A stretch of 64,000 nt of DNA from a virus. The position numbers were made by a program, and so were the translations under genes. Positions 1-64,000 of the stretch are shown piece by piece. The stretch lies in the IMG/VR virus record IMGVR_UViG_3300030098_001484, positions 3,000-66,999 of that record, one strand, 5' to 3'. The stretch's first letter is position 1. The number at the start of each line of letters is the position of its first letter. A model generated the notes under the pieces. The model did not search any database, had not been told where the DNA came from, and saw only the letters and a program-made list of their open reading frames with translations.

Positions 1-1424
1 GGCTTACCGCCGTATGGAATAATCATCACAGGATTCTTTGCAACTGTGGTAGTGTTAACCACATCCTCATTCTCAAGGAACACCTGACTAAACTCATCGT
101 CTTCCCCTGCTTCCCAAGCACGACGGTTCTCATCACAGATATCTTTCCTGAAGTCGTGAATCTCACCGTTAGGGTTGTTGATAAGGTTTGTACGTCGGGC
201 GTTAACCTCATCCCTAGTAGCAGCCGCAGTGTGCTGAAGGTTTGATGACACTTGGTCAAGCCTAATAGGCAAGTCCCAGTAACCGTCTTCCAAAGCATCA
301 GCATATGCGTCACATGCACTAAAGCATTTGAAAGTACCGGCTCCCTTACCAAAGCCATCCCACCACAGATCATAATGCTTAAGCGGGTCTTCAGCAACAG
401 CAAGGATACGGTCCTTATTGTTGTCAACCCACTCAACACGATGATCGAAGTGAAGTTTGTCCAACTTAACTCCGTCTGCTATAGGCAGTCCAGAACATGA
501 ACTGGCGATACCAACCTTAGCCCAATACCAGTCATCGTCTGTCTTAAGAATCTGTCCGTTAGCAAAACGCAACAAACTAGAAGCCAGATCATTACCTTGC
601 GGTGATAAGACATCGCAATAGTAATACATACGACCACGAAAGTCGATGTAAACAACCAGCCAGAAGGTCCGACCCTGCATCTCAGTAGCCACCTGTAAGG
701 CAACACCATGAGCATACTTATGAATCTCATGTTCATAAGGCAACAGCGTATGCTTAGCCAAAGCTAAGGTACGATCTGAGATAACGTATGGCACGTCTTG
801 TAGACCGTTCATCGCATCACAGATCCCTTGCTTTGTAACATTTTGCCACGTTCCGTGACTTATGCCGTGCCTAAGAGCATCAGTGAGATATCCACCCGGA
901 CGCTCAATAGTATGAGGCACAGGCGGCACAACCATAGGGCGACGATTCATTCCAATCATACCCCAAAGGTCGTGTTCCTCAAGCATGTTCTTAAGTGTGC
1001 TAGTGAGCCTAACAACAGTGGTATCCCCATGCTTAGTGTGGTTAAGGTCGATAAACCCAACCGAACGACAGGCATGTATAAGATTCCAAGATATTGCTAG
1101 TCGATCCTCTCGATCCATGTTAGGTGCTAAAGTTAACAACCTGCGTGACACTTCATTCACTACAGGGTGTGCTTGAGCCGTATCACCTTCCTTGGAGACC
1201 TTATCCAGAGTGGCACATGACGCAATCATTGACACTTCTCTAAGGCCCATCTTAAGGACACGTTTAGCCCACTTAGGAGGCTGACTGAAGCCACTGATCA
1301 AATCCTCCAGCCCTCCCTCAAGTTGGTCAACAATAGGATTAGGGTTAACACCCCTACCCATGATTTCTAACTCAAGGTTGCGCTGTTGGTCTAAAGCAGC
1401 ATCAGTAACAGTAACACATGACAT
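1..1424 (-). CDS. Second, divergent T7-like single-subunit RNA polymerase (3'-truncated by window edge; 474 aa visible)
   Basis: Manual translation from ATG 1424 (RBS AAGGGGA), open to position 1: RPMVVPP..GGYL, IDFRGRMY, SPQGND..LLRFA, DKLHFDHRVEWV, motif A LPIRLDQVSSNLQH, motif B AKNPVMIIPYG. Not in the ORF track. Confidence 0.93.
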   Translation of the reverse strand, partial: MSCVTVTDAALDQQRNLELEIMGRGVNPNPIVDQLEGGLEDLISGFSQPPKWAKRVLKMGLREVSMIASCATLDKVSKEGDTAQAHPVVNEVSRRLLTLAPNMDREDRLAISWNLIHACRSVGFIDLNHTKHGDTTVVRLTSTLKNMLEEHDLWGMIGMNRRPMVVPPVPHTIERPGGYLTDALRHGISHGTWQNVTKQGICDAMNGLQDVPYVISDRTLALAKHTLLPYEHEIHKYAHGVALQVATEMQGRTFWLVVYIDFRGRMYYYCDVLSPQGNDLASSLLRFANGQILKTDDDWYWAKVGIASSCSGLPIADGVKLDKLHFDHRVEWVDNNKDRILAVAEDPLKHYDLWWDGFGKGAGTFKCFSACDAYADALEDGYWDLPIRLDQVSSNLQHTAAATRDEVNARRTNLINNPNGEIHDFRKDICDENRRAWEAGEDDEFSQVFLENEDVVNTTTVAKNPVMIIPYGGK

Positions 1425-1458
1425 AACCAATCCCCTTATTTGAAAGGTTATTTATTAC

Positions 1459-1485
1459 GAGCCTTTTACTGACTTGCTCAGGTCA
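1459..1485 (-). ncRNA. Putative H-type pseudoknot in leader of second RNAP
   Basis: TGACCTGAGCAAGTCAGTAAAAGGCTC: TGAC/GTCA and GAGC/GCTC interleaved pairings. Confidence 0.45.
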
Positions 1486-1502
1486 ATACACAGTGTATTA
1501 AC

Positions 1503-2309
1503 TCAGTCCATGTTGGCTTCAAGAACCGCAGACTTATTAGCAGTCCGGCGACGATTACTCTTGTTAGACCTCAACAGGTGATCTGTATTAGTCCGCTGGT
1601 CGCCACGGTCCTCAACGTAGTTGCCTGAACGAGGGCCACTACCCATCTGAACCCCGTGAGGTTCCAATGCTTCTCTAAGGTTATTCATTGCGTCCTTAAC
1701 CGTTTCCCCAACACCGTACAACCCGACATATTCATGATCGGTGTTATACTTCTTCTTCTTGAAAGTACCGTCCTTCTTACGGATACCTTCACCAATAACC
1801 TCCATCCGATATCCTTCATCGGTCAAGGTTCTGGTAAGTCTGAAACCCTTAACCCAAGGCAACTTCGAAGGCTTAACTTCAGCCTTCTCAGTCTTACTCA
1901 GGTACTCGTTGATTAGGGTCTTACTACGAGTCCGCTTGCCGGGTTCAATACCGCAAACCTTAAGTAGCTCTTGCCTTGACATGGCTTCAAGCTGCTCTTT
2001 GGTAAAGGTCTTACCCTTAGACTTCTTGCCCCCAATCTTGCGAGTCTTCTTCGCAGACTTAGGCTTGTCCTCTGCGGTAACACCACGGTCCTTGGCCTTC
2101 TTGTGCTTATCTTCAAGATCAGCCACGGTATCCTTGGTATCACCAACAATCACACCAAGCCGGGCCAATGCTCTTTGAGTGGTGGCTTTACCATTCAGTT
2201 TCCACCGGCGGTTCAACTCTTTCAGAGCCTTCTTCCGCTTCTTGTCACTCTTATTAGCATAAGCGCAAAGCTCAGCGTTGGACATATAATTCATTGGTTT
2301 CTTACTCAT
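1503..2309 (-). CDS. Lys-rich early protein with HeH/Rho-N-like segment and C-terminal HicB-like segment
   Basis: 268-aa ORF; TKEQLEAMSRQELLKVCGI; GVGETVKDAMNNLREALE. Confidence 0.7.
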   Translation of the reverse strand: MSKKPMNYMSNAELCAYANKSDKKRKKALKELNRRWKLNGKATTQRALARLGVIVGDTKDTVADLEDKHKKAKDRGVTAEDKPKSAKKTRKIGGKKSKGKTFTKEQLEAMSRQELLKVCGIEPGKRTRSKTLINEYLSKTEKAEVKPSKLPWVKGFRLTRTLTDEGYRMEVIGEGIRKKDGTFKKKKYNTDHEYVGLYGVGETVKDAMNNLREALEPHGVQMGSGPRSGNYVEDRGDQRTNTDHLLRSNKSNRRRTANKSAVLEANMD

Positions 2310-2366
2310 GTTACTAACATTCCTTCATTCAAAGGTACATACATCGGGTACGCAACACCATGCTGC

Positions 2367-2449
2367 GTTCCCATTGGCAGAACTCGGCCTACCACGCATG
2401 TATACGTACATGCTTTGATGCCTTGTTCCCATTCGCAGAACTCGGCCTA
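2367..2449. repeat. Tandem 25-bp direct repeat (24/25 identical, period 58)
   Basis: gttcccatt(g/c)gcagaactcggccta at 2367-2391 and 2425-2449, intergenic. Confidence 0.85.
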
Positions 2450-2480
2450 TACATACGTACACATACTACGTTCACGTTCA

Positions 2481-2801
2481 CTATCTATCAAGTCTCCTTT
2501 CGTTGTCTTCTTTCCACTGCTCATACTCACGCATACGAGCCTTGAACTCTGATCTGGGAAGCCATGTCTGTATAATTTCCCGTGACTCAGGGTCGTCCAA
2601 CAAACCAAGCCTAATCTTTCTCAACGCACTACGATGACCCCCTCTTACCGTTGATTCATTATTATTATTTCCTGAATCAGGGTGAGGATCTTCGTTTAGC
2701 TTCTCCGCAATTACCTTATGCGGAGTAAGATCTAACGGAGACTTAGGTTCCGTAGCCTTACAAAGATTAGAGTCAATACGATCTCTAACAATTTTTGCCA
2801 T
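2481..2801 (-). CDS. Hypothetical early protein
   Basis: 106-aa ORF, RBS GAGG, co-oriented. Confidence 0.7.
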   Translation of the reverse strand: MAKIVRDRIDSNLCKATEPKSPLDLTPHKVIAEKLNEDPHPDSGNNNNESTVRGGHRSALRKIRLGLLDDPESREIIQTWLPRSEFKARMREYEQWKEDNERRLDR

Positions 2802-2893
2802 TACAGTTCAACTACCTCTTGTAAAATGAGTATGATAAACAAAGTAATAAGGCCCATACTCATGGCACATAATACTAATTCAATTACCCACAT

Positions 2894-3154
2894 TCAATTC
2901 TCCACTTTTATTGCATACATTCTCCGAAAGAAGTGCTTATCTTTGACACTCTTACGATACCAACGATTGCCTAGACCTTTGGATCTATTGCCCCAATCGT
3001 ATCTAAAGTCAGGATCTAGATTAATTCTGACATCCATGCAGAACTCACCGCAATCCCAAAGTACACGGTTAGTTCTACGTTCCGGTAAGAAACCAAGAAT
3101 CCACAGTAACATCCTGTGAATCCAAGGTTTACGAGGTTCAGTGTACATATACAC
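2894..3154 (-). CDS. Hypothetical early protein
   Basis: 86-aa ORF in the gene run. Confidence 0.55.
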   Translation of the reverse strand: MYMYTEPRKPWIHRMLLWILGFLPERRTNRVLWDCGEFCMDVRINLDPDFRYDWGNRSKGLGNRWYRKSVKDKHFFRRMYAIKVEN

Positions 3155-3167
3155 CTACCTTTCTGCC

Positions 3168-3383
3168 TCAATCAAGAGGCTCTATGCGTTCCCCGCTATA
3201 TTCATCGAGGTCAGCTTGCGTATAACCAGAGAACGTCTCTGGTGTATACTTCTTTTCTTTCTCCTTTCTGCAACTAACACAAACCCTGTCTAAGGGTATG
3301 CCTTGGCAATCTGTCATCCAATAAGACATTTGCCCTGACCCACAAGGGCAAGGCTTTGGTGGTCGTTCGTGAATACTACTCAT
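3168..3383 (-). CDS. Small zinc-binding protein (CPCGSG...CVSC)
   Basis: Start MSSIH with AGGAG RBS; SEC-C-like CPCGSG. Confidence 0.65.
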   Translation of the reverse strand: MSSIHERPPKPCPCGSGQMSYWMTDCQGIPLDRVCVSCRKEKEKKYTPETFSGYTQADLDEYSGERIEPLD

Positions 3384-3807
3384 CGATTGAATTCTCCTTC
3401 TTATCCATGCTGCCTTCCGCATATCCACAACCGTAACCATGATCCAACCCTTCACCGTGGCCCCATTCCCAGCCAACAGTAAACGCAACCTGCAAAGCCA
3501 GATCGAGTCTGCCATCCGTGTTTGCCCCGAGTTGTTTCATTATGAACTCAAGGCATTCATTGGCTTCCTCACCTTGGGTGGCGGCAAACCACTTGTCTCT
3601 GTTGCGGAAGACATTCAATGCAAAGTTGCCATCCAGACATTCCATTGATTTTATTAGCTTGTGATGTCTGGTATCCTCGCCGCTGCCATTACACCGATCA
3701 CAAATCCTGAACTCAACGGGATTTTCACGGCCTGCATCTGAAGGGTGATAGTATTCCATATCACCACTGCCATCGCAGAGTTGGCATTCAAACTTCTTAC
3801 TATTCAT
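3376..3807 (-). CDS. Protein with DnaJ-type zinc finger
   Basis: CQLCDGSG...CDRCNGSG; AAGGAG RBS before ATG 3807. Confidence 0.7.
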   Translation of the reverse strand: MNSKKFECQLCDGSGDMEYYHPSDAGRENPVEFRICDRCNGSGEDTRHHKLIKSMECLDGNFALNVFRNRDKWFAATQGEEANECLEFIMKQLGANTDGRLDLALQVAFTVGWEWGHGEGLDHGYGCGYAEGSMDKKENSIDE

Positions 3808-3845
3808 AACACAATGCTCCTTACCCATATGGGCAGTTAGGTTAC

Positions 3846-4070
3846 TCAATAAGGACGATGATGCCTCAATACATTCAAGGCACATTTAACATGCCGAGGC
3901 TTTGGGTAAGCCCCGGCTTTGAATAGTTTCCTTAATGATTTAGGTTGTTTTCTGTAGGAATTACTTTCCCATGCCGCATCAATAGCTAGAAAAACTAGCG
4001 TTCTATTGAGGACATTAGGGTAATCCCAGTCCAATCTAAACATCACATACCTCTGTTGTATCATACACAA
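3846..4070 (-). CDS. Hypothetical early protein
   Basis: 74-aa ORF with AAGGAG RBS. Confidence 0.5.
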   Translation of the reverse strand: MCMIQQRYVMFRLDWDYPNVLNRTLVFLAIDAAWESNSYRKQPKSLRKLFKAGAYPKPRHVKCALNVLRHHRPY

Positions 4071-4103
4071 TACTCCTTATTTATAATTACCACGATTTGT
4101 GGA

Positions 4104-4262
4104 TTAATAGCCCGGACGAGCCTTACGCAATACCTTACCTATCAAATCAAAACGTAAGTTTATGCGGCCAAAGTAACAAGACCGTGATTTACAGTGTCTT
4201 CTATTGAAGCAATGTAAATCTGTCTGCTTATGGCAGCCCTTACATAGCGTTTTGTTTCTCAC
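4104..4262 (-). CDS. Small Cys-rich hypothetical protein
   Basis: GTG start after AAGGAG; CKGC..C..C..C. Confidence 0.5.
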   Translation of the reverse strand: MRNKTLCKGCHKQTDLHCFNRRHCKSRSCYFGRINLRFDLIGKVLRKARPGY

Positions 4263-4298
4263 TTTATACTCCTTGTTAGTAATCACCACGATTACTAT

Positions 4299-4334
4299 CA
4301 ACGGTCCCATGTCCTCCTAAACATGGGACCGTTG
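4299..4334 (-). promoter_or_regulatory. Perfect 14-bp hairpin with AGGAGG in the loop
   Basis: caacggtcccatgt-cctcctaa-acatgggaccgttg. Confidence 0.6.
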
Positions 4335-4347
4335 TGGTATCCGTGGA

Positions 4348-4755
4348 TTATCTAATAGCTCTGGAGAATGAACCTTGACCAAGCACAACTAAAGGTGCTT
4401 CAGATTCAGGGGTCATATGGTTCTGCCTAATCACTTGGATATAACTAATTTCTGTTTGAAGTTTAGTTATGTGCTTCTCCATAGTATGTTCAATCCACTT
4501 CAAGAACTCCATAACCATCTCTTGAGACCATTCACCGGGTAAACACCCTTCATCTGGCATAAAGTGGTTAATCTTAGCTGAAGGATCAAAGGTACAATAC
4601 TGAGTCCTAGGATCCGACTCATCCCTATTAAAATGACACTCAAAGACTTGAGAAGAACCATCCCAGCAAAAGTTTAGGGTGTCTACCTCCAGAGCCAGCA
4701 TCTCAAGTAAATAACTCATATGTTCTTGAGGTGTAACTTCTTCGTTTCGTTCCAT
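4348..4755 (-). CDS. Hypothetical early protein
   Basis: 135-aa ORF with GGAG RBS. Confidence 0.7.
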   Translation of the reverse strand: MERNEEVTPQEHMSYLLEMLALEVDTLNFCWDGSSQVFECHFNRDESDPRTQYCTFDPSAKINHFMPDEGCLPGEWSQEMVMEFLKWIEHTMEKHITKLQTEISYIQVIRQNHMTPESEAPLVVLGQGSFSRAIR

Positions 4756-4801
4756 TTACAAACTCCATTTTCTGCTCCTTTTGGAGCGGTTAGGGTAAAC
4801 A

Positions 4802-4829
4802 CCACCAGTAGCCGTTAAGCTACTGGTGG
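4802..4829 (-). terminator. 11-bp hairpin, terminator or processing site
   Basis: ccaccagtagc-cgttaa-gctactggtgg followed by TGTTT on minus strand. Confidence 0.5.
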
Positions 4830-4870
4830 CAAAGGGTTAGGGGTTGAGGTTAGGGGTTATAAAACGACTA

Positions 4871-5305
4871 TCAACCGTTCTTCTTGGTCCACCACTCAAG
4901 AGTCTTGAGAGCAGCCTTACACTTTCTAGCAAATCCGTTGATATCTTGGTGCTTACCTTTCTTCTTCCACTTACTCATGGTCTTGACAAACTTAGCTTTC
5001 TGAGGGGACCAAGTAACAGACAGAGAACCATCAGGGTTCTCGGTCTTAGTCTGCTGCTGGACCCAACTTAGCAGCTTGGAACCGTCTGGAGCCAAGGGCA
5101 GTTTAGGGTGCTTAGTCTTAGACTTAACCGCCACTTTACCCTTAGCTTTCGAGGGCTTAGCTTTACCGTTAGACTTCTCTTGATTCTTGCAAATCTGGCT
5201 GATTCTAGGGGCTGAAATGCCATACTTATCGGCAATATCAACCTGTTTCATACCAGAAGTGTAAAGATCATAAATCTTACGGTTACGCTTCTTCAATTCA
5301 TTCAT
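4871..5305 (-). CDS. HTH DNA-binding protein (probable first early gene)
   Basis: RNRKIYDLYTSGMKQVDIADKYGISAPRISQI helix-turn-helix; basic tail. Confidence 0.8.
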   Translation of the reverse strand: MNELKKRNRKIYDLYTSGMKQVDIADKYGISAPRISQICKNQEKSNGKAKPSKAKGKVAVKSKTKHPKLPLAPDGSKLLSWVQQQTKTENPDGSLSVTWSPQKAKFVKTMSKWKKKGKHQDINGFARKCKAALKTLEWWTKKNG

Positions 5306-5413
5306 AACTTGTTGTCCTTTCTGGACTTAGGAACTGGGAAATAAGCAGGTCATCCACTGCGGATAACCTTAGGCTTACCTCTCTGCTACTGTTATGTTCT
5401 CACCTTATCTCCG

Positions 5414-5438
5414 TAAACCCCTGTAAATAAAGGGTTTA
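5414..5438. repeat. Inverted repeat in putative genome-end region
   Basis: taaaccc-N11-gggttta. Confidence 0.5.
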
Positions 5439-5576
5439 GCAGCATAAGATTACCCTAATCCTCGTTTTCTGTACCGTTATGGCGGTTGACCCTTGCTCCT
5501 AAGGGTAAGAAAAGGGGGCTACCGGGGGATGCTGCGGGCCAATCAAGTCTATACCCAGAAATAAATTCGTGACCCC

Positions 5577-5864
5577 CTAGTCGATTCTACGATCCTCGGC
5601 ATCTAGCTTACCCATACGCTCCCAATCAGGTTCCATCTCTTTCATGAGACGAATCATAGTCTCCAGACGGATGATACTGTTGTCCAAGGCACGGACACGA
5701 TCAATAAGCTTGACCACCATGCTCCAAAGACTGTTGAGCTTAGTAATCAAGATGTTCATCATCCATTTCATCATGCAATACATGAATAAGATCAAGATGA
5801 TTGCCATGAAGATTGGAAACCCAAGGGTCTCGATAAGATGTAAGAATTGTGTAACGTCTTCCAT
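5577..5864 (-). CDS. Membrane protein, holin-like (YvrJ-like LGFPI start)
   Basis: N-terminal TM helix then coiled coil; last late gene. Confidence 0.6.
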   Translation of the reverse strand: MEDVTQFLHLIETLGFPIFMAIILILFMYCMMKWMMNILITKLNSLWSMVVKLIDRVRALDNSIIRLETMIRLMKEMEPDWERMGKLDAEDRRID

Positions 5865-5986
5865 AGATGTCCCCCTAGATTAAAAGATATGTATATAGCG
5901 GGTTTCTCCCCCCAGAGCCTATAGATATTTATTTAGGTTTATAACGGTGAGTTATACCCTAGGTATCCTATAGCCCCATCCCATCA

Positions 5987-6024
5987 GAACCCGACACGAT
6001 GCCAAGGTCTATCGTGTCAGGCTC
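5987..6024 (-). promoter_or_regulatory. 14-bp RNA hairpin downstream of promoter motif
   Basis: GAGCCTGACACGAT/ATCGTGTCGGGTTC pairs fully with G-U only on the minus strand. Confidence 0.5.
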
Positions 6025-6050
6025 TCCCCCATGTACTCTTCATAGGTTTA

Positions 6051-6071
6051 TATACTATTATACCCGGTTAT
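6051..6071 (-). promoter_or_regulatory. Phage promoter motif, copy 1
   Basis: ATAACCGGGTATAATAGTATA, intergenic, 4 copies in window. Confidence 0.85.
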
Positions 6072-6086
6072 CCGTCCATCGGCCTT

Positions 6087-9000
6087 CTAGGGGTTCTGAG
6101 GGCCGATTTTAAAGAAACTGTCCGGTAATCGAAGATACGTAGGCATCTCATAGATTGACTCGAATACATCAGTTTCCTTCTGCATTTCAAAGAACGGATT
6201 GAAGATAGGCTTCTCGGGTTTCTTGGCAGGGTTCTTATGCAGCGACTGTTGCATATACCGCTGTTTTTCCAAGGGGGTAGTGTTTGGGGTGTTCGATGGA
6301 ATTTTCGGCTGAAGACGCGGTGTAACGTGATCCTCGAAGTTCTGAAGGATAGTTTCTCTCCATACTCTCATAGCTTCGTCTGGCCTATTATTATCAATAT
6401 CTTCTTTCATCATACTTGATAAAGCTAAGGCCAAGATTCTAGCTTGGTCCCGGTCATCAGGATTTACGTGATTAAAGAAGGCATCATTAATGGGAACCCA
6501 CCAGAATGCCTTGGTTGGGAACATGGCTTGATACAACAGATTGAAAGCATCACTAGCCTGAGCATCTCGCTCTCCAGACTTTAGGTCTCCCATTGTAGCA
6601 ATCCAGTCTTCCATGCCTACAGCTTTTGTAGCTTTGGTTCTGCCTTTTGTTAAGAAGTTGCCCTTACCCATACCTACCATTGCATTTGAGATCATCTTAA
6701 ATACGCCGGATGCTGGCATTTCTAGCGGATTGCTTCCATACGCAGGTTCACCTAACATTGGATTTACAACAGGTAAGACCGCCAGTTCTCTTACTATCTT
6801 ACTCCCCCATCCTAATACCGGAGCATGAGAACCCTTCTGGAATAGTTTAGCCCACCCATTTTCTTTCCATTCGGTTGCAATTTCTTCTGCTGATTTCTTA
6901 CCGGACTGAAGCTCCCTAACTTGCATATGTAACATCTCTAATGAAACAATACCTGCAATTAGAGCTAAGGCTTTTATGGCTCCTACTTCAGATGGATTCT
7001 TTTTCATATAAACATTAAAGAACGCTAAAGGATAAGTAGCATAGAAAGAGAATAATCTACCAAACCAATTCTTATTAAAGTGAGAATAAGAGGCTAATCC
7101 TCTCGGTTCTGGGGAAGCATCGTGAGCGTGCATTTCAATAAAGTTAATAAAACGATCAAACACATCCGTATACAGGTCTCTTTCTAACTTCCCAAACTGA
7201 TAATCAACGGAGTTCATTCGTTCAAACATAAGCGATTGATCCCAATTTGATTGGGTTGCTTCGCCCCATGTAAGAAGCTTTCTAACCATTGGCATCACAT
7301 CTAGTCCACTGTCATCAACAACAAGCCCAGCCCTAAACCATCTCATCGCCATTTCATAGCTTAGTCCTTCTTTTCTAGCTAAGCCTTTAATGTATCGTCG
7401 TTTTGCTTTAGCGTCCGTTAGCGATTTAAATTTAATAGGATCAAATGCTAGATTAAACGCTTCAAGTTTATCTAAATTCTTAAGAGTATTATACTTAGCA
7501 TTACCAACCGCAATATTCTTAGTTAGGTTTATGACTTGGCGTAAGAACGTAAACTCTGATTGCATTTTAGCCGTGGCCTCTAAGAAATTATTAAGTTTTT
7601 CCATAGCTCCGTCTGTAGCGGTATACTTTCTATCTTTACTCCACATTAATTTCCAAAGGGATCTAATTCGATTACTCCATTTAATATCGTACTCTACTCG
7701 ATCATCATTCATAAACTTAGCTAAGCCAGATCTTTCAATGTTATCGAACATAAAGGCAGTACCCTCAAGATTGGTATTTAAGTTAGATGAAGATCTTGGG
7801 ATTCCCTTAAAGGCTGTACCTAAAGCATTCATTAACGCTCCAGCACTTCCTGATCTAGCAATAATAGCAAACGGTAATTCAACTAAAGCAACTGCTTGTG
7901 AAATACCGCTTCCAAAAATAGCCTGAGCAAGATTGTTCATTGCTTTTACTGCTGTATCAAATTTGATGTTTGCATCATATACAGGCGTTCCAATCATTTC
8001 CTTATAAAGCATTTCCATAAAATCGACAGTTTCTTCGAGTGCTTTTTTAGTGGCGTGATCAGCAATTTTCTTACCCTTTGGTCCGGCTATCTCGGTTAAG
8101 CTTGCAACCCTATCTCGCATTAAAGAAAAGACATCTTCAAACCGTAGGTTCTTAAGTTGTTCTCCGGTAAATGGAGAAGCAATTGCCATTGTTTGAAGCC
8201 AATGATTTAATACATCTTGTGCATTAATTCTAGTTGCAGTAGTATTAGCGTAGTCCATAATAATCCGGTCCCACGACCAATCAAATTCTTTTAAGAATTC
8301 AGGATTATTTGCTAATTCTTCAGCAGAGAACACCCTTTCTTTTGATCCCATATTCGGTTGACCTATTTCATTTATGTACCTACGTTCTGCTCCAGCAACG
8401 TCTTGTCCAGCCTTAGAACCAGCAGCTTCGTGGTTTCTTCGCCTAGCCCAATTAATCATAGCTTCGTGTAATGCGGTTCGTTCTGGATTAATTCTTGCCC
8501 CCTTGGTATTTACATAATAACTAGTATCACCACCATAAGAAGCTTCTATTTTATCTCCAATAGAAATTGAATCCTCTGCTCCGCTATATTCAGCATTTAA
8601 GTTTTCTTCGCTAAATGTTTTAAATATTTCTGGCTTAGCCATAATAGGTTTAGTAGTATCAGGAGCTATAGCCTTAGCAGAAGTTTTTAACTCTTCAGGA
8701 GAGAACACTTGAATTTTACGACTCTTAGGTTTAAATACATTTGGTTCTCTTATTACAGAGATATCCAGAGCAGTCTTTGTCATAAATGGAGAACCTTCTT
8801 CAGTACCTACTCTAAATTGATTAGGTCCAAGCTTTTCTTGTAATTCATTAATAACCGCTGCTTCTCTTTGTTTAAGTTCTTTATATCGTTCAATGGATTC
8901 TTTATATAGCTGCCTCATTTTAAGAGTACGGGCTTGCATAGCCGAGTCTTGTTTAATAGGATTTCTTTCAACTGTAATTTGAGGATCCATCCACTGATCT

Positions 9001-12000
9001 TCAGCAGGCAATGTTTTATGAAGGTTTTCAATATCCCAAACTTCTTGCTTAATTGCTTGTAGCTCTTTAGCTAATGTTATGCTCTCAATAACAATTGGAG
9101 AATCCTTTTGAGATCTTAGTTCTGCTATACGTGCATTGTAATCAGCTAACAGATAACCGGGAGACTTTAAACTCCACTCTCCCTTGGTATGATCCCACTG
9201 CTCTCTACCTTTCTTTTTACCCGCTTGTTTGACAACCTCTTGCTTTTTAGCTTCTAAGTAAGCAATCTTTTCATCAATTGTTTTATTCTTAACTTCAGGT
9301 GTTGGCTCAACTTTAGTAATTGTAATACCATGTAGTTCTTCTGCTCGTTCCCGACCTCTAGTTGTTAATCTCCAACCTCGTGCTGAACGATCATATTCAA
9401 TGAAGCCGGTCTTTTTTAAGTGCTGGAATAAATTGTTTTGATAAGAAGCTACATTTTTTCCAATATCATCGCTGTAAGTCTTTGGAGCAAAACGACTTAT
9501 AGCTGGAATATCTTGTTTGGTAACGGGCTGAAAACTAGGATCAGCACTAACTAACGGCCTAATTTCCCCGAAGAATTGTTTAATAAAGTCAGCTTTAGTA
9601 AAGGTTGCATTTGTAGGATGGATTCTAAACCACTCAATAATATTTTTTTCTAGTGCCGTTTGAGGCTGGAATAATAAAGGCTTAGCAGGAACAAATACTT
9701 TTTTATCTTGATACTGTGTTAAGTTATCTAAAGCTTTCTTTAAGATACGTCTCTTATACATTAGAAGATTTCGAGTATAGTAATTACCTGTAGTAAATTC
9801 TTTTTTAAACGCCGGAACTCTATTATCGTTTGCGTAATTTTTAGAGAACCAATTAATTTTATTTACCATAGATGCAGAATCTCCAATATATCTCATTTGA
9901 GGTTCCATGAGTTGTTTATCTACAGTATTAAGTTCCTTAAGTAAAGAATCAAAAGGATTATCTACAAATCGGACAACTCCCTCAACAAACGTAGAATAAG
10001 CCTCCGCATAATTCTTGTAATGTCCTTGTAATAAAGATTCGGTTTCTTTCATGGTTTCGAACATAACTAAAGCTCTAAAGTTACCGATCATTGTGTCTTC
10101 TACAATATCATTAACTTGCTGCTCAGTTAGTTCTTTATATTTTGGATTCTTCTTTTTCTTTTCAGCTTCTTCTTTTAAAAGTCTCTTTCTAATTTGTTCA
10201 GCAGATTCGCTTACAGAATCAATCATTCTTGTTAAAGTAGAGTAAGTTCCTTTAATATTTTTAATTACGTCTCTTTCGATTGCCCCTATTGTTAGGTGCG
10301 TAGCAAAGGTTACATATTCTACCTCTTTACCGTAATGACCGCCCTTACTGGTTGGCATATCATATGGTAACAATAGTTGCTTTTCAAGCTCTGCTAAACT
10401 TGAAATTGGCTTAACAAAAGTATAACCATCGTTTTCGTTTAAAGCTCTGTTTACCGATATCTTAGTAAACTTAGTTGGTCCTCCATCGGCTGCTCTTGGT
10501 TTCCACTCAGGATATAAAGGAATAATATCCTGAATGGGCTTAATAATTTTTACTCCCTCCCATTTAATGCTCTTTCCAAAAATACTATTTAAAGAAATTG
10601 CTCGTCTTCTAGACGGGAGGTTTAATTTAGATTCTCGTAATTCACTTTCATATATCGCTTCTCGTAATCGCTGAATCCAACGATTAATGTTTTCCCTTAG
10701 AACCCGTACCTCTTGATCTCTATGCACAGGGCGGGAAATTCCAGTACGTCCGTCAGTTTTCATAGTTGTAGTATATAAATATTGCTTATTAATGGGTCTA
10801 TTAATAGAATCAAAATAACCAATTGCAGATGTATCTCCAGACTTAGCAATCTGTTCTTGAACATAGTTTGCATGCCAGTTCACAAGTTTTCTAACATCAA
10901 TTTCCTGTTCTTGTTTTAACTCTGCTCTACGTTGCTGTATGTCTTCGGCCCTAAACTTAAAGAAACTGTTAGGATTATCTTTCCATTTATTAGCACTTTC
11001 GTCCCACATGGCAGCGTCGGCATCGCCTTCAACAAGTAACTTAACCAAAAGATTAATTGAACGTCTTTCGTTTCGTTCTGCTGCACTTATACCTTTTTCA
11101 GTGGGATCAAAGAAATCTACTAACATTTTATTTAGACTTTGCCGTAACTCGTCATTTATCATCCTGTCTTCAGGACGCTCAGTTCGACTAGTCATTCGTG
11201 GCCTATCGGACACAGACATTCCTAATCTTTCGGCTTCTTCTGGGCTGATGCTAGATATTTTGCCCCTACCTATTTCAGAAGATCGTTTTCTTTTTCGGAA
11301 GGTTTCTTTGTATCCTGCCGCAACAGCGTACATAAAGCGACCTAATGGTACTTCTGAGTTGGCTCCAACACCGCCAAAGGTTTTGTCTTCTGACTTAAGC
11401 CTTCGAATTTTTCTCCACTTACCGTCCTCTCCCTTTTGTAATTTATGTGTAAACATTTCTCTACTAGCTCGGTGTAAAGCCATAGAGTCTTTAAATCCTA
11501 TAGAACTTGATAGTGGAAACTCTTTTATTAACTCTTCGGTTGTTAAGTCAATAAGCTTCTTAGGCTTACCTTTTTCATTCTTAACAATTTCTGATGTAGC
11601 CTTTTCAAACTGATCTTCAGTTAAATACCATAAACGCTTTAAGGCTGTAGGTTTACTGGTTGCTAACCAGAACAACTCTTCGAATACATCATCAAGTAAA
11701 TCTGCATCTACATCATGTCCTGCGGCTAACTCAGCACGGATAATAGAACTAATGCGTTGTTTAATGGCATATTCAATTCCCGGTTCGGTTTCCCATTCTT
11801 GTAAACCATACTTATCAGTTCTGCCCTTTTTACCCACAGCTTTTACTTTAGTTGCGTTTCTATTATATAAGAAGAATAAATCGCCAACAGTCATTGTTTC
11901 TTTGTTCTCAGCACCCGGAACAAAGTTGTAAAACTTATCATAAATATCGGCTTCATGCTTTGCTTCTTTAGCTTCTTTAGCTGCTATTTCTTTTTCAAGT

Positions 12001-15000
12001 GCTTTCTTTCGTAGTATTCGTTTTCTCTTACCGCCAAGATTAGCTGCCATTGCGGCTTGGTGCATGGTTAATTCAGCCGCTTCAGCTAGATGGAACTTTC
12101 CTGTTGTATCAAAACCAAATACGGAACCTTCGCCATCCAAGAGGTTTCTAAGCATTTCCAATCTTTTAATTTCCCAACGAAGCATTTCAATTTTTGGATG
12201 ATTAGGATCATTGATTCCAAGCTTTGTTCGTTTTTCATGTAAGGAATTTAATAGTTTTTGAAGTTCTTGTTGATACGCTCGACGGTTAGGATCTACAAAC
12301 TTTTCTATTTCAATTAAAGTAACAATTTTATTCCACTGTCTTTCAATAGCTTTGGCCTTACCTTCAATAGGTTTGGCCCAATCCTTTTGAGCTATTTTAC
12401 CGGGCTTTAATTGTTCCTTTCGTGTAATAGGAGAAATCCATCCTAAGTAAGATTCCATAACTTTAATCATTTTCTTAGCATTTTTTTGGATAGCAGGATG
12501 AGGAAGCTCAGCTTGTTTTTTATAAAACTCTAAAGTATTGCGTAATCTGGTTTCATTAATTAAAGTTGAATCGCCCTTTAATTTTAAAAGGTGTGGAGGA
12601 CCGTCTGTTAATTGAAGGATGCTAGGTAACATCTCTGCTTTCTTTTGTCTAACTTCCTTCCACAGTTTAACTCGTTGATCAACCACTGCTTTAAAGTCTC
12701 CGTCTCCGGTTAATAAAGCATACTCTTGCATCATAGTAAAGTATTCGTCTATATATGTTTTAACTTCTACTTCAACATCTTTAGATATAGTAAAGCGTCC
12801 TCGGCTTACATCACTTATTTCTTCTAAGATTCTCATTTCTTGATAGTTAAGGGCTGTTAGTTCTGCTTGGGTAGCTGTAGCATCTACGGCACTAGGCTGT
12901 TCAGTCCTAATAGCAGAATCTTCTAAGCTTTCTAGCTCTCTCTTGTGTTGTATAATTCTTTCGTCTAAATTAGCAACTGTTTTTGTAGCTAATGCTTGTG
13001 CTTCTTTAGCCTTTAATTGAGCTTGCTTTTTACCCATTGCTTTGTATTCTTTCTTAGAAATACCAAGAATTTTTCGAACTTGTTTCTTCGTAAGATCTGC
13101 TTCTTGTTTTTCGTGGGGTAACTCTGCAAGTACAGCATCAATGGTTTCATCTGTCTGTACAATTTCTATAGACGAATCATTGGGCTGATCTATTTCAGCT
13201 ACATCTTCAGGCTTGTCTACTTTCTGTTTCTTATATCCAATTGTAGGACCACGACGATAGACTTCATTTAAGTCTACATCAGTATCCCTTTCGTTTCTTA
13301 GCATAATATCATCAAGATTATCCCAAACCATGTCTGTTTCTAAGTCTGCTTTATATCCATCAATTTCGCCTTGAATATTGTCAGACCAAGCTGAAAACGG
13401 TTTATTATCTTTAGATGAATAATTACCATGCCAGATATCAATAAATGGATATCTTTCTTTAATTGCTCGTTCAATTGCAAGTCTAGTTATTCTTTGCTCT
13501 GGTTTGTTTTCCATAGCTGCATTTAAACTTGCATCAACCATAGCTTTTTTAATGGAGCCTATATCCGTTAGGATTTGCTGAGTAATGGTTTCTCCTCCTA
13601 CGGATACCCATCCCTCCGACAACCACGTTTGCATCTTTAGATTCCACTCTTCTGCATCATTAGCTTTCATCTCATTCCATTTTTTATTAACTTCTACTTC
13701 CTTACGATATTCTAAGAACAGTTCATTTCTTTCATCAAGGTCGAAGTAATTATGGTCTGGATAATATTTTTCAAGCCAGCTTTTGAAATGAGGAGAATCT
13801 GCGCCAGCTTCTGCTATAGCTTGTGTTAAGGCTTCATAATCTTCTGCTGAAGGATCGCCTGTTTTGTTTACTACATTTCTCCAACTTCTAAAATCTATAT
13901 TTGCTTCTAACTCAGAGTTGGCTGCAACCGCCTTTAAAACATTTCGTCGATTGTAATCAGCCGCTTCTTTAATGGCTTCTCGAATTAAATGCACAACAAT
14001 TTTAGAAACATCAAAATTATTAGCAGCACCTTCCGACACAATCTGTTTAAGCATGGCGTTGTTGTTAACAAAATTGATAATATCTAGAATAGATAAGCCA
14101 TTGTTTATAAACTCTTGTTCATTAATTCCCAACTCTCTTCGACCAACTTTTCTGCCAGTAAGAGCTTCTACTGTATCAAAGAGATGCTGCTCACCTACAG
14201 CATAAAAGTCTTGTTCGGGGAACAGAGGATCTGGTTTATCTAGGTTTTTAGTAAACATTTCACCAATGTTTTCACCTTGTTCTCGACCAGTAAATGGTGT
14301 AACTGTGGTTATTTCGTCTATTGGAATAGGTTTTTCTAATCCCTCAACCTTAATACTAATGATTGTTGGCTCAGGAATTAATCCTTGTTCTACGTCGTTT
14401 GCGGCTTCTCTCAGAGTAGTAGCTAATTCTAAGTTTCCTTCAGCTTCGTATCTATCCGCTGATGTGCGCATGTCATCAATGTTTCTAGTGGTAGCATAAT
14501 CAGCGTTTTCGACAATACGTGCGTTTTCAAACAAAGGATTGTCTACATTGTGGATTACAACAGAACCAACATCAATAGGTTTATCAGGAGTTTCAACAAA
14601 ACCGGGAAACTCTAACCTATCGTGTGATACCTTTACGTTGGCTTTTACTGGGTTTCCATTAATTTCTAGTACATTGCCCTTGTGTTTAATTCCCGGCTCA
14701 ATAATATACGTAACTCTTGGTTCTCCTGAATCAGATAAATTCTTTGGAAATACTCTATTTCTTTCTGAAACAGACATTAACTCAGGATCAAACCTATCAC
14801 CAACATTATCTATGAGTTCCATTTCATTCTTTGCTAAAAACTCATCTAATCTTTTTTGAATTTTTTCTTGTAGCTCTAACTCTAATGCTGCAAGAGTTTC
14901 GGTTTTTACCTTATTTTCAGGGGTTTTTGACTTAATTTTTTCTATGGCTTCAAGTTGGTTTCTTCTAATATTCCATAGAATCATAGCCGCAGTTCGCGTA

Positions 15001-18000
15001 TCTTCTAAACTAAATCGTCCTTCTCCATCAATAGGTTCTAGCCTATCAAAGTATTCATTAGCTGTCTTTTTTCTTCTTTCTAAGGTTTCAACAATAGGCG
15101 TAATAGGATCTACTTTTTGTTCTTTGATTAACGATAGTGGAGCGTCTTCTTTAGCAACAACAGGTAAACCTTTATTTTGTCGTTTATTATCTGCTGCTGC
15201 TTGAAGGGTACGTAAATCATCAGTTGTAAATCCGGTTTGATTATGATAATCCCACACCTGCTTTGACAGAGTAGCTTGGTTTATATCAGGACTATAGAAA
15301 ATAGATCCTTCAGGAATACCGCTAATACCTACTACAGAACCTTTCTCAGTTAATAAAGAAACATGACCGATTGCTTCAAGCTCAACAATAGAAACAAATC
15401 CTGATTCTAAATAACTGTTTGCTTTAATGTGGTTGCCTGCTGTTCCTAAGCTAATTACAGATTCAGGGTTATCGTTGATCATACTCTGAGATAATGGCAC
15501 ATATCCTTCAGGATTACTGCTTTTAGTAAGCTGATTAGTGTCTACACCTCTTTGATAGTTTCTCATTAAGTAATCATCAATTTGAATAAAGACATCAGTA
15601 AAGTGTTGAGCAATAAGCTCCACATCTAAATGATCTATATTTCCCATTTCATTACCTAAAGCTTCTCTAACCCATTCTTTTATATTAGCTCTCTTAATTT
15701 TGTTTACTCTAGCTAATGCTATTAATTCTTCAAAGACCGGGAAAACTTCTTCCGGTAAGGCTTCTTTAGCTCTGTGTAAACGGGCCACAACAATCGAAGC
15801 TTCTCGTTTAGCTTTTTGTTTTGCGTGCCAAACACTTTGGTTTCGCCCTGTTGCGTTTAGATCATCAACTAAAAATTCGTGGGTATTATCTAAAATTCTA
15901 CCTAATGTTCTTAGTTCATATAAGGTAGAATAATAGACATCTGATTTACTAGAGCCTAGCTCAGCAACGGCAGAAACCATTCTGGTCAACTTAGAGCGTC
16001 GTAAAGCCTCGTCTAATACTTCAGCATTTTTAGCGTGGTTTCCTGTAGGATCTTGCATTCGCTTAAGGAGAGCAGAAAGAACTTCTTTACGTAGTTCTTG
16101 GCCTTCCATTGTTTCGTCTTGTATTCTCTTAACAAGCTTAGCGTCTGCTTCGTCTTGTAAAGCTTTCCTGCTTTTTGTGCTTTTTCTAGGATATGCTTTA
16201 TCCATTTCTTGTATCGCACTATCAACTAGTTTGTTTTGAGCGACAATCTCACTCATAGGAGTATCTCTAGTTTCTAAAAGCTTTAAGTTTTCAACTGCAT
16301 CAAACAACTTAACTAACTCAGGTGTTGTGTAAGTATAGTCTCTAAATCTTAAACTAGGTGCTAAGTCTTCAGGGAACTTAGGAAAAGCTTCTCCACCATT
16401 TCCTTTTTCTAAAAAGTTAACTAAATCAGCTTCAGTTCGTTTGAATTTACGATAAGCCTCTCGAAACTTTTTACTGTCTACGCCATGCTTTTCTTTCATC
16501 TTTTCCGCTGTAGCTCTACGATTGTTTAATTTAGTTGTTAAGTTATTGTATCTTGTCCACGATTCTCTAGCTGCCACATCTGTAGGAGCAGCAGTATTAA
16601 AATCTCTTGGCTTTGGAGTCGGAGATCGCAAGGAATCAACTTCGCTTACGGGTTTTAATAACCCTCTTTCTTCCATTGCGTGTTTTCCATCGGCGGTATT
16701 TCTAGCCTTTCTTTCAGCAGAAGACGCAATCTTATTACCGTTTTGCTTTTTCTTTAATTTAATAAAGGCCATAACTTCTTTTTCGATAACTTCACGATTT
16801 ACTTTATGACCACCAGAACGATAGTGTATATCTTTTAACAAGTTTGCAATTTCGTTTAAGGTAGAATGATGGCCTTCAATTAAGTTTCTATCTAAGAATC
16901 TAGCAAAAGCTTCTCCTTCTCCTCCAGTCATATGATCTACAAAAGAAGATACCGTAATCATACCATCTTCCCAACCCATATGAGAAACCAATCCTTCAAA
17001 GGTTCCGTCCATTGGAGAATCTGTAGATATTCCCGCCATATGTTTTAACTGATTTTGAACCCAATGAGGATGGTTAAAGCCTATTTTCTTAGCGTCTTTT
17101 ATTCCCTTAAAGATTTGACCTCCGAGAAACCCATCCATAAAACCAGTCATAGCAAAACCAAATCCACCCATTGTTCCCATTGTAAAAGCTAATTCGCCCA
17201 AACTAAAACTATAATCGTGATTTCCTAGGCCATTTATAAAGTCTAATCTTTGTCTAGCATCTTCTTGTTGACGTAAGTTCATTCCTAAACCATACGCTGC
17301 ACCCCAACCAGCACCAACAGCGGAGCGTCCAGCTAATCCACCTAAAGTTTTAGCACCCTTCATAAAGGCTAAAACTTCTAAAGTTTCTCCGACTGCGACC
17401 ATTGGATAACCCAGCATTTTATTTATAAATGCTTGTGATTTAATTTGTGTATTAGTTAAAGTTGCTAATCGAGAATCCTTAACAAACCTAGCTCCCCAGA
17501 CTCCTTGTTTAGTATTAAACAAAGTGGGTATTAATGAACCGTCTGCCATTAAAGCTTTAGTATCTTTTAAACTTAAAGCAACATCGTCTCCTGTTTTAGA
17601 AATACCAGAAGCCGGTCCCTTCCAACCCTTAGTTCTTGTAGCCCGAGTTGCAACTAATTGCCACTGATTTTTAGGATTACCAAATCCACCCCACAAACGA
17701 GGATTTAATTTTCTTCTTAAGGGTACGCCCATATGGCGACGAACTCCTTGGGTAACAAACTTTCCAGATGTTTGGGCTAAATCTATTACTTCTCCGGTGG
17801 TTCTATGAATTAATCTTGGATTAACGTACTGACCTTTTTGAGCGGCTTGAAGAAATTTACTTAGTCTAGCGGTTTGTTCTGTGCTTTTTAATAAAGCTTG
17901 TCCACCCGTTTTGGTTACTGCACCTACTCCCGCTAATCCGAAAGTTAAGGGAATAGTAGCATAAAGCTCCCAATCCATTCCCATATCAAATATCATATCT

Positions 18001-18746
18001 CCCCACCAATCAGCGGTTTCAGATGTTTTACCGGCTTCTCTCATTTGCATATCATATCGAGTTTTACGCATCATTTCTAAAGACGTATCTAATACATGAC
18101 GATTAACCCAATATAAATAATCGTTTTTATTGGCTGCTCCTTTGCCCCACTCTTGAGGATTAATTCCCTGCTGTTCTAAGTATTCCCTTATAAGGTCTGC
18201 TTCAATCTTGTTTCCTCGTCTTTTAGGAAAAGCTTCATCTAACGCAGTAATCCATCCATCAGTCTTATAGTCAAATGTAGGGTCTAAACCATCATGCATG
18301 GCATCAATACGGCTCCAATCTGTATTTAAAAACCATTCTAGATCGTCGCCCAATCCCTCAAACTTCATTGTACCCGAGTATCCTCCAGCCGTAGCAGGAG
18401 TTAAACCGGCCAAAGATTCATGGAACTCAACGGAATATGGGTTAGCTCCGAGCATTCCTGACATATATTGAGGCTGTGATCTTAGGTTTAACCATCGCCA
18501 ATAATCATTCATATCTTCAGTACTAAAAATTTCTGGAGGAAGGATGCCTCTATGAAAGTCCCAGTCAAGTCCAGAACGAACAGAGAAATCTCCTTCTTTG
18601 TTTATATTCATTACAGGAATAGGCCAAAGAGTTTTTTCTGCTTCTTCTTTTGTCGCTTGTATATAATCAACGCGATTAACTACTGGAATAGGCTTCCGCG
18701 TTAAGGTTCTTTCATAATCTCTAAAGCTTCCTAATGGATATTCCAT
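6087..18746 (-). CDS. Giant internal virion/ejection protein (gp16-like, 4219 aa) with large cargo insert
   Basis: Last of three internal-protein genes; Gly/Ala hydrophobic N-terminal helices, hydrophobic C-terminal region; GrpE-, sigma- and wHTH-like internal segments. Confidence 0.75.
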   Translation of the reverse strand: MEYPLGSFRDYERTLTRKPIPVVNRVDYIQATKEEAEKTLWPIPVMNINKEGDFSVRSGLDWDFHRGILPPEIFSTEDMNDYWRWLNLRSQPQYMSGMLGANPYSVEFHESLAGLTPATAGGYSGTMKFEGLGDDLEWFLNTDWSRIDAMHDGLDPTFDYKTDGWITALDEAFPKRRGNKIEADLIREYLEQQGINPQEWGKGAANKNDYLYWVNRHVLDTSLEMMRKTRYDMQMREAGKTSETADWWGDMIFDMGMDWELYATIPLTFGLAGVGAVTKTGGQALLKSTEQTARLSKFLQAAQKGQYVNPRLIHRTTGEVIDLAQTSGKFVTQGVRRHMGVPLRRKLNPRLWGGFGNPKNQWQLVATRATRTKGWKGPASGISKTGDDVALSLKDTKALMADGSLIPTLFNTKQGVWGARFVKDSRLATLTNTQIKSQAFINKMLGYPMVAVGETLEVLAFMKGAKTLGGLAGRSAVGAGWGAAYGLGMNLRQQEDARQRLDFINGLGNHDYSFSLGELAFTMGTMGGFGFAMTGFMDGFLGGQIFKGIKDAKKIGFNHPHWVQNQLKHMAGISTDSPMDGTFEGLVSHMGWEDGMITVSSFVDHMTGGEGEAFARFLDRNLIEGHHSTLNEIANLLKDIHYRSGGHKVNREVIEKEVMAFIKLKKKQNGNKIASSAERKARNTADGKHAMEERGLLKPVSEVDSLRSPTPKPRDFNTAAPTDVAARESWTRYNNLTTKLNNRRATAEKMKEKHGVDSKKFREAYRKFKRTEADLVNFLEKGNGGEAFPKFPEDLAPSLRFRDYTYTTPELVKLFDAVENLKLLETRDTPMSEIVAQNKLVDSAIQEMDKAYPRKSTKSRKALQDEADAKLVKRIQDETMEGQELRKEVLSALLKRMQDPTGNHAKNAEVLDEALRRSKLTRMVSAVAELGSSKSDVYYSTLYELRTLGRILDNTHEFLVDDLNATGRNQSVWHAKQKAKREASIVVARLHRAKEALPEEVFPVFEELIALARVNKIKRANIKEWVREALGNEMGNIDHLDVELIAQHFTDVFIQIDDYLMRNYQRGVDTNQLTKSSNPEGYVPLSQSMINDNPESVISLGTAGNHIKANSYLESGFVSIVELEAIGHVSLLTEKGSVVGISGIPEGSIFYSPDINQATLSKQVWDYHNQTGFTTDDLRTLQAAADNKRQNKGLPVVAKEDAPLSLIKEQKVDPITPIVETLERRKKTANEYFDRLEPIDGEGRFSLEDTRTAAMILWNIRRNQLEAIEKIKSKTPENKVKTETLAALELELQEKIQKRLDEFLAKNEMELIDNVGDRFDPELMSVSERNRVFPKNLSDSGEPRVTYIIEPGIKHKGNVLEINGNPVKANVKVSHDRLEFPGFVETPDKPIDVGSVVIHNVDNPLFENARIVENADYATTRNIDDMRTSADRYEAEGNLELATTLREAANDVEQGLIPEPTIISIKVEGLEKPIPIDEITTVTPFTGREQGENIGEMFTKNLDKPDPLFPEQDFYAVGEQHLFDTVEALTGRKVGRRELGINEQEFINNGLSILDIINFVNNNAMLKQIVSEGAANNFDVSKIVVHLIREAIKEAADYNRRNVLKAVAANSELEANIDFRSWRNVVNKTGDPSAEDYEALTQAIAEAGADSPHFKSWLEKYYPDHNYFDLDERNELFLEYRKEVEVNKKWNEMKANDAEEWNLKMQTWLSEGWVSVGGETITQQILTDIGSIKKAMVDASLNAAMENKPEQRITRLAIERAIKERYPFIDIWHGNYSSKDNKPFSAWSDNIQGEIDGYKADLETDMVWDNLDDIMLRNERDTDVDLNEVYRRGPTIGYKKQKVDKPEDVAEIDQPNDSSIEIVQTDETIDAVLAELPHEKQEADLTKKQVRKILGISKKEYKAMGKKQAQLKAKEAQALATKTVANLDERIIQHKRELESLEDSAIRTEQPSAVDATATQAELTALNYQEMRILEEISDVSRGRFTISKDVEVEVKTYIDEYFTMMQEYALLTGDGDFKAVVDQRVKLWKEVRQKKAEMLPSILQLTDGPPHLLKLKGDSTLINETRLRNTLEFYKKQAELPHPAIQKNAKKMIKVMESYLGWISPITRKEQLKPGKIAQKDWAKPIEGKAKAIERQWNKIVTLIEIEKFVDPNRRAYQQELQKLLNSLHEKRTKLGINDPNHPKIEMLRWEIKRLEMLRNLLDGEGSVFGFDTTGKFHLAEAAELTMHQAAMAANLGGKRKRILRKKALEKEIAAKEAKEAKHEADIYDKFYNFVPGAENKETMTVGDLFFLYNRNATKVKAVGKKGRTDKYGLQEWETEPGIEYAIKQRISSIIRAELAAGHDVDADLLDDVFEELFWLATSKPTALKRLWYLTEDQFEKATSEIVKNEKGKPKKLIDLTTEELIKEFPLSSSIGFKDSMALHRASREMFTHKLQKGEDGKWRKIRRLKSEDKTFGGVGANSEVPLGRFMYAVAAGYKETFRKRKRSSEIGRGKISSISPEEAERLGMSVSDRPRMTSRTERPEDRMINDELRQSLNKMLVDFFDPTEKGISAAERNERRSINLLVKLLVEGDADAAMWDESANKWKDNPNSFFKFRAEDIQQRRAELKQEQEIDVRKLVNWHANYVQEQIAKSGDTSAIGYFDSINRPINKQYLYTTTMKTDGRTGISRPVHRDQEVRVLRENINRWIQRLREAIYESELRESKLNLPSRRRAISLNSIFGKSIKWEGVKIIKPIQDIIPLYPEWKPRAADGGPTKFTKISVNRALNENDGYTFVKPISSLAELEKQLLLPYDMPTSKGGHYGKEVEYVTFATHLTIGAIERDVIKNIKGTYSTLTRMIDSVSESAEQIRKRLLKEEAEKKKKNPKYKELTEQQVNDIVEDTMIGNFRALVMFETMKETESLLQGHYKNYAEAYSTFVEGVVRFVDNPFDSLLKELNTVDKQLMEPQMRYIGDSASMVNKINWFSKNYANDNRVPAFKKEFTTGNYYTRNLLMYKRRILKKALDNLTQYQDKKVFVPAKPLLFQPQTALEKNIIEWFRIHPTNATFTKADFIKQFFGEIRPLVSADPSFQPVTKQDIPAISRFAPKTYSDDIGKNVASYQNNLFQHLKKTGFIEYDRSARGWRLTTRGRERAEELHGITITKVEPTPEVKNKTIDEKIAYLEAKKQEVVKQAGKKKGREQWDHTKGEWSLKSPGYLLADYNARIAELRSQKDSPIVIESITLAKELQAIKQEVWDIENLHKTLPAEDQWMDPQITVERNPIKQDSAMQARTLKMRQLYKESIERYKELKQREAAVINELQEKLGPNQFRVGTEEGSPFMTKTALDISVIREPNVFKPKSRKIQVFSPEELKTSAKAIAPDTTKPIMAKPEIFKTFSEENLNAEYSGAEDSISIGDKIEASYGGDTSYYVNTKGARINPERTALHEAMINWARRRNHEAAGSKAGQDVAGAERRYINEIGQPNMGSKERVFSAEELANNPEFLKEFDWSWDRIIMDYANTTATRINAQDVLNHWLQTMAIASPFTGEQLKNLRFEDVFSLMRDRVASLTEIAGPKGKKIADHATKKALEETVDFMEMLYKEMIGTPVYDANIKFDTAVKAMNNLAQAIFGSGISQAVALVELPFAIIARSGSAGALMNALGTAFKGIPRSSSNLNTNLEGTAFMFDNIERSGLAKFMNDDRVEYDIKWSNRIRSLWKLMWSKDRKYTATDGAMEKLNNFLEATAKMQSEFTFLRQVINLTKNIAVGNAKYNTLKNLDKLEAFNLAFDPIKFKSLTDAKAKRRYIKGLARKEGLSYEMAMRWFRAGLVVDDSGLDVMPMVRKLLTWGEATQSNWDQSLMFERMNSVDYQFGKLERDLYTDVFDRFINFIEMHAHDASPEPRGLASYSHFNKNWFGRLFSFYATYPLAFFNVYMKKNPSEVGAIKALALIAGIVSLEMLHMQVRELQSGKKSAEEIATEWKENGWAKLFQKGSHAPVLGWGSKIVRELAVLPVVNPMLGEPAYGSNPLEMPASGVFKMISNAMVGMGKGNFLTKGRTKATKAVGMEDWIATMGDLKSGERDAQASDAFNLLYQAMFPTKAFWWVPINDAFFNHVNPDDRDQARILALALSSMMKEDIDNNRPDEAMRVWRETILQNFEDHVTPRLQPKIPSNTPNTTPLEKQRYMQQSLHKNPAKKPEKPIFNPFFEMQKETDVFESIYEMPTYLRLPDSFFKIGPQNP

Positions 18747-21700
18747 TATTTATTCTCCTGCATTGAAAGTATAAATTTGTGAGAAAATATAGTTTGCCAC
18801 TTTTCTCGTCCGCTTAGTCGTCCAATTTGCGGATTTTTTCTAGCTTGTACAACTAAAACATACTGATTAATATCATTATCCCAGTGCATTATATATTTAA
18901 GTTCTTTATCCCAAGTAGTACCCGAATCTCTTTCTGTAAGTTGAGAAAGAGTAGCGGGAGAATGGGTAATGTTTTTCGCGTTTCTGACAATACCACCAGT
19001 TTGATGAATTACAAACGATTCTTTATTTTGTAGTTTATTTTGTATAGATGAACTATTAGGAATAGCAATATTAAGCCATTTTCTATGGGCAAAGCGACCT
19101 TTAACAAACTTTTCTTCTCCCGTAGGAGAGTAATAAAACCTTAAGTTTTTACCTGCATATTCTTCTGGTTGTAAATATTCCATAGGCGTAACAATATTTT
19201 TATTATCTGCGGTATCATCTAAGGTAAAAGCTGGAATACCTAAAGAACGAATTTCGTGTTGTCTTGTATATGGGTTCCATTGTATGTCTTTTTTAAAATA
19301 GATATTATCGAAACCTAGATCATCCCAACTTTTCCACTCATTTCCTATTTTAACCTGTAGTTCAACAGGATTACCCTTAAACGCATCAGCCCAAGGTCCA
19401 GCGTTGTTCTTATTTCTATATAGACCATACTCTGGATTTTCAGCAAGATGTACTGGGATAGGCATAAATCTAAAATCTCCTGCCCCAAAGGATTTATCGG
19501 TTCGTTGAATATAGTCTAAAAGTGCTGGATCAGCACCAAACGGAATTGTAAAGTCTAGCTGATTCATACTATACTCTACTACATCAAGTTGGGTAACAAC
19601 GCGATTATCCTTTTCTCTTTCTGCAATAAACTCCCAAAATTGCCTATTAGGTGTTTGGTCAGTAATAGTAACATAATCTCGAACTACATCAGCATATGAA
19701 TAGTCTGTATCAATTGTTAAAGATCTATGCATATTATATGGGGAATATGGTCCGCGATCAACAGCATCTTGTAGGGGTTGCCAGAATTTTTGTCTTAATG
19801 CAGAAGGCATTAGTCGATCTAAATTTAAGTCCATCCAGTTTCCTGAATTATCAAATGCTCCTAAAACAGAATACTCTTCAAATATTCTTTCCATTTTAAT
19901 ATCTAATCCGGCTTGACGAATAGCTTTAGCTGGATTATCTGGATTATTTTGATAGGTTTCATAGAACGAAATAGCATCTGGACTTAAAAACCACATTTGT
20001 TCAAACTTTGAACCCGACAAACCAGACACATCGTTTGGATCAGTAATTCGCATAGTTTCATAGTGTCTTAATATATCGTCATACACGTTTTCGAGTGCAT
20101 TATCAAGCATCCCATAATTATTTGTTCTAACTGCGTCTTGCCGTAACTGTCTAAGTGTTCTAGTTAAAGGAACTTTAGATAGGGGTTCAGGAGCAAACTC
20201 AGGAGGATTAGATCCCAAGGTTCCTTGCTTTGTATCTAATACAGATTCCCATACTAAATCCCTACGTTCTTCAGGAATATTATTAAAAGATTTTCCGGTA
20301 GATACGCCAAGACGACTTTCTGCTTTTTCGATTGCACTGGTTAATAAGCTTAGTTCAGTGCGTAATCCATCCATAATTTCTTCTCTATTAGAAGCATTGG
20401 TTTGGTTAGCCCATTCTAATAAACTATCTGCTAATTCCCGTGGTCGTGTAAATTCTCTGGTTGCCCTATTTAAATCAACTCTTTCAAGAAGACTATTAAG
20501 GGTTTGCATGGCATCGTCATATACAGCGGCTTCCAGAAAATCTACGTTTTCCCATCCAGTAGCCCAACCTCGTTCAACCTGTGTTCCTTGTTCGGTTACT
20601 TTCATTGTATCATATGATGGATGCCATTCGGCTCCGAAAGCCCGAGCAAGATCCCATACTTTACGAAGGCCAGTTGCATTTGGATCTACTTTAATATTTG
20701 CATTAAACCATGCTCTTTCTTGATGGGTATGTGTGATATATGTTTCAATACGCTCAAGGGTTTCTTCTGCTTTTTGAATTTCTTGTTCTTCTTCTGGAGT
20801 ATAAGGCTCAGCAATACCCGGTTCTCGTTTAATTCTTATTGCTTGTTTTAATTCTCTAACTTTGCTTTGAAGTTCTTTAGATTGTTCTGGTTTTAATATT
20901 TCGATTCCTTCTCCCGTAGCAATTTGAGCTAATGTGTAAGCCATCTTAAAATTATTATCTTGTTTAGCTGCTTCTTGTGGAGTTAAGTATGGCCGTACCC
21001 ATTGATAATCATCTACGGCTCTATCAATATCTTGAGCTAAACTAAATAATTCTGGATTAGTTTGTAAACTTGTCGTAAAGTTATCGGGATATAATGATGT
21101 TCGGATTGCCATTCGTTCTAACCACTCAGGCAAAGCTTCATCTAATAGTTCGGGAGTATGCGGATAACCTAATCTTTTTAGTTCTTCATCTACGTTAAAG
21201 GTAGGATCTTCTTCTCCTCTTGCAATAATCGAATCATATAATTCTTTGTCTGCTCTAAGAATATCGGGGTTGGTAACGGTTCTTTGGCTATTATTAGTAT
21301 AGCTCCTAACAACAACCCTTCCTTCTTCTTCATAAGTTTGTCTATCTATTTCTCTTTGATCTTTTCGTTCATTAACTATGTTTATATAGCGAGCTAAATA
21401 AGACGGTTGGGGAACATTAGGGTCTGGAAATGATTCTGGATCTGCTAATGTAATAGGAGATTGAACACTTGTTTGATTCATTTGATGCATACTTCTTTCG
21501 TTATAAGAAAACTGAGTTTGTCCTCCTATTCCCGGCAATCTTCGAACTAATTGTAAGTTTTTTGGGCCTACTATTTCGAACCTATAGTTGTTAGAAAAAG
21601 CTTTTAACGCTCCTTGTACAGTGCTTGCGTCAAACTCTACACTAATTCCCGCTGCTTCTAAAATGTCAGGATCGGCTAGTTGCTGTCCAATATTATCTCT

Positions 21701-24700
21701 TACGGCTGGATTAATAGCTTGTTCTATTACAATTCGAAGATCTTCAGGAGTTAGCATATTAGCTAAGATATCAAATGAATCTTCGCCTAAAAGTGCATCT
21801 GTGTCAATTTCTGTCTGTTCTCTAAGTAAATCTAGATTAATCATTAACCCCTCTCCTTCAGCATTAGGAGATAATAAATATCTAGCGGTTACGTCTGCTG
21901 CATTAGCTTTTGCTAGTTCTAATTGACCCTCAACCGTAGTCGGTGCTTTTTTGTCGTTTAGAAATAATCGTTTTAATCTTGCTTCATATTCTGTATCCGT
22001 TAATCTATTATCAACTTCTGTAGAAGCTTGACCCCACAATGGATTAATTTTTTCTTTTGGATCTTGTTGACTAGGGTTTTGAATACGGTAAGGACGGCCT
22101 AAATCGTTTGTAGCTCTTTGATAATTAGATTCTAAATATAATTCTAAAAACCTTCCAAACTTTTGGTGGTCTTTATTTTCGCTGGTAGATAAAGATCTAA
22201 TAATTAAATCAGCATCGGGTATATTAATCTTTGCAAAAACATTAGTCATCCAGTAATCTAAATATGCAGAACTATCGCTATCAACTCCAGTATTTGTAGC
22301 CCATGCTATCGGTGCAAGAAGATGTCCGTTTTTAATTTTGATGTCGCCAGTTGTACCATCGTTTAAAACATTAATTTGTCTTTCTGATTGAGCCGCTAAC
22401 CAACTTTGGGTCGTAGGAATATTATCTATTTGTCCGGCCCTAGTTATTACATCTAGGTTAATAATGCCTTTCGCATATTCTTCCATATCTGTTTCGTTTA
22501 AATTAATTTCGTTTCGTTGTGTATTAATAGGGTTTGTTCGGCTTGCGCCTATAGATTGATTATGTCTTTGAGTAATAGGTTTTTGTGCGCTGTTCATAAA
22601 ATTATTAAATGCAGTATAGGCTATACTATCGTGAGCTACGTTCCTGTAAAAGTACTGCCCTTTAATTTTAAACTCCCAAACTAATTCTGGTTTTAACCCT
22701 GAAAAATCTAACTGCTGATTGATTCTGGCCCATCTATTTGGATTTGAAACTGCCGAAGGTACAACCAATTTAACCCCTTCTCTAGGTATTGATATGGTAT
22801 CTACACCGCTTTCTAATAATGGGTTAGGTACGTTTAAAGAAGAAGGAATAGTATCTTCAGGTAATATCATCATTAAGGATGTAAATGTATCGTCCCAATT
22901 AATTTTATCCATAATTTGTGGTAAAATTTCCTCGGAACTAAAACTTGAAAGAGATCCCTGTCTTACCATTGTATCAATAATGTTACTTGATCCATTCTCA
23001 ATATTTCTTTGCAGGGTTTGACGAACATGAGATTTATAACTTTCTGTTATACCTTCTAATGCTCTTTCATAATATTTAGTATAGATTGTTGCTCGTCGGT
23101 CTTCGTCTACAATTAGTCCGCCTTGATGAAGCTCTAACGAAGTTTGATACTGAGCTAATGCCGCTGCCGTTGCAGGTATTTCTTCGCGTAAAGCATAGTC
23201 AATTAAAGACGAGTCTTTGTTATCTGGTATGTACTGCTCATTCAATAAACCAGCCACATCGTTTCTGACGTTATTAAATATTCGATTACCAATATTTTTA
23301 TAGAAATCTTCTAAGTGCTTATTAGAGGCAGCAAAAATAATTTCTCTAGACTTAGGTAAATGTAATGAATTAGATAATGCCCCTAGTTCCGTAGTTAACT
23401 CATTGGCCGCAACTAGCTGTCCGTTAGATAAGGATTCAAAAAATGAAGGCGTTAGTGTTTCTATTTTTGTGCTTGTAGTTGAATCTTGCTCTCCCTTCCA
23501 CCTAAAGTTTAATAAGGGAAGAATAGTTTGTTTAACTGAGTCTTGAAATAGTTCTGTTAATGAGACATCCTTACCTAACGAGGTGTAGTCTTCTGTTATA
23601 GGTAACTGACTATCGCCTAATAAATTAGTTGCTTCAAAGGTAATATATTCGGCTAATGTTTGTGGATTAAATGAGGAAGCAAAGTCTGTTGCATCTTCAG
23701 GAATAATCCCTGCCCGCCTTGCTTCTTCGAGATTTCCGCTTAAATTCACCATAGTTTGTTGAACTATGGATTCTAAAATAGAAGGGTCTTGTGGTCCTGC
23801 ACTAGCTGTAATTTCTCTAACCCATTTTTTAACTGTCTCTATTTCAGCTTTCTGCATCATGCCGAATTTTCTATCGGACCATCCATTAATACTTTCTAAA
23901 AATGTACCGTCATTAGCCCATGACGGATTGTGTCTATATGCAGTATTAACTAAAGCTTTAACTGTATCGTTCCAATCTTCTTCCGTTAATTGGGGAAGTT
24001 GGCTCATTTTTTCTAAGGTTACATTAAATAAAGACTTAAAAGATTCTTTAGTTAGGTTGTTTCCAATAGCATCTAATACAAATTTATTTCGTGATTTAAT
24101 TAAAGCAGCCGGTCCTCTACGGGATTCCATAGCAACCTCAACATTTCCAAAATGAGAATCATACCAATCAAGTTGTTTTTTCTTACTCCAGTGTGTAGGC
24201 CACGAAGAAGAGGAAGGGTTAAATCCCAATCTTTTAGCCAATGCTTTTGAAACATGATCTTCTAATTTTGTATCAGAATATCTCCAATCTGGTTTTTGCT
24301 CAGTACCATAGTTACGCCAAGTTTTAGCCTCTCCTGATAAAAAGTCTTCTATTTCTTGAGCAGTAATGTTTGGCCCTAAATCTAAATCCTTAACCTTTAA
24401 TATATCCTTAGCCCTTTGATCGGCCCATATCTGTTGCTGATCATATCCAGCCGCTATTCCCTCTTCAATAAGACGCTCATCTTTTCTCTGGAATCCTTTT
24501 TCCTTTAAAACAATTAGCTCACCTACTTTTGTGGCAAATTCAAATCCTGAGCTTATAAAGTCTTTTACATCTCCTGCAACATTAGGAACATTTTGTCCAG
24601 CTTTTTCTACAAGATTAGGATCCCAATATTGTCTTTGTGTACTTATTGTTCCTGATCTACCAAATCCCTCAAGGTTTCTAATTACCGGATCAGCTATTTG

Positions 24701-24817
24701 CTGTCTTCCCGACAGTTCCTCTAACAGTTCCATACCTTGTTGTAAGTCTGTTTCAAAACCTTGTAGACCGCTTGATCGCTTTTGTGAGCGTCTATTGTTG
24801 TCTGGAATAAGTACCAT
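18746..24817 (-). CDS. Internal virion protein (gp15-like position, 2023 aa)
   Basis: Synteny between gp14-like and gp16-like genes; TAATG coupling. Confidence 0.65.
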   Translation of the reverse strand: MVLIPDNNRRSQKRSSGLQGFETDLQQGMELLEELSGRQQIADPVIRNLEGFGRSGTISTQRQYWDPNLVEKAGQNVPNVAGDVKDFISSGFEFATKVGELIVLKEKGFQRKDERLIEEGIAAGYDQQQIWADQRAKDILKVKDLDLGPNITAQEIEDFLSGEAKTWRNYGTEQKPDWRYSDTKLEDHVSKALAKRLGFNPSSSSWPTHWSKKKQLDWYDSHFGNVEVAMESRRGPAALIKSRNKFVLDAIGNNLTKESFKSLFNVTLEKMSQLPQLTEEDWNDTVKALVNTAYRHNPSWANDGTFLESINGWSDRKFGMMQKAEIETVKKWVREITASAGPQDPSILESIVQQTMVNLSGNLEEARRAGIIPEDATDFASSFNPQTLAEYITFEATNLLGDSQLPITEDYTSLGKDVSLTELFQDSVKQTILPLLNFRWKGEQDSTTSTKIETLTPSFFESLSNGQLVAANELTTELGALSNSLHLPKSREIIFAASNKHLEDFYKNIGNRIFNNVRNDVAGLLNEQYIPDNKDSSLIDYALREEIPATAAALAQYQTSLELHQGGLIVDEDRRATIYTKYYERALEGITESYKSHVRQTLQRNIENGSSNIIDTMVRQGSLSSFSSEEILPQIMDKINWDDTFTSLMMILPEDTIPSSLNVPNPLLESGVDTISIPREGVKLVVPSAVSNPNRWARINQQLDFSGLKPELVWEFKIKGQYFYRNVAHDSIAYTAFNNFMNSAQKPITQRHNQSIGASRTNPINTQRNEINLNETDMEEYAKGIINLDVITRAGQIDNIPTTQSWLAAQSERQINVLNDGTTGDIKIKNGHLLAPIAWATNTGVDSDSSAYLDYWMTNVFAKINIPDADLIIRSLSTSENKDHQKFGRFLELYLESNYQRATNDLGRPYRIQNPSQQDPKEKINPLWGQASTEVDNRLTDTEYEARLKRLFLNDKKAPTTVEGQLELAKANAADVTARYLLSPNAEGEGLMINLDLLREQTEIDTDALLGEDSFDILANMLTPEDLRIVIEQAINPAVRDNIGQQLADPDILEAAGISVEFDASTVQGALKAFSNNYRFEIVGPKNLQLVRRLPGIGGQTQFSYNERSMHQMNQTSVQSPITLADPESFPDPNVPQPSYLARYINIVNERKDQREIDRQTYEEEGRVVVRSYTNNSQRTVTNPDILRADKELYDSIIARGEEDPTFNVDEELKRLGYPHTPELLDEALPEWLERMAIRTSLYPDNFTTSLQTNPELFSLAQDIDRAVDDYQWVRPYLTPQEAAKQDNNFKMAYTLAQIATGEGIEILKPEQSKELQSKVRELKQAIRIKREPGIAEPYTPEEEQEIQKAEETLERIETYITHTHQERAWFNANIKVDPNATGLRKVWDLARAFGAEWHPSYDTMKVTEQGTQVERGWATGWENVDFLEAAVYDDAMQTLNSLLERVDLNRATREFTRPRELADSLLEWANQTNASNREEIMDGLRTELSLLTSAIEKAESRLGVSTGKSFNNIPEERRDLVWESVLDTKQGTLGSNPPEFAPEPLSKVPLTRTLRQLRQDAVRTNNYGMLDNALENVYDDILRHYETMRITDPNDVSGLSGSKFEQMWFLSPDAISFYETYQNNPDNPAKAIRQAGLDIKMERIFEEYSVLGAFDNSGNWMDLNLDRLMPSALRQKFWQPLQDAVDRGPYSPYNMHRSLTIDTDYSYADVVRDYVTITDQTPNRQFWEFIAEREKDNRVVTQLDVVEYSMNQLDFTIPFGADPALLDYIQRTDKSFGAGDFRFMPIPVHLAENPEYGLYRNKNNAGPWADAFKGNPVELQVKIGNEWKSWDDLGFDNIYFKKDIQWNPYTRQHEIRSLGIPAFTLDDTADNKNIVTPMEYLQPEEYAGKNLRFYYSPTGEEKFVKGRFAHRKWLNIAIPNSSSIQNKLQNKESFVIHQTGGIVRNAKNITHSPATLSQLTERDSGTTWDKELKYIMHWDNDINQYVLVVQARKNPQIGRLSGREKWQTIFSHKFILSMQENK

Positions 24818-24829
24818 TTAAAACCTCCA

Positions 24830-25648
24830 CTACCAAGTAGTCATTTGCTCTGCACCGGCCATCATTTCTAATTCACCGATAGTATTTACCATGTTTAATC
24901 CTTCTGTGGCCCCACTTAAACCTGCCGTAGCATAATCTAAGAAATTGTTTCCGGGTGTCCCAACATTTTGGGGTGGTTGAGAAGGTACAAAATATGATGG
25001 CATATTATAACTGAATAAGTCTCTCTTAGCAAGGATTCCCTCATAAGCTTTTTGAATATTTTGACGTTCTGTATGATCGTTAATTTTAATAGCCTGAAGT
25101 GTTGCTCCTGCGTTAGCTTTAAACTGTTCCTTTAATGCCTTATATGTTCCGCTATTTGTTGATAATCCAGATCCTGTAGATGCTGCCGCAAGTTTTCCCA
25201 TACTGGATTTGTATCCTTGGTTAATTTGTCGAAGCTTTGAACCAGTATCTTTTTGAAGCTGATGTCGAGCAGTACTTCTATATTCTTGTGCGGCTCTGCC
25301 TATTTCTCTGTTCTGTCTAAACCTAGCTTGATTCATCCTAGTAATTTCTAGGTTTTTCAGCAGGTTTTTTACCGAACCATCTAAAACTTCCCAGTTTCTA
25401 TTAGACATATTTTGAGCAAACTGTACTTGTTGCATATATCTTTGCTTGGCTTCGTCTGCTCTTTTTTGGAATATACTTAGTATTCCCATACCAGCCGTCA
25501 ATGCAAATTGCCCTACTCCTAACATATTACCTAATCCTCCTGCTGCTCCTCCTCCTGAAGTTGCAGCACTAATAGCTGACGATGTTTCTGACATAGCACT
25601 GCCCATTATAGCTTGACTTGCAAACATAGCTGTTGATGATGGCAACAT
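24830..25648 (-). CDS. Internal virion protein (gp14-like)
   Basis: Gly/Ala/Met-rich N-terminus, Gln-rich helix, AAASTGSGLS..SG motif. Confidence 0.65.
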   Translation of the reverse strand: MLPSSTAMFASQAIMGSAMSETSSAISAATSGGGAAGGLGNMLGVGQFALTAGMGILSIFQKRADEAKQRYMQQVQFAQNMSNRNWEVLDGSVKNLLKNLEITRMNQARFRQNREIGRAAQEYRSTARHQLQKDTGSKLRQINQGYKSSMGKLAAASTGSGLSTNSGTYKALKEQFKANAGATLQAIKINDHTERQNIQKAYEGILAKRDLFSYNMPSYFVPSQPPQNVGTPGNNFLDYATAGLSGATEGLNMVNTIGELEMMAGAEQMTTW

Positions 25649-25651
25649 AAA

Positions 25652-26875
25652 TTAATCCCCCCATCTTTGCTTATCTTTAGCCCATTGATCTAAGGCATCA
25701 TAAAATTTCATAAAACGATATCTTGATTCTCCTCGCCTATACGTTTTATTATCTAACCACTCTTCTTTGGCCTCATTAATTCTACCTAATTTAATAAGTT
25801 TTCTGGTTGTCGGACTTTTTCCTAACATTCCCCAGTATGTAGCATCTATTAAAGCGATCTGTACATATTCAGGGTACGTATGTAGATGCGGAAAAACTCT
25901 ACGGGTTGTATCAATTTTTTCTTGCACATCCATTTCAAATAGTTGAAAAACTTCAGACTTTGTTAATCCTTGTTCTTTTCGTATAATAGCCTGTACATCT
26001 AATAATGGATTAATCTGTCTTAGCATCCTAGCGGTTCGTGGTACTGAACCCTTTTTCCTAGGGTCTACTAAATGTCCGATCCCAATCGTTAAATAACCGT
26101 CCTTACCAGAATCAGCATATGCTTTATAAATGTTTCCTTCTTTACCGGGGATTTGTGGAGTACCGTCTCTTCTAATAGGCACTTCATTACTTTGAATATA
26201 TTTGTTTAAACCTATAATATTTCTTGAGGGTTGTAATAACATATCTAAATATTCTTTTTCGATTGGCTTAAATCTAGGGTCTACTCGTTTATTTTTAGGA
26301 AAACTGTATAAAACTCTTTGCCCTTCTTTTTCTTCTGTGTAATAAATAACATGGGGGTTAGGCCGTCCCGTAATATCATCTTCGTCCATATTTTTTACCG
26401 AAATACCTTCAGTTAAAGATACAGGTTCGTGGTAGTTTAAATCCGAAAGTAAAGATAAATGTAATGTTGGATGACCAATTTGTTTTAAATATCTTCCTTC
26501 GTGTTTTCCTCTAGGTATACGAGAAGCTCCGTGCCATATTCCTTGATGATAACCACCAAGAGGAGGACTATTTGGAAACTCTTCTTCGTAAGCTTTCATA
26601 ATTTCGTGAGAATATAAATCATTTCGTTTATCGTCAAAAGCACCAAAACTAACTGTAGGTGTACTAGGAGAAAACATAGACTTAGTAAATTCATCTGTTG
26701 TCATGCCTGCTATTGAACCAAGTACATCTTTAGAATTAGCTAATTCAAATTCTTGTTCCCATTGGTGTTTAAAGGTTGGGGTATTAATAGAAGTAAATCC
26801 TTTTGTTAACTCAGGATTTCTTTTTAACATTTGATTAAAGCTATTAGAAGCTAAAGTCGTTTCTTGATTAAACAT
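25652..26875 (-). CDS. Protein with C-terminal T4-type (GH24) lysozyme domain
   Basis: EGNIYKAYADSGKDGYLTIGIGH (E-x8-D..T); later ALIDATYWGMLG. Confidence 0.8.
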   Translation of the reverse strand: MFNQETTLASNSFNQMLKRNPELTKGFTSINTPTFKHQWEQEFELANSKDVLGSIAGMTTDEFTKSMFSPSTPTVSFGAFDDKRNDLYSHEIMKAYEEEFPNSPPLGGYHQGIWHGASRIPRGKHEGRYLKQIGHPTLHLSLLSDLNYHEPVSLTEGISVKNMDEDDITGRPNPHVIYYTEEKEGQRVLYSFPKNKRVDPRFKPIEKEYLDMLLQPSRNIIGLNKYIQSNEVPIRRDGTPQIPGKEGNIYKAYADSGKDGYLTIGIGHLVDPRKKGSVPRTARMLRQINPLLDVQAIIRKEQGLTKSEVFQLFEMDVQEKIDTTRRVFPHLHTYPEYVQIALIDATYWGMLGKSPTTRKLIKLGRINEAKEEWLDNKTYRRGESRYRFMKFYDALDQWAKDKQRWGD

Positions 26876-26877
26876 AA

Positions 26878-28563
26878 CTACCTCCAGCTACGGCCTTTGC
26901 GTATAGACCATTTAGTTTCTTTAGGTTGTGGGGGACTAGATGGATGTAAATGCATGGCCCCAGAAATTTTATTTCCTAGCATACCATAGATTCGTTTGTC
27001 ACTCAACCAGAGATCAATTTCAGCTTGTCGTTCTTGTTCTCTGTTTTTGGCAACGGCATGATCTACATTTAATCCAAGCGTATCTTCCCAAAAACTTACA
27101 GCGGCAGACAACGCATCTACCCTATCATCATGTCGTAGACTACCTCGTTGAGCAGTTAGTCTAGTTATTTGATGTTGTGTTTCTTTATCTTTAATAGCTT
27201 TAGAATTAAACACTAGACGGTGTTGAGCCATCACAGGTTCTAAAGCGTTTATCATTCTTATTTCTTTCAAGCCAGTTACACGAAAGTCTTCAATAGCTAC
27301 TTGACCACAGGTTTCTCCAATAATTGGACGAAGTAACTGACAGAACATAGCATCGCCAAAGTTAGACTCTACCCTGATTAATTTTATTTTATATTGGAAA
27401 GCTAACATAGCAATTTTCTTTAAGGTAGCTTCACTATATCCACCCTCTAATCCTAATAACTCATGAATAAAAATAAATCCATTACAGGTAGAGGCAATAC
27501 AGATAGCGGTTTCGTCTTTACCTCGACCACTTGGATCTATAAACATAGCGGTTTGAGTGTATGGGACAAAATGAGAGGCTATCCACATAGGATCGTAGAT
27601 TTTGTCTCCAGCCATACCAAAAGACGGAATTGTCTTATTTGGGGTAGAGGAAGCCCACACAACCTTTTCTGGGGCCATCTCAGGGTGAACATCAATCACT
27701 ATTAAGTCGGATAACTTTAGAGGATACTTAGCTGCATCTGCTAGAGTTGTATCGAGTTTATAATGTAAGGAGAAAAGCCTAGGCCCAATTTTAGCTTGAC
27801 GTTCTAAAAGAATTTCCATAGGAAATCTTTCTGGTTGGGTTGGTTCTCCGGGTTCTAATCCTGATTGTAAAACCCACTCATTAACATCTTCTATTTCGCT
27901 TTCAATACTAAGATCTGGCATGACTGCGGGAAACTTAGTAACATGATAGTTATCTTTTAATGTATTATAAATACTCTCTTTAATTTGGGGTGTACCAAGA
28001 AAGATAACCCTACCGCCTACGTTTCTAATCTGCTCAAACTCATGTACTTTATTTAAAAGCTTTTCTCTAGACGCTGCGGTTTCACAGTTACCCTCGATTT
28101 CAATATCATCTCCAATAACATACTCAGCATGGGAGCCAGTTATCTGTGAAGAAATACCACGGGCAAAGCAAGACTTATCCTGACCGATCTTGTCTCTAGC
28201 TTCCACATTAAACGCAAAGGCATTATCAGTTGTATGATCACCCGGTCTAAGATGAACACAATATGGCACTAAATCTAAAATTCTACGAGTCATAGAAATA
28301 AACTCAGCGGCTTTATTTCCCGTAGCCGATACAACAAGAATGGTAGCATTGGGATCTCGCAAAAGAAACCAAGATGCAAGACAGGCTGTGATTACTGACT
28401 TACCAAAGCCTCGTCCAGCTTGTAATTGCATATCTTTAGGCCCGTTCTGTAGGGCATCAGCCATTGCGTATTGAGCGGCTGTGGGTTCCCCTAGTCCCAG
28501 ATATTTAAAGCAAGCCCAAAGATGATTACGAAAATCATCCACCATTTCTTGAGGTACTTTCAT
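26878..28563 (-). CDS. Terminase large subunit (gp19-like)
   Basis: AGRGFGKS Walker A, DDIE, LGTPQ, IDPSGRGKDET, HDDRVDAL. Confidence 0.97.
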   Translation of the reverse strand: MKVPQEMVDDFRNHLWACFKYLGLGEPTAAQYAMADALQNGPKDMQLQAGRGFGKSVITACLASWFLLRDPNATILVVSATGNKAAEFISMTRRILDLVPYCVHLRPGDHTTDNAFAFNVEARDKIGQDKSCFARGISSQITGSHAEYVIGDDIEIEGNCETAASREKLLNKVHEFEQIRNVGGRVIFLGTPQIKESIYNTLKDNYHVTKFPAVMPDLSIESEIEDVNEWVLQSGLEPGEPTQPERFPMEILLERQAKIGPRLFSLHYKLDTTLADAAKYPLKLSDLIVIDVHPEMAPEKVVWASSTPNKTIPSFGMAGDKIYDPMWIASHFVPYTQTAMFIDPSGRGKDETAICIASTCNGFIFIHELLGLEGGYSEATLKKIAMLAFQYKIKLIRVESNFGDAMFCQLLRPIIGETCGQVAIEDFRVTGLKEIRMINALEPVMAQHRLVFNSKAIKDKETQHQITRLTAQRGSLRHDDRVDALSAAVSFWEDTLGLNVDHAVAKNREQERQAEIDLWLSDKRIYGMLGNKISGAMHLHPSSPPQPKETKWSIRKGRSWR

Positions 28564-28564
28564 A

Positions 28565-28852
28565 CTACCACTTTACCTTATGTGACCAATACCTTGCACT
28601 TAATTTATCTGGTTTAGAATCCTGAGCATTATGTCTAGCATAGTATGACTTTTTTCTAGCTTTTTCTTTTGCGGTTTTAGGATTCTTACCAGCCCCCTTT
28701 ACACCTTGTTGTCCAAAACGGATTGTTTTAATTGTATCTCCTTGTTTTGCCACAACAACGTGAGATTTAGTTTTATGATTAGGGGTTCGCTTGGGTTTAT
28801 TGTACCCAGAAACTCCGGCTTTAGCAAGCCTTGGGTCTTTCTTCTTAGCCAT
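28565..28852 (-). CDS. Conserved basic phage protein
   Basis: GYNKPKRTPNH..KSHVV..IRFGQQG..SARYWS..KW, a type common in aquatic phages. Confidence 0.75.
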   Translation of the reverse strand: MAKKKDPRLAKAGVSGYNKPKRTPNHKTKSHVVVAKQGDTIKTIRFGQQGVKGAGKNPKTAKEKARKKSYYARHNAQDSKPDKLSARYWSHKVKW

Positions 28853-28862
28853 ATTTTTACTC

Positions 28863-29078
28863 CTAAGTGCCAAATTTAAATGGCGTATTCTCCATCATAT
28901 CGGTTAACTCATCTAAAACTTCCGTAGGAATTTCATCAAGTTTATCTCGATTATCGTTCACAACTCCCCTAATAACTTGGTATAATCCCGGTGAGCATTT
29001 GCTCGGATCGTGTAAGTCTTCTAGAAGTTGTTGAAGGAGAATATTATTTAATCGTGATACAAGGTTTTTATCTGCCAT
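28863..29078 (-). CDS. Terminase small subunit (gp18-like)
   Basis: 71-aa helical protein ending ..PF, after promoter, just upstream of TerL. Confidence 0.6.
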   Translation of the reverse strand: MADKNLVSRLNNILLQQLLEDLHDPSKCSPGLYQVIRGVVNDNRDKLDEIPTEVLDELTDMMENTPFKFGT

Positions 29079-29090
29079 ATATCTACTCCT

Positions 29091-29111
29091 TATACTATTA
29101 TACCCGGTTAT
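29091..29111 (-). promoter_or_regulatory. Phage promoter motif, copy 2
   Basis: ATAACCGGGTATAATAGTATA directly followed by AGGAG RBS. Confidence 0.85.
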
Positions 29112-29114
29112 AGA

Positions 29115-31376
29115 TCAATCAGGTCCGGGCCAACCCGCTGCATTAATAAATGACCAAACATTTAATCCATATCTTTCTCCATAGTCTGCCGATGTAGCAC
29201 CTAAAGATTGTCCAATACTATATGACTGATTAGCACCAGCAACCCCTACCGATATATCATTTAAAGCAGATGATCCCCCAGCACCTGAGAAAACATTTCC
29301 TAATAGAGAACACTTAGATGCGTTTTGAACAAACGAAGAACTATCAGTTGGATCGTCAAAATAAATATGGGCCTTAGAACCGGGAGTACCCGACCAATTC
29401 ATAATATTATTATTAATAGCACAGTTTAAAAAGTCGTGAGAATAGATAGTATGTTTAGTATTGGTAAAGGAACCATTCCACTTTATATCAAATATATTAT
29501 TATGAATACCCCACCTAATAGTGCCATTTCCGTCTCGCGTAAAGTCTAAGCCATAAGCCTCGTTATCCGATGTATCTTTAGCTAACACAATAAATATGTT
29601 ATCATTAACTAAAGAATTACTAAAATCGGTGTCATTTTTTCCGGTAATTTTAATACCTTTTGTAAACCCATACATTAAGTTATTAGAAATACGTCCCCCT
29701 GAAAAAGGCAATCCATCGGTAGTAAAGGATGCATGTAAAATATTAATTGCACGGTTTCCTGCTCCTTCATAATCTCTATGAGCAAAAAGTTTATTATTTA
29801 AAATTGTTACAGAAAAGTATGGCATATAGTGTTGAGGGTCTGCATAAATATTTGCGTTTGTATTGTCACCTGTTAGAACTGCATTTTCTTGCATTCCATT
29901 ATCAACAATAATACCATTATTTGAAATATTTTCTATATGATTGTTTGTAATTTCTGTATCTATAGCGGCGGTATAAATATTATGTATATGGTATTTAGCT
30001 TCTAAATGCGGATCAGCACCATTATTAGTGTTATTAAATCTATAGCTTTGAGAAATATGGTTTCCATCTATTTTTGCCCGATTAAATCCGGCTTGTAAGT
30101 GTACAGAAGTTCCTCTAATACCTGTAAATCTATTGTTTAAAATATGACAATGATTTCCTCCTACATATTCGTAGGTTGTTCCTTTTCGTGGACCTGAGCT
30201 TGTTGGACTATATATACCATTTCCGCCTCTTCCACAATGAAAAGTATTGTTTGATATTGTTACATAAGGGGTAGTATTTCCTAATAAAATTAAATCACCT
30301 TCGGGAAACGCTGGTCCCATATATAAATTTGAATCTACGGTGCAGTTATTAACATAGTTTAATTCTAAAATACCACCCGGACAATCGTTAAAAGTACAAT
30401 TATGTATGTTTACGTTATTACAATATTCAATTTCTAATGCTCGATTTAATCCTGATAAACATTCTGCTCCTGTTCCTCCATCGGTTCCTACAGAAGTTGA
30501 ACCACAAGAAGTATATGTAAAGGTTGTTGATGTAGGTGTTGAAGCAACTACTCGTTGCCCAAAAACATGCTGTATAAACTCAAACCCAGAACCATCACTA
30601 TCTCCGTTTCCAAAATAAACATAATCCCCGGTGGTTAAATTGTGAGCAGCAGTTGTAGTAACTGTTACGGTTTCATCAGAAGCGTTAGCAAAACCGTCTA
30701 CAGCAACTACAGAAGTACCCAAAGCATTTCCTTGAAATTGTACGTTAATAATATTAATATTTTCTAAAACACTAGTTAATTTAGTTACTGTAGAGTTGGT
30801 GGTTAATTTTCCTAAAATAGGATCAAGTAATGTTAAATCTTCTGTAGAAGAATCATTAGCTATAACTTTTTGCATGTCACTAAAAAACTTACTTCTTTCA
30901 AAAGTTTCAGCACCATATGGAATAATCTGCATGGATAGTCTACTACCGGCAGATAATAAAGTACTACCAATACTAGTCTCTGTATGATTGGCAATCTTAA
31001 CCCAATCTCCTACAGAAATAGTAGAGGAGTCATTAACTCTAACAACATAGTCGCCAATATTTACAGGAGATGCTACAGTTAGGGCCGTAGCTGTAGTATC
31101 AGTTCCGTAAATCTTAAGAATACTAAACTTACTTTTATTGGTTCCGGTGTACTTAATAGTACCGTTTCTAATTGTAACATTACTTCGGGTTAATGTTAGC
31201 TGCTGATTAGTAGCATAAGTTTTACCTGCAAGATCAATGACACTATAGTCTGATGCGTTTAATGCAAGTTGTAATTCTGGGCCATCGTCTGTGGCTCCAT
31301 CGCCTGCTGCCCCGAAGTCGAGCGGCGTGATGAACCCAGTGTCCATCATACGTAAATTAGTTTTCGTTAGTGCCAT
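29115..31376 (-). CDS. Tailspike / depolymerase, pectate-lyase-like beta-helix
   Basis: DFGAAGDGATDD..LQLALN; repeated I.NN.F beta-helix rungs. Confidence 0.85.
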   Translation of the reverse strand: MALTKTNLRMMDTGFITPLDFGAAGDGATDDGPELQLALNASDYSVIDLAGKTYATNQQLTLTRSNVTIRNGTIKYTGTNKSKFSILKIYGTDTTATALTVASPVNIGDYVVRVNDSSTISVGDWVKIANHTETSIGSTLLSAGSRLSMQIIPYGAETFERSKFFSDMQKVIANDSSTEDLTLLDPILGKLTTNSTVTKLTSVLENINIINVQFQGNALGTSVVAVDGFANASDETVTVTTTAAHNLTTGDYVYFGNGDSDGSGFEFIQHVFGQRVVASTPTSTTFTYTSCGSTSVGTDGGTGAECLSGLNRALEIEYCNNVNIHNCTFNDCPGGILELNYVNNCTVDSNLYMGPAFPEGDLILLGNTTPYVTISNNTFHCGRGGNGIYSPTSSGPRKGTTYEYVGGNHCHILNNRFTGIRGTSVHLQAGFNRAKIDGNHISQSYRFNNTNNGADPHLEAKYHIHNIYTAAIDTEITNNHIENISNNGIIVDNGMQENAVLTGDNTNANIYADPQHYMPYFSVTILNNKLFAHRDYEGAGNRAINILHASFTTDGLPFSGGRISNNLMYGFTKGIKITGKNDTDFSNSLVNDNIFIVLAKDTSDNEAYGLDFTRDGNGTIRWGIHNNIFDIKWNGSFTNTKHTIYSHDFLNCAINNNIMNWSGTPGSKAHIYFDDPTDSSSFVQNASKCSLLGNVFSGAGGSSALNDISVGVAGANQSYSIGQSLGATSADYGERYGLNVWSFINAAGWPGPD

Positions 31377-31402
31377 TTTAAATTATCTCCTTAAGATAAA
31401 AA

Positions 31403-34339
31403 TCATCCGAGTAAATAAGCGTAGCCTATGTTTTGACCCACATATTTATAAAGGTAAAAGTAGTATGTACTAGCATCTTCAGCTTTATAAGCAATATCAA
31501 ATGTTAAAAACCCAGGATATTCAGTATTACCGTTTGTATCTATATCAGATTGAGTAACTGTATATATAGACTTAATAGAACCAGTCATAGAAAAGAATCT
31601 TGCGGGTTGATTTTGAGTAGCTTCAAAACAATAGTCGTAAGTAACCATATCACCATATCCTTCAGTAAAATCTGTAGGTATTCTAGCTTTAGAATCTAAA
31701 GTAGCAATATTTACGCCGCTATCTAAAGTATTTCCTCTTATCCCAGAAAAAGGATCGTTTTTAATTATTGTAGCATAGTATTTTATATGCTCACTATTGC
31801 TAGTACTTGAATCAACTAAAGTGACACCTGCAACTTGTCCATCAAAAAGAATTTCATCTCCCGCTACTACATCTGCTAGAGGTATTTTCCAACGAAAACC
31901 TCCTGATTTCCAGTTATCAATATTTAAATAACCTTCGTTTATTAGCTCAACAGCATTGCTTTGATGGTGAAGAATATCCATACCATAAACATTACAAATA
32001 CTGCGTCTTCTACCTTTACCACCTGATCTATTACTTTCTCCTGCTACTTCTAAATCTCCAGAAATAACTGTATTACCACTAATGGTTGTATTACCCGTAG
32101 AAGCTTGTACAGTAAACTTATCTGTATTTACCGATAAATCACTAGAGACATTTAAGGTACTAGCCGCAGTTACAGAACCGCCTACAGTAATATTACCTGT
32201 AGTAGTAACTGTAGTTGCCGATAAGTCTCCAACAGACGAGTCTATTGTTGTTTGAATTGATGCACCAAAACAAACAAAATAAAGCTCTGCTTCATCTGGC
32301 GGTGCGTTGCCCGCAGAGAATGTAACGGTTGTTCCTGAGATTGAATACTTATTAGCAGGCTGAATAATACCATCTACAGTAATTAGCCATGCCGTATTAA
32401 TTGTAGAGTTAGGAGTTACGCCAACAACAAATGTTAGGTTAGATCCGTCAGCATTTCCAGTAATCGCATTATCTCCAGCACCTCCGGTGTACCAAATTTG
32501 AGGTGTCGAAACAATACTGGAGTTTGTCCACTTACTATTAATATCGTCCCAAGCAATGACATCTCCTATTGCTGGGGTAGCCGAAATATTCTCATTACCA
32601 AGATGCTCCATGCCAATGGTTCCGCTTTCCCATGCACTGCCGCTGTACTTGAGGATATGATTGGCTGCCGGTGTTCCGGTAAACCAGCCAGTATCAACAT
32701 AAGCTTTAGTTGCAGCATCAGTATTGCCCGTAGGCGTAGCGAGAGCCGTAATCTTGTTACTGCCTAAGTTAAACTCACCAGTCGCCGTACGAGAACCGTC
32801 AGTCTTAAAGTACGAGCTATCATCTAAGGTAGCCGTAGCTCCTGCGTTGTACCATTCTGAACTTGCGTTATATCTAAGGTCTTCACCTAAAGCTACTTCA
32901 ATTGCTGTACTGCTTCCGGTAGGAGTAACAAAGCCAGACCTTGTGATAGTATCTACAGTATCTCCAGCAGCAAAGGCTCTACCTCCGGGTGTAGTTGGGA
33001 ATGAACTTTGAGTAATGCCTCCGGTAAAGGCTGTCGGGAGCGTACCAGTGGTATTGGCATTCCAGTTACTATAATTACTAAAGGAAATAGTAGTATTACC
33101 ATCCGCACCCGCAGTACCTTGTGTTAACAGAACTTCTCCCGTAGCTCCGCCACCAGAACTAGCAACAATATCCAATGTAGCTTCACCGTTAATTTCAGCA
33201 ATTAACTCTGCTGCCATTCCTGCTGCGTCATTAGTGGCTGGGTCCATAGCAATATTAGATCCGGCAGCCCCGTCATTGTCGTTATCAACCTCAAATACTA
33301 AAGTAGTACCATCAGAGTCTACAAGGGTTATAGTAGTGGTTTCGTTAGGTTTATCTGTAAGAGTAAAGGTTGCGGTGGCTTTTACGCCCGGTACTACGCT
33401 ACCAAGGTAAGCAATGCCAGTACCTTGAGCGTCTATTAATGCCTTAAGAATTTTACCTTGGTTGGCTGTAAGGGCTTTGGCTGTAGACGTAGAAGTTACA
33501 CTGTCTTCAAGGTCTACATAAACTCCGTCAGAATCTGAAAGTAAACCTCCGTTAGTCTTAGTAACTACGTCTAGACCGGAAGCTCCTCGCTGTACAGTTG
33601 TATTGGTTTTAACTCTAAGCTGGTTAGAATCAAACTCAAGGCCGCCAACGGCAGCTAAGTCTACCGCAAGTGTAGGATTAGATCCCACAGTTCCACCGCC
33701 AGATAAACCATCACCAGCAGTAATAGTGTTGGTTTCACCTTGAGCCATAATACCGCTAGTATCAAGAGTAGCATAACCACTAGGTGTTCCGTAGTAAGGA
33801 TCTAAGTCACTAGCGTAATAAACTTTATCTAATAATTCTTGAGTTAGATATATAAGCTGAGTTGTCTGGTGATTAAGCTGAGATGAGGTAAGCTTAGATC
33901 CAGAAGACCATGTGACGAAAGGAGCAACGCCATAAGTTTTTCTAGCAATAATTATAGTATCAGTCGAAGGATCAAAGGCGGGTAAGTTAACTGTAGTGCC
34001 GTCTCTATCCCACGCATAGTCACTTGCAGTTGAAGACATTGTTATTGTTTTATTAACCGAATCAATAGTATACATAGAACTACCAGAAGTAGAAGTATTA
34101 GGCAGTGTCCATGCTTCCCATTGTTCTGAAGCAGCAATCTTTGTACCACCCAAACCATCTGGAGCAGCGGCAGCTTCAAAGGTTGAAGAAGGAGTAAACT
34201 TACGAATAACAATCAGTTGATCCTGATCGGATACTGCTGAGTTTAAAGAAAGGGTATTGTACGAGTATGTATAGGTACTCGCACTTCCTGAATATTTTAC
34301 AAATGATCCATAAGAATCATTCGTGTTAACGTAAGTCAT
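31403..34339 (-). CDS. Tail fibre protein (gp17-like N-terminal adaptor)
   Basis: IIIARKT..W.SGSKLTSSQLN..TQLIYLTQE; DAATKAYVD; Thr/Ser/Gly-rich. Confidence 0.85.
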   Translation of the reverse strand: MTYVNTNDSYGSFVKYSGSASTYTYSYNTLSLNSAVSDQDQLIVIRKFTPSSTFEAAAAPDGLGGTKIAASEQWEAWTLPNTSTSGSSMYTIDSVNKTITMSSTASDYAWDRDGTTVNLPAFDPSTDTIIIARKTYGVAPFVTWSSGSKLTSSQLNHQTTQLIYLTQELLDKVYYASDLDPYYGTPSGYATLDTSGIMAQGETNTITAGDGLSGGGTVGSNPTLAVDLAAVGGLEFDSNQLRVKTNTTVQRGASGLDVVTKTNGGLLSDSDGVYVDLEDSVTSTSTAKALTANQGKILKALIDAQGTGIAYLGSVVPGVKATATFTLTDKPNETTTITLVDSDGTTLVFEVDNDNDGAAGSNIAMDPATNDAAGMAAELIAEINGEATLDIVASSGGGATGEVLLTQGTAGADGNTTISFSNYSNWNANTTGTLPTAFTGGITQSSFPTTPGGRAFAAGDTVDTITRSGFVTPTGSSTAIEVALGEDLRYNASSEWYNAGATATLDDSSYFKTDGSRTATGEFNLGSNKITALATPTGNTDAATKAYVDTGWFTGTPAANHILKYSGSAWESGTIGMEHLGNENISATPAIGDVIAWDDINSKWTNSSIVSTPQIWYTGGAGDNAITGNADGSNLTFVVGVTPNSTINTAWLITVDGIIQPANKYSISGTTVTFSAGNAPPDEAELYFVCFGASIQTTIDSSVGDLSATTVTTTGNITVGGSVTAASTLNVSSDLSVNTDKFTVQASTGNTTISGNTVISGDLEVAGESNRSGGKGRRRSICNVYGMDILHHQSNAVELINEGYLNIDNWKSGGFRWKIPLADVVAGDEILFDGQVAGVTLVDSSTSNSEHIKYYATIIKNDPFSGIRGNTLDSGVNIATLDSKARIPTDFTEGYGDMVTYDYCFEATQNQPARFFSMTGSIKSIYTVTQSDIDTNGNTEYPGFLTFDIAYKAEDASTYYFYLYKYVGQNIGYAYLLG

Positions 34340-34350
34340 GTCTTCTCTCC

Positions 34351-37305
34351 TTAATCTAAGACTGAACTATATGTAGGTCTAAACATGGCTTTTATTTCCA
34401 TGTTTGATATATTTACTGGAGTGGGATAATCACTCTTAATGAAAACTTGAAGTTCAGAAGCAAAGCCCATAAGTTTAGCTGTCATTTCTCCTTCAGTTTC
34501 AAATAACTGTAATGAACCAAAAGTTTGTTCAAATTTATTTAATTGATTAACATCAAATGTTGTCACCATAGGCGAACGTCCTCGTCTTTGTACTTCAATT
34601 CTATAATTACCTGTATTAGAATGACGTACAGACATTGATTTTAAATTAAGGACACCATTAATTATGTTATTTTCATCGTCCCTAACAAATTGTTGGGATA
34701 GTTCAATATTCATAGTAAAGGTTTCACCAAAATAAATACTTGTATTATCAGTTGCATAATTACCTTGAACAGTTACCCAAGTTTGTTTAGTTTCTGGCTG
34801 CATAACTACAGAATCTGGTGTAATTCTTAAATATTGAAATTCATCCCAACCATCATCAAGAATAACTTCATTAATATTGGGATTTAAAAAAGGAACTACA
34901 AATCTTGTTTGGTCTGTTTCTGATAAATAGGTTGCATTGGACGTAGAATCAACTAAGTGTTTATATCTATGGTCTATTCTAGGTTTTTCAAACTCTTCGT
35001 CTGTTAGTGCAATTCTTTCTAAATACAAAATATCTGTACCATCGCCTCTAGGCTTTCGAATTACAGCATATAATCTATCATCAAAATGCTGCATCGAAAG
35101 TACTTTATCTGTGGAACTGAGTGTCCATTTATGAAAAGCATTTTGAACCGCTCTATCGCCTTGATATCTATTTGTATATATAAATATTTCGTTTTTCTTA
35201 TCTTCGTTTACAAAGAAAATAGAATCTCTTGCACCTGCGGTGGCAACAGTACCAAAATTTTCTGGTAAATACTCAGGACAATGAGAACTAACCTCGGCAG
35301 CAGCGGATATACTAGCTGCTTGAGATGAGTAATAAATATACATTTTTTGTTTAGCAAAGAAATAAATTTGAGATCCCATTAAAATTGGATCAACAAGAGC
35401 AGCCGTAGCATAAAAAGCTGTTGGGGCTAATTCCGCAGTAAATGGCGTAACTGTGTTTTCTGATCCAAGTAATTCAAACTGAGTATCACTGTCTGTATTA
35501 ATAAATAAATAATCTGAGAAAGGAATCATTGCGTTGATTCTGGCGTATTTATTTGAAGAAGCTTGAAGATCAATAGGATCACTGTCTACAATTTTAGCTA
35601 TATCATCAAAGAAGAAATTATCGTAATCACCAATTTGAGACGTAAATAAAGTATCCGCAGCACTAAAAAATAAACGACCACGATAAAAAGCCATTGAATT
35701 GATTTCGATTTGTCTAAGTGTTCCATCATCTTTAGTAAAAATATCTGGGCCGGGATTTGTTTTTCTATTACCACTAGTTCTTGGATCCCATTCAACTGCT
35801 TCGAATTTAAAATTATTAGAGCTAATTAATGTTAGTTTAACAGGCATTCGTTTAGCATCAAACATGCAATGACCATCAGCACTTCTTAGTTTTTGGGTAA
35901 AAGGTCTACCGGCTCCGCCTTCTTCTGTATTTTTTGATATGATTCTATAATATCCTGAAGTAGAAGTTAAATAAGAACCAGCAGCAAAATATACTTTACC
36001 CCTTCCGGTGGCATCTCCGTCTGATGTTCGATGTCCTATGTCAGGATATAATGCTCTTAAGGTTTCTGCTGTTCTATTTACTCCTTTGCCATCACTCCAA
36101 AGATCATCCATAGAACCATTATTAGCTGACATATCTAAAGGAGAAGGAGGGAACTTTATTTTACTAAAGTCATCTAATGCTTGTCCTTTATATGCTTCAT
36201 CTGAAATTGGATAAGACCAATCTTCAACCTGAATTAATTTAGCATCTCTAACATATTTATAGTCATCATTACCACCTCCGATATTATCTACGGTTGGTAA
36301 CGTAGTAGTTCCTTCGGGTAAGTTTCTGAGAACTTCAAATATTTTTAGGTCATCTTTTACAAAATCACCTGCTAAATATGTAGTATTTGCTGTCCATGTT
36401 CGTGCCAATCCTTGAGGATCTTGTTCTATTGTTGTATAATAGGCTATAGAACGCCCCTTTAAATCAATATCATCTATTTGTCCGCCATCTAAATCAAACA
36501 TATAATTAGCTGGATTCGTTAACACAAAAAGATTGTTATTAAAACTAACAACATCATTTAATTTATAACCTTGACCCGGATCTTCAACATAAAAAACCTG
36601 ATGTTCGCCAACAATTTTTCTTAGTTTAGCTCGTAAACCCGACCCATTTCCAGTTACTGTCTTAGCATCGTAAATTTTATGATACTCATAATAATCATTT
36701 TGTATAGATGTGGGCCTAAAAGCAGCATCCCGTAGTGATTGGTTTGGGCCATGCCCTACACCAAAAGGCCAAGCTGGTCCTCTATCTTCGCTAGTAAACC
36801 CTGCTTTAACTGAGCGGTTTAAGATTAATAATGATTGACCAATAGCAATAGCTCTTAGGGCTTCTCTTGCTGTCGAATATTCAGAATTACGATGAGTTAA
36901 ATACCGTCTTTCATCTAAACTAATAGTATCAACAGGAGGAGAAATATCTCTCCAACCAGTTTTTAATAGTCTAAAAATCCAGAGAAATTGTTGGCTACTA
37001 CTAGTTGCGTTAAAATCAATTACAAGTAAATAACGAGCATTACTAGCTACATCAAACCAATGAAACCAAAGATCTTTACTTTCTAGATCTTCTATAGGTA
37101 AATCATATTCGTCTTGTTCTTTGTTTCTAAAAATCTCAAACCCAGATCTTTTACTTACTGATCTTTCCAAGGTAACGTAACAATTCTCAATTGTTTCGGC
37201 TTCCGATGGAAGACGTTTACTAGGTGCTTGTCTACCAACGCCGCCTGACAATGTTAAAATAGGTATTCGTCTATTAGTAGTTTTAACTGGTCGTCTTTTA
37301 GCCAT
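34351..37305 (-). CDS. Tail tubular protein B / nozzle (gp12-like)
   Basis: GGVGRQAP, FYRGRLFF..SQIGDYDNFF..DSDPID, QNAFHKW. Confidence 0.92.
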   Translation of the reverse strand: MAKRRPVKTTNRRIPILTLSGGVGRQAPSKRLPSEAETIENCYVTLERSVSKRSGFEIFRNKEQDEYDLPIEDLESKDLWFHWFDVASNARYLLVIDFNATSSSQQFLWIFRLLKTGWRDISPPVDTISLDERRYLTHRNSEYSTAREALRAIAIGQSLLILNRSVKAGFTSEDRGPAWPFGVGHGPNQSLRDAAFRPTSIQNDYYEYHKIYDAKTVTGNGSGLRAKLRKIVGEHQVFYVEDPGQGYKLNDVVSFNNNLFVLTNPANYMFDLDGGQIDDIDLKGRSIAYYTTIEQDPQGLARTWTANTTYLAGDFVKDDLKIFEVLRNLPEGTTTLPTVDNIGGGNDDYKYVRDAKLIQVEDWSYPISDEAYKGQALDDFSKIKFPPSPLDMSANNGSMDDLWSDGKGVNRTAETLRALYPDIGHRTSDGDATGRGKVYFAAGSYLTSTSGYYRIISKNTEEGGAGRPFTQKLRSADGHCMFDAKRMPVKLTLISSNNFKFEAVEWDPRTSGNRKTNPGPDIFTKDDGTLRQIEINSMAFYRGRLFFSAADTLFTSQIGDYDNFFFDDIAKIVDSDPIDLQASSNKYARINAMIPFSDYLFINTDSDTQFELLGSENTVTPFTAELAPTAFYATAALVDPILMGSQIYFFAKQKMYIYYSSQAASISAAAEVSSHCPEYLPENFGTVATAGARDSIFFVNEDKKNEIFIYTNRYQGDRAVQNAFHKWTLSSTDKVLSMQHFDDRLYAVIRKPRGDGTDILYLERIALTDEEFEKPRIDHRYKHLVDSTSNATYLSETDQTRFVVPFLNPNINEVILDDGWDEFQYLRITPDSVVMQPETKQTWVTVQGNYATDNTSIYFGETFTMNIELSQQFVRDDENNIINGVLNLKSMSVRHSNTGNYRIEVQRRGRSPMVTTFDVNQLNKFEQTFGSLQLFETEGEMTAKLMGFASELQVFIKSDYPTPVNISNMEIKAMFRPTYSSVLD

Positions 37306-37314
37306 TGATCACTC

Positions 37315-37986
37315 CTAAATCTTTGCTCGCCAGAATCTAAATCTAGCAGGATCATTAGTAAATAAATTATGTTCTCTTCTTATTGCCCTTCGTCCTAAAT
37401 CTCCATCAAAAATACTACGAGATTTAGTTACTGCATCTGAAGCTCTACCTTTAGATAAACCAATAGCTTCTTTCTGAGCTAAGTAAGCATCTGCGGCATC
37501 GTCTCCTTGCGTAATCATCTGATACCAACGGGCGGCACTTGTTACAACAGCTTTTTGACTAGCAGAATCCATATCTTCCCATCGTATACTTTGAATAAAC
37601 TCTAAAGTATACTCTGTATTAGCATCCCACTTATCTGTTTGTTCAGTTATGTTATAAAGATATCCGTTAGGTTCTCCTCTAATCCCAGCTTCAATATTGT
37701 AACCATCATATCCGTCTGTAGTATTATCACTAGTATGATTACTTAATAAGATAACATTAATAGCGTCGTTAGGTAACATAATTTTTAAATTAGAATCAGG
37801 CTTAGTCTTCTTAATATAAGTATTATGAGCTAATCCTCGGAACTGATATTCTTCTGAAACCTTATCTAAAATAAACTCTGCAATACTCGTATCTACACCG
37901 GAGGATTCATCAAGATCAGACACCAGTGTTTCACCTGCTGCCAATAGCATTTCATTAATAGCATCAAGCCTTGTAATATATCCCAT
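37315..37986 (-). CDS. Tail tubular protein A (gp11-like)
   Basis: TRLDAINEMLLAAGE..V; follows capsid. Confidence 0.9.
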   Translation of the reverse strand: MGYITRLDAINEMLLAAGETLVSDLDESSGVDTSIAEFILDKVSEEYQFRGLAHNTYIKKTKPDSNLKIMLPNDAINVILLSNHTSDNTTDGYDGYNIEAGIRGEPNGYLYNITEQTDKWDANTEYTLEFIQSIRWEDMDSASQKAVVTSAARWYQMITQGDDAADAYLAQKEAIGLSKGRASDAVTKSRSIFDGDLGRRAIRREHNLFTNDPARFRFWRAKI

Positions 37987-38003
37987 TAGAATCCTCCTTA
38001 GTT

Positions 38004-38042
38004 AAAATAAAAGGCGAACCTCCCCCGAAAGGGAGGCCCACC
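38004..38042 (-). terminator. Intrinsic terminator after capsid gene (T-phi-like)
   Basis: GGTGGGCCTCCCT-TTCG-GGGGAGGTTCGCC-TTTTATTTT. Confidence 0.9.
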
Positions 38043-38068
38043 GTATGTGCGAAAAGATAAAAATTTTA

Positions 38069-39244
38069 TCAGGTCGCTACGTACTCGTTGTACGATCCAC
38101 CATAATCAAGGGCAGTCTTCATTTCTGCTCTTGTATCGTGATCTGCATTTGCCGTCATGAATGCAGCACATTCTGGCTTAAGAACGCCAGTACCTGCCAT
38201 CATGGATGCAACAGTAAATACAGTATTTCGACGAATATCATCTACTGTATCAACCTTAAGACCCTGAAGTTTGATAGCCGCAACAGCGTTGGACTGCCAA
38301 ACAATGGACTTAATTTCACCAGCCGCAAAGTCCAGATTATATCTACCACCGCCAATAGGATTAGTACCACCGCTTTTATCATCGGTTGACATATGGTTAG
38401 ATTTAATAATTGTAACACCCATATACTCAAGAGAATCCTGCATGTTATTCATGCCACGAGTGAATGGCGCACCCAATCCACCGGCCTGAGCAACTCCACC
38501 AAACATAGGCTGAGCATTAATAACGTCTGCCTTATCACGGGCAACACCTAATGCACGAATGTCTTGGAATGCTTGAGGAGTAACGCAAGCATAAACACCC
38601 TCAGTTGGGATGCTTTGCTCCTGTAAGTGAACTACGAAATCTTCAAGATTCTGCAAGAATGAAAGAGCTGCTGTAGTTCTCAATGAAGCTGCACTAGCCG
38701 CATTACCTAAGTGGGTAAGGCCTGAAGAAGCAAATCCACTGTGGAATGTTACACCTCTTGGATCATCAGCAATTTGAGCATCTGCTGATGCACGACAAAG
38801 ATAAGCATAGATCTGCTTATCCCGAGTATTGGCAAGAGTCAGGCCAGCCTGACGAGCCAACTCAGCCCGGAACTCCCATTGAGTAAGCATCAAGTCGATG
38901 TTATCAATCTCAAAGTGAGCGGCCATAGGTCTCTCATCAAGGAATACGCTAAAAGCTTTTGAAGCAGCGTTGTTAGTACTACCTGTAAGCTCTTCGCCTG
39001 CGTCCCAAGACGCTTTAAGATCTACGGTTCCGGTCATTGGGAACGTCATTTCACGACCACTTGAGATGGTCTTAGAATTTACGAGAGGTTCAAACGAATT
39101 GTATTCATCGTAAGCGTGAATCACTTCGCCTGACCAAATAGGAAGCCACAACTTATTCTTAGTTGCGTCTCCACCAGCCGTTGCTGCGGCAACGGTTTCA
39201 CGATATACCATTGCTGTATTGCCTAATGGGCCTACTGCTGTCAT
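38069..39244 (-). CDS. Major capsid protein (gp10-like)
   Basis: LWLPIWSGEV..TISSG....FP..G; G..LANTRD; GTGVLKPECA. Confidence 0.95.
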   Translation of the reverse strand: MTAVGPLGNTAMVYRETVAAATAGGDATKNKLWLPIWSGEVIHAYDEYNSFEPLVNSKTISSGREMTFPMTGTVDLKASWDAGEELTGSTNNAASKAFSVFLDERPMAAHFEIDNIDLMLTQWEFRAELARQAGLTLANTRDKQIYAYLCRASADAQIADDPRGVTFHSGFASSGLTHLGNAASAASLRTTAALSFLQNLEDFVVHLQEQSIPTEGVYACVTPQAFQDIRALGVARDKADVINAQPMFGGVAQAGGLGAPFTRGMNNMQDSLEYMGVTIIKSNHMSTDDKSGGTNPIGGGRYNLDFAAGEIKSIVWQSNAVAAIKLQGLKVDTVDDIRRNTVFTVASMMAGTGVLKPECAAFMTANADHDTRAEMKTALDYGGSYNEYVAT

Positions 39245-39420
39245 AGTAATATCTCCTTAAAATTAAAGTCAACGAAGGGACAAAAAAATAACGATGACAC
39301 ACGTTGGATTATTCCTTACGGAGTCCTCTGTATGGTAATTAAACTAATTCTAAGTTATCCATTGCCTTATAGGGGGATTAATCTTAACTTAAGTTTAATC
39401 TAACATTCCAAAGTTGTCCC

Positions 39421-40371
39421 TCACTCTGGAATATAATTAAAATCTGTTTTCATCATACGCTCTTCGACAGCCGCTCTAAAGTCCGGTTCTATATTAAACC
39501 TAGGATTACTTCGGTCCTGTCTAAATTCACGCATGGTCTTATAGCCTGTTAATGCTTGCTGTGTTGAGGCAACATTAACTTTATTCTGTACCTTGGCAGG
39601 CTCTTGAGCCTTTGGGGAATTACCAGTAGCTTCCATATATCTAGCTTGTAAACCACGAAGAGTTGTTTCTCTCATAGCCTTATTAGAAAAGCCATGATTA
39701 ATTGCAAATCTTTCCTGTTCACTTAGATTCTGTGAAGCCCACTGGAGCATATTCTGTAAGTTTTCCTTACCACCAACGATCTTGGCAGAGTTACCGTAAG
39801 ATTCTCTCATCTTGGCTTTTTGCCCAGCAACGAAATCCTTAATCATTTCAGGACTAAGACCAGTCTTGGTCTGAATTTCCTGCATGGTTTGTTCCATGAT
39901 TTCACCTGTCGTGGCAATCTCATAAGCCCATTGATCCCAATCAGACTTTTCAATTGATTGGAATAAAGGTGCTGGTTCCTCTTCTGGAGGAGCTTCTGCT
40001 TCTGGAATCCTAAGCTCAGCATCTGGCGTATCTACAGGAGAAACTTCAGGCTGAACTTCAGGTTCTGGCTGTGGTGTTGGCTTAGCATTCTGTTCTGCCA
40101 TTTGTTTTCTAAGTTCAGCTATTTCCTGCTGACCTTGGGTATAGTTTTTTTGAGCTTCCTTCAAACCATTAAACCAGCTTTCTGCGTCTTGAAAGTTTTC
40201 TGGAATCTCTACGTTATTTTGGTTAACGTAAGTCTTAAAGGCTTCTTGCTCTGCAATTGCATTAATATCACTAGGAGATGCTGTCATCCCCTGTTGCATT
40301 TCCTGAATCTTTTCTGCTGCCTCGTTAACTTGTGGCTGCTGATAATCAAATTCTGGATTGGTATCGGTCAT
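39421..40371 (-). CDS. Capsid scaffolding protein (gp9-like)
   Basis: Acidic; VGGKENLQNMLQWASQNLS; NPRF..EPDFRAAVEER. Confidence 0.9.
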   Translation of the reverse strand: MTDTNPEFDYQQPQVNEAAEKIQEMQQGMTASPSDINAIAEQEAFKTYVNQNNVEIPENFQDAESWFNGLKEAQKNYTQGQQEIAELRKQMAEQNAKPTPQPEPEVQPEVSPVDTPDAELRIPEAEAPPEEEPAPLFQSIEKSDWDQWAYEIATTGEIMEQTMQEIQTKTGLSPEMIKDFVAGQKAKMRESYGNSAKIVGGKENLQNMLQWASQNLSEQERFAINHGFSNKAMRETTLRGLQARYMEATGNSPKAQEPAKVQNKVNVASTQQALTGYKTMREFRQDRSNPRFNIEPDFRAAVEERMMKTDFNYIPE

Positions 40372-40372
40372 A

Positions 40373-40537
40373 CTACTTTCCCTCTATCTTTCTAATTCTA
40401 TGTTCGTGGTCAGATATCATGTCGGAGAATCTTCGCATCTCCGCAGCTAAACTGCCCAACTGTTGATTCATTTGCCACAGCATTGTAATAATGCCTGTGC
40501 CTACAATAATTTCTATTAACGGAAACACATCTATCAT
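40373..40537 (-). CDS. Small TM/coiled-coil protein (54 aa, not in ORF track)
   Basis: MIDVFPLIEIIVGTGIITMLWQMNQQLGSLAAEMRRFSDMISDHEHRIRKIEGK. Confidence 0.65.
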   Translation of the reverse strand: MIDVFPLIEIIVGTGIITMLWQMNQQLGSLAAEMRRFSDMISDHEHRIRKIEGK

Positions 40538-40561
40538 TTTTAAGACCCCCCTTCTTTATAT

Positions 40562-40681
40562 CTAATCCTTTGACCAAGGAAGCTTCTTTGAAACCCACTT
40601 ATACATAGGCTGGCCCATTAATGCACCAGCTACAAAAACTACAATACAATAAAAAACGTGTGCAAGAACTGAACTAAACAT
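40562..40681 (-). CDS. Small membrane protein (39 aa, not in ORF track)
   Basis: MFSSVLAHVFYCIVVFVAGALMGQPMYKWVSKKLPWSKD; AAGGAG RBS. Confidence 0.65.
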   Translation of the reverse strand: MFSSVLAHVFYCIVVFVAGALMGQPMYKWVSKKLPWSKD

Positions 40682-41096
40682 TAACTATCTCCTTAATTTT
40701 AATATCATCATCATTAATTATTCGGACAATGATACGCCATCCCCAAGCTAAACTGATAGCCCCCGTGATGACAACCACAGGAATAAATATCCATGCGGCA
40801 TATAACGCTATTAAATAGTTGACTATGATCATGGAAACTCCTCCGATGACCCCACGCCAACCCATAGATCCCCTTGTTAATACGAGTAAAACCATACCCG
40901 CTAACAAACAAAACCCACCAATAACACTTAAGATTGATAGATTGTTAAATCCTTGAATTTGTTCGATAGTAGAAGCAGCAGTAGCCGACACATTTTGTGG
41001 TACAACTGTCGATATACTAGGCTTTACAAAAGGTGAACATCCTATAAGAAAAAAACTACTTAGTACGCTTAGCCATAGGCTTTTTCTTTTTACCAT
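40674..41096 (-). CDS. Lipoprotein with additional TM helices
   Basis: Signal plus LIGC lipobox; 2-3 hydrophobic helices. Confidence 0.7.
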   Translation of the reverse strand: MVKRKSLWLSVLSSFFLIGCSPFVKPSISTVVPQNVSATAASTIEQIQGFNNLSILSVIGGFCLLAGMVLLVLTRGSMGWRGVIGGVSMIIVNYLIALYAAWIFIPVVVITGAISLAWGWRIIVRIINDDDIKIKEIVNV

Positions 41097-41163
41097 TACC
41101 TACTACCTTTTTCTTTGGTGGTCTTCCTCGTTTACTTCCATATGTTCCTTTTCCATGTGGCAT
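41056..41163 (-). CDS. Small basic protein
   Basis: MPHGKGTYGSKRGRPPKKK; AAGGAG RBS. Confidence 0.6.
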   Translation of the reverse strand: MPHGKGTYGSKRGRPPKKKVVGNGKKKKPMAKRTK

Positions 41164-41266
41164 TTTAACTTTCTCCTTTTCATGAGTAATTTTATACATT
41201 AATTGTGGATTAGTATCCATGAACGTCATCACAATGAGACGAAGCATTTCAATCAATAAGAACCCC

Positions 41267-42844
41267 CTATCTTAAAGTAATATCTTCCTTTGTCCAAACC
41301 GTGTCCCATCTTTTGGGGGTAGCAAATCCCCTAGATTCTAACATTTTATTTCTAACATCTAAACAGTTTTGTAATGTAGTTGGCCCAATAATATGTGTAC
41401 TATGATTAGCCTTTAGACTATAATTAGCATCGCTTTCTGAGGCTTTACCTAAGTTTGGAGGAAGCTCTACAACAGCTAAAAATACATCAGTTAACTCAAC
41501 TGCCCCTTCTGCGTCTTCGTCTATATCTGTTTTCCAAACATCTAATTTAAAACTAAGAGTAGTTCCTTTAGTTATACTACTTAAAGATGCGGGAGGTACT
41601 GTGGAAAACCAACTTAAATTATTATCGTAGTCTGGAGAAACAGAGGGACTGTCACCTTTCCATCGTAAGGTACTAGTATTTTGCTGATCATCATCACCAA
41701 ATCTAGCATAGGTTCCGCCACTAACTTTCCACTGAACATCAGTAAAGAATCTTTGTTTCCTTCTATAAGCACCGCTGTCAGGTAAGTTTCCTACTCCGCC
41801 TTGAAACACTAAAAATTTAGGGGAAGAATATTTAACAGGAACTGAAGTTAACTCAGCAGCAACTACTTTAGTATCGTTAGCAGTACTTGTATTTACACTT
41901 ACATTTGAGGTAAAGGTTGTGCTTACAAACCTATCTAACCGAATACCCCAAACTTTACTATGCTGTGTAGTGTTATAACTGTTTCCGCTTCTAGCAGCCG
42001 GAGCCGATTCATCATTTGAATATACTTTAACATTCCAAGCAGTATCACTAAGATCGTTGTTTATTACAGTTAAAAAATTTAAGACGTTCTCTTCGTTGTT
42101 TTTAGTAGCGTCAAGGAAAACTGTTTCTCCACCTAAAACATTTGACTCAGCATCAGAAATGATTGTAATGGCATTAAAATTATCAGCATTGTTACACTTA
42201 TATTGAAGTGCAGTACCAAGAAGCCAAGCACCTTTATTATCCTTAGTTAAGTTTAATGTAGCGGATTCTCTTTCTACTGCGCTAGTAGAGTTTGTCGAGT
42301 TTGTAGTATTTTCCTCAAAGAAATAATCATTACCCTCATTTAAATTCGTCAAATCAAAGAGTATCATTTGTGCATATTCTTGCGTTGCTTGTGTATTTCC
42401 GGCTAAATGTTCTAAAAATACTATTGGACCGTTTGTACTTGTACTACTAGCAGTAAACTTAGTAACAAAATTATATGTCATAAAATGATCTGCATCTGGC
42501 GGAGACTTTCTATCAACATGTTTCATTAATGAGCCATCTAAAACTACGTTTGATCCTGTGCTTCTTTCTAAGACAGTTATTTGTAAATCGTCATTTAAAT
42601 CTGCTAGTTGATATCTAACTGTAACGAAAAGTAAATAACTTCTACCAGACTCAATCCAACCAGTGCCTATATCTGTAGTAGCTAAAGATTGTGTAGCTGG
42701 AATAGCATATATTGTGTTATCTTCTTCGTACTTTATAGGTTCAGGAATTGTTTGTGCAATTTCTAAACGACACAGAGGTTTATCTATAGGCCAAGGTTTT
42801 CTTGGTCCTGTTGTACTAGTTGAACTAGGAGTATATGTACCCAT
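41267..42844 (-). CDS. Putative virion structural protein (beta-rich)
   Basis: 525 aa, Thr/Ser/Asn-rich, in head module. Confidence 0.6.
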   Translation of the reverse strand: MGTYTPSSTSTTGPRKPWPIDKPLCRLEIAQTIPEPIKYEEDNTIYAIPATQSLATTDIGTGWIESGRSYLLFVTVRYQLADLNDDLQITVLERSTGSNVVLDGSLMKHVDRKSPPDADHFMTYNFVTKFTASSTSTNGPIVFLEHLAGNTQATQEYAQMILFDLTNLNEGNDYFFEENTTNSTNSTSAVERESATLNLTKDNKGAWLLGTALQYKCNNADNFNAITIISDAESNVLGGETVFLDATKNNEENVLNFLTVINNDLSDTAWNVKVYSNDESAPAARSGNSYNTTQHSKVWGIRLDRFVSTTFTSNVSVNTSTANDTKVVAAELTSVPVKYSSPKFLVFQGGVGNLPDSGAYRRKQRFFTDVQWKVSGGTYARFGDDDQQNTSTLRWKGDSPSVSPDYDNNLSWFSTVPPASLSSITKGTTLSFKLDVWKTDIDEDAEGAVELTDVFLAVVELPPNLGKASESDANYSLKANHSTHIIGPTTLQNCLDVRNKMLESRGFATPKRWDTVWTKEDITLR

Positions 42845-42856
42845 AGAATCCTCCTA

Positions 42857-43288
42857 TCAAGCTGGTGGTAATAAGTAGAAGAACGTAAGCGTCCCGCTGT
42901 TACCCCAAGTTAATCCGCTTGCATTTGCTACAACTCTAAAATAAGGTACATCGGTACTAGTAAAGTCTGCTAATGCCATCTTTAGTCCAGTAACATTAGG
43001 AGTAATATCTGACGATAAAGTAGCAAAGGTATCGGTAAAGTTAACACCATCATGTGAAAGCTCGATTGTCAACGTAGAAGCTACATCCGAAAAACCACTC
43101 TTTACATCAATACCTACCATGATTTTCTTACCATTAAACGCAGTAGTACTGATTGCAGGAGAAGCAAGAATATCACTGGTTCCACCACCAGATAAAGTTG
43201 AAATGGCGGGAGAAGTTGAAGTCTCATACTTAGTATAAGTATTGACTGTCGAGGTTCCCCACTCAGATTCTAATGTAAAAGTTGCCAT
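42857..43288 (-). CDS. Putative head decoration protein, paralog B
   Basis: KKIMVGIDV..LTIELSHDGVNF..VPYFRV. Confidence 0.6.
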   Translation of the reverse strand: MATFTLESEWGTSTVNTYTKYETSTSPAISTLSGGGTSDILASPAISTTAFNGKKIMVGIDVKSGFSDVASTLTIELSHDGVNFTDTFATLSSDITPNVTGLKMALADFTSTDVPYFRVVANASGLTWGNSGTLTFFYLLPPA

Positions 43289-43298
43289 CTATAATCTC

Positions 43299-43727
43299 CT
43301 ATGATGTACTTAAAGCATAGGCAGTTTTAACAGAACCGCCTGTGTATGAGCCTGCTGAAATCGACGCAGCACTCTCGTTAATAATAAATCTCCAATAAGG
43401 AGCATAAATGTCAGAAACATCGGCAACAAAAACTTTAGTGGCTCCAGCCGTAAGACCAATACCTGCTGTAATAGTCTGGGCATTTACCCAATTTGTACCA
43501 TCAGGGGACACTTGTATTTTTAGATCCGAGTCTGCATTAAACCTAACTACTATTTCAATAGCTACTACCAATTTCTTATTAGCTAAGGTATGACTGATAG
43601 TACTAGTAGCAATATTATCATCAGCAGACGAAAGAGCGGATGTTCCAGCACTTGAGGAATACTTAGCATAACCTGAAGGCATTCCTGCTGTTGTTGTAGT
43701 ATTTATAGTTGATGTTACTGTTGCCAT
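43299..43727 (-). CDS. Putative head decoration protein, paralog A
   Basis: KKLVVAIEI..LKIQVSPDGTNW..APYWRF. Confidence 0.6.
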   Translation of the reverse strand: MATVTSTINTTTTAGMPSGYAKYSSSAGTSALSSADDNIATSTISHTLANKKLVVAIEIVVRFNADSDLKIQVSPDGTNWVNAQTITAGIGLTAGATKVFVADVSDIYAPYWRFIINESAASISAGSYTGGSVKTAYALSTS

Positions 43728-45352
43728 TAAATAGCTCCTCCTGAAATCTGAGACACTTGTTCTGCAAGTTCAGGGTTTTGCTGTAGTATCTGTTGAATAC
43801 CTTGACCACCTGTTTCTTGTAGATCTTGTGCGGCTAGTTGTCCTACAGCCCCAGCACCTTGTTGTGCTAATTGCTGCTGAATTCCAGCTTGAGTTTGAAT
43901 TTGCTGCTGTTCTTTCATCATTTCCATTTTTTCTTGTTGTACTTCTTCTGGGTTTTTAATCCAATTATTTGAATCAAAACCTATAGAAGTTACTAAAGAT
44001 TTAGCATATTCTTCCCACTTAAATAACTCTAATGCTTGTGGAGGTAAGTTCTTTACCATCTCTCCCATCTGTAAAAGCTTGTTTAAATCTGTATCTCTAC
44101 TTAGGGCTTGTAATCCAGTCACAATCTCCACTGTTAATAAACCATCTTCAGAAAATTGTTCGCCTAATCGCGGATCAATCTCTTGATTTTCTAACATTAA
44201 GAAAACGGTACGTCTAACAATAGGCTCCATTAAATCTCTCGATATAGCTGAAAACGCTCCGCCTAAAACAGTTTCTAATTCTGAACCGATCATTCTAACA
44301 GCCGTTGCTGTAACTCTGTCTCCGCTTGGTATTGCTGAACCTGCAAGTAAGAAAGCGTTTCCAACTTCCCGTCTCATATTTTCAACACCCATTTGAGTAG
44401 ACTGTATTTGAGGATTCATTGTACCTGAAGGCGTTAGTGTAAATACATCTTGTTGTCTTGCAGAAACAAAACCTCCATTAGAAGTTCTAGCAATATCATC
44501 TAGCTCTGTTAAACCTGCTGGATCAATCCCAATCCAGAAGGCAGACCCCGCCGCAGTACCTTCAATTAAAGCTTCGGTAAAAGATTCTAAGGTTTGAATA
44601 TCACCTATGATGTCTTCACAATGTGAACGACCATAGTTTTCACCAGCAACCATAGCCCATCTTAAAGGTATAACAGGAGAGACCTTAAAAGAACCAGAAG
44701 TTATATTAGTTCCTTCTTCATCCTCAGAAGTTTGGTCCCAACTTCCGTCCTCATTTAAAGTTAATCTAACGTATAAAGTATCATAACCTTTTTTACTGTG
44801 TTGACCGCTATGATAATATCCATTCATTATAGTATCATCATTATCCTTTGCTATAAACTCTAGGTATATAATCTCTTGTACGTTACCGTCTACATCTCTT
44901 CGTAAAACAAAGTGATCTTTCCTAATAACTCTGAAATTAAAGTCATCTTCTTGTACAACTAAAACGTCGCCTGTAACCAATAAGTGTTGTAAAGCTAAGT
45001 AAATAGTTTCTCTAAGATTTTTACTGGAGAGTTTATTATATGTCTGATATGAAAGAGTTTCAAGAAAATTCTCTATTTCTTGGGAGGGTTCCATACCCGT
45101 GGATAACTCAAACTTAAAAAAAGGAGCATCGTTTAATGGTAACATAGCGGAAAGAATTTTACTAGCCATGTTAGTTACACCACGGGCAGGAACCGACGAA
45201 TACGGTTGGGGGAGTTGATCTTCTTCGGTTAATCCTTCAGGCGGAAGCAACGAAGGAATTGTGAGTGCTGCGCATTTTCTAGCACGCTCTAGTCCCATTG
45301 TTCGCTGACCATCTAATAGTCGCCAGCGTTCTAAATTAGTTTCTTCAGCCAT
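43727..45352 (-). CDS. Portal / head-tail connector (gp8-like)
   Basis: ALTIPSL, ARGVTNMASK...PFF, PLRW...GENYGRS, RVTATAVR. Confidence 0.96.
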   Translation of the reverse strand: MAEETNLERWRLLDGQRTMGLERARKCAALTIPSLLPPEGLTEEDQLPQPYSSVPARGVTNMASKILSAMLPLNDAPFFKFELSTGMEPSQEIENFLETLSYQTYNKLSSKNLRETIYLALQHLLVTGDVLVVQEDDFNFRVIRKDHFVLRRDVDGNVQEIIYLEFIAKDNDDTIMNGYYHSGQHSKKGYDTLYVRLTLNEDGSWDQTSEDEEGTNITSGSFKVSPVIPLRWAMVAGENYGRSHCEDIIGDIQTLESFTEALIEGTAAGSAFWIGIDPAGLTELDDIARTSNGGFVSARQQDVFTLTPSGTMNPQIQSTQMGVENMRREVGNAFLLAGSAIPSGDRVTATAVRMIGSELETVLGGAFSAISRDLMEPIVRRTVFLMLENQEIDPRLGEQFSEDGLLTVEIVTGLQALSRDTDLNKLLQMGEMVKNLPPQALELFKWEEYAKSLVTSIGFDSNNWIKNPEEVQQEKMEMMKEQQQIQTQAGIQQQLAQQGAGAVGQLAAQDLQETGGQGIQQILQQNPELAEQVSQISGGAI

Positions 45353-45369
45353 GATTATCTCCTAATTAA

Positions 45370-45750
45370 TCAATAATAATCGTCTTCATCTTCATCATAA
45401 TCATCATCATAATACTCATCATCATCTATTAAACCATAGAAGCCGTATAAGAAATCATCAATATCTTGACCGGGAGCAGTAGGATCTTGTATAACTTCTG
45501 CCTCTTCTTGAGCCTGTTCTTCATCTTCAGCAATTGCTTCTTCTTCCATCTCCTGTTCAAGTATTTCTTGTTCCATAGCTTCATCTGCCATGTCTATCAT
45601 TTGCTGTTCTTGCTCTAAAACCTGATCCATTGCTGCATCATAGGCCGCTTCTTCTTCGAGTCTTGCTTGATCCATAAAAGAATCATAAGCTGCTGTCTGC
45701 TCGATAGGTTGCGGTATGTTAATGGCTGGCATGTCTCCACTACCTCCCAT
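45370..45750 (-). CDS. Highly acidic small protein before portal
   Basis: 126 aa, Asp/Glu-rich, MGG start (gp7.3 position). Confidence 0.65.
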   Translation of the reverse strand: MGGSGDMPAINIPQPIEQTAAYDSFMDQARLEEEAAYDAAMDQVLEQEQQMIDMADEAMEQEILEQEMEEEAIAEDEEQAQEEAEVIQDPTAPGQDIDDFLYGFYGLIDDDEYYDDDYDEDEDDYY

Positions 45751-45767
45751 AATCAGTCTCCTTTCTA

Positions 45768-46646
45768 CTAGACCGGACGTTTACCCGCAGCGGTATATTT
45801 ACCTGCTCCACTACCCGGAGTTGTATAAGCCCTTACAGGGGCGGTTCTTCTCGAAACGCGGGAAACAGCTTTACCTCTGCCCGGCTTTCTTGGTTTTGCT
45901 TGAGATAAAGACTCTGCACTAGCCATTGCGGCAAAAGTTTTACCTCTATTAGCCATTTCTCTTTTACGATCTTGTTTTGCTGACTGTGTTAATTCATGGT
46001 GTCGTCTCATTTTTGCAGCAGCACGGGCTTCGTTTCTCTTCTTAATTCTTTGTGCATCGGCAAATGCTTGCTGTTGCGCCTGTCTATTTGCCGCTTCTTG
46101 AGATCTCTGTATAGCTGCTAATCTATTTTTCTCTGCTTCAGCTTCATAAGCTTCTAACTGTTTTCTTGATCTTTCATCTGCATGAGCTTGTAACTGCCAC
46201 TGTAAATCTCTGTTTGCCATTCGTTCCTGCATTTGGAACTGCTGTGATTGAAGCTGCATTTGTGCTGCAAAGAATTGATCATAAAATTCAGGATATCCAG
46301 TATCAGGATTAATACTATTGGCTTCGCTTCCTACAGTGTACCTTTCAATATCCATCTCATAAGCATTAAAAGCGTCTTCTAAGATACTCATAATTTCTGG
46401 ATCTTCTACCATTTCTAAAGGTATTACTAATTCTCCCGGCGTAAGATGACCCATAGTTACGTCACCTCCCCGTCCCTCATCAGCCATCATAGTAATCTCT
46501 TCTTCAGTTGGCATAGGCATCTCGCCTTCCATCATACCCATATCCATAGCCGCATCGGTTTCTGGAGGGGGCATCATACCCATATCGGGTTCAGCCGCTG
46601 CCGCAGCTTGCTTTGCCTTAAGTTGTTCGTACATAGGATCAGCCAT
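45768..46646 (-). CDS. Putative virion-associated protein
   Basis: GRGGDVTMGHLTPGE...NSINPDTGYPEF then Gln/Ala/Arg helix. Confidence 0.7.
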   Translation of the reverse strand: MADPMYEQLKAKQAAAAAEPDMGMMPPPETDAAMDMGMMEGEMPMPTEEEITMMADEGRGGDVTMGHLTPGELVIPLEMVEDPEIMSILEDAFNAYEMDIERYTVGSEANSINPDTGYPEFYDQFFAAQMQLQSQQFQMQERMANRDLQWQLQAHADERSRKQLEAYEAEAEKNRLAAIQRSQEAANRQAQQQAFADAQRIKKRNEARAAAKMRRHHELTQSAKQDRKREMANRGKTFAAMASAESLSQAKPRKPGRGKAVSRVSRRTAPVRAYTTPGSGAGKYTAAGKRPV

Positions 46647-46830
46647 AGTATTCCCCTTTCTTCTGTTGTTCATAGATAAATCTAAGTTTTGATACTACGT
46701 CTCTTTGTCCACCACGAAATGCCCAAGACTCTTGGGTTTCGTCTGGATTATATTCAAGCGGAGGATAGAGATTCTCCAGCATCCTTACGAGTAGCTCGTC
46801 TATTACTGGAAACTTTTGTTTCTTTTTCAT
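46639..46830 (-). CDS. Conserved small podovirus protein
   Basis: PVIDELLVRMLENLYP...GQRDVV. Confidence 0.7.
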   Translation of the reverse strand: MKKKQKFPVIDELLVRMLENLYPPLEYNPDETQESWAFRGGQRDVVSKLRFIYEQQKKGEYYG

Positions 46831-46942
46831 TGTCTCTATCCTCTAAGGTTTTAATTCTTTTATCCATATCCCGTAACATTTGGACAACTTGTAATGTATT
46901 AAGTTTTCCATTAATTTGTAATTGTTTATAAGGATCTAACAT
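46754..46942 (-). CDS. Hypothetical small protein
   Basis: 62 aa, starts immediately after the RNR stop. Confidence 0.5.
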   Translation of the reverse strand: MLDPYKQLQINGKLNTLQVVQMLRDMDKRIKTLEDRDNEKETKVSSNRRATRKDAGESLSSA

Positions 46943-46943
46943 A

Positions 46944-48842
46944 TCAACTCTCCACTAAATCTACTACTTCACAAGATCCACCAGAACAAGCAAGAGTCTG
47001 GGTTCCTTTAGTAGTATCTTCTTCTTCGTATTCCGACAGCTTAGTAAAATCAACCAGAGGCATTCGGTCGGCCATCATTTTATAACGAACTTCGTCTATA
47101 GTCTCAAACGGAGCCTGTTCATAAACATGATCTACCTGTGGTAGGAAAGAGATTCCTTGAATATCATCGAAGTTTTCCCAGACCCATGCACCTACAGACA
47201 TAAACTCATTATCAGTGTAGTTTACTGTAATAGATGGATTGTGATCACACCAATGACTCTTATATACTCGCCACAATTCCAAGTGATCCAATGCTGACAC
47301 ATCATCGGCAACCCTTCCAAACTTGGGAGCCTGCATTGGGAATGAGAATACGGCAGTACTAGTAGGATTAAGTACACAATCTTCTACGGGAACTCCCTGA
47401 TCCTTCAAAAAGAAGAACAGAGGATCTTTCTTGTCAATTCGTACTCGTCTAATGTAGTACTTAGAATATCTTGGGTGAATTCCAGAAGAGGTATCACTAA
47501 GACAAGACACCGTACCGCTAGGCTTTACACAAGTAATGGCAGCCGAAGCATTGATACCGAGCTTCTCAGCCCACTTAGTGTTAACCCGTCTAGCAAACTC
47601 ACGCCATCGGTTAAGACGACCTGCTAATTTATTGAGTCCATCTTTACCCCACATAATAGGGTTATCATAGATGCCTGTAAAGGATACTCCGAGCAATCTT
47701 TCCTGCTCTACATTTTCCTTCCAATCATTTGAAAGATAAGGAAAGTAAGTAAAAGAAGATTGAATAGTACCGAGAATAGTAGCAGCCTCGATCTTCCTCT
47801 TGATGTCAGATATCTTATCATCGGGTCTAATTATAATCTCCGTTAAGTTACAGAACTGCTTAGGACGCAGGAGAATCTCAGCACATGGGTTTACACCATA
47901 CGCATATTCTGAACTACGGCCTAACCATTCGCACTGTTCTTGCGCTCCAGCACGATTAAAGATACCACGCTCTCCTGAGTGTGAATCATAGAGATCTCTC
48001 CACTCAGTCATGAATTCAGTAAGAGAAGGACGGCCATTATATACAGCCGAGTTATTAGCTAAGGATCTATGTCCTGAGCCTTCCCACCATGCACCACTCT
48101 TGCACTTGCCCATCTCTCTATCTGAAAGGTCAGACAAGGAGATCATAGCGGATCGTCGAACACCACCTACGATAATAGACTTAGCAATTACACAACAGAT
48201 ATCGTGACACTCAAGCGATGTCAGCTTTCTACCTTGAGCATTATCAAATACCTTAACAATGTATTTAAAGACAGCTTCTAACGGCTCTGGTCCTGAAGCC
48301 CTTCCACCAAAGGTGTTGAGTCTACTACCTGCGGGTCTGATTTGAGAGAGATCCCACGTAGGATGGACACCTTTGAGCCAGAGGTTTTCTAATAGCTCAT
48401 TACAGGCGTTAGCCCAGCCTTCCTTGGAATCCTCTACAGTAATCCTAACCTGCTTGACTCGTAAGATATTAGTAGGAATCTTAGGAAGTCTGTTTACGAC
48501 TTCGGACTCTACTGAGTACCCAACGCCTGTGCCATTCATCAGGATATACATTAACTCACTGAAAGAGCGAGGACTGTCGATCTCTAAATAAGAACAATTA
48601 TAAATGCATGTGTTGTCTCTGTCTGCCGCTTCTCCAGCGGTCATCAAAGCTCTCATACTAGGCATAATCTCATGCTTAAGAATCATGTCTCGAATGTTTT
48701 TATGGTCTGTAAGAACAGGATGCTTATCTTCCATCCAATTCCAATACCTATCTACGGTTTCTGTCCATGTCTCCCTACGCTGCTCGTCTTCAAGCCATCT
48801 AGCATAACGAGACACGGCTATAAAATTTCTAAATGTATCCAT
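46944..48842 (-). CDS. nrdJ: Class II (B12-dependent) ribonucleotide reductase
   Basis: PSMRALMTAG, YNCS, VGGVRRSA, NPCAEI, VKPSGT, C-terminal CSGGSCE; no beta-subunit gene. Confidence 0.92.
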   Translation of the reverse strand: MDTFRNFIAVSRYARWLEDEQRRETWTETVDRYWNWMEDKHPVLTDHKNIRDMILKHEIMPSMRALMTAGEAADRDNTCIYNCSYLEIDSPRSFSELMYILMNGTGVGYSVESEVVNRLPKIPTNILRVKQVRITVEDSKEGWANACNELLENLWLKGVHPTWDLSQIRPAGSRLNTFGGRASGPEPLEAVFKYIVKVFDNAQGRKLTSLECHDICCVIAKSIIVGGVRRSAMISLSDLSDREMGKCKSGAWWEGSGHRSLANNSAVYNGRPSLTEFMTEWRDLYDSHSGERGIFNRAGAQEQCEWLGRSSEYAYGVNPCAEILLRPKQFCNLTEIIIRPDDKISDIKRKIEAATILGTIQSSFTYFPYLSNDWKENVEQERLLGVSFTGIYDNPIMWGKDGLNKLAGRLNRWREFARRVNTKWAEKLGINASAAITCVKPSGTVSCLSDTSSGIHPRYSKYYIRRVRIDKKDPLFFFLKDQGVPVEDCVLNPTSTAVFSFPMQAPKFGRVADDVSALDHLELWRVYKSHWCDHNPSITVNYTDNEFMSVGAWVWENFDDIQGISFLPQVDHVYEQAPFETIDEVRYKMMADRMPLVDFTKLSEYEEEDTTKGTQTLACSGGSCEVVDLVES

Positions 48843-49276
48843 CAGTCTAACCCTGTACTCCCAAAGCCGCCAACACCTCTTCCTGTGTCAGCGAGTTCAA
48901 ACATATCATGTAATTCAGCCTTAGCAAAAGGCACAATAATAAGCTGAGCAACCCTCATACTAGAGGTAATCTCAAATGGCTCATCTGAAGAATTCTTCAA
49001 CAGTACAGCTACCTCTCCTCTGTAGTCACTATCAATGACTCCGATCCCATTAGCTAAATGGATTCCTGCCTGACCCAAGCCAGATCGAGAGGCCAACAAG
49101 CCGAAGTAACCCTCCGGTATGCTGATGCACAATCCTGTATCTACCTTAACCACTTCTCCGGGCTTGATAGTTTTCGCACCCTTTATAGCAGCCCGAAGAT
49201 CCATTCCAGCGGCCCCATCTGTAGAATAGGTGGGTTCGGGAATGTAATCTACGGTAGTTGTATAGTCGATTATCAT
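48842..49276 (-). CDS. dut: dUTPase
   Basis: AAGMDL, RSGL, GVIDSDYRGE, AQL, RGVGGFGSTG. Confidence 0.97.
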   Translation of the reverse strand: MIIDYTTTVDYIPEPTYSTDGAAGMDLRAAIKGAKTIKPGEVVKVDTGLCISIPEGYFGLLASRSGLGQAGIHLANGIGVIDSDYRGEVAVLLKNSSDEPFEITSSMRVAQLIIVPFAKAELHDMFELADTGRGVGGFGSTGLD

Positions 49277-49292
49277 ACTTGCTCCTTTTTGA

Positions 49293-49313
49293 TATACTAT
49301 TATACCCGGTTAT
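49293..49313 (-). promoter_or_regulatory. Phage promoter motif, copy 3
   Basis: ATAACCGGGTATAATAGTATA upstream of dUTPase. Confidence 0.85.
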
Positions 49314-50035
49314 AGGGCATATCTATCGGGAAGATCCCATAGTTTAATTTCATTAGTGTCTTTATCGTACTCGCCATCTCTTAAAATGCGTAAACATCGG
49401 GCTTGAGACAGGAAAAAGTCCATATCATTTCCTGCTTCCTCATAAGCCCACCATATTTCCCACCACCAATCCTCTGGATCAAAGGGTAGGATATTCTTTT
49501 CAAAGTAGTGCTTACCTTTTCTAAACAATCCAGTAATATTATCGGATACATCTCCAGTAATTAATTGACAGGCAAAGAACTTATCAGCTTCTTCTTCTGA
49601 TATAAAGATTGGCTCTGCTTCTTTCTCAGGATTCCAGTGCCATCCCGGTACACCCCTCAAATCTTTATCAATAGTCACGGCTATTGCTTTACCTGACGAT
49701 GCCCCTATACCCATTAGATCGTCGGCCTCAATACGAGACACATTACGGGTAGGTCCAATATCTTCTAAGATTTCTTTAGCAATTCCTAGGCTTTCTGGTT
49801 CTGGTTTTGTATCTCGATTAGCTTTGTATGATGGTAAGATTTGTCGTCTAAAGTTGTCGTACCTACTACAAGATCTAGCCAAATATACTTTCGACACGCC
49901 ATCAGGTGTCCAGTTTTCTATATCAAGTTTTAATCTACTTTCTAAGTCTTCAATACCTTCAGTGTCGGCCCAGAACGCCGCCTTATAAATTAAAATATCT
50001 CCATCGAGAATAGCAATATCAGGTTTCTGCATCAT
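49310..50035 (-). CDS. 5'-3' exonuclease (gp6-like)
   Basis: LDGDIL, YKANR, EADDLMG, TIDKDL, GDVSDNI. Confidence 0.93.
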   Translation of the reverse strand: MMQKPDIAILDGDILIYKAAFWADTEGIEDLESRLKLDIENWTPDGVSKVYLARSCSRYDNFRRQILPSYKANRDTKPEPESLGIAKEILEDIGPTRNVSRIEADDLMGIGASSGKAIAVTIDKDLRGVPGWHWNPEKEAEPIFISEEEADKFFACQLITGDVSDNITGLFRKGKHYFEKNILPFDPEDWWWEIWWAYEEAGNDMDFFLSQARCLRILRDGEYDKDTNEIKLWDLPDRYAL

Positions 50036-50741
50036 CTTCTTCGCTTTCTTCGAACTTATCAAACAAGTCCATCATTTTTTCCCATACATCATCATGAGAC
50101 TCTATAAACTCAAGCCACGTTTCTCCTTCATCCTCATCCATAGGACTAGGCTCAAGGCCACACCACATAGGTAAAGCTTTCTTCACCCGTTGGAGTAATG
50201 ATTCCAATGATTCGTTATTATACACGATCCAGTCGTAAAGTTCTTGGTATTCTTCCTCTTCTTGCTCAACTAAATTAGCTAACTCTTCTGAAGGATCTTC
50301 TCTCCACTGAGCATCATCATTAGGAAGGGTTCTTTCTCCTCCGACAATAAAGATTTGTGTTGCGTCATGGTGCTTACCATAAGCTACTTCATTAAGATAT
50401 CTACAATCATCTACAATAACTACGGTTTCCCAGTACTTAACTCCATTACGAAGTAGTTCTATTTCCTGAGCCATTACTTCTAATAGGTCTTGATGAAACA
50501 TCTTTACCCAATGGTCTGGATCTTGTTCTCGTTTCTCTCGACCAACTCGTTGACAATATTCTCTATATTTTTCAGGTTCCTTATCTTTAGGAAATCCTAA
50601 TTCTTCTGCTTCTCGTTTCAACGCTCCCGCAAAAGACATAACCTTGGGACGAAGCCCATTGTTAAAAGCATATTCAGCGATGTGATTAGCCAAAGTAGTT
50701 TTTCCAACTCCAGCTTTTCCGCTTAAGATTACTAGGTGCAT
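50019..50741 (-). CDS. Deoxynucleoside monophosphate kinase
   Basis: GKAGVGKT, SFAGALK, DDCRYLNE. Confidence 0.85.
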   Translation of the reverse strand: MHLVILSGKAGVGKTTLANHIAEYAFNNGLRPKVMSFAGALKREAEELGFPKDKEPEKYREYCQRVGREKREQDPDHWVKMFHQDLLEVMAQEIELLRNGVKYWETVVIVDDCRYLNEVAYGKHHDATQIFIVGGERTLPNDDAQWREDPSEELANLVEQEEEEYQELYDWIVYNNESLESLLQRVKKALPMWCGLEPSPMDEDEGETWLEFIESHDDVWEKMMDLFDKFEESEEDDAET

Positions 50742-51213
50742 TTAGTAGCTCCCTAAATAGTGTGTTAGGCATAACATATTTTGAAATTGGTAATCCTCTA
50801 TCCTGTAAAATCTGACACACAGCCATAGTACAAGTCTTAGGTTTACTTAAAAATAAAAATCGCTTAAAGAAATACCATTTATATAAGTCCCACCGATTAC
50901 CACAATACTTAGGAAACAAGAAGTAATCTATTTTAGAAATATCTAAATCAAAATTTCCTAGAGGTACAATAGTATTTGGCTTACCAAATAACTTGTGTAC
51001 AGAATCAGTTTCATAAAAGCATACTTGTTTGTTTTCTATAGCAAACAAAGTCATATCTATTTTATCATTATAGATTCTAATATCGCAGTGTACGATAGGA
51101 GAAAAAGCAAAGAACCGTAAAATAAATCGGCATACTTTTTCATTAAAGGATTTCTTAGTTACTAAAGCTGGGTTCTTCCAATGAAAGAAACCAACATCTA
51201 TTTTAAAGTTCAT
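50686..51213 (-). CDS. Putative permuted papain-like (NlpC/P60) protein
   Basis: SPIVHCDI ... KTCTMAV ... MPNTL (His before Cys). Confidence 0.5.
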   Translation of the reverse strand: MNFKIDVGFFHWKNPALVTKKSFNEKVCRFILRFFAFSPIVHCDIRIYNDKIDMTLFAIENKQVCFYETDSVHKLFGKPNTIVPLGNFDLDISKIDYFLFPKYCGNRWDLYKWYFFKRFLFLSKPKTCTMAVCQILQDRGLPISKYVMPNTLFRELLNAPSNLKRKSWSWKNYFG

Positions 51214-51559
51214 ATTGAATTGACATACCCAGAGCTACAGCCAGTGCATGTTCCATTCTTGCTCCTTCGCTTCTCTCCCAACCCCGAAGCATATAGATAC
51301 AATCTGATTCAAAGACAGCTTCTATATCACGAAGAAGGGCATCACGAAGTTCTTTTTTACTCATTTCCTTAGAAGGATCTAATCCATATTCTTTATCAAG
51401 CTTAGCGGGATTGATAGGATCATAGATTATCTTACTCTTTAAGTTCTTTTCAGCCCTATCAAACGCTTCATGATTAAGGTTCTTATAACCACGCATGGGG
51501 CCAGCAATATAAATCTTCAGTTTTTCGTACTCGTTTCTAGGTACTTCCATATGTTTCAT
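51203..51559 (-). CDS. DUF4406 / nucleoside deoxyribosyltransferase-like protein
   Basis: IYIAGPMRG..NPA..DCIYMLRGWERSEGARME. Confidence 0.85.
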   Translation of the reverse strand: MKHMEVPRNEYEKLKIYIAGPMRGYKNLNHEAFDRAEKNLKSKIIYDPINPAKLDKEYGLDPSKEMSKKELRDALLRDIEAVFESDCIYMLRGWERSEGARMEHALAVALGMSIQYEL

Positions 51560-53262
51560 CAATGACATTCTGACCAATTCCTCCCGACTCTAAAGTCTCC
51601 ATCTAATCTGATCTTACAGTCTAGTCTTTCTCCTGCTTGCTTAATACTTTCACAGCCAAGTAAACCAATATCATTTGCAATATCAGGATGCACTTCCAAC
51701 TGCCACTCATCGTGGACAGTAGCCATAAATCTAGCTTTATCTTGATACCCTCGTTTCTTAATTTCTCTATCTAAAATACATTGGGCAAGCTTCATAATAA
51801 TAGCACCGTCACCTTGCAACTGAACATTTAATGCTGCATGAATAGAGCGACACGGTACTTTCCTACCATCAAGCAACTCAATAGTCCCTGACTTATTAAC
51901 TTGAAACTTACAGTTCTGAATAACTTTATTTAAAGCTGGTAGTTTTTGTAGGAATTTCTTCTTAAGATTCTTGCCGACTGCTGCGGTTTGTCCCACGATC
52001 TTTCCGATCTTAGCATCACCAGCGCCATATATAAAACCATAGAAGAAAGTTTTTGCCGCATTTCTACTGGGCAATCCAGCAAGCCTTTGATTCTCATCGT
52101 GAATGTCCTTCTCTAAAACAATCTTAGCATAACTACCACGGTCATAGGGATACATTCGATTAGCAAGCATTCTTGCCTCTAGTCCCTGAGCATCAATACC
52201 AACCTGAACCCATCCTTCTTTAGGAATAAACAAAGCTCTGGCTCTCTTGTCTCCACTAACCTGTTGTAAATTAGGCTGACTAGCAGTCATACGACCTGTA
52301 ACTGTACCTTGAGGATTAATAGAACCATGTATTCTACCATCTCTAGACGTACTTGCTCTCGTAACCCAGTCTGTTACCTGACCCATGAGTTTAATCATGT
52401 AAAAGTATTCTACTAGTTTCTGTGCTTCAGGAAACTTAAGCTTTTTTAACACAGCTTCATCAACCTTTGGATTACCTTTCTCAGTCAGAGGAGCCTTCCA
52501 ACCATACTTATCAAACAAGCGTTCAGAAATCTGCTTACGAGAACCCGGATTAAATATAGTTATTTTATCCTTCAGTCTCTTACCAGTCTTATCTGAAAAC
52601 CTTTCTTCAACTATAGGCGGAAAGATATCTCCTAACTCGTCTCGAATAAGGTCTGTTTGTGTTTCAAGTTCTTCAAGTAGAATAGTTCCCTTCTTTAAAT
52701 CAAAGTTAAAACCGTTTGAGGTTTGCTCTGCAATGATCTTAGAAACTATATGCTCGAATCGAATTACCTTATGATTCTTTTTAATAAAGGACTGTTGCTC
52801 CTCAAAGATCTGTGCATTCAAGGCCACATCGCCCTTACAATAAGTCAACATAGTTTCACTAAAGGCATCCCAACCGCCATCATAATCTATCTTAGGAAAC
52901 CCAAGATGAATTCCCCAGCACTCAAGAGAGTTTCCATTTAAAGGATGCTGAGACTTGTCAGGATACATTAGCTTACTAACGATTAACGTATCCAGTACTT
53001 TTGTTTTAATGGGACCATATAAACGCTCTAGTAACGGAACATCATACATTATAACATTATGACCAATAATTAAATCAGCGTTTCGTAGTTCATCAACGCC
53101 ATCTTCAATCTCACATGGTCCAAACTCTTTTGTTTCTCCAGTATCAAGATTAGTTGTTACCATACAGTGTACGGTATCAGCTTCCTTGGATGCTTGACCT
53201 TTGGAGTTTAGAATAACTTCTGTTAATCCATTCGCTTCAATATCAAATACGATCCGGTTCAT
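51559..53262 (-). CDS. DNA polymerase family A (gp5-like)
   Basis: FDIEANGL exo I, DAQGLEAR motif A, AKTFFYGFIYG motif B (Tyr at 762-equivalent), VHDE motif C; no obvious thioredoxin-binding insert. Confidence 0.96.
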   Translation of the reverse strand: MNRIVFDIEANGLTEVILNSKGQASKEADTVHCMVTTNLDTGETKEFGPCEIEDGVDELRNADLIIGHNVIMYDVPLLERLYGPIKTKVLDTLIVSKLMYPDKSQHPLNGNSLECWGIHLGFPKIDYDGGWDAFSETMLTYCKGDVALNAQIFEEQQSFIKKNHKVIRFEHIVSKIIAEQTSNGFNFDLKKGTILLEELETQTDLIRDELGDIFPPIVEERFSDKTGKRLKDKITIFNPGSRKQISERLFDKYGWKAPLTEKGNPKVDEAVLKKLKFPEAQKLVEYFYMIKLMGQVTDWVTRASTSRDGRIHGSINPQGTVTGRMTASQPNLQQVSGDKRARALFIPKEGWVQVGIDAQGLEARMLANRMYPYDRGSYAKIVLEKDIHDENQRLAGLPSRNAAKTFFYGFIYGAGDAKIGKIVGQTAAVGKNLKKKFLQKLPALNKVIQNCKFQVNKSGTIELLDGRKVPCRSIHAALNVQLQGDGAIIMKLAQCILDREIKKRGYQDKARFMATVHDEWQLEVHPDIANDIGLLGCESIKQAGERLDCKIRLDGDFRVGRNWSECH

Positions 53263-53271
53263 GAGGATCTC

Positions 53272-53586
53272 CTAAAAGTAACGCCACATTCCCTTTCTTT
53301 CCCATTCATGCGGGGACTCTGCTTCATTACCCATGAACCTAACATGGGAATAGCTTCTTCCATCGGAATGTAAAACGTATGTGTAGTGGTGTTCATCGTG
53401 TTGATAAGAAATCTTAATCTTATCTAACGACCTATTAACTTTAACAGGTACTTCGAACTTATTATCTCCAATTGACATAGGGATTCTGTGATCCCCATCT
53501 GGCAAAACAGTGATATCATGATCGAAGTTGACTGTCATATCATTATCTACTAGTTCCATCTTAGGTGTTGGAATCTTTTCAGCCAT
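53272..53586 (-). CDS. Hypothetical protein
   Basis: ORF with GGAG RBS between helicase and polymerase. Confidence 0.65.
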   Translation of the reverse strand: MAEKIPTPKMELVDNDMTVNFDHDITVLPDGDHRIPMSIGDNKFEVPVKVNRSLDKIKISYQHDEHHYTYVLHSDGRSYSHVRFMGNEAESPHEWERKGMWRYF

Positions 53587-55330
53587 TATTATCTCCATTC
53601 GTTACAGGCTGGAACATAGGCTGACCACTATCGCTGTCAATAGCGTAGTCAATTTCCTCAAGTCTTCCAGTCTGTCTATTGTAGAACAGGGCAGTAGCAA
53701 TACCAGCCCGTCCAGTAAGTCTATTCTTAAGTACACGAACAATAGTGGTATTAGCTACAGCTTCATCGGGATTTTGACGATCCCTCTCAAGACCAACAAC
53801 CACATTAGGAACCGAAGCCAGACTACCCGATCCTCTTAGATCCTGTAGTGTAATACGATCACCCTCTTCGTAAGCCTTGTTTGTCTTACGCAACTGAGAC
53901 ACGACATCAATACGCACTCCGGTACGAGACACCAAAGACCTAAGTTCTTTCATGATGTTATCAATCAAGAGCCTTTCCGAGTTACCGCCTTCGAAATCTG
54001 TATCGGCATTCATAAGACCAGCAGCCGCAGCGGTAATATGATCGAGAACAATCACATCAACCTTAAGTGACACAGCCATATACTCCATCCTAGCACACAG
54101 GTTCTTCAAAGCATTATTGCCAAGATGATCATAAATATAAAGCGACGTTTCACTAAGCCGTCGTCTCGCAGAAGCATACTCTTCGTCTGATAACTCATCA
54201 ATTACATCCATATGAATAGGAGGCTTGCCCATCTTTTCTCGCAGTTCATTCATAAGCCGAACAGCCTTGATAGCACGAACAGGTTTATTAATCATAAGCG
54301 AAATCATATCGTCCATAGTTTCCTGTGGAGATTCTTCGAGCATGATCGCTCCAACACTGCGGCCCTCTTCGAGATGTCCATTCATAATCTCTCTAAGGAT
54401 AGTGGACTTACCTGATCCAGTTCCAGAAGCCCACAAGGTAATCTCCCCTGATCGTTGACCAATCAGATACTCTGTCAGTACGGTAAACGGGAAAGGATAC
54501 ACCCTAGTTTCTGAAAGGTCAGTTTCATTAGCAACCTTAGAAACATGCAGGATCTCATCTGGAGAATAACACTGGGCTTCCCAAAGGGCAGTAGTTAGTT
54601 CAGAGGTCTGACCATTCATGATACACTCATTTGCATCCTTGCCGGGAATACTAGCAATCTTACACTTACCCGGTGGCAGAATCTCAGCTACCTCATTGGC
54701 TGCCTTACGCCCTGCTTCATCTTGATCAAAGGCAATTACAATCTCTTGATAGGACACAAGCCACTCAAGGTTATCTTTAATTGCCTTAACTGCTCCGGCT
54801 GCTCCGCTTGGAAGGGACACGACAGGCCACCTACCGCCAAGCACTTGGTTAGCAGACATACAATCATACTCTCCTTCGGTAATGATCACACGCTTACCAC
54901 CATTACGCCAAAGGTGCTGACCCCATAGAGTAGGTTTGTGGCTATTACCAATCCACCTGAAGGATTTGTTTGGTCCTCTAACATGCTGAGCTACCATAAC
55001 ACCATCGTTATAAAATGAAGCGATCTCTCGTCGTTCACCATTTTGGGAGCCGACCATATAGTTATACTTCTTAGCTGTTTCCTTAGTGATACCGCGAGCC
55101 TTAAGGGCTACACACTCTCCATCTAAGAAAGAAACAGGTTTAGTTTCTGGTATAAAGTTTGTCATAGTTTGTGTCTTATTTCCTTTTGAATAGAAGCCAC
55201 AGCTAAAACAATAGCCATGACCATCATCATATATAGCTAGGTTATCCCCAGTATTGTCTCTACCTTTAGATGCACACTGAGGACATCTTTCTCGGCTTAC
55301 TACCGTACCCGTATCCGTAACGTCTTTCAT
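53579..55330 (-). CDS. Primase-helicase (gp4-like)
   Basis: CPQC..CFSC zinc finger, ITEGEYD TOPRIM, GTGSGKST, LDHI, DLRGSG, LKNR. Confidence 0.96.
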   Translation of the reverse strand: MKDVTDTGTVVSRERCPQCASKGRDNTGDNLAIYDDGHGYCFSCGFYSKGNKTQTMTNFIPETKPVSFLDGECVALKARGITKETAKKYNYMVGSQNGERREIASFYNDGVMVAQHVRGPNKSFRWIGNSHKPTLWGQHLWRNGGKRVIITEGEYDCMSANQVLGGRWPVVSLPSGAAGAVKAIKDNLEWLVSYQEIVIAFDQDEAGRKAANEVAEILPPGKCKIASIPGKDANECIMNGQTSELTTALWEAQCYSPDEILHVSKVANETDLSETRVYPFPFTVLTEYLIGQRSGEITLWASGTGSGKSTILREIMNGHLEEGRSVGAIMLEESPQETMDDMISLMINKPVRAIKAVRLMNELREKMGKPPIHMDVIDELSDEEYASARRRLSETSLYIYDHLGNNALKNLCARMEYMAVSLKVDVIVLDHITAAAAGLMNADTDFEGGNSERLLIDNIMKELRSLVSRTGVRIDVVSQLRKTNKAYEEGDRITLQDLRGSGSLASVPNVVVGLERDRQNPDEAVANTTIVRVLKNRLTGRAGIATALFYNRQTGRLEEIDYAIDSDSGQPMFQPVTNGDNNG

Positions 55331-55331
55331 T

Positions 55332-55733
55332 CTAATGCTCCTGCAAAACCTTGTTTGCTCTAGCAACCCCAACTATATCATTTAATTGAGTTACTATACA
55401 TTCAATCTCATCACATTTCAATTCTTTGGCTAGATAAAATCTATTGTTTCCTTTAATCACTACCAAAATATTCTCTTTTATATCTATATCTAAGTTCTTT
55501 ATAACCTCTTTAAACTCTCGGTTTAAGGGGTGTTTAATCATTTCTTTAACACGTTCTGAAGACAAAGGCACAACCAAAATAGGGTGTCGCATACCTCCAT
55601 CAGCTACTATCTCTTCTTTAAGCTTTATATAGAAGGTTTCATTTTCAGGCTCCGTTACATAAGGAACTAAATCCTTTAATGAAATAACTTCAGTTTGTAA
55701 CTTCCCTTCATAGAAACTTTTTAATGTCTTCAT
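55332..55733 (-). CDS. ParB/Sulfiredoxin N-terminal-like protein
   Basis: GMRHPILV...VIKGNNRFYLAKELK..IECIV. Confidence 0.6.
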   Translation of the reverse strand: MKTLKSFYEGKLQTEVISLKDLVPYVTEPENETFYIKLKEEIVADGGMRHPILVVPLSSERVKEMIKHPLNREFKEVIKNLDIDIKENILVVIKGNNRFYLAKELKCDEIECIVTQLNDIVGVARANKVLQEH

Positions 55734-55912
55734 ACAGCGTAAGCTCTTTCTCTTGTCTTTATGGTTGCTTTATTATGTCGGTCTGTTGCCTTCCACAAAC
55801 CTCTTGAAAAACCAGCGTGTTCTCCATGTCCATAACCTTGACGATAACCAATTTTATAACAGAGATATCCAGTCAACCCTGCTAGAAGAACTGATCCCAC
55901 CGCTAATAGCAT
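55730..55912 (-). CDS. Small membrane-anchored protein
   Basis: N-terminal TM, GYRQGY. Confidence 0.55.
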   Translation of the reverse strand: MLLAVGSVLLAGLTGYLCYKIGYRQGYGHGEHAGFSRGLWKATDRHNKATIKTRERAYAV

Positions 55913-55916
55913 TATG

Positions 55917-56141
55917 TTAGCTCCTTAAACTACTAATAGTTTTTGCCAAGTCTTCAATCTCTGCAATACTCTGATACGCAGCGACATCTCCTCCGGTATA
56001 TTCATAATTGAGATTACCCTTTGGATCTAGGACACCTACCTCAAAGGTTCCTTCATCTGAATAAGTACCGGGTCCGCATATGATGGACAATGCCCACCCG
56101 TTTTTGAAATCCATACGATCACGAAACTCTTTTCTTTCCAC
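55917..56141 (-). CDS. Conserved small phage protein
   Basis: FKNGWALSII..GTYS..GTFEVGVL. Confidence 0.65.
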   Translation of the reverse strand: MERKEFRDRMDFKNGWALSIICGPGTYSDEGTFEVGVLDPKGNLNYEYTGGDVAAYQSIAEIEDLAKTISSLRS

Positions 56142-56322
56142 AATTTTCCCTCTCTTTGTCTGGAATTAAAATCTTACTTTTACATGATATACATTTCCAA
56201 ACCCCCGTTTCCCATCCACAAGAAATATAACCATCTCTATAACCAACTTTAAGAGCAATTTTATATATCATATAAGGAAACATAATACCATTTACTAATA
56301 ACACAATTTCATACCAAGACAT
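56119..56322 (-). CDS. Small membrane protein
   Basis: GAGG RBS, TM helix, CxxC. Confidence 0.5.
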   Translation of the reverse strand: MSWYEIVLLVNGIMFPYMIYKIALKVGYRDGYISCGWETGVWKCISCKSKILIPDKERENCGKKRVS

Positions 56323-56340
56323 ATTAAAGTATCCTCTTAA

Positions 56341-56413
56341 TGGGCCGAGCCAGATTCGAACTGGCGACCTAACGATTATGAGTCGTCTGCTCTAACCGCT
56401 GAGCTACCGGCCC
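56341..56413 (-). tRNA. tRNA-Ile2 (CAU, lysidine type; reads AUA)
   Basis: GGGCCGGTAGCTCAGCGGTTAGAGCAGACGACTCATAATCGTTAGGTCGCCAGTTCGAATCTGGCTCGGCCCA; resembles ileX rather than Met tRNAs; no encoded CCA. Confidence 0.88.
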
Positions 56414-56417
56414 ATAA

Positions 56418-56490
56418 TACCCTCGGTGGGATTCGAACCCACACTGGATGGATTTTAAGTCCACTGCCTCTGCCGTTGGGCTACGAGGGC
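56418..56490 (-). tRNA. tRNA-Leu (UAA), short variable loop
   Basis: GCCCTCGTAGCCCAACGGCAGAGGCAGTGGACTTAAAATCCATCCAGTGTGGGTTCGAATCCCACCGAGGGTA. Confidence 0.9.
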
Positions 56491-56498
56491 TAGGAAAC

Positions 56499-56537
56499 CG
56501 AAGGGGCCGGTGATTGCTTGAACCACCAGCCCCTCCG
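56499..56537 (-). promoter_or_regulatory. 17-bp hairpin upstream of tRNAs (processing site or terminator)
   Basis: CGGAGGGGCTGGTGGTT-CAAGC-AATCACCGGCCCCTTCG. Confidence 0.6.
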
Positions 56538-56541
56538 AATC

Positions 56542-56919
56542 TCACGCCTTATCGACTCCAACAATGAAGTAGCCCGGTTCTCCCGGTTCTGCCCATTGTT
56601 TAGTCACATGAAGATTTTGAATCTGTGAGTCATCTACCCAAAGTTTGTTATTTAAGACATCTAAAACAGACTTAGCAAAGTTATCTATGTCTGCTTTAGG
56701 ATAATCTAGTTTTGTTTTCTTTGGTCTAGTAACATACAGTTCTACATCTACAATGAGTGGTCCTTCGATAAGTTCAAAATCAGTACCTAGAACCTCGTAT
56801 ACAACTTCGGCGCATTCTGATCTGAATTTCTTATATGGTCCTGTAAAGTAAGCACCATACTTTGAAACCCTAGGTCTACTTGCTGCTATGGGACTTATAT
56901 CAAATCTCCATTCAGGCAC
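56542..56919 (-). CDS. rusA: RusA-like Holliday junction resolvase
   Basis: RPRV, ADIDNFAKSVLDVLN...WVDDSQI..L..TK. Confidence 0.9.
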   Translation of the reverse strand: MPEWRFDISPIAASRPRVSKYGAYFTGPYKKFRSECAEVVYEVLGTDFELIEGPLIVDVELYVTRPKKTKLDYPKADIDNFAKSVLDVLNNKLWVDDSQIQNLHVTKQWAEPGEPGYFIVGVDKA

Positions 56920-56933
56920 AGTAGTTCTCCTTC

Positions 56934-57455
56934 TCAGAACGGCAGATCCTCTTCATCATCAGAGGTATTAGTAACGGTAGCTGGAGCCTGATAGTTTGAA
57001 CCATCGAAACCATCAGTAGGCTCAAAGCCACCAGTAGACATCTCCCGCTCAGCCTTCTCAACAATCTGAACACCATTCAAGAACATGCTCAGAGAGTTAT
57101 CACGCTCGATGACAACAGGAGTAAGCTTAAGCTTAACCCGATCACCACCATAAGGCGTAGCCTCTGTCGGCTTAGCCGCAGCATCAACGCAAGGAAATAC
57201 ATTTACGTCCTTTCGAACAAACAACTTAGTCTTTGACTTCAGGGTTTGTGTACCCTCATCGTCTGCCTTAAGACCATTAATCTTAGTGCATCCCAGTTCC
57301 TTAGCAATAGCATCCATTCGCTTCTGCGTATCCTCATTAAGGACTACTGTGATGTTATGATTTGCAGCATCAACACCAAACTTGCTGTCTGGTTTATGGA
57401 GATGCGACCATCGAACCTCAAGTTCGTCTGTTACAAAAGCACTACCCTTCTTCAT
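56934..57455 (-). CDS. Single-stranded DNA-binding protein (gp2.5-like)
   Basis: W.HL.KPD.KF, LNGVQIV, acidic tail DDEEDLPF. Confidence 0.88.
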   Translation of the reverse strand: MKKGSAFVTDELEVRWSHLHKPDSKFGVDAANHNITVVLNEDTQKRMDAIAKELGCTKINGLKADDEGTQTLKSKTKLFVRKDVNVFPCVDAAAKPTEATPYGGDRVKLKLTPVVIERDNSLSMFLNGVQIVEKAEREMSTGGFEPTDGFDGSNYQAPATVTNTSDDEEDLPF

Positions 57456-57672
57456 TTGACTTTTCTCCTTCTTCGGCTTCTGTCTTTGTACCTTCAGTAA
57501 TAATACTAGTAATAGTTTGGTTAATTCCATCTGCCATTTCTCTCATAGCATTACTGAGATTACCGAGATAAGACAAAACAGCTTCCGTCTTAATTCCCGG
57601 TGGCAAGGATGGCCCGTCCATATCCGGGGCATTATCCTGATTATCTGTGACAACCATTGTCTCTTCTGTCAA
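57442..57672 (-). CDS. Hypothetical acidic protein
   Basis: TTG start with AAGGAG RBS. Confidence 0.6.
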   Translation of the reverse strand: MTEETMVVTDNQDNAPDMDGPSLPPGIKTEAVLSYLGNLSNAMREMADGINQTITSIITEGTKTEAEEGEKSNEEG

Positions 57673-57673
57673 T

Positions 57674-58342
57674 TTATGACTCCTTTCGTAAGAGTTCTAG
57701 GTACGGATGTCCATCAATTACTACGCCTACAGAAACAATCGGTTTCTTAATATAATTCTTAGCGTAGCTCATAGCTGTATGATTTGTATCTACTCCACAG
57801 CCTACATTCATGCCGAAGATATACTTATTCGTCGGCGTTCTCAGGTATTGTATACCAGCAACACTATGAGTGTGTCCCATTACCCAAGAATTTCCTGTAA
57901 GTTTTGCAGAATTAAATGCCGGAGCCATACCCCCACTACCTGTGCCGTGGCTGTAATGAACTCCATCTATATTTGTACTGTATTCCCACGACCAGTTAGG
58001 GGTATCCCATACTTCACTGTACTCCTTTAAATAAACAGGAGGAATACCTACGTCGGCATTTAACCTAATGACACGCTCATCATGATTACCAATCATAACG
58101 TGTGCCGAGGGAAATAATCTTTTCCACTTCTTCAGATTATCTACAACACCTTGATACTCCTGCATAGCGGAGATAGATTCAGGGTGTTTCTTATGAAAAG
58201 AAATTGCATGATGATCTACAATATCACCAATAAACACGGTAGTATTGGTTCGATACTTCCGCTTAATATCCTTGACAAAAGAATAATAATCTGGATGTTC
58301 CGCAGGTAAATGCAGATCACCTATTACAAGTACTCTTGCCAT
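57674..58342 (-). CDS. Calcineurin-like metallophosphoesterase
   Basis: GDLH, GDIVD, GNHD, SHG, GHTH. Confidence 0.93.
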   Translation of the reverse strand: MARVLVIGDLHLPAEHPDYYSFVKDIKRKYRTNTTVFIGDIVDHHAISFHKKHPESISAMQEYQGVVDNLKKWKRLFPSAHVMIGNHDERVIRLNADVGIPPVYLKEYSEVWDTPNWSWEYSTNIDGVHYSHGTGSGGMAPAFNSAKLTGNSWVMGHTHSVAGIQYLRTPTNKYIFGMNVGCGVDTNHTAMSYAKNYIKKPIVSVGVVIDGHPYLELLRKES

Positions 58343-58589
58343 TTGATTTATCCTTACAAAATCTATTTTTATAATCCTGCTGCCATTGTGTAGCAATAGG
58401 TGGTAGGTCGGCTCTCTTCCGAGTACCGGGCTTTGGATAAGCTTTCACAAAGTTTCCTTGCTTATCTTCTACATGAACCCACTCCTCTGCATAAGCTTTG
58501 ATAGGTTTATAAACATTGAGTTTATTTTGTTGGTGAGCTATTTGGATATTATTTAGTTTTACGTTCTTATTTTTTGGTTGGTCTTTCAT
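58317..58589 (-). CDS. Hypothetical basic protein
   Basis: 90-aa ORF, AAGGA RBS. Confidence 0.6.
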   Translation of the reverse strand: MKDQPKNKNVKLNNIQIAHQQNKLNVYKPIKAYAEEWVHVEDKQGNFVKAYPKPGTRKRADLPPIATQWQQDYKNRFCKDKSNGKSTCNR

Positions 58590-58598
58590 ATCTGATCC

Positions 58599-58730
58599 TT
58601 AATCATCCTGTATATCTACCGAATCACAAATTAAATAATCCCCCTCTATAACAATATGTTCTCCATCATCTAGGACGATGTAGTCTCCATAATCAATCTC
58701 AATTAAAGTCAACTTCTTCAATCTCCTCAT
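58599..58730 (-). CDS. Possible small acidic protein (not in ORF track)
   Basis: MRRLKKLTLIEIDYGDYIVLDDGEHIVIEGDYLICDSVDIQDD fills the gap. Confidence 0.4.
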   Translation of the reverse strand: MRRLKKLTLIEIDYGDYIVLDDGEHIVIEGDYLICDSVDIQDD

Positions 58731-58959
58731 CAAATTCTCCGTCGTCAGGAATGTAAACATTCAAGTTTAATCCTTTAACTGGAGCAAGTTTATTATACCA
58801 TAAAGATGAAGCCAAGTTAACTAAAAAGATTTCAGAAAGTTGTTTGGACGGAAAGGAAAACGTAATATCCTTTTGTCCTGAACAGTCTTTAACTAAATTA
58901 ACTGTATATTCAATTGCTTGTTCCATTTCATGTTCACTATCTATTACCCTCATTGTCAT
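58699..58959 (-). CDS. Hypothetical protein
   Basis: MTMRVIDSEHE.., acidic C-terminus. Confidence 0.65.
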   Translation of the reverse strand: MTMRVIDSEHEMEQAIEYTVNLVKDCSGQKDITFSFPSKQLSEIFLVNLASSLWYNKLAPVKGLNLNVYIPDDGEFDEEIEEVDFN

Positions 58960-59242
58960 GTTCTTGTCCCCTTCTAAGAGTTGACATTTCAATTATAATG
59001 TTACGAGGAATACTATGGACGGTTCCAGTATTATCCTCCCCTACAGTATCTGTTATAGCTACATACTCATCTGTCTCATGTAACACATAACCTATATTTT
59101 TAATTTTAGGTAACGGTTCATGAGCATATTCGTATGCGTCTTCTAATGATACCCACTCAGGACCACCCTGAGAATGAGCATCTACCCAAACGATTTCTCT
59201 TACTTCAAGCGAAGAGATAATCAGATTCGAGAACTCTCTCAA
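58937..59242 (-). CDS. Conserved small phage protein
   Basis: IVWVDA..W..IGYVLHE..IP family pattern; probable TTG start inside the RNAP 3' end. Confidence 0.6.
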   Translation of the reverse strand: MREFSNLIISSLEVREIVWVDAHSQGGPEWVSLEDAYEYAHEPLPKIKNIGYVLHETDEYVAITDTVGEDNTGTVHSIPRNIIIEMSTLRRGQEHDNEGNR

Positions 59243-61664
59243 TTCTGAAGTCACCTCTCCGGGGCAGTTCGGGCAATCGCAAGTTGAGTTCGTTCTCAAT
59301 GTCTTCCTTGAGTCGTTGCAGTTGGTTTTCCTGATGCATCTCATAGAATTCCTCCCTTATCAGTGGGACCAGTAGATCCATGTCCGGTGCAGGACAACCA
59401 TAAGAATCATGCACCATAGAAAATTGGTATATGCCAAGCATTATGGCTCGCCAAACAGTACAAAACATATGACTTGCATCAAGACTATGAATCCAGTTAG
59501 GAGAAATAGCCTGCATCACAGCCTTACGATCTACCTCGGTCTGACTGTGCGTTGCAAATATTAATTCTTTCTTATTAAATAACTCAGCAAAACTACGTCG
59601 CTTTGTGGGCTTAAAGTAAGCATGAACAACACGGAACCCAGAAGGAACGGTGTAAGTTATATGTTCATTTAAGTTAGCGGTTATTTCGCCAAGTTGTTTT
59701 AGATATTCTTTACCTCGGTTAGGCATCTCAAGAGCCTCGTCTAGCCCTACCTTAATAGCTCGGGCCAACTCTGTAATAGCAGCATTACGAGTATCTTTAG
59801 GAACCCAATCTAAATGTCCCTCAGATTTAAGATACTTCTGTATCCCATAGAAGGTTAAGCCATAAGCATCACACATAGTACTACGCTTAGTAACACTTCT
59901 AGGAATGTTGGCCTTCCAGTGGTTTAAGAACTTTATATAAAACTCATTATCCAACTGATTGGTATTGCAGTATGTAGTTACGGCATCTGCTACCGATTGG
60001 TACAGATCTTCAGGACTTAAATTAGCATCAACATTAGTTAACTTAGCGTTCTTCTCATCTCGCATAATAGCTGACCAATGTTGTGTACCATTGCAGGCTC
60101 CGTCCACTTGAACAGGAACCTGAGTCATTCCATCTTCTCTAAAGTAATCAAAGATTGCTGCGAGTCGTTGGAACGATGGGTTTTTCTTTACTTTATCTGA
60201 GATCCACCCACGATTATCATAAGGATTCTCACTTATACGCCGTAACATTTCGACGTTATCATCAAACCATTGTTCTCTTTGATCAAACGAAAACTTATCT
60301 TGGTCAAATAGATTTGCTATGTGTCTCTTCATCCATATTCGACCACGTTCTGTTTGCTTCCGTGCTTCTGCAAACTGAATTAAACCCACATCAAGATCAG
60401 AACCTTGACAAGATAACAATTCACAGGCGGTATACGCTCGTCCTCTAAAGTCTAAAGTATAAACCATATAGAAGAAAGAAAACTTAGCCATCTCTTTAGC
60501 TAAATTTAAACGAACTAACAAGCGACACCTATGTTGTTCAGATTTAAACCAACTAGCCCAATACTCTTCTCTAGCTACACACCACTTCGCTTGTTCTTCT
60601 TTAGATCCTTCTTCAGGATAAGGTTCATTATGCATAAACTCTTCTAAAGAATAAGCGGGAAGGTTGGCAAGTTGAGTATTATTTAAGAAGAAGTTTTCCA
60701 TAACTTCTAATACACGTTTATTGATAGACCATTCAGTTCGCATCTTAGCATTTAAACCATCCAAAACTAACTGACTAGGCTGTGAAAAACTCTGGGGCTT
60801 TAAATAACCTTCTTCGTAATCTGAATTATATCGTTGAACAACTTCTTTTCTAGCCCATGTATTTAAGTAACCACCGCTGGCCTGTAATGTATGATCAACC
60901 GGCGGAACAATCATCGGTCTAAATAATAAGTTACTAGTCTCTAATGCTGCATGTTTAGAGTGAAGATCCTGTAAGATATCAGGACGCAAGGTAACAAATA
61001 ATTTCTTTTTCCAAACCTTACCACCAGAATATCTTTGGTTAATCATTTGAAATATACCTGACCTCTCAGCTATACGTATCATATGATGACCAAAATCTTG
61101 GCGGTGCTTCAAAGGTAATTTATTTAACTTACCTACTTTCTTAGCAAAAGCCTTACATCTTTTTTCTGTCCAGCTTTTTATAAACTTAGACTGCTTTCTC
61201 CAGTCATTCCTAAAGTCAACCTTAGATTGTTGATAAGCTATGATAGCAAAAGAATCTTGGGCAATTATGTTGGCTAGTTTCTGTGCAGTAGGTAATGGAT
61301 AAGAAACATTTAAGAAACCAGAGAATTCTTTTTCCTTAAACATTGAGGCATGAAGCCACTCACGCATAAAGCATCTTAGCGTCAGGTCCGCCATCTTAGG
61401 CGCACCCAACGCTAAGAGCGGCAGCAACCATTTGGGGGTCTTATGATTGCTACATATCTTATCTATCCATTCCTGATAAAAAGGGGTGAGATGGACTACC
61501 GTAGCATCCAATAACTGCTGCTCCGGTAGCCCCTCATCTGGTGATCTCTCGTAATCTTTCCAGTAACGGGCCACACCACCCGATATCATCTCCTCTTCCA
61601 TGAGATTTTGGGTAGCTGTACGTTCGTTCTGCTCTGCTTCAGAGAGGTTGTCCCATAGTATCAT
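59205..61664 (-). CDS. T7-like DNA-directed RNA polymerase (gp1-like)
   Basis: PMIVPP, DFRGRAY, DGACNGTQH, RSVTKRSTMCDAYG, PNWIHSLDASH, HDSYG, YLFA C-terminus. Confidence 0.98.
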   Translation of the reverse strand: MILWDNLSEAEQNERTATQNLMEEEMISGGVARYWKDYERSPDEGLPEQQLLDATVVHLTPFYQEWIDKICSNHKTPKWLLPLLALGAPKMADLTLRCFMREWLHASMFKEKEFSGFLNVSYPLPTAQKLANIIAQDSFAIIAYQQSKVDFRNDWRKQSKFIKSWTEKRCKAFAKKVGKLNKLPLKHRQDFGHHMIRIAERSGIFQMINQRYSGGKVWKKKLFVTLRPDILQDLHSKHAALETSNLLFRPMIVPPVDHTLQASGGYLNTWARKEVVQRYNSDYEEGYLKPQSFSQPSQLVLDGLNAKMRTEWSINKRVLEVMENFFLNNTQLANLPAYSLEEFMHNEPYPEEGSKEEQAKWCVAREEYWASWFKSEQHRCRLLVRLNLAKEMAKFSFFYMVYTLDFRGRAYTACELLSCQGSDLDVGLIQFAEARKQTERGRIWMKRHIANLFDQDKFSFDQREQWFDDNVEMLRRISENPYDNRGWISDKVKKNPSFQRLAAIFDYFREDGMTQVPVQVDGACNGTQHWSAIMRDEKNAKLTNVDANLSPEDLYQSVADAVTTYCNTNQLDNEFYIKFLNHWKANIPRSVTKRSTMCDAYGLTFYGIQKYLKSEGHLDWVPKDTRNAAITELARAIKVGLDEALEMPNRGKEYLKQLGEITANLNEHITYTVPSGFRVVHAYFKPTKRRSFAELFNKKELIFATHSQTEVDRKAVMQAISPNWIHSLDASHMFCTVWRAIMLGIYQFSMVHDSYGCPAPDMDLLVPLIREEFYEMHQENQLQRLKEDIENELNLRLPELPRRGDFRIERVLESDYLFA

Positions 61665-61689
61665 TAGGATCTCCTTTTTCAGTAAGTAG

Positions 61690-61710
61690 TATACTACTAT
61701 ACCCGGTTAT
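61690..61710 (-). promoter_or_regulatory. Phage promoter motif, copy 4 (one mismatch), upstream of RNAP
   Basis: ATAACCGGGTATAGTAGTATA. Confidence 0.8.
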
Positions 61711-61761
61711 TGGGAATTCCTAACATACTATTAGGCAATACCAGATGCTCACCCCGTAATA

Positions 61762-62769
61762 TCATACGGCGAGAGCCTTTCGAACGACTCTAATTGAGTC
61801 CTTAGAAGCCTTTCCGAACAGGTTCTTATCTGCTCGGGAGCTATTAGTAAGCTTTCGGCCTTTCTTAAAGGTTCGATGCTGAATCCAGTTTGTGACAGCA
61901 TTAGCGGCCATCCAAGCTGATGGATTAGCATTCAGTTCCTTACGCTCTGTATCAAAGGTCTGACCCCAACTGCCAACGGTCTCCGCTGCATCCTTCAGGG
62001 TGTTCTCCTCTGCCTCAGTCGTAGGATTAGTTACCACTTCTTTATTGGTAAGCATAGAGTAACACTCAAGCCAAAACTTTGAAATCGTACTGTGATTCCA
62101 CTCGGTCTTAGCCAACGTGGTTACTTTATCTTGAAAGAACCTACCAGTATTACGGAAGTATGCCAAAGCCTGACGAGCCTGCTGCATCTTGTCTTCTATG
62201 TCACCATTATGTGTAAATCTGAAGGCACTATTCACGCCCTCACTCAACGCCATTTTGAGTGTGTTGTCACACACAACACGAAAAGAAGTAGGCTGCCCCA
62301 TGAAAGCAAGAGAACCATCATGTCCGTTAGCGAGGAGGAGATACTGATGAATCTCATCATGCTTTCCATCAGCGCAGAACGAATCGGCTCTAAGACATAC
62401 ATAAACTCGTCCACCGTTTCGTAGAGAACCAAAAGATTCAACATGAGTGTCGTCACCAGCCAAGGAATAAGCCAGTTCTGCAAGTTCTGTGTTCTGAACA
62501 ATTTTATACTCCTTACCTACCCATCCAAGCACATCTCCTGTATCGCTACGAACATTAGCAACCCGTTCGGAAGAAGATCCGCCACACACGTTGCCGTTCT
62601 CATCACGATAAAAGTAATCGAGGTGGGTTGAGGGACATACTGTCCAGTCCAGTCCTGCTACCTTCAAGGCTTCTCTAGGATTCAAGATGTCTTCGGTCAC
62701 AGTACCAAGACCGTGCCATGCTTTCTTCTGATAATAAACTGCTGAGTCATTCTCTGTCATATTGTGCAT
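61762..62769 (-). CDS. DUF932 family protein
   Basis: WHGLG, AGLDWTV, Y.IVQN, GSL..G.RV, LLANGHDGS, RVVCDNTL. Confidence 0.9.
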   Translation of the reverse strand: MHNMTENDSAVYYQKKAWHGLGTVTEDILNPREALKVAGLDWTVCPSTHLDYFYRDENGNVCGGSSSERVANVRSDTGDVLGWVGKEYKIVQNTELAELAYSLAGDDTHVESFGSLRNGGRVYVCLRADSFCADGKHDEIHQYLLLANGHDGSLAFMGQPTSFRVVCDNTLKMALSEGVNSAFRFTHNGDIEDKMQQARQALAYFRNTGRFFQDKVTTLAKTEWNHSTISKFWLECYSMLTNKEVVTNPTTEAEENTLKDAAETVGSWGQTFDTERKELNANPSAWMAANAVTNWIQHRTFKKGRKLTNSSRADKNLFGKASKDSIRVVRKALAV

Positions 62770-62773
62770 AATT

Positions 62774-63103
62774 TTACCTTTGTGAAACGTCGTATGTCAG
62801 GGTCCAACCTGAACCATTACATTTAACTTTAATTAATGTAGCTATGATACTAACATCATATCCATTGTTTTCATCTATCCATGCTTTAGTTCCTGCTTCC
62901 ATTGAAAGAGGAACCCACTCACAATTATAGTTATCTTCAGGCATTACAACATCTACATCTACTTCATTATACTTCATAACGGGCTGCATGTTTACGTCCC
63001 GCTCAAGCATACCCCAAAATTCGTAGTGTCCAATACCTTGATCCTCTTCCTCCCATTCAATAGCATCAAGGATTGCTTCTTCGATATCAAATGTCTCAGG
63101 CAT
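62774..63103 (-). CDS. Hypothetical early protein
   Basis: DQGIGHYEFWG; GAGG RBS. Confidence 0.65.
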   Translation of the reverse strand: MPETFDIEEAILDAIEWEEEDQGIGHYEFWGMLERDVNMQPVMKYNEVDVDVVMPEDNYNCEWVPLSMEAGTKAWIDENNGYDVSIIATLIKVKCNGSGWTLTYDVSQR

Positions 63104-63278
63104 TTTGTCTTTCCTCAAAAGTTGTCATCCATGTCTGAAGATAGCGATTAGCTTCGTACTTAGTAACATCAAACTGTTGTTGAATACTGCTGCCTGCTCC
63201 AAACATATTTACTGAACCACTTTCTCGTAGTGCGTCCAAAAATACATTAACTTCTTCTTGCGTAGGTACTTTGTTCAT
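63096..63278 (-). CDS. Conserved small phage protein
   Basis: FLDALRESGSVNMFGA. Confidence 0.7.
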   Translation of the reverse strand: MNKVPTQEEVNVFLDALRESGSVNMFGAGSSIQQQFDVTKYEANRYLQTWMTTFEERQNA

Positions 63279-63279
63279 A

Positions 63280-63492
63280 TTAATCCTCAATTTGTTTAGG
63301 TTCAAACATTCCACGACAAAATCTATTTAACATTAGTGCTGCTTTCTTAGCCTCACCTTTATCTTTATAAGAAATAACTTCACGTTCGTAATATTCTGTT
63401 GGCTGATGCTCATCGTCCCAACCAAAAGATGCTTCTTCATAGTGCCAAGTATCTGTCTCAGCATTATATAATCCCCAACGTGCCTTAGTCAT
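63280..63492 (-). CDS. Hypothetical early protein
   Basis: MTKARW.., overlapping upstream stop. Confidence 0.6.
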   Translation of the reverse strand: MTKARWGLYNAETDTWHYEEASFGWDDEHQPTEYYEREVISYKDKGEAKKAALMLNRFCRGMFEPKQIED

Positions 63493-63778
63493 TAAGTTCT
63501 TCCATTTTCTTTTCAAATTCTTCCATAGTAATTTTCCCGGTAGCGAGATCATAACGCAGCCCATACTCATCATGTGATATATTCCTTGGGCGTTGATCAT
63601 CACCCTTACCTGCACCACCGTTGTCTTGATTCATGTTAAAAGGTTTCCATCCTTTAGACTTAGCTGCTCTTGCACCCTTATCTCCATCTCTATAAGCAAG
63701 CCTAGCCTTTCTATTTTTATTTAGCTGACGCTGTTGCGCCCGAGTAAACTTATATTCATCACCTTCGTATTCACTCAT
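63485..63778 (-). CDS. Hypothetical early protein
   Basis: MSEYEG.., AGGAG RBS, GGAGKGD..RP. Confidence 0.65.
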   Translation of the reverse strand: MSEYEGDEYKFTRAQQRQLNKNRKARLAYRDGDKGARAAKSKGWKPFNMNQDNGGAGKGDDQRPRNISHDEYGLRYDLATGKITMEEFEKKMEELND

Positions 63779-63936
63779 TGCTCTAACTCCTCCCAACCTT
63801 CAGCCCATTGCTTTGCAATAGCAGGCAAGAGATTAACTTTTGCAGCTATCTCTTCCCAGTCGGGTTCTTCACCACGATTCCATGCTTCGTTGGCTAGTTC
63901 CCAACATTCATAGGCGGTTTGTTTGACTCGACCCAT
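63775..63936 (-). CDS. Hypothetical early protein
   Basis: MGRVKQ.., GGAGG RBS. Confidence 0.6.
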   Translation of the reverse strand: MGRVKQTAYECWELANEAWNRGEEPDWEEIAAKVNLLPAIAKQWAEGWEELEQ

Positions 63937-64000
63937 TACTTTCCTCCAAAAGTTTAATAGCATCTTGACAGGCTTGGATAGCAGCCGTTAAGGCTAGTTC

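What the first reader, a model, noticed from the sequence alone, without database searches (positions are those of the whole stretch)
1..1424. Hidden second T7-type RNA polymerase: a two-RNAP autographivirus
Seen: an unlisted minus-strand ORF open to the window edge with RNAP motifs in the correct order, in addition to the canonical 819-aa RNAP at 59205-61664. Shared features (PPKW..L..G vs TPKW..L..G; RPMVVPPVPHT..GGYL vs RPMIVPPVDHT..GGYL) suggest the two are paralogs. Known: T7-like phages normally encode one RNAP, while N4-like phages use several in a cascade. Inference: a staged transcription system with an early RNAP near the genome entry end, or a specialised paralog. Rare two-RNAP podoviruses may already be described and should be checked.
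Basis: partly seen in the sequence, partly recalled or inferred. Interest (0 to 1): 0.92.

Follow-up and report, generated by a model that had tools for sequence, protein, structure and literature searches.

The report
Second, minimal RNA polymerase in phage
This marine T7-like phage really does carry a second, smaller RNA polymerase gene, but such two-polymerase phages are already in print, and what is new here is only a testable guess about which DNA signals each enzyme reads.

Summary
The ORF at window 1-1424 (-) is the first two thirds of an intact 708-aa single-subunit RNA polymerase, RNAP2. The whole 66,999-bp virus record supplies the missing part, with motif C (IHDC) and the C-terminus, and no stop or frameshift. 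It is not a chimera: seven lineages carry a short RNAP 4-6.5 kb upstream of the canonical RNAP1 on one strand.

RNAP2 is not a recent duplicate of RNAP1. The two are 27% identical and an AU test rejects a joint clade. RNAP2 belongs to a deep lineage of about 700-aa enzymes. They keep the catalytic residues, the promoter-binding domain and the specificity loop, but lack T7 subdomain H and half the thumb.

The phenomenon is already published. Marine group AG-10.1 (Commun Biol 2025) has large genomes, a giant protein and an extra RNAP upstream of the usual one. Alteromonas phage H4/4 (2017) also has two RNAPs.

- Two promoter-like motif classes. Class II occurs only in genomes with an RNAP2-clade gene, as a tandem pair before a conserved operon of protein X and RNAP2.
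- Weak predicted binding between X and RNAP2.

Function is inferred, not shown.

The parts
1..1424 (-). RNAP2 gene, N-terminal 474 of 708 codons. The remaining 702 nt lie left of the window (record bases 2297-2999). Start is the ATG at 1424-1422 with AAGGGGA upstream.
1503..2309 (-). Gene X, 268 aa, no known family, immediately upstream of RNAP2. Homologues sit at the same place in 5 of 6 RNAP2-clade lineages. Candidate RNAP2 partner.
2360..2449 (-). Tandem pair of class II promoter-like elements (2360-2391 and 2418-2449). The coding strand reads TAGGCCGAGTTCTGC[G/C]AATGGGAAC. A third copy lies outside the window at record base about 1500.
6051..6071 (-). Class I promoter-like 21-mer (coding strand ATAACCGGGTATAATAGTATA), 15 nt after the stop of the 4219-aa gene.
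29091..29111 (-). Class I 21-mer, exact copy. AGGAG and an ATG follow directly.
49293..49313 (-). Class I 21-mer, exact copy, ahead of the 144-aa gene and the ribonucleotide reductase gene.
61690..61710 (-). Class I 21-mer with one mismatch; its last base lies 25 nt upstream of the RNAP1 start codon.
59205..61664 (-). RNAP1, the canonical 819-aa T7-type RNAP, followed by primase/helicase, DNA polymerase and exonuclease genes.
6087..18746 (-). Giant 4219-aa ORF (context). It marks the AG-10.1 type of genome. No Pfam domain was found.

Best explanation
Window 1-1424 (-) is the larger part of an intact gene for a second single-subunit, T7-type RNA polymerase (RNAP2, 708 aa). The genome is a 67-kb marine T7-like podovirus of the kind published as Autographiviridae group AG-10.1.

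Shown:
- The gene is whole.
- It is conserved at 25-60% identity in an uncultured lineage.
- It keeps the catalytic residues and a confidently predicted T7 RNAP fold.
- It always lies on the same strand, 4-6.5 kb upstream of the canonical RNAP1, in a hypervariable block of small genes.

Inferred:
- RNAP2 is an active, promoter-specific polymerase of minimal build. It lacks subdomain H and has half a thumb, but keeps the promoter-binding domain, the intercalating-hairpin region and the specificity loop.
- It reads its own promoter class (class II: GATA..TTCTGCSAAT|GGGAA in this genome, ..CCTACCAAWA|GAGG in relatives).
- From class II it would drive its own two-gene operon (X and RNAP2, from a tandem pair). 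It would also drive the block just downstream: a pistol ribozyme, a tRNA-Arg and small genes running towards RNAP1.
- RNAP1 would read class I (CCnWATAACCGGGTATA|RTAGTA), which has four copies that between them head every block of the genome, including RNAP1's own gene and the block that holds RNAP2. The two enzymes could then switch each other on.
- X may be a cofactor of RNAP2.

My odds for the separate steps: a real, intact second RNAP gene 0.97; an active polymerase 0.8; class II being RNAP2's promoter 0.45.
For: Gene and family:
- PF00940 hits at E 2.5e-15 for the window part and 4.7e-30 for the whole ORF, with no internal stops.
- Aligned with T7, these residues are invariant in the 6 sequences of alignment A2: D421, R423, G424, R425, D471, K472, D537, Q544, K631, Y639, G640, H784, D787, H811 and D812.
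- D392, K465, Y473, G474, H650 and D651 of RNAP2 are invariant in 12 family members down to 25% identity.
- AlphaFold2 gives pLDDT 93.5 and pTM 0.92. The Foldseek top hits are T7 RNAP: 3e2e_A at E 3.7e-29, and the promoter complex 1cez_A at TMq 0.77.
- Residues falling in T7 segments for RNAP2: subdomain H 7 of 54, thumb 42 of 86, specificity loop 31 of 30, promoter-binding parts 70 of 80 and 55 of 61.

Lineage:
- Seven 90%-identity clusters, the window's own among them, score E 1e-163 or better. The next hit scores 7.5e-30.
- There are 6 full-length representatives of 675-751 aa at the 50%-identity level.
- The tree has a clade of 11 rows at SH-aLRT 99.

Synteny:
- A short RNAP lies upstream of RNAP1 on one strand in G000, G001-3, G004, G005, G008, L137 and L139, which is 7 lineages. 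Two complete relatives, G006 and G007, have only RNAP1.

Class II motif:
- AGTTCTNCNAANGGG has 3 copies in G000 and 3 in G003, at syntenic places. All 6 are on the coding strand. There are 0 in the other 5 records searched.
- The two window copies were matched against a chance expectation of 0.16.
- CTRCSAAWRGRG gave 9 hits, all 9 on the coding strand, in G003, L136, L137 and L139. It gave 0 in the four records without an RNAP2-clade gene (G005-G008, 251,332 bases).
- Tandem pairs 54-64 nt apart lie 23-90 nt upstream of X in G000, G003, L136, L137, L139 and, as a variant, G004.
- Within each genome the upstream part is identical between copies. The part after ..AAW(R)G varies but stays purine-rich, as expected around a start site.

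Class I motif:
- Three exact copies of the 21-mer and a fourth with one mismatch, all on the coding strand.
- 20 of 21 bases are kept in G001-3 although the proteins are only 60-78% identical.
- Variants matching ATARYYGGGT gave 12 hits, 11 on the coding strand, at the same two places: before RNAP1 and just after the giant gene. This holds in G005 and G008, whose second RNAPs are unrelated to RNAP2. L137 matches the same pattern before its RNAP1, and L139 has a close variant (AGAAACGGGTATAGTAGTA) at both places that does not fit the pattern.
- The TATAAT inside the motif is not kept in G005 or G008.

Protein X:
- Homologues lie directly upstream of RNAP2 in 5 of 6 RNAP2-clade lineages.
- Complex prediction gave weak support: ipSAE 0.55 (runs 0.55, 0.59, 0.54) against a best control of 0.00 from 3 controls.
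- The mark was reached by 58 of 80 solved complexes and 2 of 110 mismatched pairs. At 0.60 or under it was reached by only 7 of those 80 and by both mismatches that passed.
- The runs agree in at least 39% of contacts and the partner's pLDDT is at least 65. My own alignments were used, so the calibration counts hold only roughly.
Against: - No transcript, start site or enzyme activity was seen. Every functional step is inference.
- The O-helix arginine (T7 R627) is T, A or S in the window's subclade (4 of 7 sequences in alignment A1), although it is R in more distant members.
- Both glycines of motif A (T7 G538 and G542) are replaced, so catalysis could be weakened or altered.
- Class II co-occurs with X as well as with RNAP2, so it could equally be X's operator.
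- Class II has only 3 copies in this genome.
- Class I cannot be tied to RNAP1 by presence and absence, because every genome has RNAP1. The pattern was also not found in G004, G006 or G007.
- G007, a complete genome whose RNAP1 is 86% identical to that of G004, has no second RNAP. The gene is therefore dispensable for this kind of phage.
- The X-RNAP2 score lies in the band that the tool calls more often wrong than right unless the guess was likely beforehand.
- G004's protein at the X position shows no significant likeness to X (hhalign probability 5.6%).
- The physical genome ends are unknown, so 'early' and 'late' are not established.
Confidence: 0.6

Rival explanations
1. RNAP2 is an active polymerase, but the class II elements are operators for protein X, a small basic protein that autoregulates the X-RNAP2 operon. 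RNAP2's true promoters are something else, or it depends on a factor rather than on a fixed DNA sequence, as N4 RNAPII does.
For: - X and RNAP2 co-occur with class II in the same lineages, so the co-occurrence does not separate them.
- Tandem sites just upstream of a regulator's own gene are a common operator layout (established knowledge).
- X is lysine- and arginine-rich.
- RNAP2 shares with N4 RNAPII the loss of subdomain H and a short thumb.
Against: - The elements are asymmetric. They have a strictly kept 5' part and a variable purine-rich 3' part, unlike a dimer's palindromic site.
- All copies are on the coding strand and 23-90 nt ahead of a gene or an RNA block.
- RNAP2 keeps a full-length specificity loop (31 residues against 18 in N4 RNAPII) and the promoter-binding parts.
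- X has no recognisable DNA-binding family.
Confidence: 0.2
2. RNAP2 is not a general transcriptase. Either it is a decaying or regulatory copy, or it makes short RNAs only, for example primers at an origin as T7 RNAP and mitochondrial RNAP can.
For: - R627 is lost in the window's subclade, and G538 and G542 are replaced.
- Half the thumb is missing. From recall of T7 thumb-deletion work, not read here, this lowers processivity.
- The gene is absent from complete relatives G006 and G007.
Against: - D537, D812, K631, Y639, G640 and H811 equivalents are invariant, and H784 nearly so (11 of 12), over 12 sequences down to 25% identity. This argues for selection on catalysis.
- The reading frame is intact in every lineage seen.
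- The phage has its own T7-type primase/helicase (phrog_239, E 3.8e-160).
Confidence: 0.12
3. RNAP2 is packed in the virion and injected, acting as the first polymerase in the way N4 vRNAP does.
For: Its block follows the giant late genes on the same strand. N4 is a precedent (abstract of PMC4496689 as listed).
Against: - There is no evidence for packaging.
- A promoter-like element and about ten small genes separate RNAP2 from the giant genes.
- In the isolate H4/4 the short RNAP is the third gene from the left end, an ordinary early position.
Confidence: 0.04
4. Assembly artefact: the region left of about 5.5 kb is a chimeric join from another phage.
For: The record's 99-base end repeat equals a common assembler word length (my recall). 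The ends are therefore probably an assembly overlap, not physical termini.
Against: - The same order (giant gene, class I motif, small genes, X, RNAP2, RNA genes, small genes, class I motif, RNAP1) lies on one linear contig of a 60%-identical relative (L004).
- Further lineages show the same order.
- One 50,608-base contig covers window 1-12000 with 2 differences and no joint, though that run may be the source.
Confidence: 0.01

Closest known systems
Marine uncultivated Autographiviridae group AG-10.1 (Commun Biol 2025, PMC12361551; passages read)
   Same: - Marine origin.
- A genome much larger than other T7-like phages.
- A giant ORF: the paper gives 3274-5566 aa, and here it is 4219 aa.
- An additional, shorter RNAP downstream of the giant gene and upstream of the typical ~800-aa RNAP, among small unknown genes.
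- The additional RNAP has limited identity to other RNAPs and forms a separate group in the tree.
   Different: - Nothing differs at the level the paper describes.
- The paper gives about 650 aa for the extra RNAP; here it is 708 aa.
- The paper's main text does not contain the words promoter or ribozyme (0 occurrences each).
- I could not check whether this very record is in their list, because the supplements are closed.
Alteromonas phage vB_AspP-H4/4 (Foturvirus; NC_047834; Genome Announc 2017, PMC5658483, passage read)
   Same: A cultured T7-like podovirus annotated with two single-subunit RNAPs on one strand. One is short (gp3, 708 aa) and is the third gene from the left end. The other is long (gp29, 796 aa).
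   Different: - The genome is 47.6 kb.
- No giant ORF is annotated in the first 26 kb that I read.
- The long RNAP sits between the DNA-metabolism and structural genes.
- gp3 is nearest to P0067 (44% identity over the whole of P0067). The P0065-67 clade is separate from RNAP2's clade in the tree, in which gp3 itself was not a row.
Phage N4 RNAPII (gp15 plus gp16) and the N4 three-polymerase cascade
   Same: - A small T7-type polymerase without subdomain H and with a short thumb.
- A phage that uses more than one polymerase in sequence (abstract of PMC4496689 as listed).
   Different: - N4 RNAPII is split into two genes of 269 and 404 aa. RNAP2 is one ORF.
- The N4 specificity loop aligns to 18 residues, against 31 in RNAP2.
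- No N4-type virion RNAP was detected here: the six-frame PF00940 scan found only the two genes, and the giant ORFs have no Pfam hit.
- N4 RNAPII grouped only with the very long branch of G005_R2, a join the tree tool itself flags as unreliable.
T7 RNA polymerase
   Same: The fold, the catalytic residues, a specificity-loop hairpin, and the architecture of the candidate promoters: about 17-20 conserved bases followed by a purine start.
   Different: - 24% identity.
- 175 residues shorter.
- No subdomain H and half the thumb.
- R627, G538 and G542 are replaced.
- Extra segments GLPIADGVK and GDKTWHNFG.

Membership tests
Single-subunit (T7-type) DNA-dependent RNA polymerase, Pfam PF00940 | Match to the family profile above the curated cut-off | tested here: met
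   56.7 bits for the window part and 98.8 bits for the whole ORF, against a cut-off of 22.
Single-subunit (T7-type) DNA-dependent RNA polymerase, Pfam PF00940 | The two catalytic aspartates (T7 D537 in motif A, D812 in motif C) and H811 | tested here: met
   LDQVSSNLQH and IHDCGG. These residues are invariant in 12 family members.
Single-subunit (T7-type) DNA-dependent RNA polymerase, Pfam PF00940 | O-helix residues of motif B (T7 R627, K631, Y639, G640) | tested here: inconclusive
   K, Y and G are invariant. R627 is T in the window's protein and A or S in its 3 nearest relatives, but R in more distant members.
Single-subunit (T7-type) DNA-dependent RNA polymerase, Pfam PF00940 | T7 RNAP fold | tested here: met
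   AlphaFold2 pLDDT 93.5. Foldseek top hits are T7 RNAP chains at E about 1e-29, with TMq 0.77 to 1cez_A.
Single-subunit (T7-type) DNA-dependent RNA polymerase, Pfam PF00940 | Full T7-like N-terminal domain and thumb | tested here: not met
   Subdomain H has 7 of 54 aligned residues and the thumb 42 of 86. The promoter-binding parts and the specificity loop are kept. This is a feature of T7 itself, not of the whole family.
Single-subunit (T7-type) DNA-dependent RNA polymerase, Pfam PF00940 | Template-dependent RNA synthesis from a specific promoter | not testable with these tools
   No RNA run holds the sequence. An enzyme assay is needed.
AG-10.1 marine Autographiviridae with an additional RNAP (PMC12361551) | T7-like core genes in T7-like order | tested here: met
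   The order is RNAP1, primase/helicase, DNA polymerase, exonuclease, portal-type adaptor, scaffold, major head protein, two tail tube proteins, fibres and large terminase.
AG-10.1 marine Autographiviridae with an additional RNAP (PMC12361551) | Large genome with one giant ORF of 3274-5566 aa | tested here: met
   66,999 bases and a 4219-aa ORF. Relatives have ORFs of 3580-5473 aa.
AG-10.1 marine Autographiviridae with an additional RNAP (PMC12361551) | Additional shorter RNAP downstream of the giant gene and upstream of the typical RNAP, among small unknown genes | tested here: met
AG-10.1 marine Autographiviridae with an additional RNAP (PMC12361551) | Marine origin | tested here: met
   9 of the 10 runs listed as holding the stretch are labelled marine metagenome; the tenth has no label.
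AG-10.1 marine Autographiviridae with an additional RNAP (PMC12361551) | No SSB gene and no integrase | not tested
   Only 20 of about 60 ORFs were scanned against PHROGs. None of those was an SSB or an integrase.
AG-10.1 marine Autographiviridae with an additional RNAP (PMC12361551) | Placement in the authors' core-gene tree or member list | not testable with these tools
N4 RNAPII-type polymerase | Two-subunit enzyme encoded by adjacent genes | tested here: not met
   One uninterrupted ORF in every lineage. N4 gp15 and gp16 are separate genes.
N4 RNAPII-type polymerase | Reduced specificity loop and dependence on an ssDNA-binding cofactor | tested here: inconclusive
   The loop is full length (31 against 18 aligned residues). 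Dependence on a cofactor cannot be tested here. X is a candidate partner with only weak predicted binding.

The most novel reading that the evidence does not exclude
These phages carry a self-contained two-polymerase circuit.
- A minimal 708-aa polymerase lacks subdomain H and has half a thumb. It has its own roughly 22-nt promoter class and a dedicated, conserved partner protein X.
- This polymerase autoactivates from a tandem promoter pair. It also transcribes a block of self-cleaving ribozyme, tRNA and accessory genes that runs into the gene of the main polymerase.
- The main polymerase's promoter in turn heads the block that holds the minimal enzyme.

If true, this would be a natural pair of orthogonal polymerase and promoter sets, wired for mutual activation, in one T7-like genome.
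Probability: 0.35. Interest if true: 0.65.

Novelty: already known. Interest (0 to 1): 0.4.

Why it matters
T7-type polymerases are workhorses of biotechnology, and the T7 programme (host polymerase first, then one phage polymerase) is the textbook model.

That some marine T7-like phages carry two such enzymes is already published, but only as gene maps. Nobody has said what the second enzyme reads or why it is there.

It gives two short candidate promoters, one per enzyme. It also gives a compact 708-aa polymerase that keeps its promoter-reading parts, and a candidate partner protein.

If the assignments hold, they would give a new orthogonal polymerase and promoter pair. They would also give a first view of how a T7-like phage splits its transcription between two of its own enzymes.

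If they fail, the finding remains a correct but already described annotation.

Tried and rejected
- **The look-up of encoding contigs.** It was closed, so the 66-68-kb contigs behind P0006-P0008 could not be fetched by that route. As the tool's message advised, I went on with the search for related loci, the genome search and the fetch from genomes. These reached the same lineages as L137 and L139.
- **RNA evidence.** No RNA holder is listed. All 10 runs are contigs, so no starts, ends or physical termini could be read. X9 and X10 cover only parts of window 1-12000.
- **Sigma-70 scans.** They gave 9 promoter-like sites against 7.8 +/- 2.7 expected in record bases 1-3100, and 7 against 10.8 +/- 3.1 in window 1-6500. 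There is no signal, so host promoters are not located.
- **The 847-nt gap as genome terminus.** I first took the ORF-free gap downstream of RNAP2 for the physical end of the genome. It instead holds conserved RNA genes, so I dropped that idea. The physical ends remain unknown.
- **Hairpin reading of class II.** The 5' arm GTTCT or TTCCT can pair with GGAAC or AGGAA in some copies. The 3' arm differs between copies within one genome (L137: AGGAA, AGAAA, AGAAC). I rejected a conserved hairpin in favour of a start-site boundary.
- **Looser class II patterns.** They give stray hits. GTTCTNNNAANGGG gave one hit in G006 on the coding strand. CYRCSAAWRGRG gave one in G004 and one in G006. The 8-mer CCTACCAA occurs by chance in most records.
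- **Stappia phage SI01.** It was the best cultured hit to RNAP2 at 26.5%. It has a single ordinary 796-aa RNAP, so it is not a two-RNAP phage.
- **Protein X.** No PHROG family, no Pfam family at E 0.01 or better, and no usable Atlas hit. G004's 252-aa ORF at the same place is not demonstrably homologous (hhalign probability 5.6%).
- **Giant ORFs.** No Pfam domain, so a third, virion-type RNAP is neither shown nor excluded.
- **Tree building.** The first tree run with the mixture model did not finish. The tree used is the quick LG+G4 one.
- **Literature searches on two-RNAP T7-like phages.** These were. In the held library I found no experimental study of either polymerase of such a phage. I did not see the supplements of PMC12361551, which list the genomes and group members.
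Full report
**1. The observation**

The window is bases 3000-66999 of a 66,999-base virus record whose two ends repeat 99 bases. All but four of the 62 greedy ORF calls lie on the minus strand.

In the full record it runs to a stop, giving 710 aa from TTG. The database's own gene call is 708 aa from the ATG at window 1424, which has AAGGGGA six bases upstream.

Pfam PF00940 matches the window part (E 2.5e-15) and the whole ORF (E 4.7e-30, profile positions 17-366 of 448, no stops). A six-frame scan of the record finds exactly two RNAP genes.

The part beyond the window carries PNFVHFLD, IHDCGG and a C-terminal tail of the usual length.

**2. Not an artefact**

Three fragments of a relative (G001-G003, RNAP2 60% identical) carry both genes on the same strand of one linear contig. 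In L004 the order is:
- end of the giant gene;
- 21-nt motif;
- small genes;
- a 272-aa gene;
- RNAP2;
- small genes and a tRNA;
- a 337-aa gene;
- 21-nt motif;
- RNAP1.

This is exactly the order obtained by joining the two ends of the window's record. The same short-upstream-of-long layout is found in G004, G005, G008, L137 and L139. A 50,608-base contig of one run covers window 1-12000 with two differences and no joint, though that run may be the source of the record.

**3. What kind of genome**

PHROG hits give the T7 order:
- RNAP1, primase/helicase, DNA polymerase and exonuclease;
- ribonucleotide reductase;
- portal-type adaptor, scaffold and major head protein;
- two tail-tube proteins and fibres;
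- large terminase.

ORFs of 407, 272, 2023 and 4219 aa then follow without gaps. The two giant ORFs have no Pfam domain. The runs that hold the DNA are marine metagenomes.

**4. Anatomy of RNAP2**

Alignment with T7 RNAP shows these residues kept: D421, R423, G424, R425, D471, K472, D537, Q544, K631, Y639, G640, H784, D787, H811 and D812. Their RNAP2 equivalents are invariant, or nearly so, in 12 family members down to 25% identity.

Three things are unusual:
- T7 R627 is T here and A or S in the three nearest relatives, yet R in more distant members.
- Both glycines of motif A are replaced (LDQVSSNLQH).
- There are short extra segments.

AlphaFold2 gives a confident model (pLDDT 93.5, pTM 0.92). 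Its best structural matches are T7 RNAP chains. The highest TM-score, 0.77, is to the T7 promoter complex.

Counting residues that align to T7 segments, RNAP2 has:
- 7 of 54 in subdomain H;
- 42 of 86 in the thumb;
- 70 of 80 and 55 of 61 in the two promoter-binding parts;
- 31 of 30 in the specificity loop.

It is therefore a stripped-down enzyme that keeps what T7 RNAP uses to read a promoter. That a short thumb lowers processivity is my recollection of T7 deletion work, not something I read here.

**5. Where RNAP2 comes from**

Against cultured phages the best identity is 26.5%. In the large protein sets there is a tight family:
- Seven 90%-identity clusters, the window's own among them, have E values of 1e-163 or better, then a jump to 7.5e-30.
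- There are six full-length representatives of 675-751 aa.

In a 64-row tree (LG+G4, SH-aLRT) RNAP2 sits in a clade of 11 rows (99), inside a group of 15 (95). RNAP1 and its orthologues form a clade of 7 (100) nested among ordinary T7-like enzymes.

Forcing the two clades together costs 174.9 log-likelihood units (AU p 0.00045). The group was defined after the tree was seen.

RNAP2 is thus not a local duplicate of RNAP1. The second RNAPs of G005 and G008 are not in RNAP2's clade at all (17-24% identical to it and to each other). Two complete relatives, G006 and G007, have none, even though G007's RNAP1 is 86% identical to that of G004, which has one. The slot is conserved; its occupant is exchangeable and dispensable.

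**6. Already in print**

A 2025 survey of marine Autographiviridae (PMC12361551; passages read) describes group AG-10.1 as follows:
- markedly larger genomes;
- a 3274-5566-aa ORF in every member;
- in 23 members an additional RNAP of about 650 aa, downstream of the giant gene and upstream of the typical RNAP, among small unknown genes;
- an extra RNAP that is distant from other RNAPs and suggested to come by transfer.

A further 17 members of group AG-14 have an extra RNAP elsewhere in the genome. The window's genome fits every feature I could test.

Earlier still, the isolate Alteromonas phage H4/4 was announced with 'two DNA-dependent RNA polymerases' (PMC5658483). Its record shows a 708-aa RNAP as the third gene from the left end and a 796-aa RNAP further on. 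Several Vibrio and Alteromonas phage records likewise show two matching places.

My literature searches found no experimental work on either enzyme of such a phage. The 2025 paper's main text contains neither 'promoter' nor 'ribozyme'.

**7. Two promoter-like motif classes**

- It has three exact copies and one with a single mismatch, at window 6071, 29111, 49313 and 61710 (5' base on the minus strand). The three copies inside the gene array are followed within 0-14 nt by a ribosome-binding site; the copy at 6071 is followed by an ATG after 7 nt, with no AGGAG.
- It is kept at 20 of 21 bases in G001-3.
- Variants (ATARYYGGGT plus flanks) occur in G005 and G008. Of 12 hits, 11 are on the coding strand. 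L137 matches the same pattern, and L139 has a close variant that does not fit it.
- The variants recur at the same two places: 30-60 nt before RNAP1, and 0-365 nt after the giant gene.
- The embedded TATAAT is not conserved in G005 or G008, which argues against a plain sigma-70 promoter.
- The motif persists in genomes whose second RNAPs are unrelated, so I assign it to RNAP1. No genome lacks RNAP1, so there is no negative control. G004, G006 and G007 did not match the pattern.

- It has a third copy outside the window (record base about 1500), and three copies at the same three places in G003.
- Each genome has its own version, shared by all its copies.
- More distant RNAP2-clade phages show the same layout with a related core (..TYCTACCAAWRGRG). 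A tandem pair 54-64 nt apart lies just upstream of the gene before RNAP2. One copy lies 200-420 nt after RNAP2. L137 and L139 have further copies beyond RNAP1.
- Neither strict pattern occurs in the 251,332 bases of G005-G008, which lack an RNAP2-clade gene.
- The conserved part ends at an A/T-rich stretch followed by G-rich, purine-rich, copy-specific sequence (AAT|GGGAAC here). This is how T7-type promoters look around +1.

I therefore propose class II as RNAP2's promoter. It would drive RNAP2's own operon and the block downstream of it.

**8. The operon partner**

The gene directly upstream of RNAP2 (X, 268 aa, window 1503-2309) has homologues at the same place in G003, L136, L137 and L139 (24-39% identity to the window's X). 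G004 has an ORF of the same size there without demonstrable homology. X matches no PHROG, Pfam or Atlas family.

A complex prediction of X with RNAP2 gave weak support:
- ipSAE was 0.55 (runs 0.55, 0.59, 0.54), against 0.00 for the best of three controls.
- The runs agreed in at least 39% of contacts, and the partner's pLDDT was at least 65.
- The calibration says the mark was reached by 58 of 80 solved complexes and 2 of 110 mismatches.
- Scores of 0.60 or less came from only 7 of those 80, and from both mismatches that passed.
- My own alignments were used, so these counts hold only roughly.

I treat X as a candidate cofactor, no more.

**9. Proposed working model (inferred)**

Class I elements head four blocks that together cover the genome, including the block that contains X and RNAP2, and RNAP1's own gene. 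Class II elements head X-RNAP2 and the RNA and small-gene block that runs into RNAP1.

On a genome transcribed in one direction, this wiring would let each enzyme boost itself and the other. RNAP2 would serve the hypervariable accessory region.

Which enzyme is made first depends on the physical ends and on host promoters, and neither could be determined.

**10. Verdict**

The 'two-RNAP autographivirus' reading is right. 'Paralogs by duplication' is not supported, and the novelty claim falls to two papers. The remaining value lies in the motif-to-enzyme assignments and the X partner, which are cheap to test.

Noticed in passing
L114:575-1273 (record bases left of the window, 1.7-2.4 kb before its first base); same block in L004:12960-13821: The 847-nt ORF-free gap downstream of RNAP2 holds three RNA features on the coding strand. 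There is a Pistol self-cleaving ribozyme (42.4 bits, gathering score 34.5), and a second one in the 60% relative (42.9 bits). There is a tRNA-Arg(TCT). There is also a sub-threshold manA-like match (26.8 bits against 55.2). About 180 nt around the ribozyme are roughly 93% identical between the two phages, far above the protein identities.
   Followed up: partly
L123:16683-18892 (record G008): Just upstream of this relative's unrelated second RNAP lie three type II hammerhead ribozymes about 320 nt apart (53-56 bits, gathering score 37) and a Pistol ribozyme (44.7 bits). Self-cleaving ribozymes recur beside the second polymerase in this phage group.
   Followed up: partly
G007 (whole record) compared with G004: A complete 66-kb relative with end repeats has no second RNAP, although its RNAP1 is 86% identical to that of G004, which has one. 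The second polymerase is gained or lost between close relatives.
   Followed up: partly
window 56340-56490 (-): tRNA-Met(CAT) and tRNA-Leu(TAA) genes lie side by side. The same pair is in the 60% relative (L004:21495-21731).
   Followed up: yes
window 1485-1499 (-): A perfect 15-nt palindrome, AATACACTGTGTATT, lies in the 78-nt spacer between gene X and RNAP2. It could be a regulator site or a small hairpin.
   Followed up: no
window 1-6500: Terminator-like hairpins followed by a T run are enriched in the small-gene block: 12 found against 4.5 +/- 2.1 in shuffles, and 10 of the 12 are on the coding strand.
   Followed up: no
record ends (record bases 1-99 and 66901-66999; the latter is window 63902-64000): The 99-base end repeat lies inside an ORF-bearing stretch and equals a common assembler word length (my recall). 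It probably marks a circular assembly rather than the physical terminal repeat, so the true genome ends are unknown.
   Followed up: partly
window 61762-62769 (-): The 335-aa gene directly upstream of the class I element and RNAP1 is the only gene of the early region conserved in all six other records compared (39-50% identity). It matches phrog_1221, which has no known function.
   Followed up: partly
window 6087-24817 (-): The 4219-aa and 2023-aa ORFs follow the terminase and lysis-like genes without gaps and have no Pfam or PHROG match. Every relative examined has a 3580-5473-aa ORF at this place.
   Followed up: partly

What the first reader, a model, noticed from the sequence alone, without database searches (positions are those of the whole stretch)
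1..945. The second RNAP is minimised and has an atypical active site
Counted from coordinates: RPM motif at aa 162 vs 249 in the main RNAP (87 aa shorter N-terminal promoter-binding domain), and RPM-to-DFRGR spacing 99 vs 156 aa (thumb region mostly lost). The motif A Asp is kept (D390) but the context is DQVSSNLQH, not DGxCxGxQH. Motif B Lys/Tyr are kept (K463/Y471), but the R627-equivalent is Thr. Known: the thumb supports processivity and R627 binds NTP phosphates in T7 RNAP. Inference: a short-RNA or primer synthesiser, DNA-entry motor, cofactor-dependent enzyme, or decoy for RNAP-sensing defences.
Basis: partly seen in the sequence, partly recalled or inferred. Interest (0 to 1): 0.75.

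Follow-up and report, generated by a model that had tools for sequence, protein, structure and literature searches.

The report
Stripped-down second phage RNA polymerase
A marine T7-like phage carries, besides its normal RNA polymerase, a second, intact but pared-down polymerase that has lost its thumb and rebuilt its nucleotide pocket, much like the helper-dependent polymerase II of phage N4.

Summary
The gene is window <1..1424 (-), and its last 234 codons lie beyond the window edge. It encodes a 708-aa T7-type single-subunit RNA polymerase (RNAP2).

- **Size:** against T7 and the phage's own 819-aa RNAP1, RNAP2 lacks about 90-107 N-terminal residues and about 55 thumb residues.
- **Active site:** the catalytic Asp, Lys, Tyr and His residues are kept. 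The T7 R627 column is Thr here and Arg in 112 of 112 other polymerases compared. The T7 Y571 column has become Arg in the same subclade.
- **Not decaying:** 12 family members of 675-751 aa exist, 6 of 6 genes read as DNA are intact, dN/dS is about 0.2, and the AlphaFold model is confident (pLDDT 94).

Best reading: an active second transcriptase with its own promoter specificity that probably needs a helper protein, as N4 RNAPII does. A conserved ~270-aa gene always precedes it; the predicted complex got only weak support.

The two-polymerase layout of this phage group is already published (Commun Biol 2025, group AG-10.1). The anatomy of the enzyme was not in the passages I read. Promoter, timing and activity remain untested. 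The scan had noted this same stretch before, but nothing on other DNA.

The parts
1..1424 (-). RNAP2 gene, codons 1-474 and two bases of codon 475 of 708. It starts at the ATG at 1424 (an in-frame TTG lies at 1430) and continues 705 bases beyond the window's left edge (record 2297-2999, where motif C HDC 648-650 and the C-terminus lie).
   Evidence: Pfam PF00940 at 100 bits against a cut-off of 22
933..941 (-). RPM motif (aa 162-164), aligned to T7 Q269-P270-C271
651..749 (-). Thumb remnant (aa ~226-258): a loop plus one 12-residue helix, where T7 and RNAP1 have about 45 more residues
630..644 (-). DFRGR (aa 261-265), the T/DxxGR motif
231..257 (-). Motif A, DQVSSNLQH (aa 390-398). The Asp is kept. 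The T7 G538, C540 and G542 columns are Q, S and N.
147..149 (-). R426, in the column of T7 Y571. That column is Y in 112 of 112 other polymerases and Arg only in the four members that lost the R627-equivalent.
6..50 (-). Motif B / O-helix, TTVAKNPVMIIPYGG (aa 459-473): T459 in the R627 column, K463, Y471
1503..2309 (-). 268-aa basic protein directly upstream in the same orientation. It is the candidate accessory factor of RNAP2.
   Evidence: Positional counterparts of 272, 270 and 259 aa in L003, L007 and L009. Homology is detectable for the first two. Complex prediction gave weak support. No Pfam or PHROG family.
2360..2449 (-). Two tandem ~32-nt elements upstream of the 268-aa gene and RNAP2. 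They may be a promoter or operator pair, or a structured leader.
   Evidence: 2 matches against 0.02 expected. Analogous tandem pairs occur in L003 and L007. RNA fold z -3.4.
59205..61664 (-). RNAP1, the canonical 819-aa T7-type polymerase of the same phage
61690..61710 (-). One of four copies of the 21-nt phage-promoter-like motif, this one just upstream of RNAP1. The others are at 6051-6071, 29091-29111 and 49293-49313. Assigned to RNAP1 by inference.

Best explanation
RNAP2 is a catalytically competent second T7-type single-subunit RNA polymerase of a ~67-kb marine T7-like podophage. It has been pared down to a core: most of the thumb, most of the T7 151-205 segment and half of the N-terminal extension are gone. 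The intercalating-hairpin and specificity-loop segments remain, so it probably recognises its own promoter class, distinct from RNAP1's.

Its nucleotide pocket has been rebuilt. In the window's subclade the O-helix Arg (T7 R627) was lost and an Arg appeared at the T7 Y571 position.

Because the parts that stabilise T7's elongation complex are missing, it most likely works as N4 RNAPII does, with a phage-encoded helper. The conserved ~270-aa basic protein encoded just upstream is the candidate. It would serve a separate stage or gene set from RNAP1.

**Shown:** fold, motifs, truncations, conservation, synteny.
**Inferred:** activity, separate promoter class, helper dependence, the Arg swap as compensation.
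For: **Identity and fold**
- PF00940 scores 100 bits against a cut-off of 22.
- The AlphaFold model has pLDDT 94.4 and pTM 0.93.
- It aligns to the T7 RNAP promoter complex 1cez at Z 35.1, rmsd 3.2 A, over 659 of 708 residues.

**Conservation**
- D390, K463, Y471, D625, H648 and D649 are invariant in the 124-sequence alignment.
- The family has 12 members of 675-751 aa.
- 6 of 6 genes read as DNA are intact.
- dN/dS window versus L003 is 0.20 for RNAP2 and 0.08 for RNAP1.
- RNAP2 lies upstream of RNAP1 in 6 of 6 related loci.

**Truncations**
- N-terminus to the RPM Pro: 163 aa, against 250 in RNAP1 and 270 in T7.
- Thumb-bearing segment: 102 aa, against 159 and 155.
- All 12 members are short.
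- The specificity-loop segment has 33 residues against 32 in T7. The hairpin segment has 15 against 19, with predicted beta-hairpins there.

**Precedents**
- N4 RNAPII is a minimal 673-aa enzyme with truncated thumb and N-terminal domain, and it needs gp2 and gp1 (passages of PMC4496689).
- N4 RNAPII also has DATSS in motif A and HDC in motif C.
- T7 R627S keeps 10-30% activity (passages of PMC8155940).

**Arg swap**
- The Y571 column is Y in 112 of 112 others. It is R in exactly the 4 members that lack the R627-equivalent.
- Y571 is described as stabilising NTPs (introduction of PMC13757076).

**Helper**
- A 259-272-aa gene precedes RNAP2 in 4 of 4 lineages, with homology in 3 of them.
- Predicted complex: ipSAE 0.46 (runs 0.59, 0.30, 0.46), best control 0.00, partner pLDDT at least 61, contact agreement between runs at least 0%. 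The verdict was weak support. That mark was reached by 58 of 80 solved complexes and 2 of 110 mismatched pairs, but passes at 0.60 or under are more often wrong than right.

**Separate specificity**
- RNAP1's specificity loop is 37 of 38 identical (L003) and 29 of 38 (L007), where the 21-mer promoter persists. It is 16 of 38 in L009, where no 21-mer was found.
- RNAP2's loop is 21 of 42 and 12 of 42 identical in the same relatives, and the tandem element upstream of its operon diverges in parallel.
Against: - No activity, expression or virion data exist. All holders found are marine metagenome contigs.
- No convincing RNAP2 promoter class was found. The only candidate is one tandem pair, which also folds well as RNA (z -3.4) and could be a leader or an operator.
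- The complex prediction is only weak support, with no agreed interface.
- The L009 counterpart of the helper shows no detectable similarity.
- No homolog of N4 gp1 or gp2 was found (tblastn E 1.4 or worse).
- The Arg swap is a single evolutionary event, so its co-occurrence is not statistical evidence. I had no model coordinates to measure distances.
- Loss of the thumb, G542->N and R627->T could mean a weak or specialised polymerase rather than an mRNA synthase.
- The physical genome ends are unknown, so I cannot say whether RNAP2 is an early or a late gene.
Confidence: 0.55

Rival explanations
1. RNAP2 is a low-processivity starter polymerase. It makes short RNAs, for example primers at a replication origin or leader RNAs, rather than messenger RNAs.
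For: - The thumb is reduced to 42 of 87 residues and the T7 151-205 segment to 17 of 55.
- The R627-equivalent is lost and G542 is N.
- At most one tandem candidate promoter pair occurs in the genome.
Against: - N4 RNAPII has the same truncations and transcribes the middle genes.
- The phage has its own gp4-type primase-helicase (PHROG 239, E 3.8e-160).
- 8 of 12 family members keep the Arg, so the trait does not define the family.
Confidence: 0.15
2. RNAP2 is mainly a DNA-entry motor, or a virion-delivered polymerase. It would pull in or first transcribe the 67-kb genome, as T7 RNAP and N4 vRNAP do for their phages.
For: - The gene lies between the giant ejection-protein-like genes (4219 and 2023 aa) and the early region with RNAP1, in 3 of 3 loci that reach that far.
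- The genome is about 1.6 times T7's length.
Against: - A holin gene and nine small genes separate it from the giant gene.
- Nothing marks it as a virion protein.
- The genome ends could not be placed.
- Entry by transcription would still require ordinary promoter-driven transcription, so this is not a separate mechanism.
Confidence: 0.1
3. RNAP2 is an inactive relic or a decoy that only mimics a polymerase.
For: - Several near-universal active-site columns are changed: G538, G542, Y571, R627 and S813 equivalents.
- It evolves about twice as fast as RNAP1.
Against: - Both metal-binding Asp residues, K631, Y639, H784 and H811 equivalents are invariant in the 12 members, except one Q at H784 in P0071.
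- dN/dS is 0.20.
- Length and C-terminal register are preserved.
- The same motif-A and motif-C variants occur in active N4 RNAPII.
Confidence: 0.04

Closest known systems
Additional RNAP of marine Autographiviridae group AG-10.1 (Commun Biol 2025, PMC12361551; passages read; supplements closed)
   Same: - An extra, shorter RNAP gene upstream of the typical ~800-aa RNAP, among small unknown genes.
- It lies downstream of a giant gene (3274-5566 aa in the paper; 4219 aa here).
- Enlarged genome, marine origin, no cultured member.
- This is almost certainly the same gene family.
   Different: - The passages I read give about 650 aa (708 here) and propose horizontal transfer.
- They do not describe the thumb or N-terminal truncations, the motif changes or a partner gene.
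- They say AG-10.1 lacks an SSB gene, whereas this genome has a gp2.5-like hit (PHROG 112, E 3.6e-13).
- I could not check whether this record is in their data set.
Phage N4 RNAPII (gp15 + gp16; structure 6dt7)
   Same: - A minimal T7-type polymerase: 673 aa against 708.
- Truncated N-terminal domain (Pro of the PM motif at 125 against 163) and truncated thumb segment (115 against 102 aa).
- Motif A D-A-T-S-S, motif C H-D-C and a Y-x-L-S type C-terminus are shared with most of the family.
- The fold matches at Z 21.2, rmsd 3.0 A, over 311 of 404 residues.
   Different: - RNAP2 is one polypeptide, not a heterodimer.
- It sits in a T7-like genome beside a full-size RNAP, not in an N4-like genome with a virion RNAP.
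- N4 keeps the R627-equivalent.
- No gp1 or gp2 homolog was found.
- The free tree does not join them, although a joint clade is not rejected (AU p 0.31).
T7 RNA polymerase
   Same: - Same fold over 659 of 708 residues (1cez, Z 35.1).
- All four motifs are present.
- The hairpin and specificity-loop segments are present.
- The C-terminal register is the same.
   Different: - 175 aa shorter.
- The thumb, the T7 151-205 segment and half of T7 1-71 are missing.
- G538Q, C540S, G542N, Y571R, R627T and S813C equivalents.
- Two family-specific conserved inserts, SGLPIADGxKLDK and FMGDKTWHN..GTEDEPxW.
Mitochondrial RNA polymerases (POLRMT, Rpo41)
   Same: Factor-dependent single-subunit polymerases of the same fold (Z 30-38). 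The N4 review lists them among T7-like RNAPs that rely on transcription factors.
   Different: They are much larger, with added N-terminal domains, and keep a canonical active site. They are not phage enzymes.

Membership tests
T7-like single-subunit RNAP (Pfam PF00940) | Profile match above the curated cut-off | tested here: met
   100 bits against a cut-off of 22, residues 319-686
T7-like single-subunit RNAP (Pfam PF00940) | Right-hand fold superposable on T7 RNAP | tested here: met
   Predicted model only (pLDDT 94.4). 1cez Z 35.1, rmsd 3.2 A, 659 residues aligned; 1s77 Z 40.0.
T7-like single-subunit RNAP (Pfam PF00940) | Motif A and motif C metal-binding Asp (T7 D537, D812) | tested here: met
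   D390 and D649, invariant in 124 of 124 aligned sequences
T7-like single-subunit RNAP (Pfam PF00940) | Motif B Rx3Kx7YG (T7 R627, K631, Y639, G640) | tested here: not met
   K463, Y471 and G472 are kept. The Arg column is T459, against R in 112 of 112 non-family sequences and in 8 of 12 family members.
T7-like single-subunit RNAP (Pfam PF00940) | T/DxxGR motif | tested here: met
   DFRGR 261-265
T7-like single-subunit RNAP (Pfam PF00940) | DNA-templated, promoter-specific RNA synthesis | not testable with these tools
   Needs enzyme assays
N4 RNAPII type (minimal, factor-dependent) | Truncated thumb and N-terminal domain | tested here: met
N4 RNAPII type (minimal, factor-dependent) | Heterodimer of two gene products (gp15 and gp16) | tested here: not met
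   Single 708-aa ORF in all 12 members
N4 RNAPII type (minimal, factor-dependent) | Common descent with gp16 | tested here: inconclusive
   The free ML tree puts the N4 clade apart and RNAP2 beside the RNAP1 clade (SH-aLRT 85, not starred). A tree holding RNAP2-core and N4 together is not rejected (lnL difference 11.07, AU p 0.308). I named that group after seeing the tree and the motifs.
N4 RNAPII type (minimal, factor-dependent) | Cofactors gp1 and gp2 | tested here: not met
   tblastn of N4 gp1 and gp2 on the genome gave a best E of 1.4. A non-homologous helper is not excluded.
AG-10.1 additional RNAP (PMC12361551) | Extra short RNAP upstream of the typical RNAP and downstream of a giant gene, in an enlarged marine Autographiviridae genome | tested here: met
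AG-10.1 additional RNAP (PMC12361551) | Membership of the authors' AG-10.1 core-gene clade | not testable with these tools
   Their genome list is in supplements, which are closed

The most novel reading that the evidence does not exclude
In the window's subclade the nucleotide pocket has been re-engineered. The Arg has moved from the O-helix (R627 column, otherwise R in 112 of 112) to the Y571 column (otherwise Y in 112 of 112), and the G538 and G542 columns are Q and N. A thumb-less, helper-loaded polymerase of this kind could have altered substrate chemistry, such as relaxed sugar selection or an unusual initiating nucleotide. It would act as the first step of a two-polymerase cascade that switches on RNAP1.
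Probability: 0.12. Interest if true: 0.75.

Novelty: new variant of a known kind. Interest (0 to 1): 0.5.

Why it matters
- **Minimal working core.** Single-subunit polymerases are the workhorses of RNA manufacture. This is a natural single-chain enzyme that is 175 aa shorter than T7's, lacks the thumb and has a rebuilt triphosphate pocket. It shows which parts are dispensable and offers a new scaffold.
- **Phage biology.** A T7-like phage with two phage polymerases implies a transcription cascade unlike T7 (host enzyme, then one phage enzyme). It resembles N4 in using a minimal, probably helper-dependent enzyme.
- **Active-site rules.** The apparent relocation of an otherwise invariant Arg is a testable case of active-site compensation.
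- **Abundance.** The group is reported as globally distributed in the ocean (PMC12361551, passage).

Tried and rejected
- **Cultured relatives.** tblastn of RNAP2 against 50,697 phage records matched 2666 records, all under 60% identity. The best hit, Stappia phage SI01 at 26.5%, has only one annotated RNAP, in the phiKMV-like position.
- **Second promoter class.** Exact 11-mers and 16-mers with up to 4 mismatches over 31 intergenic stretches found only the 21-mer family and ribosome-binding sites. Two degenerate 21-mer-like sites at record ~1067 and ~1116 are not conserved in L003 and were dropped.
- **Sigma-70 and terminator scans.** Promoter-like counts were within chance: 14 against 12.3 expected, and 4 against 7.5. 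Terminator-like sites were more frequent than in shuffles in window 2500-6500: 10 against 3.1.
- **Genome ends and timing.** No RNA holder was listed. Only Logan contigs were available. They break only at the tRNA gene and otherwise run continuously across record 613-12000. The physical ends, and whether RNAP2 is early or late, stay open.
- **A third polymerase domain in the giant protein.** No Pfam or PHROG family matched the 4219-aa or the 2023-aa protein.
- **N4 cofactors.** No homolog was found.
- **dN/dS for distant pairs.** dS is saturated and not computable. Even the window-L003 value rests on a dS of 1.7.
- **Rejected idea.** I first thought the AT-rich recognition loop was deleted. 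The alignment shows that segment (T7 93-101) is present in length in both RNAP1 and RNAP2, only not basic.
- **Papers.** Two searches for two-RNAP T7-like phages found PMC12361551 as the only description. I read passages of it, not the whole text or supplements.
Full report
**What is there.** The window is bases 3000-66999 of a 66,999-bp IMG/VR virus record rated 100% complete, with a 99-bp direct terminal repeat. All called genes lie on the minus strand. The ORF at window 3..1430 (-) runs off the window. In the full record it is record 2297-4429, giving 710 aa from a TTG or 708 aa from the ATG at window 1424. The 708-aa form is the one in the protein database (P0003). I call it RNAP2. The phage's canonical polymerase, RNAP1, is window 59205-61664 (-), 819 aa.

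The genome is T7-like by PHROG matches. After RNAP1 come a gp2.5-like SSB, primase-helicase, DNA polymerase, exonuclease and ribonucleotide reductase. Then come portal, scaffold, capsid, tail tube A and B, fibres and large terminase. Last are unmatched proteins of 407, 272, 2023 and 4219 aa.

**Checking the observation.** DQVSSNLQH has D390, and K463, Y471 and T459 fall where stated. Alignment with T7 RNAP, fetched from NC_001604, gives these equivalences:

| T7 | RNAP2 |
|---|---|
| P270 | P163 |
| R425 | R265 |
| D537 | D390 |
| R627 | T459 |
| K631 | K463 |
| Y639 | Y471 |
| H784 | H622 |
| H811 / D812 | H648 / D649 |

Segment lengths:

| Segment | RNAP2 | RNAP1 | T7 |
|---|---|---|---|
| N-terminus to the RPM Pro | 163 | 250 | 270 |
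| RPM Pro to last Arg of DxxGR (holds the thumb) | 102 | 159 | 155 |
| DxxGR to motif A | 125 | 112 | 112 |
| Motif C to the end | 59 | 66 | 71 |

I mapped the losses onto T7 segments.

| T7 segment | RNAP2 residues | T7 | RNAP1 |
|---|---|---|---|
| 1-71 | 29 | 71 | 49 |
| 151-205 | 17 | 55 | 47 |
| 325-411 (thumb) | 42 | 87 | 86 |
| 228-246 (intercalating hairpin) | 15 | 19 | 21 |
| 739-770 (specificity loop) | 33 | 32 | 30 |

The AT-rich-loop segment (T7 93-101) is present in length. So the loss is not mainly in the promoter-contact elements.

**How unusual the active site is.** I aligned 124 sequences: the 12 family members, RNAP1 and 111 others that I picked from roughly 216 retrieved. 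Counts are for the 112 non-family rows.

| T7 column | Non-family rows (n = 112) | RNAP2 (window) |
|---|---|---|
| R627 | R in 112 | T |
| G538 | G in 109 | Q |
| G542 | G in 107 | N |
| S813 | S in 95, C in 6 | C |
| Y571 | Y in 112 | R |

Within the family the changes are graded:
- P0073 and P0074 are canonical (DGTCNGQQH, HDS).
- The ten core members have Q, A or C after the Asp, and HDC in motif C.
- Only P0003-P0006 lack the Arg (T, A, S, S).
- Those same four have Arg at the Y571 column. The other core members have His there.

**It is a maintained gene.**
- Seven proteins of 700-710 aa including self, at 39-100% identity, came from the word-indexed search.
- A profile search of 1.84 billion representatives added P0070-P0074.
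- D390, K463, Y471, D625, H648 and D649 are invariant in all 124 sequences.
- Six of six genes available as DNA (window, L003, L004, L005, L007, L009) are open with one terminal stop. L008 is cut by its contig end.
- Nei-Gojobori dN/dS between the window and L003 is 0.20 for RNAP2 (dN 0.34, dS 1.74) and 0.08 for RNAP1 (dN 0.16, dS 1.97). dS is near saturation, so these values are rough. More distant pairs could not be computed.
- RNAP2 diverges faster than RNAP1: 60, 39 and 32% identity against 78, 67 and 50% in the same relatives.

**Structure.** AlphaFold2 with the 124-row alignment gave pLDDT 94.4 and pTM 0.93. The lowest internal confidence (73) falls in residues 231-240, the thumb remnant. 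Between the helix at 217-226 and the strand at 258-261 the model has only a loop and one helix (238-249). T7 has about 88 residues in that span.

| Method | Chain | Score |
|---|---|---|
| Foldseek | 1cez, T7 promoter complex | TM 0.78 normalised to the query |
| VIA-align | 1cez | Z 35.1, rmsd 3.2 A, 659 residues |
| VIA-align | 1s77, T7 elongation complex | Z 40.0, rmsd 2.7 A, 501 residues |
| VIA-align | 6dt7_B, N4 RNAPII gp16 | Z 21.2, rmsd 3.0 A, 311 of 404 residues |

Beta-hairpins are predicted at 125-140 and at 579-603, where the T7 hairpin and specificity loop align.

**Comparison with N4 RNAPII.** The N4 review (PMC4496689, passages) describes RNAPII (gp15 269 aa plus gp16 404 aa) as a minimal member with a truncated thumb and N-terminal domain. 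It binds only single-stranded DNA on its own and is recruited by gp2, with gp1 also needed.

Aligned here, gp15 has its PM motif at 125 and a 115-aa thumb-bearing segment. gp16 has VALDATSSGLQ, VHDC and a ...YALS end. These traits recur in RNAP2's family (DATSSNNQH, IHDC...YMLS). N4 keeps the R627-equivalent.

Overall similarity to gp16 is low: 40 bits, against 133 bits to RNAP1.

*Tree.* I built an ML tree of the C-terminal 390-530 residues. It had 57 rows: 12 family, 4 RNAP1, T7, 6 N4-like large subunits and 34 hand-picked others. 389 of 966 columns were kept, using the quick method.
- The ten core members form a clade (100*).
- They sit inside a 99* group with P0073, P0074 and three longer proteins.
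- That group is sister to the RNAP1 clade at SH-aLRT 85, not starred.
- The N4 clade lies apart.

*AU test.* The test does not reject a tree that holds RNAP2-core and N4 together (lnL difference 11.07, p 0.308). I named that group after seeing the data. Duplication within the lineage, or transfer from an N4-like source, therefore remains open.

**Is the altered pocket compatible with activity?**
- PMC8155940 (passages) reports T7 R627S at 10-30% of wild type in a coupled assay. Its table links R627 to NTP phosphate contacts and ddNTP incorporation, and G542 to the 2'-OH.
- The introduction of PMC13757076 says Y571 helps stabilise NTPs.
- The four sequences that lost the O-helix Arg gained an Arg at the Y571 column. 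This is consistent with a relocated phosphate contact. It is an inference from one evolutionary event, without measured geometry.

**Context and likely partners.** In 6 of 6 related loci RNAP2 lies 4-6 kb upstream of RNAP1 in the same orientation. In the 3 loci that reach far enough it lies downstream of the giant gene.

*Candidate helper.* A 259-272-aa gene ends just upstream of RNAP2 in the window, L003, L007 and L009.
- The first three are homologous, with 41 invariant columns.
- The L009 protein shows no similarity.
- None matches Pfam or PHROGs.
- The complex prediction of RNAP2 with the 268-aa protein scored 0.46 (runs 0.59, 0.30, 0.46) against a best control of 0.00. Partner pLDDT was at least 61, and the runs agreed in at least 0% of contacts.
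- The tool's verdict was weak support. The mark was reached by 58 of 80 solved complexes and 2 of 110 mismatches, but passes at 0.60 or below are more often wrong than right.

*Tandem elements.* Two ~32-nt tandem elements lie upstream of this two-gene cassette, at window 2360-2391 and 2418-2449. There are 2 matches against 0.02 expected. L003 and L007 have analogous pairs with a shared core. The stretch also folds well as RNA (z -3.4).

*The 21-mer promoter.* A 21-nt motif occurs four times on the coding strand at gene boundaries, including just upstream of RNAP1. It persists in L003 with 1 mismatch and in L007 with 3-5, but not in L009.

| Relative | RNAP1 specificity loop identical | RNAP2 specificity loop identical |
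|---|---|---|
| L003 type | 37 of 38 | 21 of 42 |
| L007 type | 29 of 38 | 12 of 42 |
| L009 type | 16 of 38 | 13 of 39 |

RNAP1's loop tracks the 21-mer, so I assign the 21-mer to RNAP1. I suspect a different, faster-evolving target for RNAP2. Both assignments are inferences.

**What is already known.** PMC12361551 (Commun Biol 2025; passages) reports that 23 members of marine Autographiviridae group AG-10.1 carry an additional RNAP.
- The group has no cultured member, has enlarged genomes and carries a 3274-5566-aa gene.
- The extra RNAP is about 650 aa. It lies upstream of the typical RNAP and downstream of the large gene, among small unknown genes.
- The authors suggest horizontal transfer and different roles for the two enzymes.

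This phage fits that description: its DNA holders are marine metagenomes, and its layout matches. So the two-polymerase layout is published. The passages I read do not describe the truncations, the active-site changes, the parallel with N4 RNAPII or the partner gene. I did not read the whole paper, and its supplements are closed.

**Verdict.** RNAP2 is a conserved, very probably active, pared-down polymerase whose closest functional parallel is N4 RNAPII. Helper dependence and a separate promoter class are the best-supported but unproven mechanism. The decoy and decay readings are unlikely. Its temporal class is unknown because the genome ends could not be placed.

Noticed in passing
L002:1212-1273 (-), i.e. 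record bases 1212-1273, outside the window: Pistol ribozyme match (Rfam RF02679, 42.4 bits against a gathering score of 34.5, E 2.4e-4). It lies in a ~270-nt non-coding block that is about 90% identical to L003, although the flanking proteins are only ~60% identical.
   Followed up: partly
L002:~790-900 (-): A second non-coding block is highly conserved with L003. It has no Rfam match and may be another structured RNA.
   Followed up: no
L002:575-649 (-); window 56341-56413 and 56418-56490 (-): tRNA-Arg(TCT) directly preceded by a sigma-70-like promoter (CTAACA, 17 nt, TG-TATAAT). Two more tRNA genes lie in the replication region. Metagenome contigs break only at the tRNA-Arg.
   Followed up: partly
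window 6051-6071, 29091-29111, 49293-49313, 61690-61710 (-): A 21-nt promoter-like motif containing TATAAT stands at four gene boundaries, one of them directly upstream of the RNAP1 gene. It is conserved in L003 and L007 at the same places. This implies autoregulation of RNAP1 or activation by another polymerase.
   Followed up: partly
window 6087-18746 (-) and 18746-24817 (-): Proteins of 4219 and 2023 aa have no Pfam or PHROG match at all. The C-terminal third of the giant protein is conserved in L003, L007 and L009.
   Followed up: partly
window 56934-57530 (-): gp2.5-like SSB hit (PHROG 112, E 3.6e-13). The published description of group AG-10.1 says the SSB gene is absent.
   Followed up: no
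window 3376-3885 (-) and 4871-5305 (-): Two small proteins lie in the RNAP2 module. One has DnaJ-type CxxCxGxG zinc-finger repeats (Pfam 19.7 bits, below the cut-off of 32.7). The other is an HTH protein with weak Mor and sigma-70 region 4 matches, also below cut-off. Both are possible regulators.
   Followed up: no
window 1-6000 versus the rest: G+C is 43-47% in the RNAP2 module against 35-38% in the structural genes.
   Followed up: no
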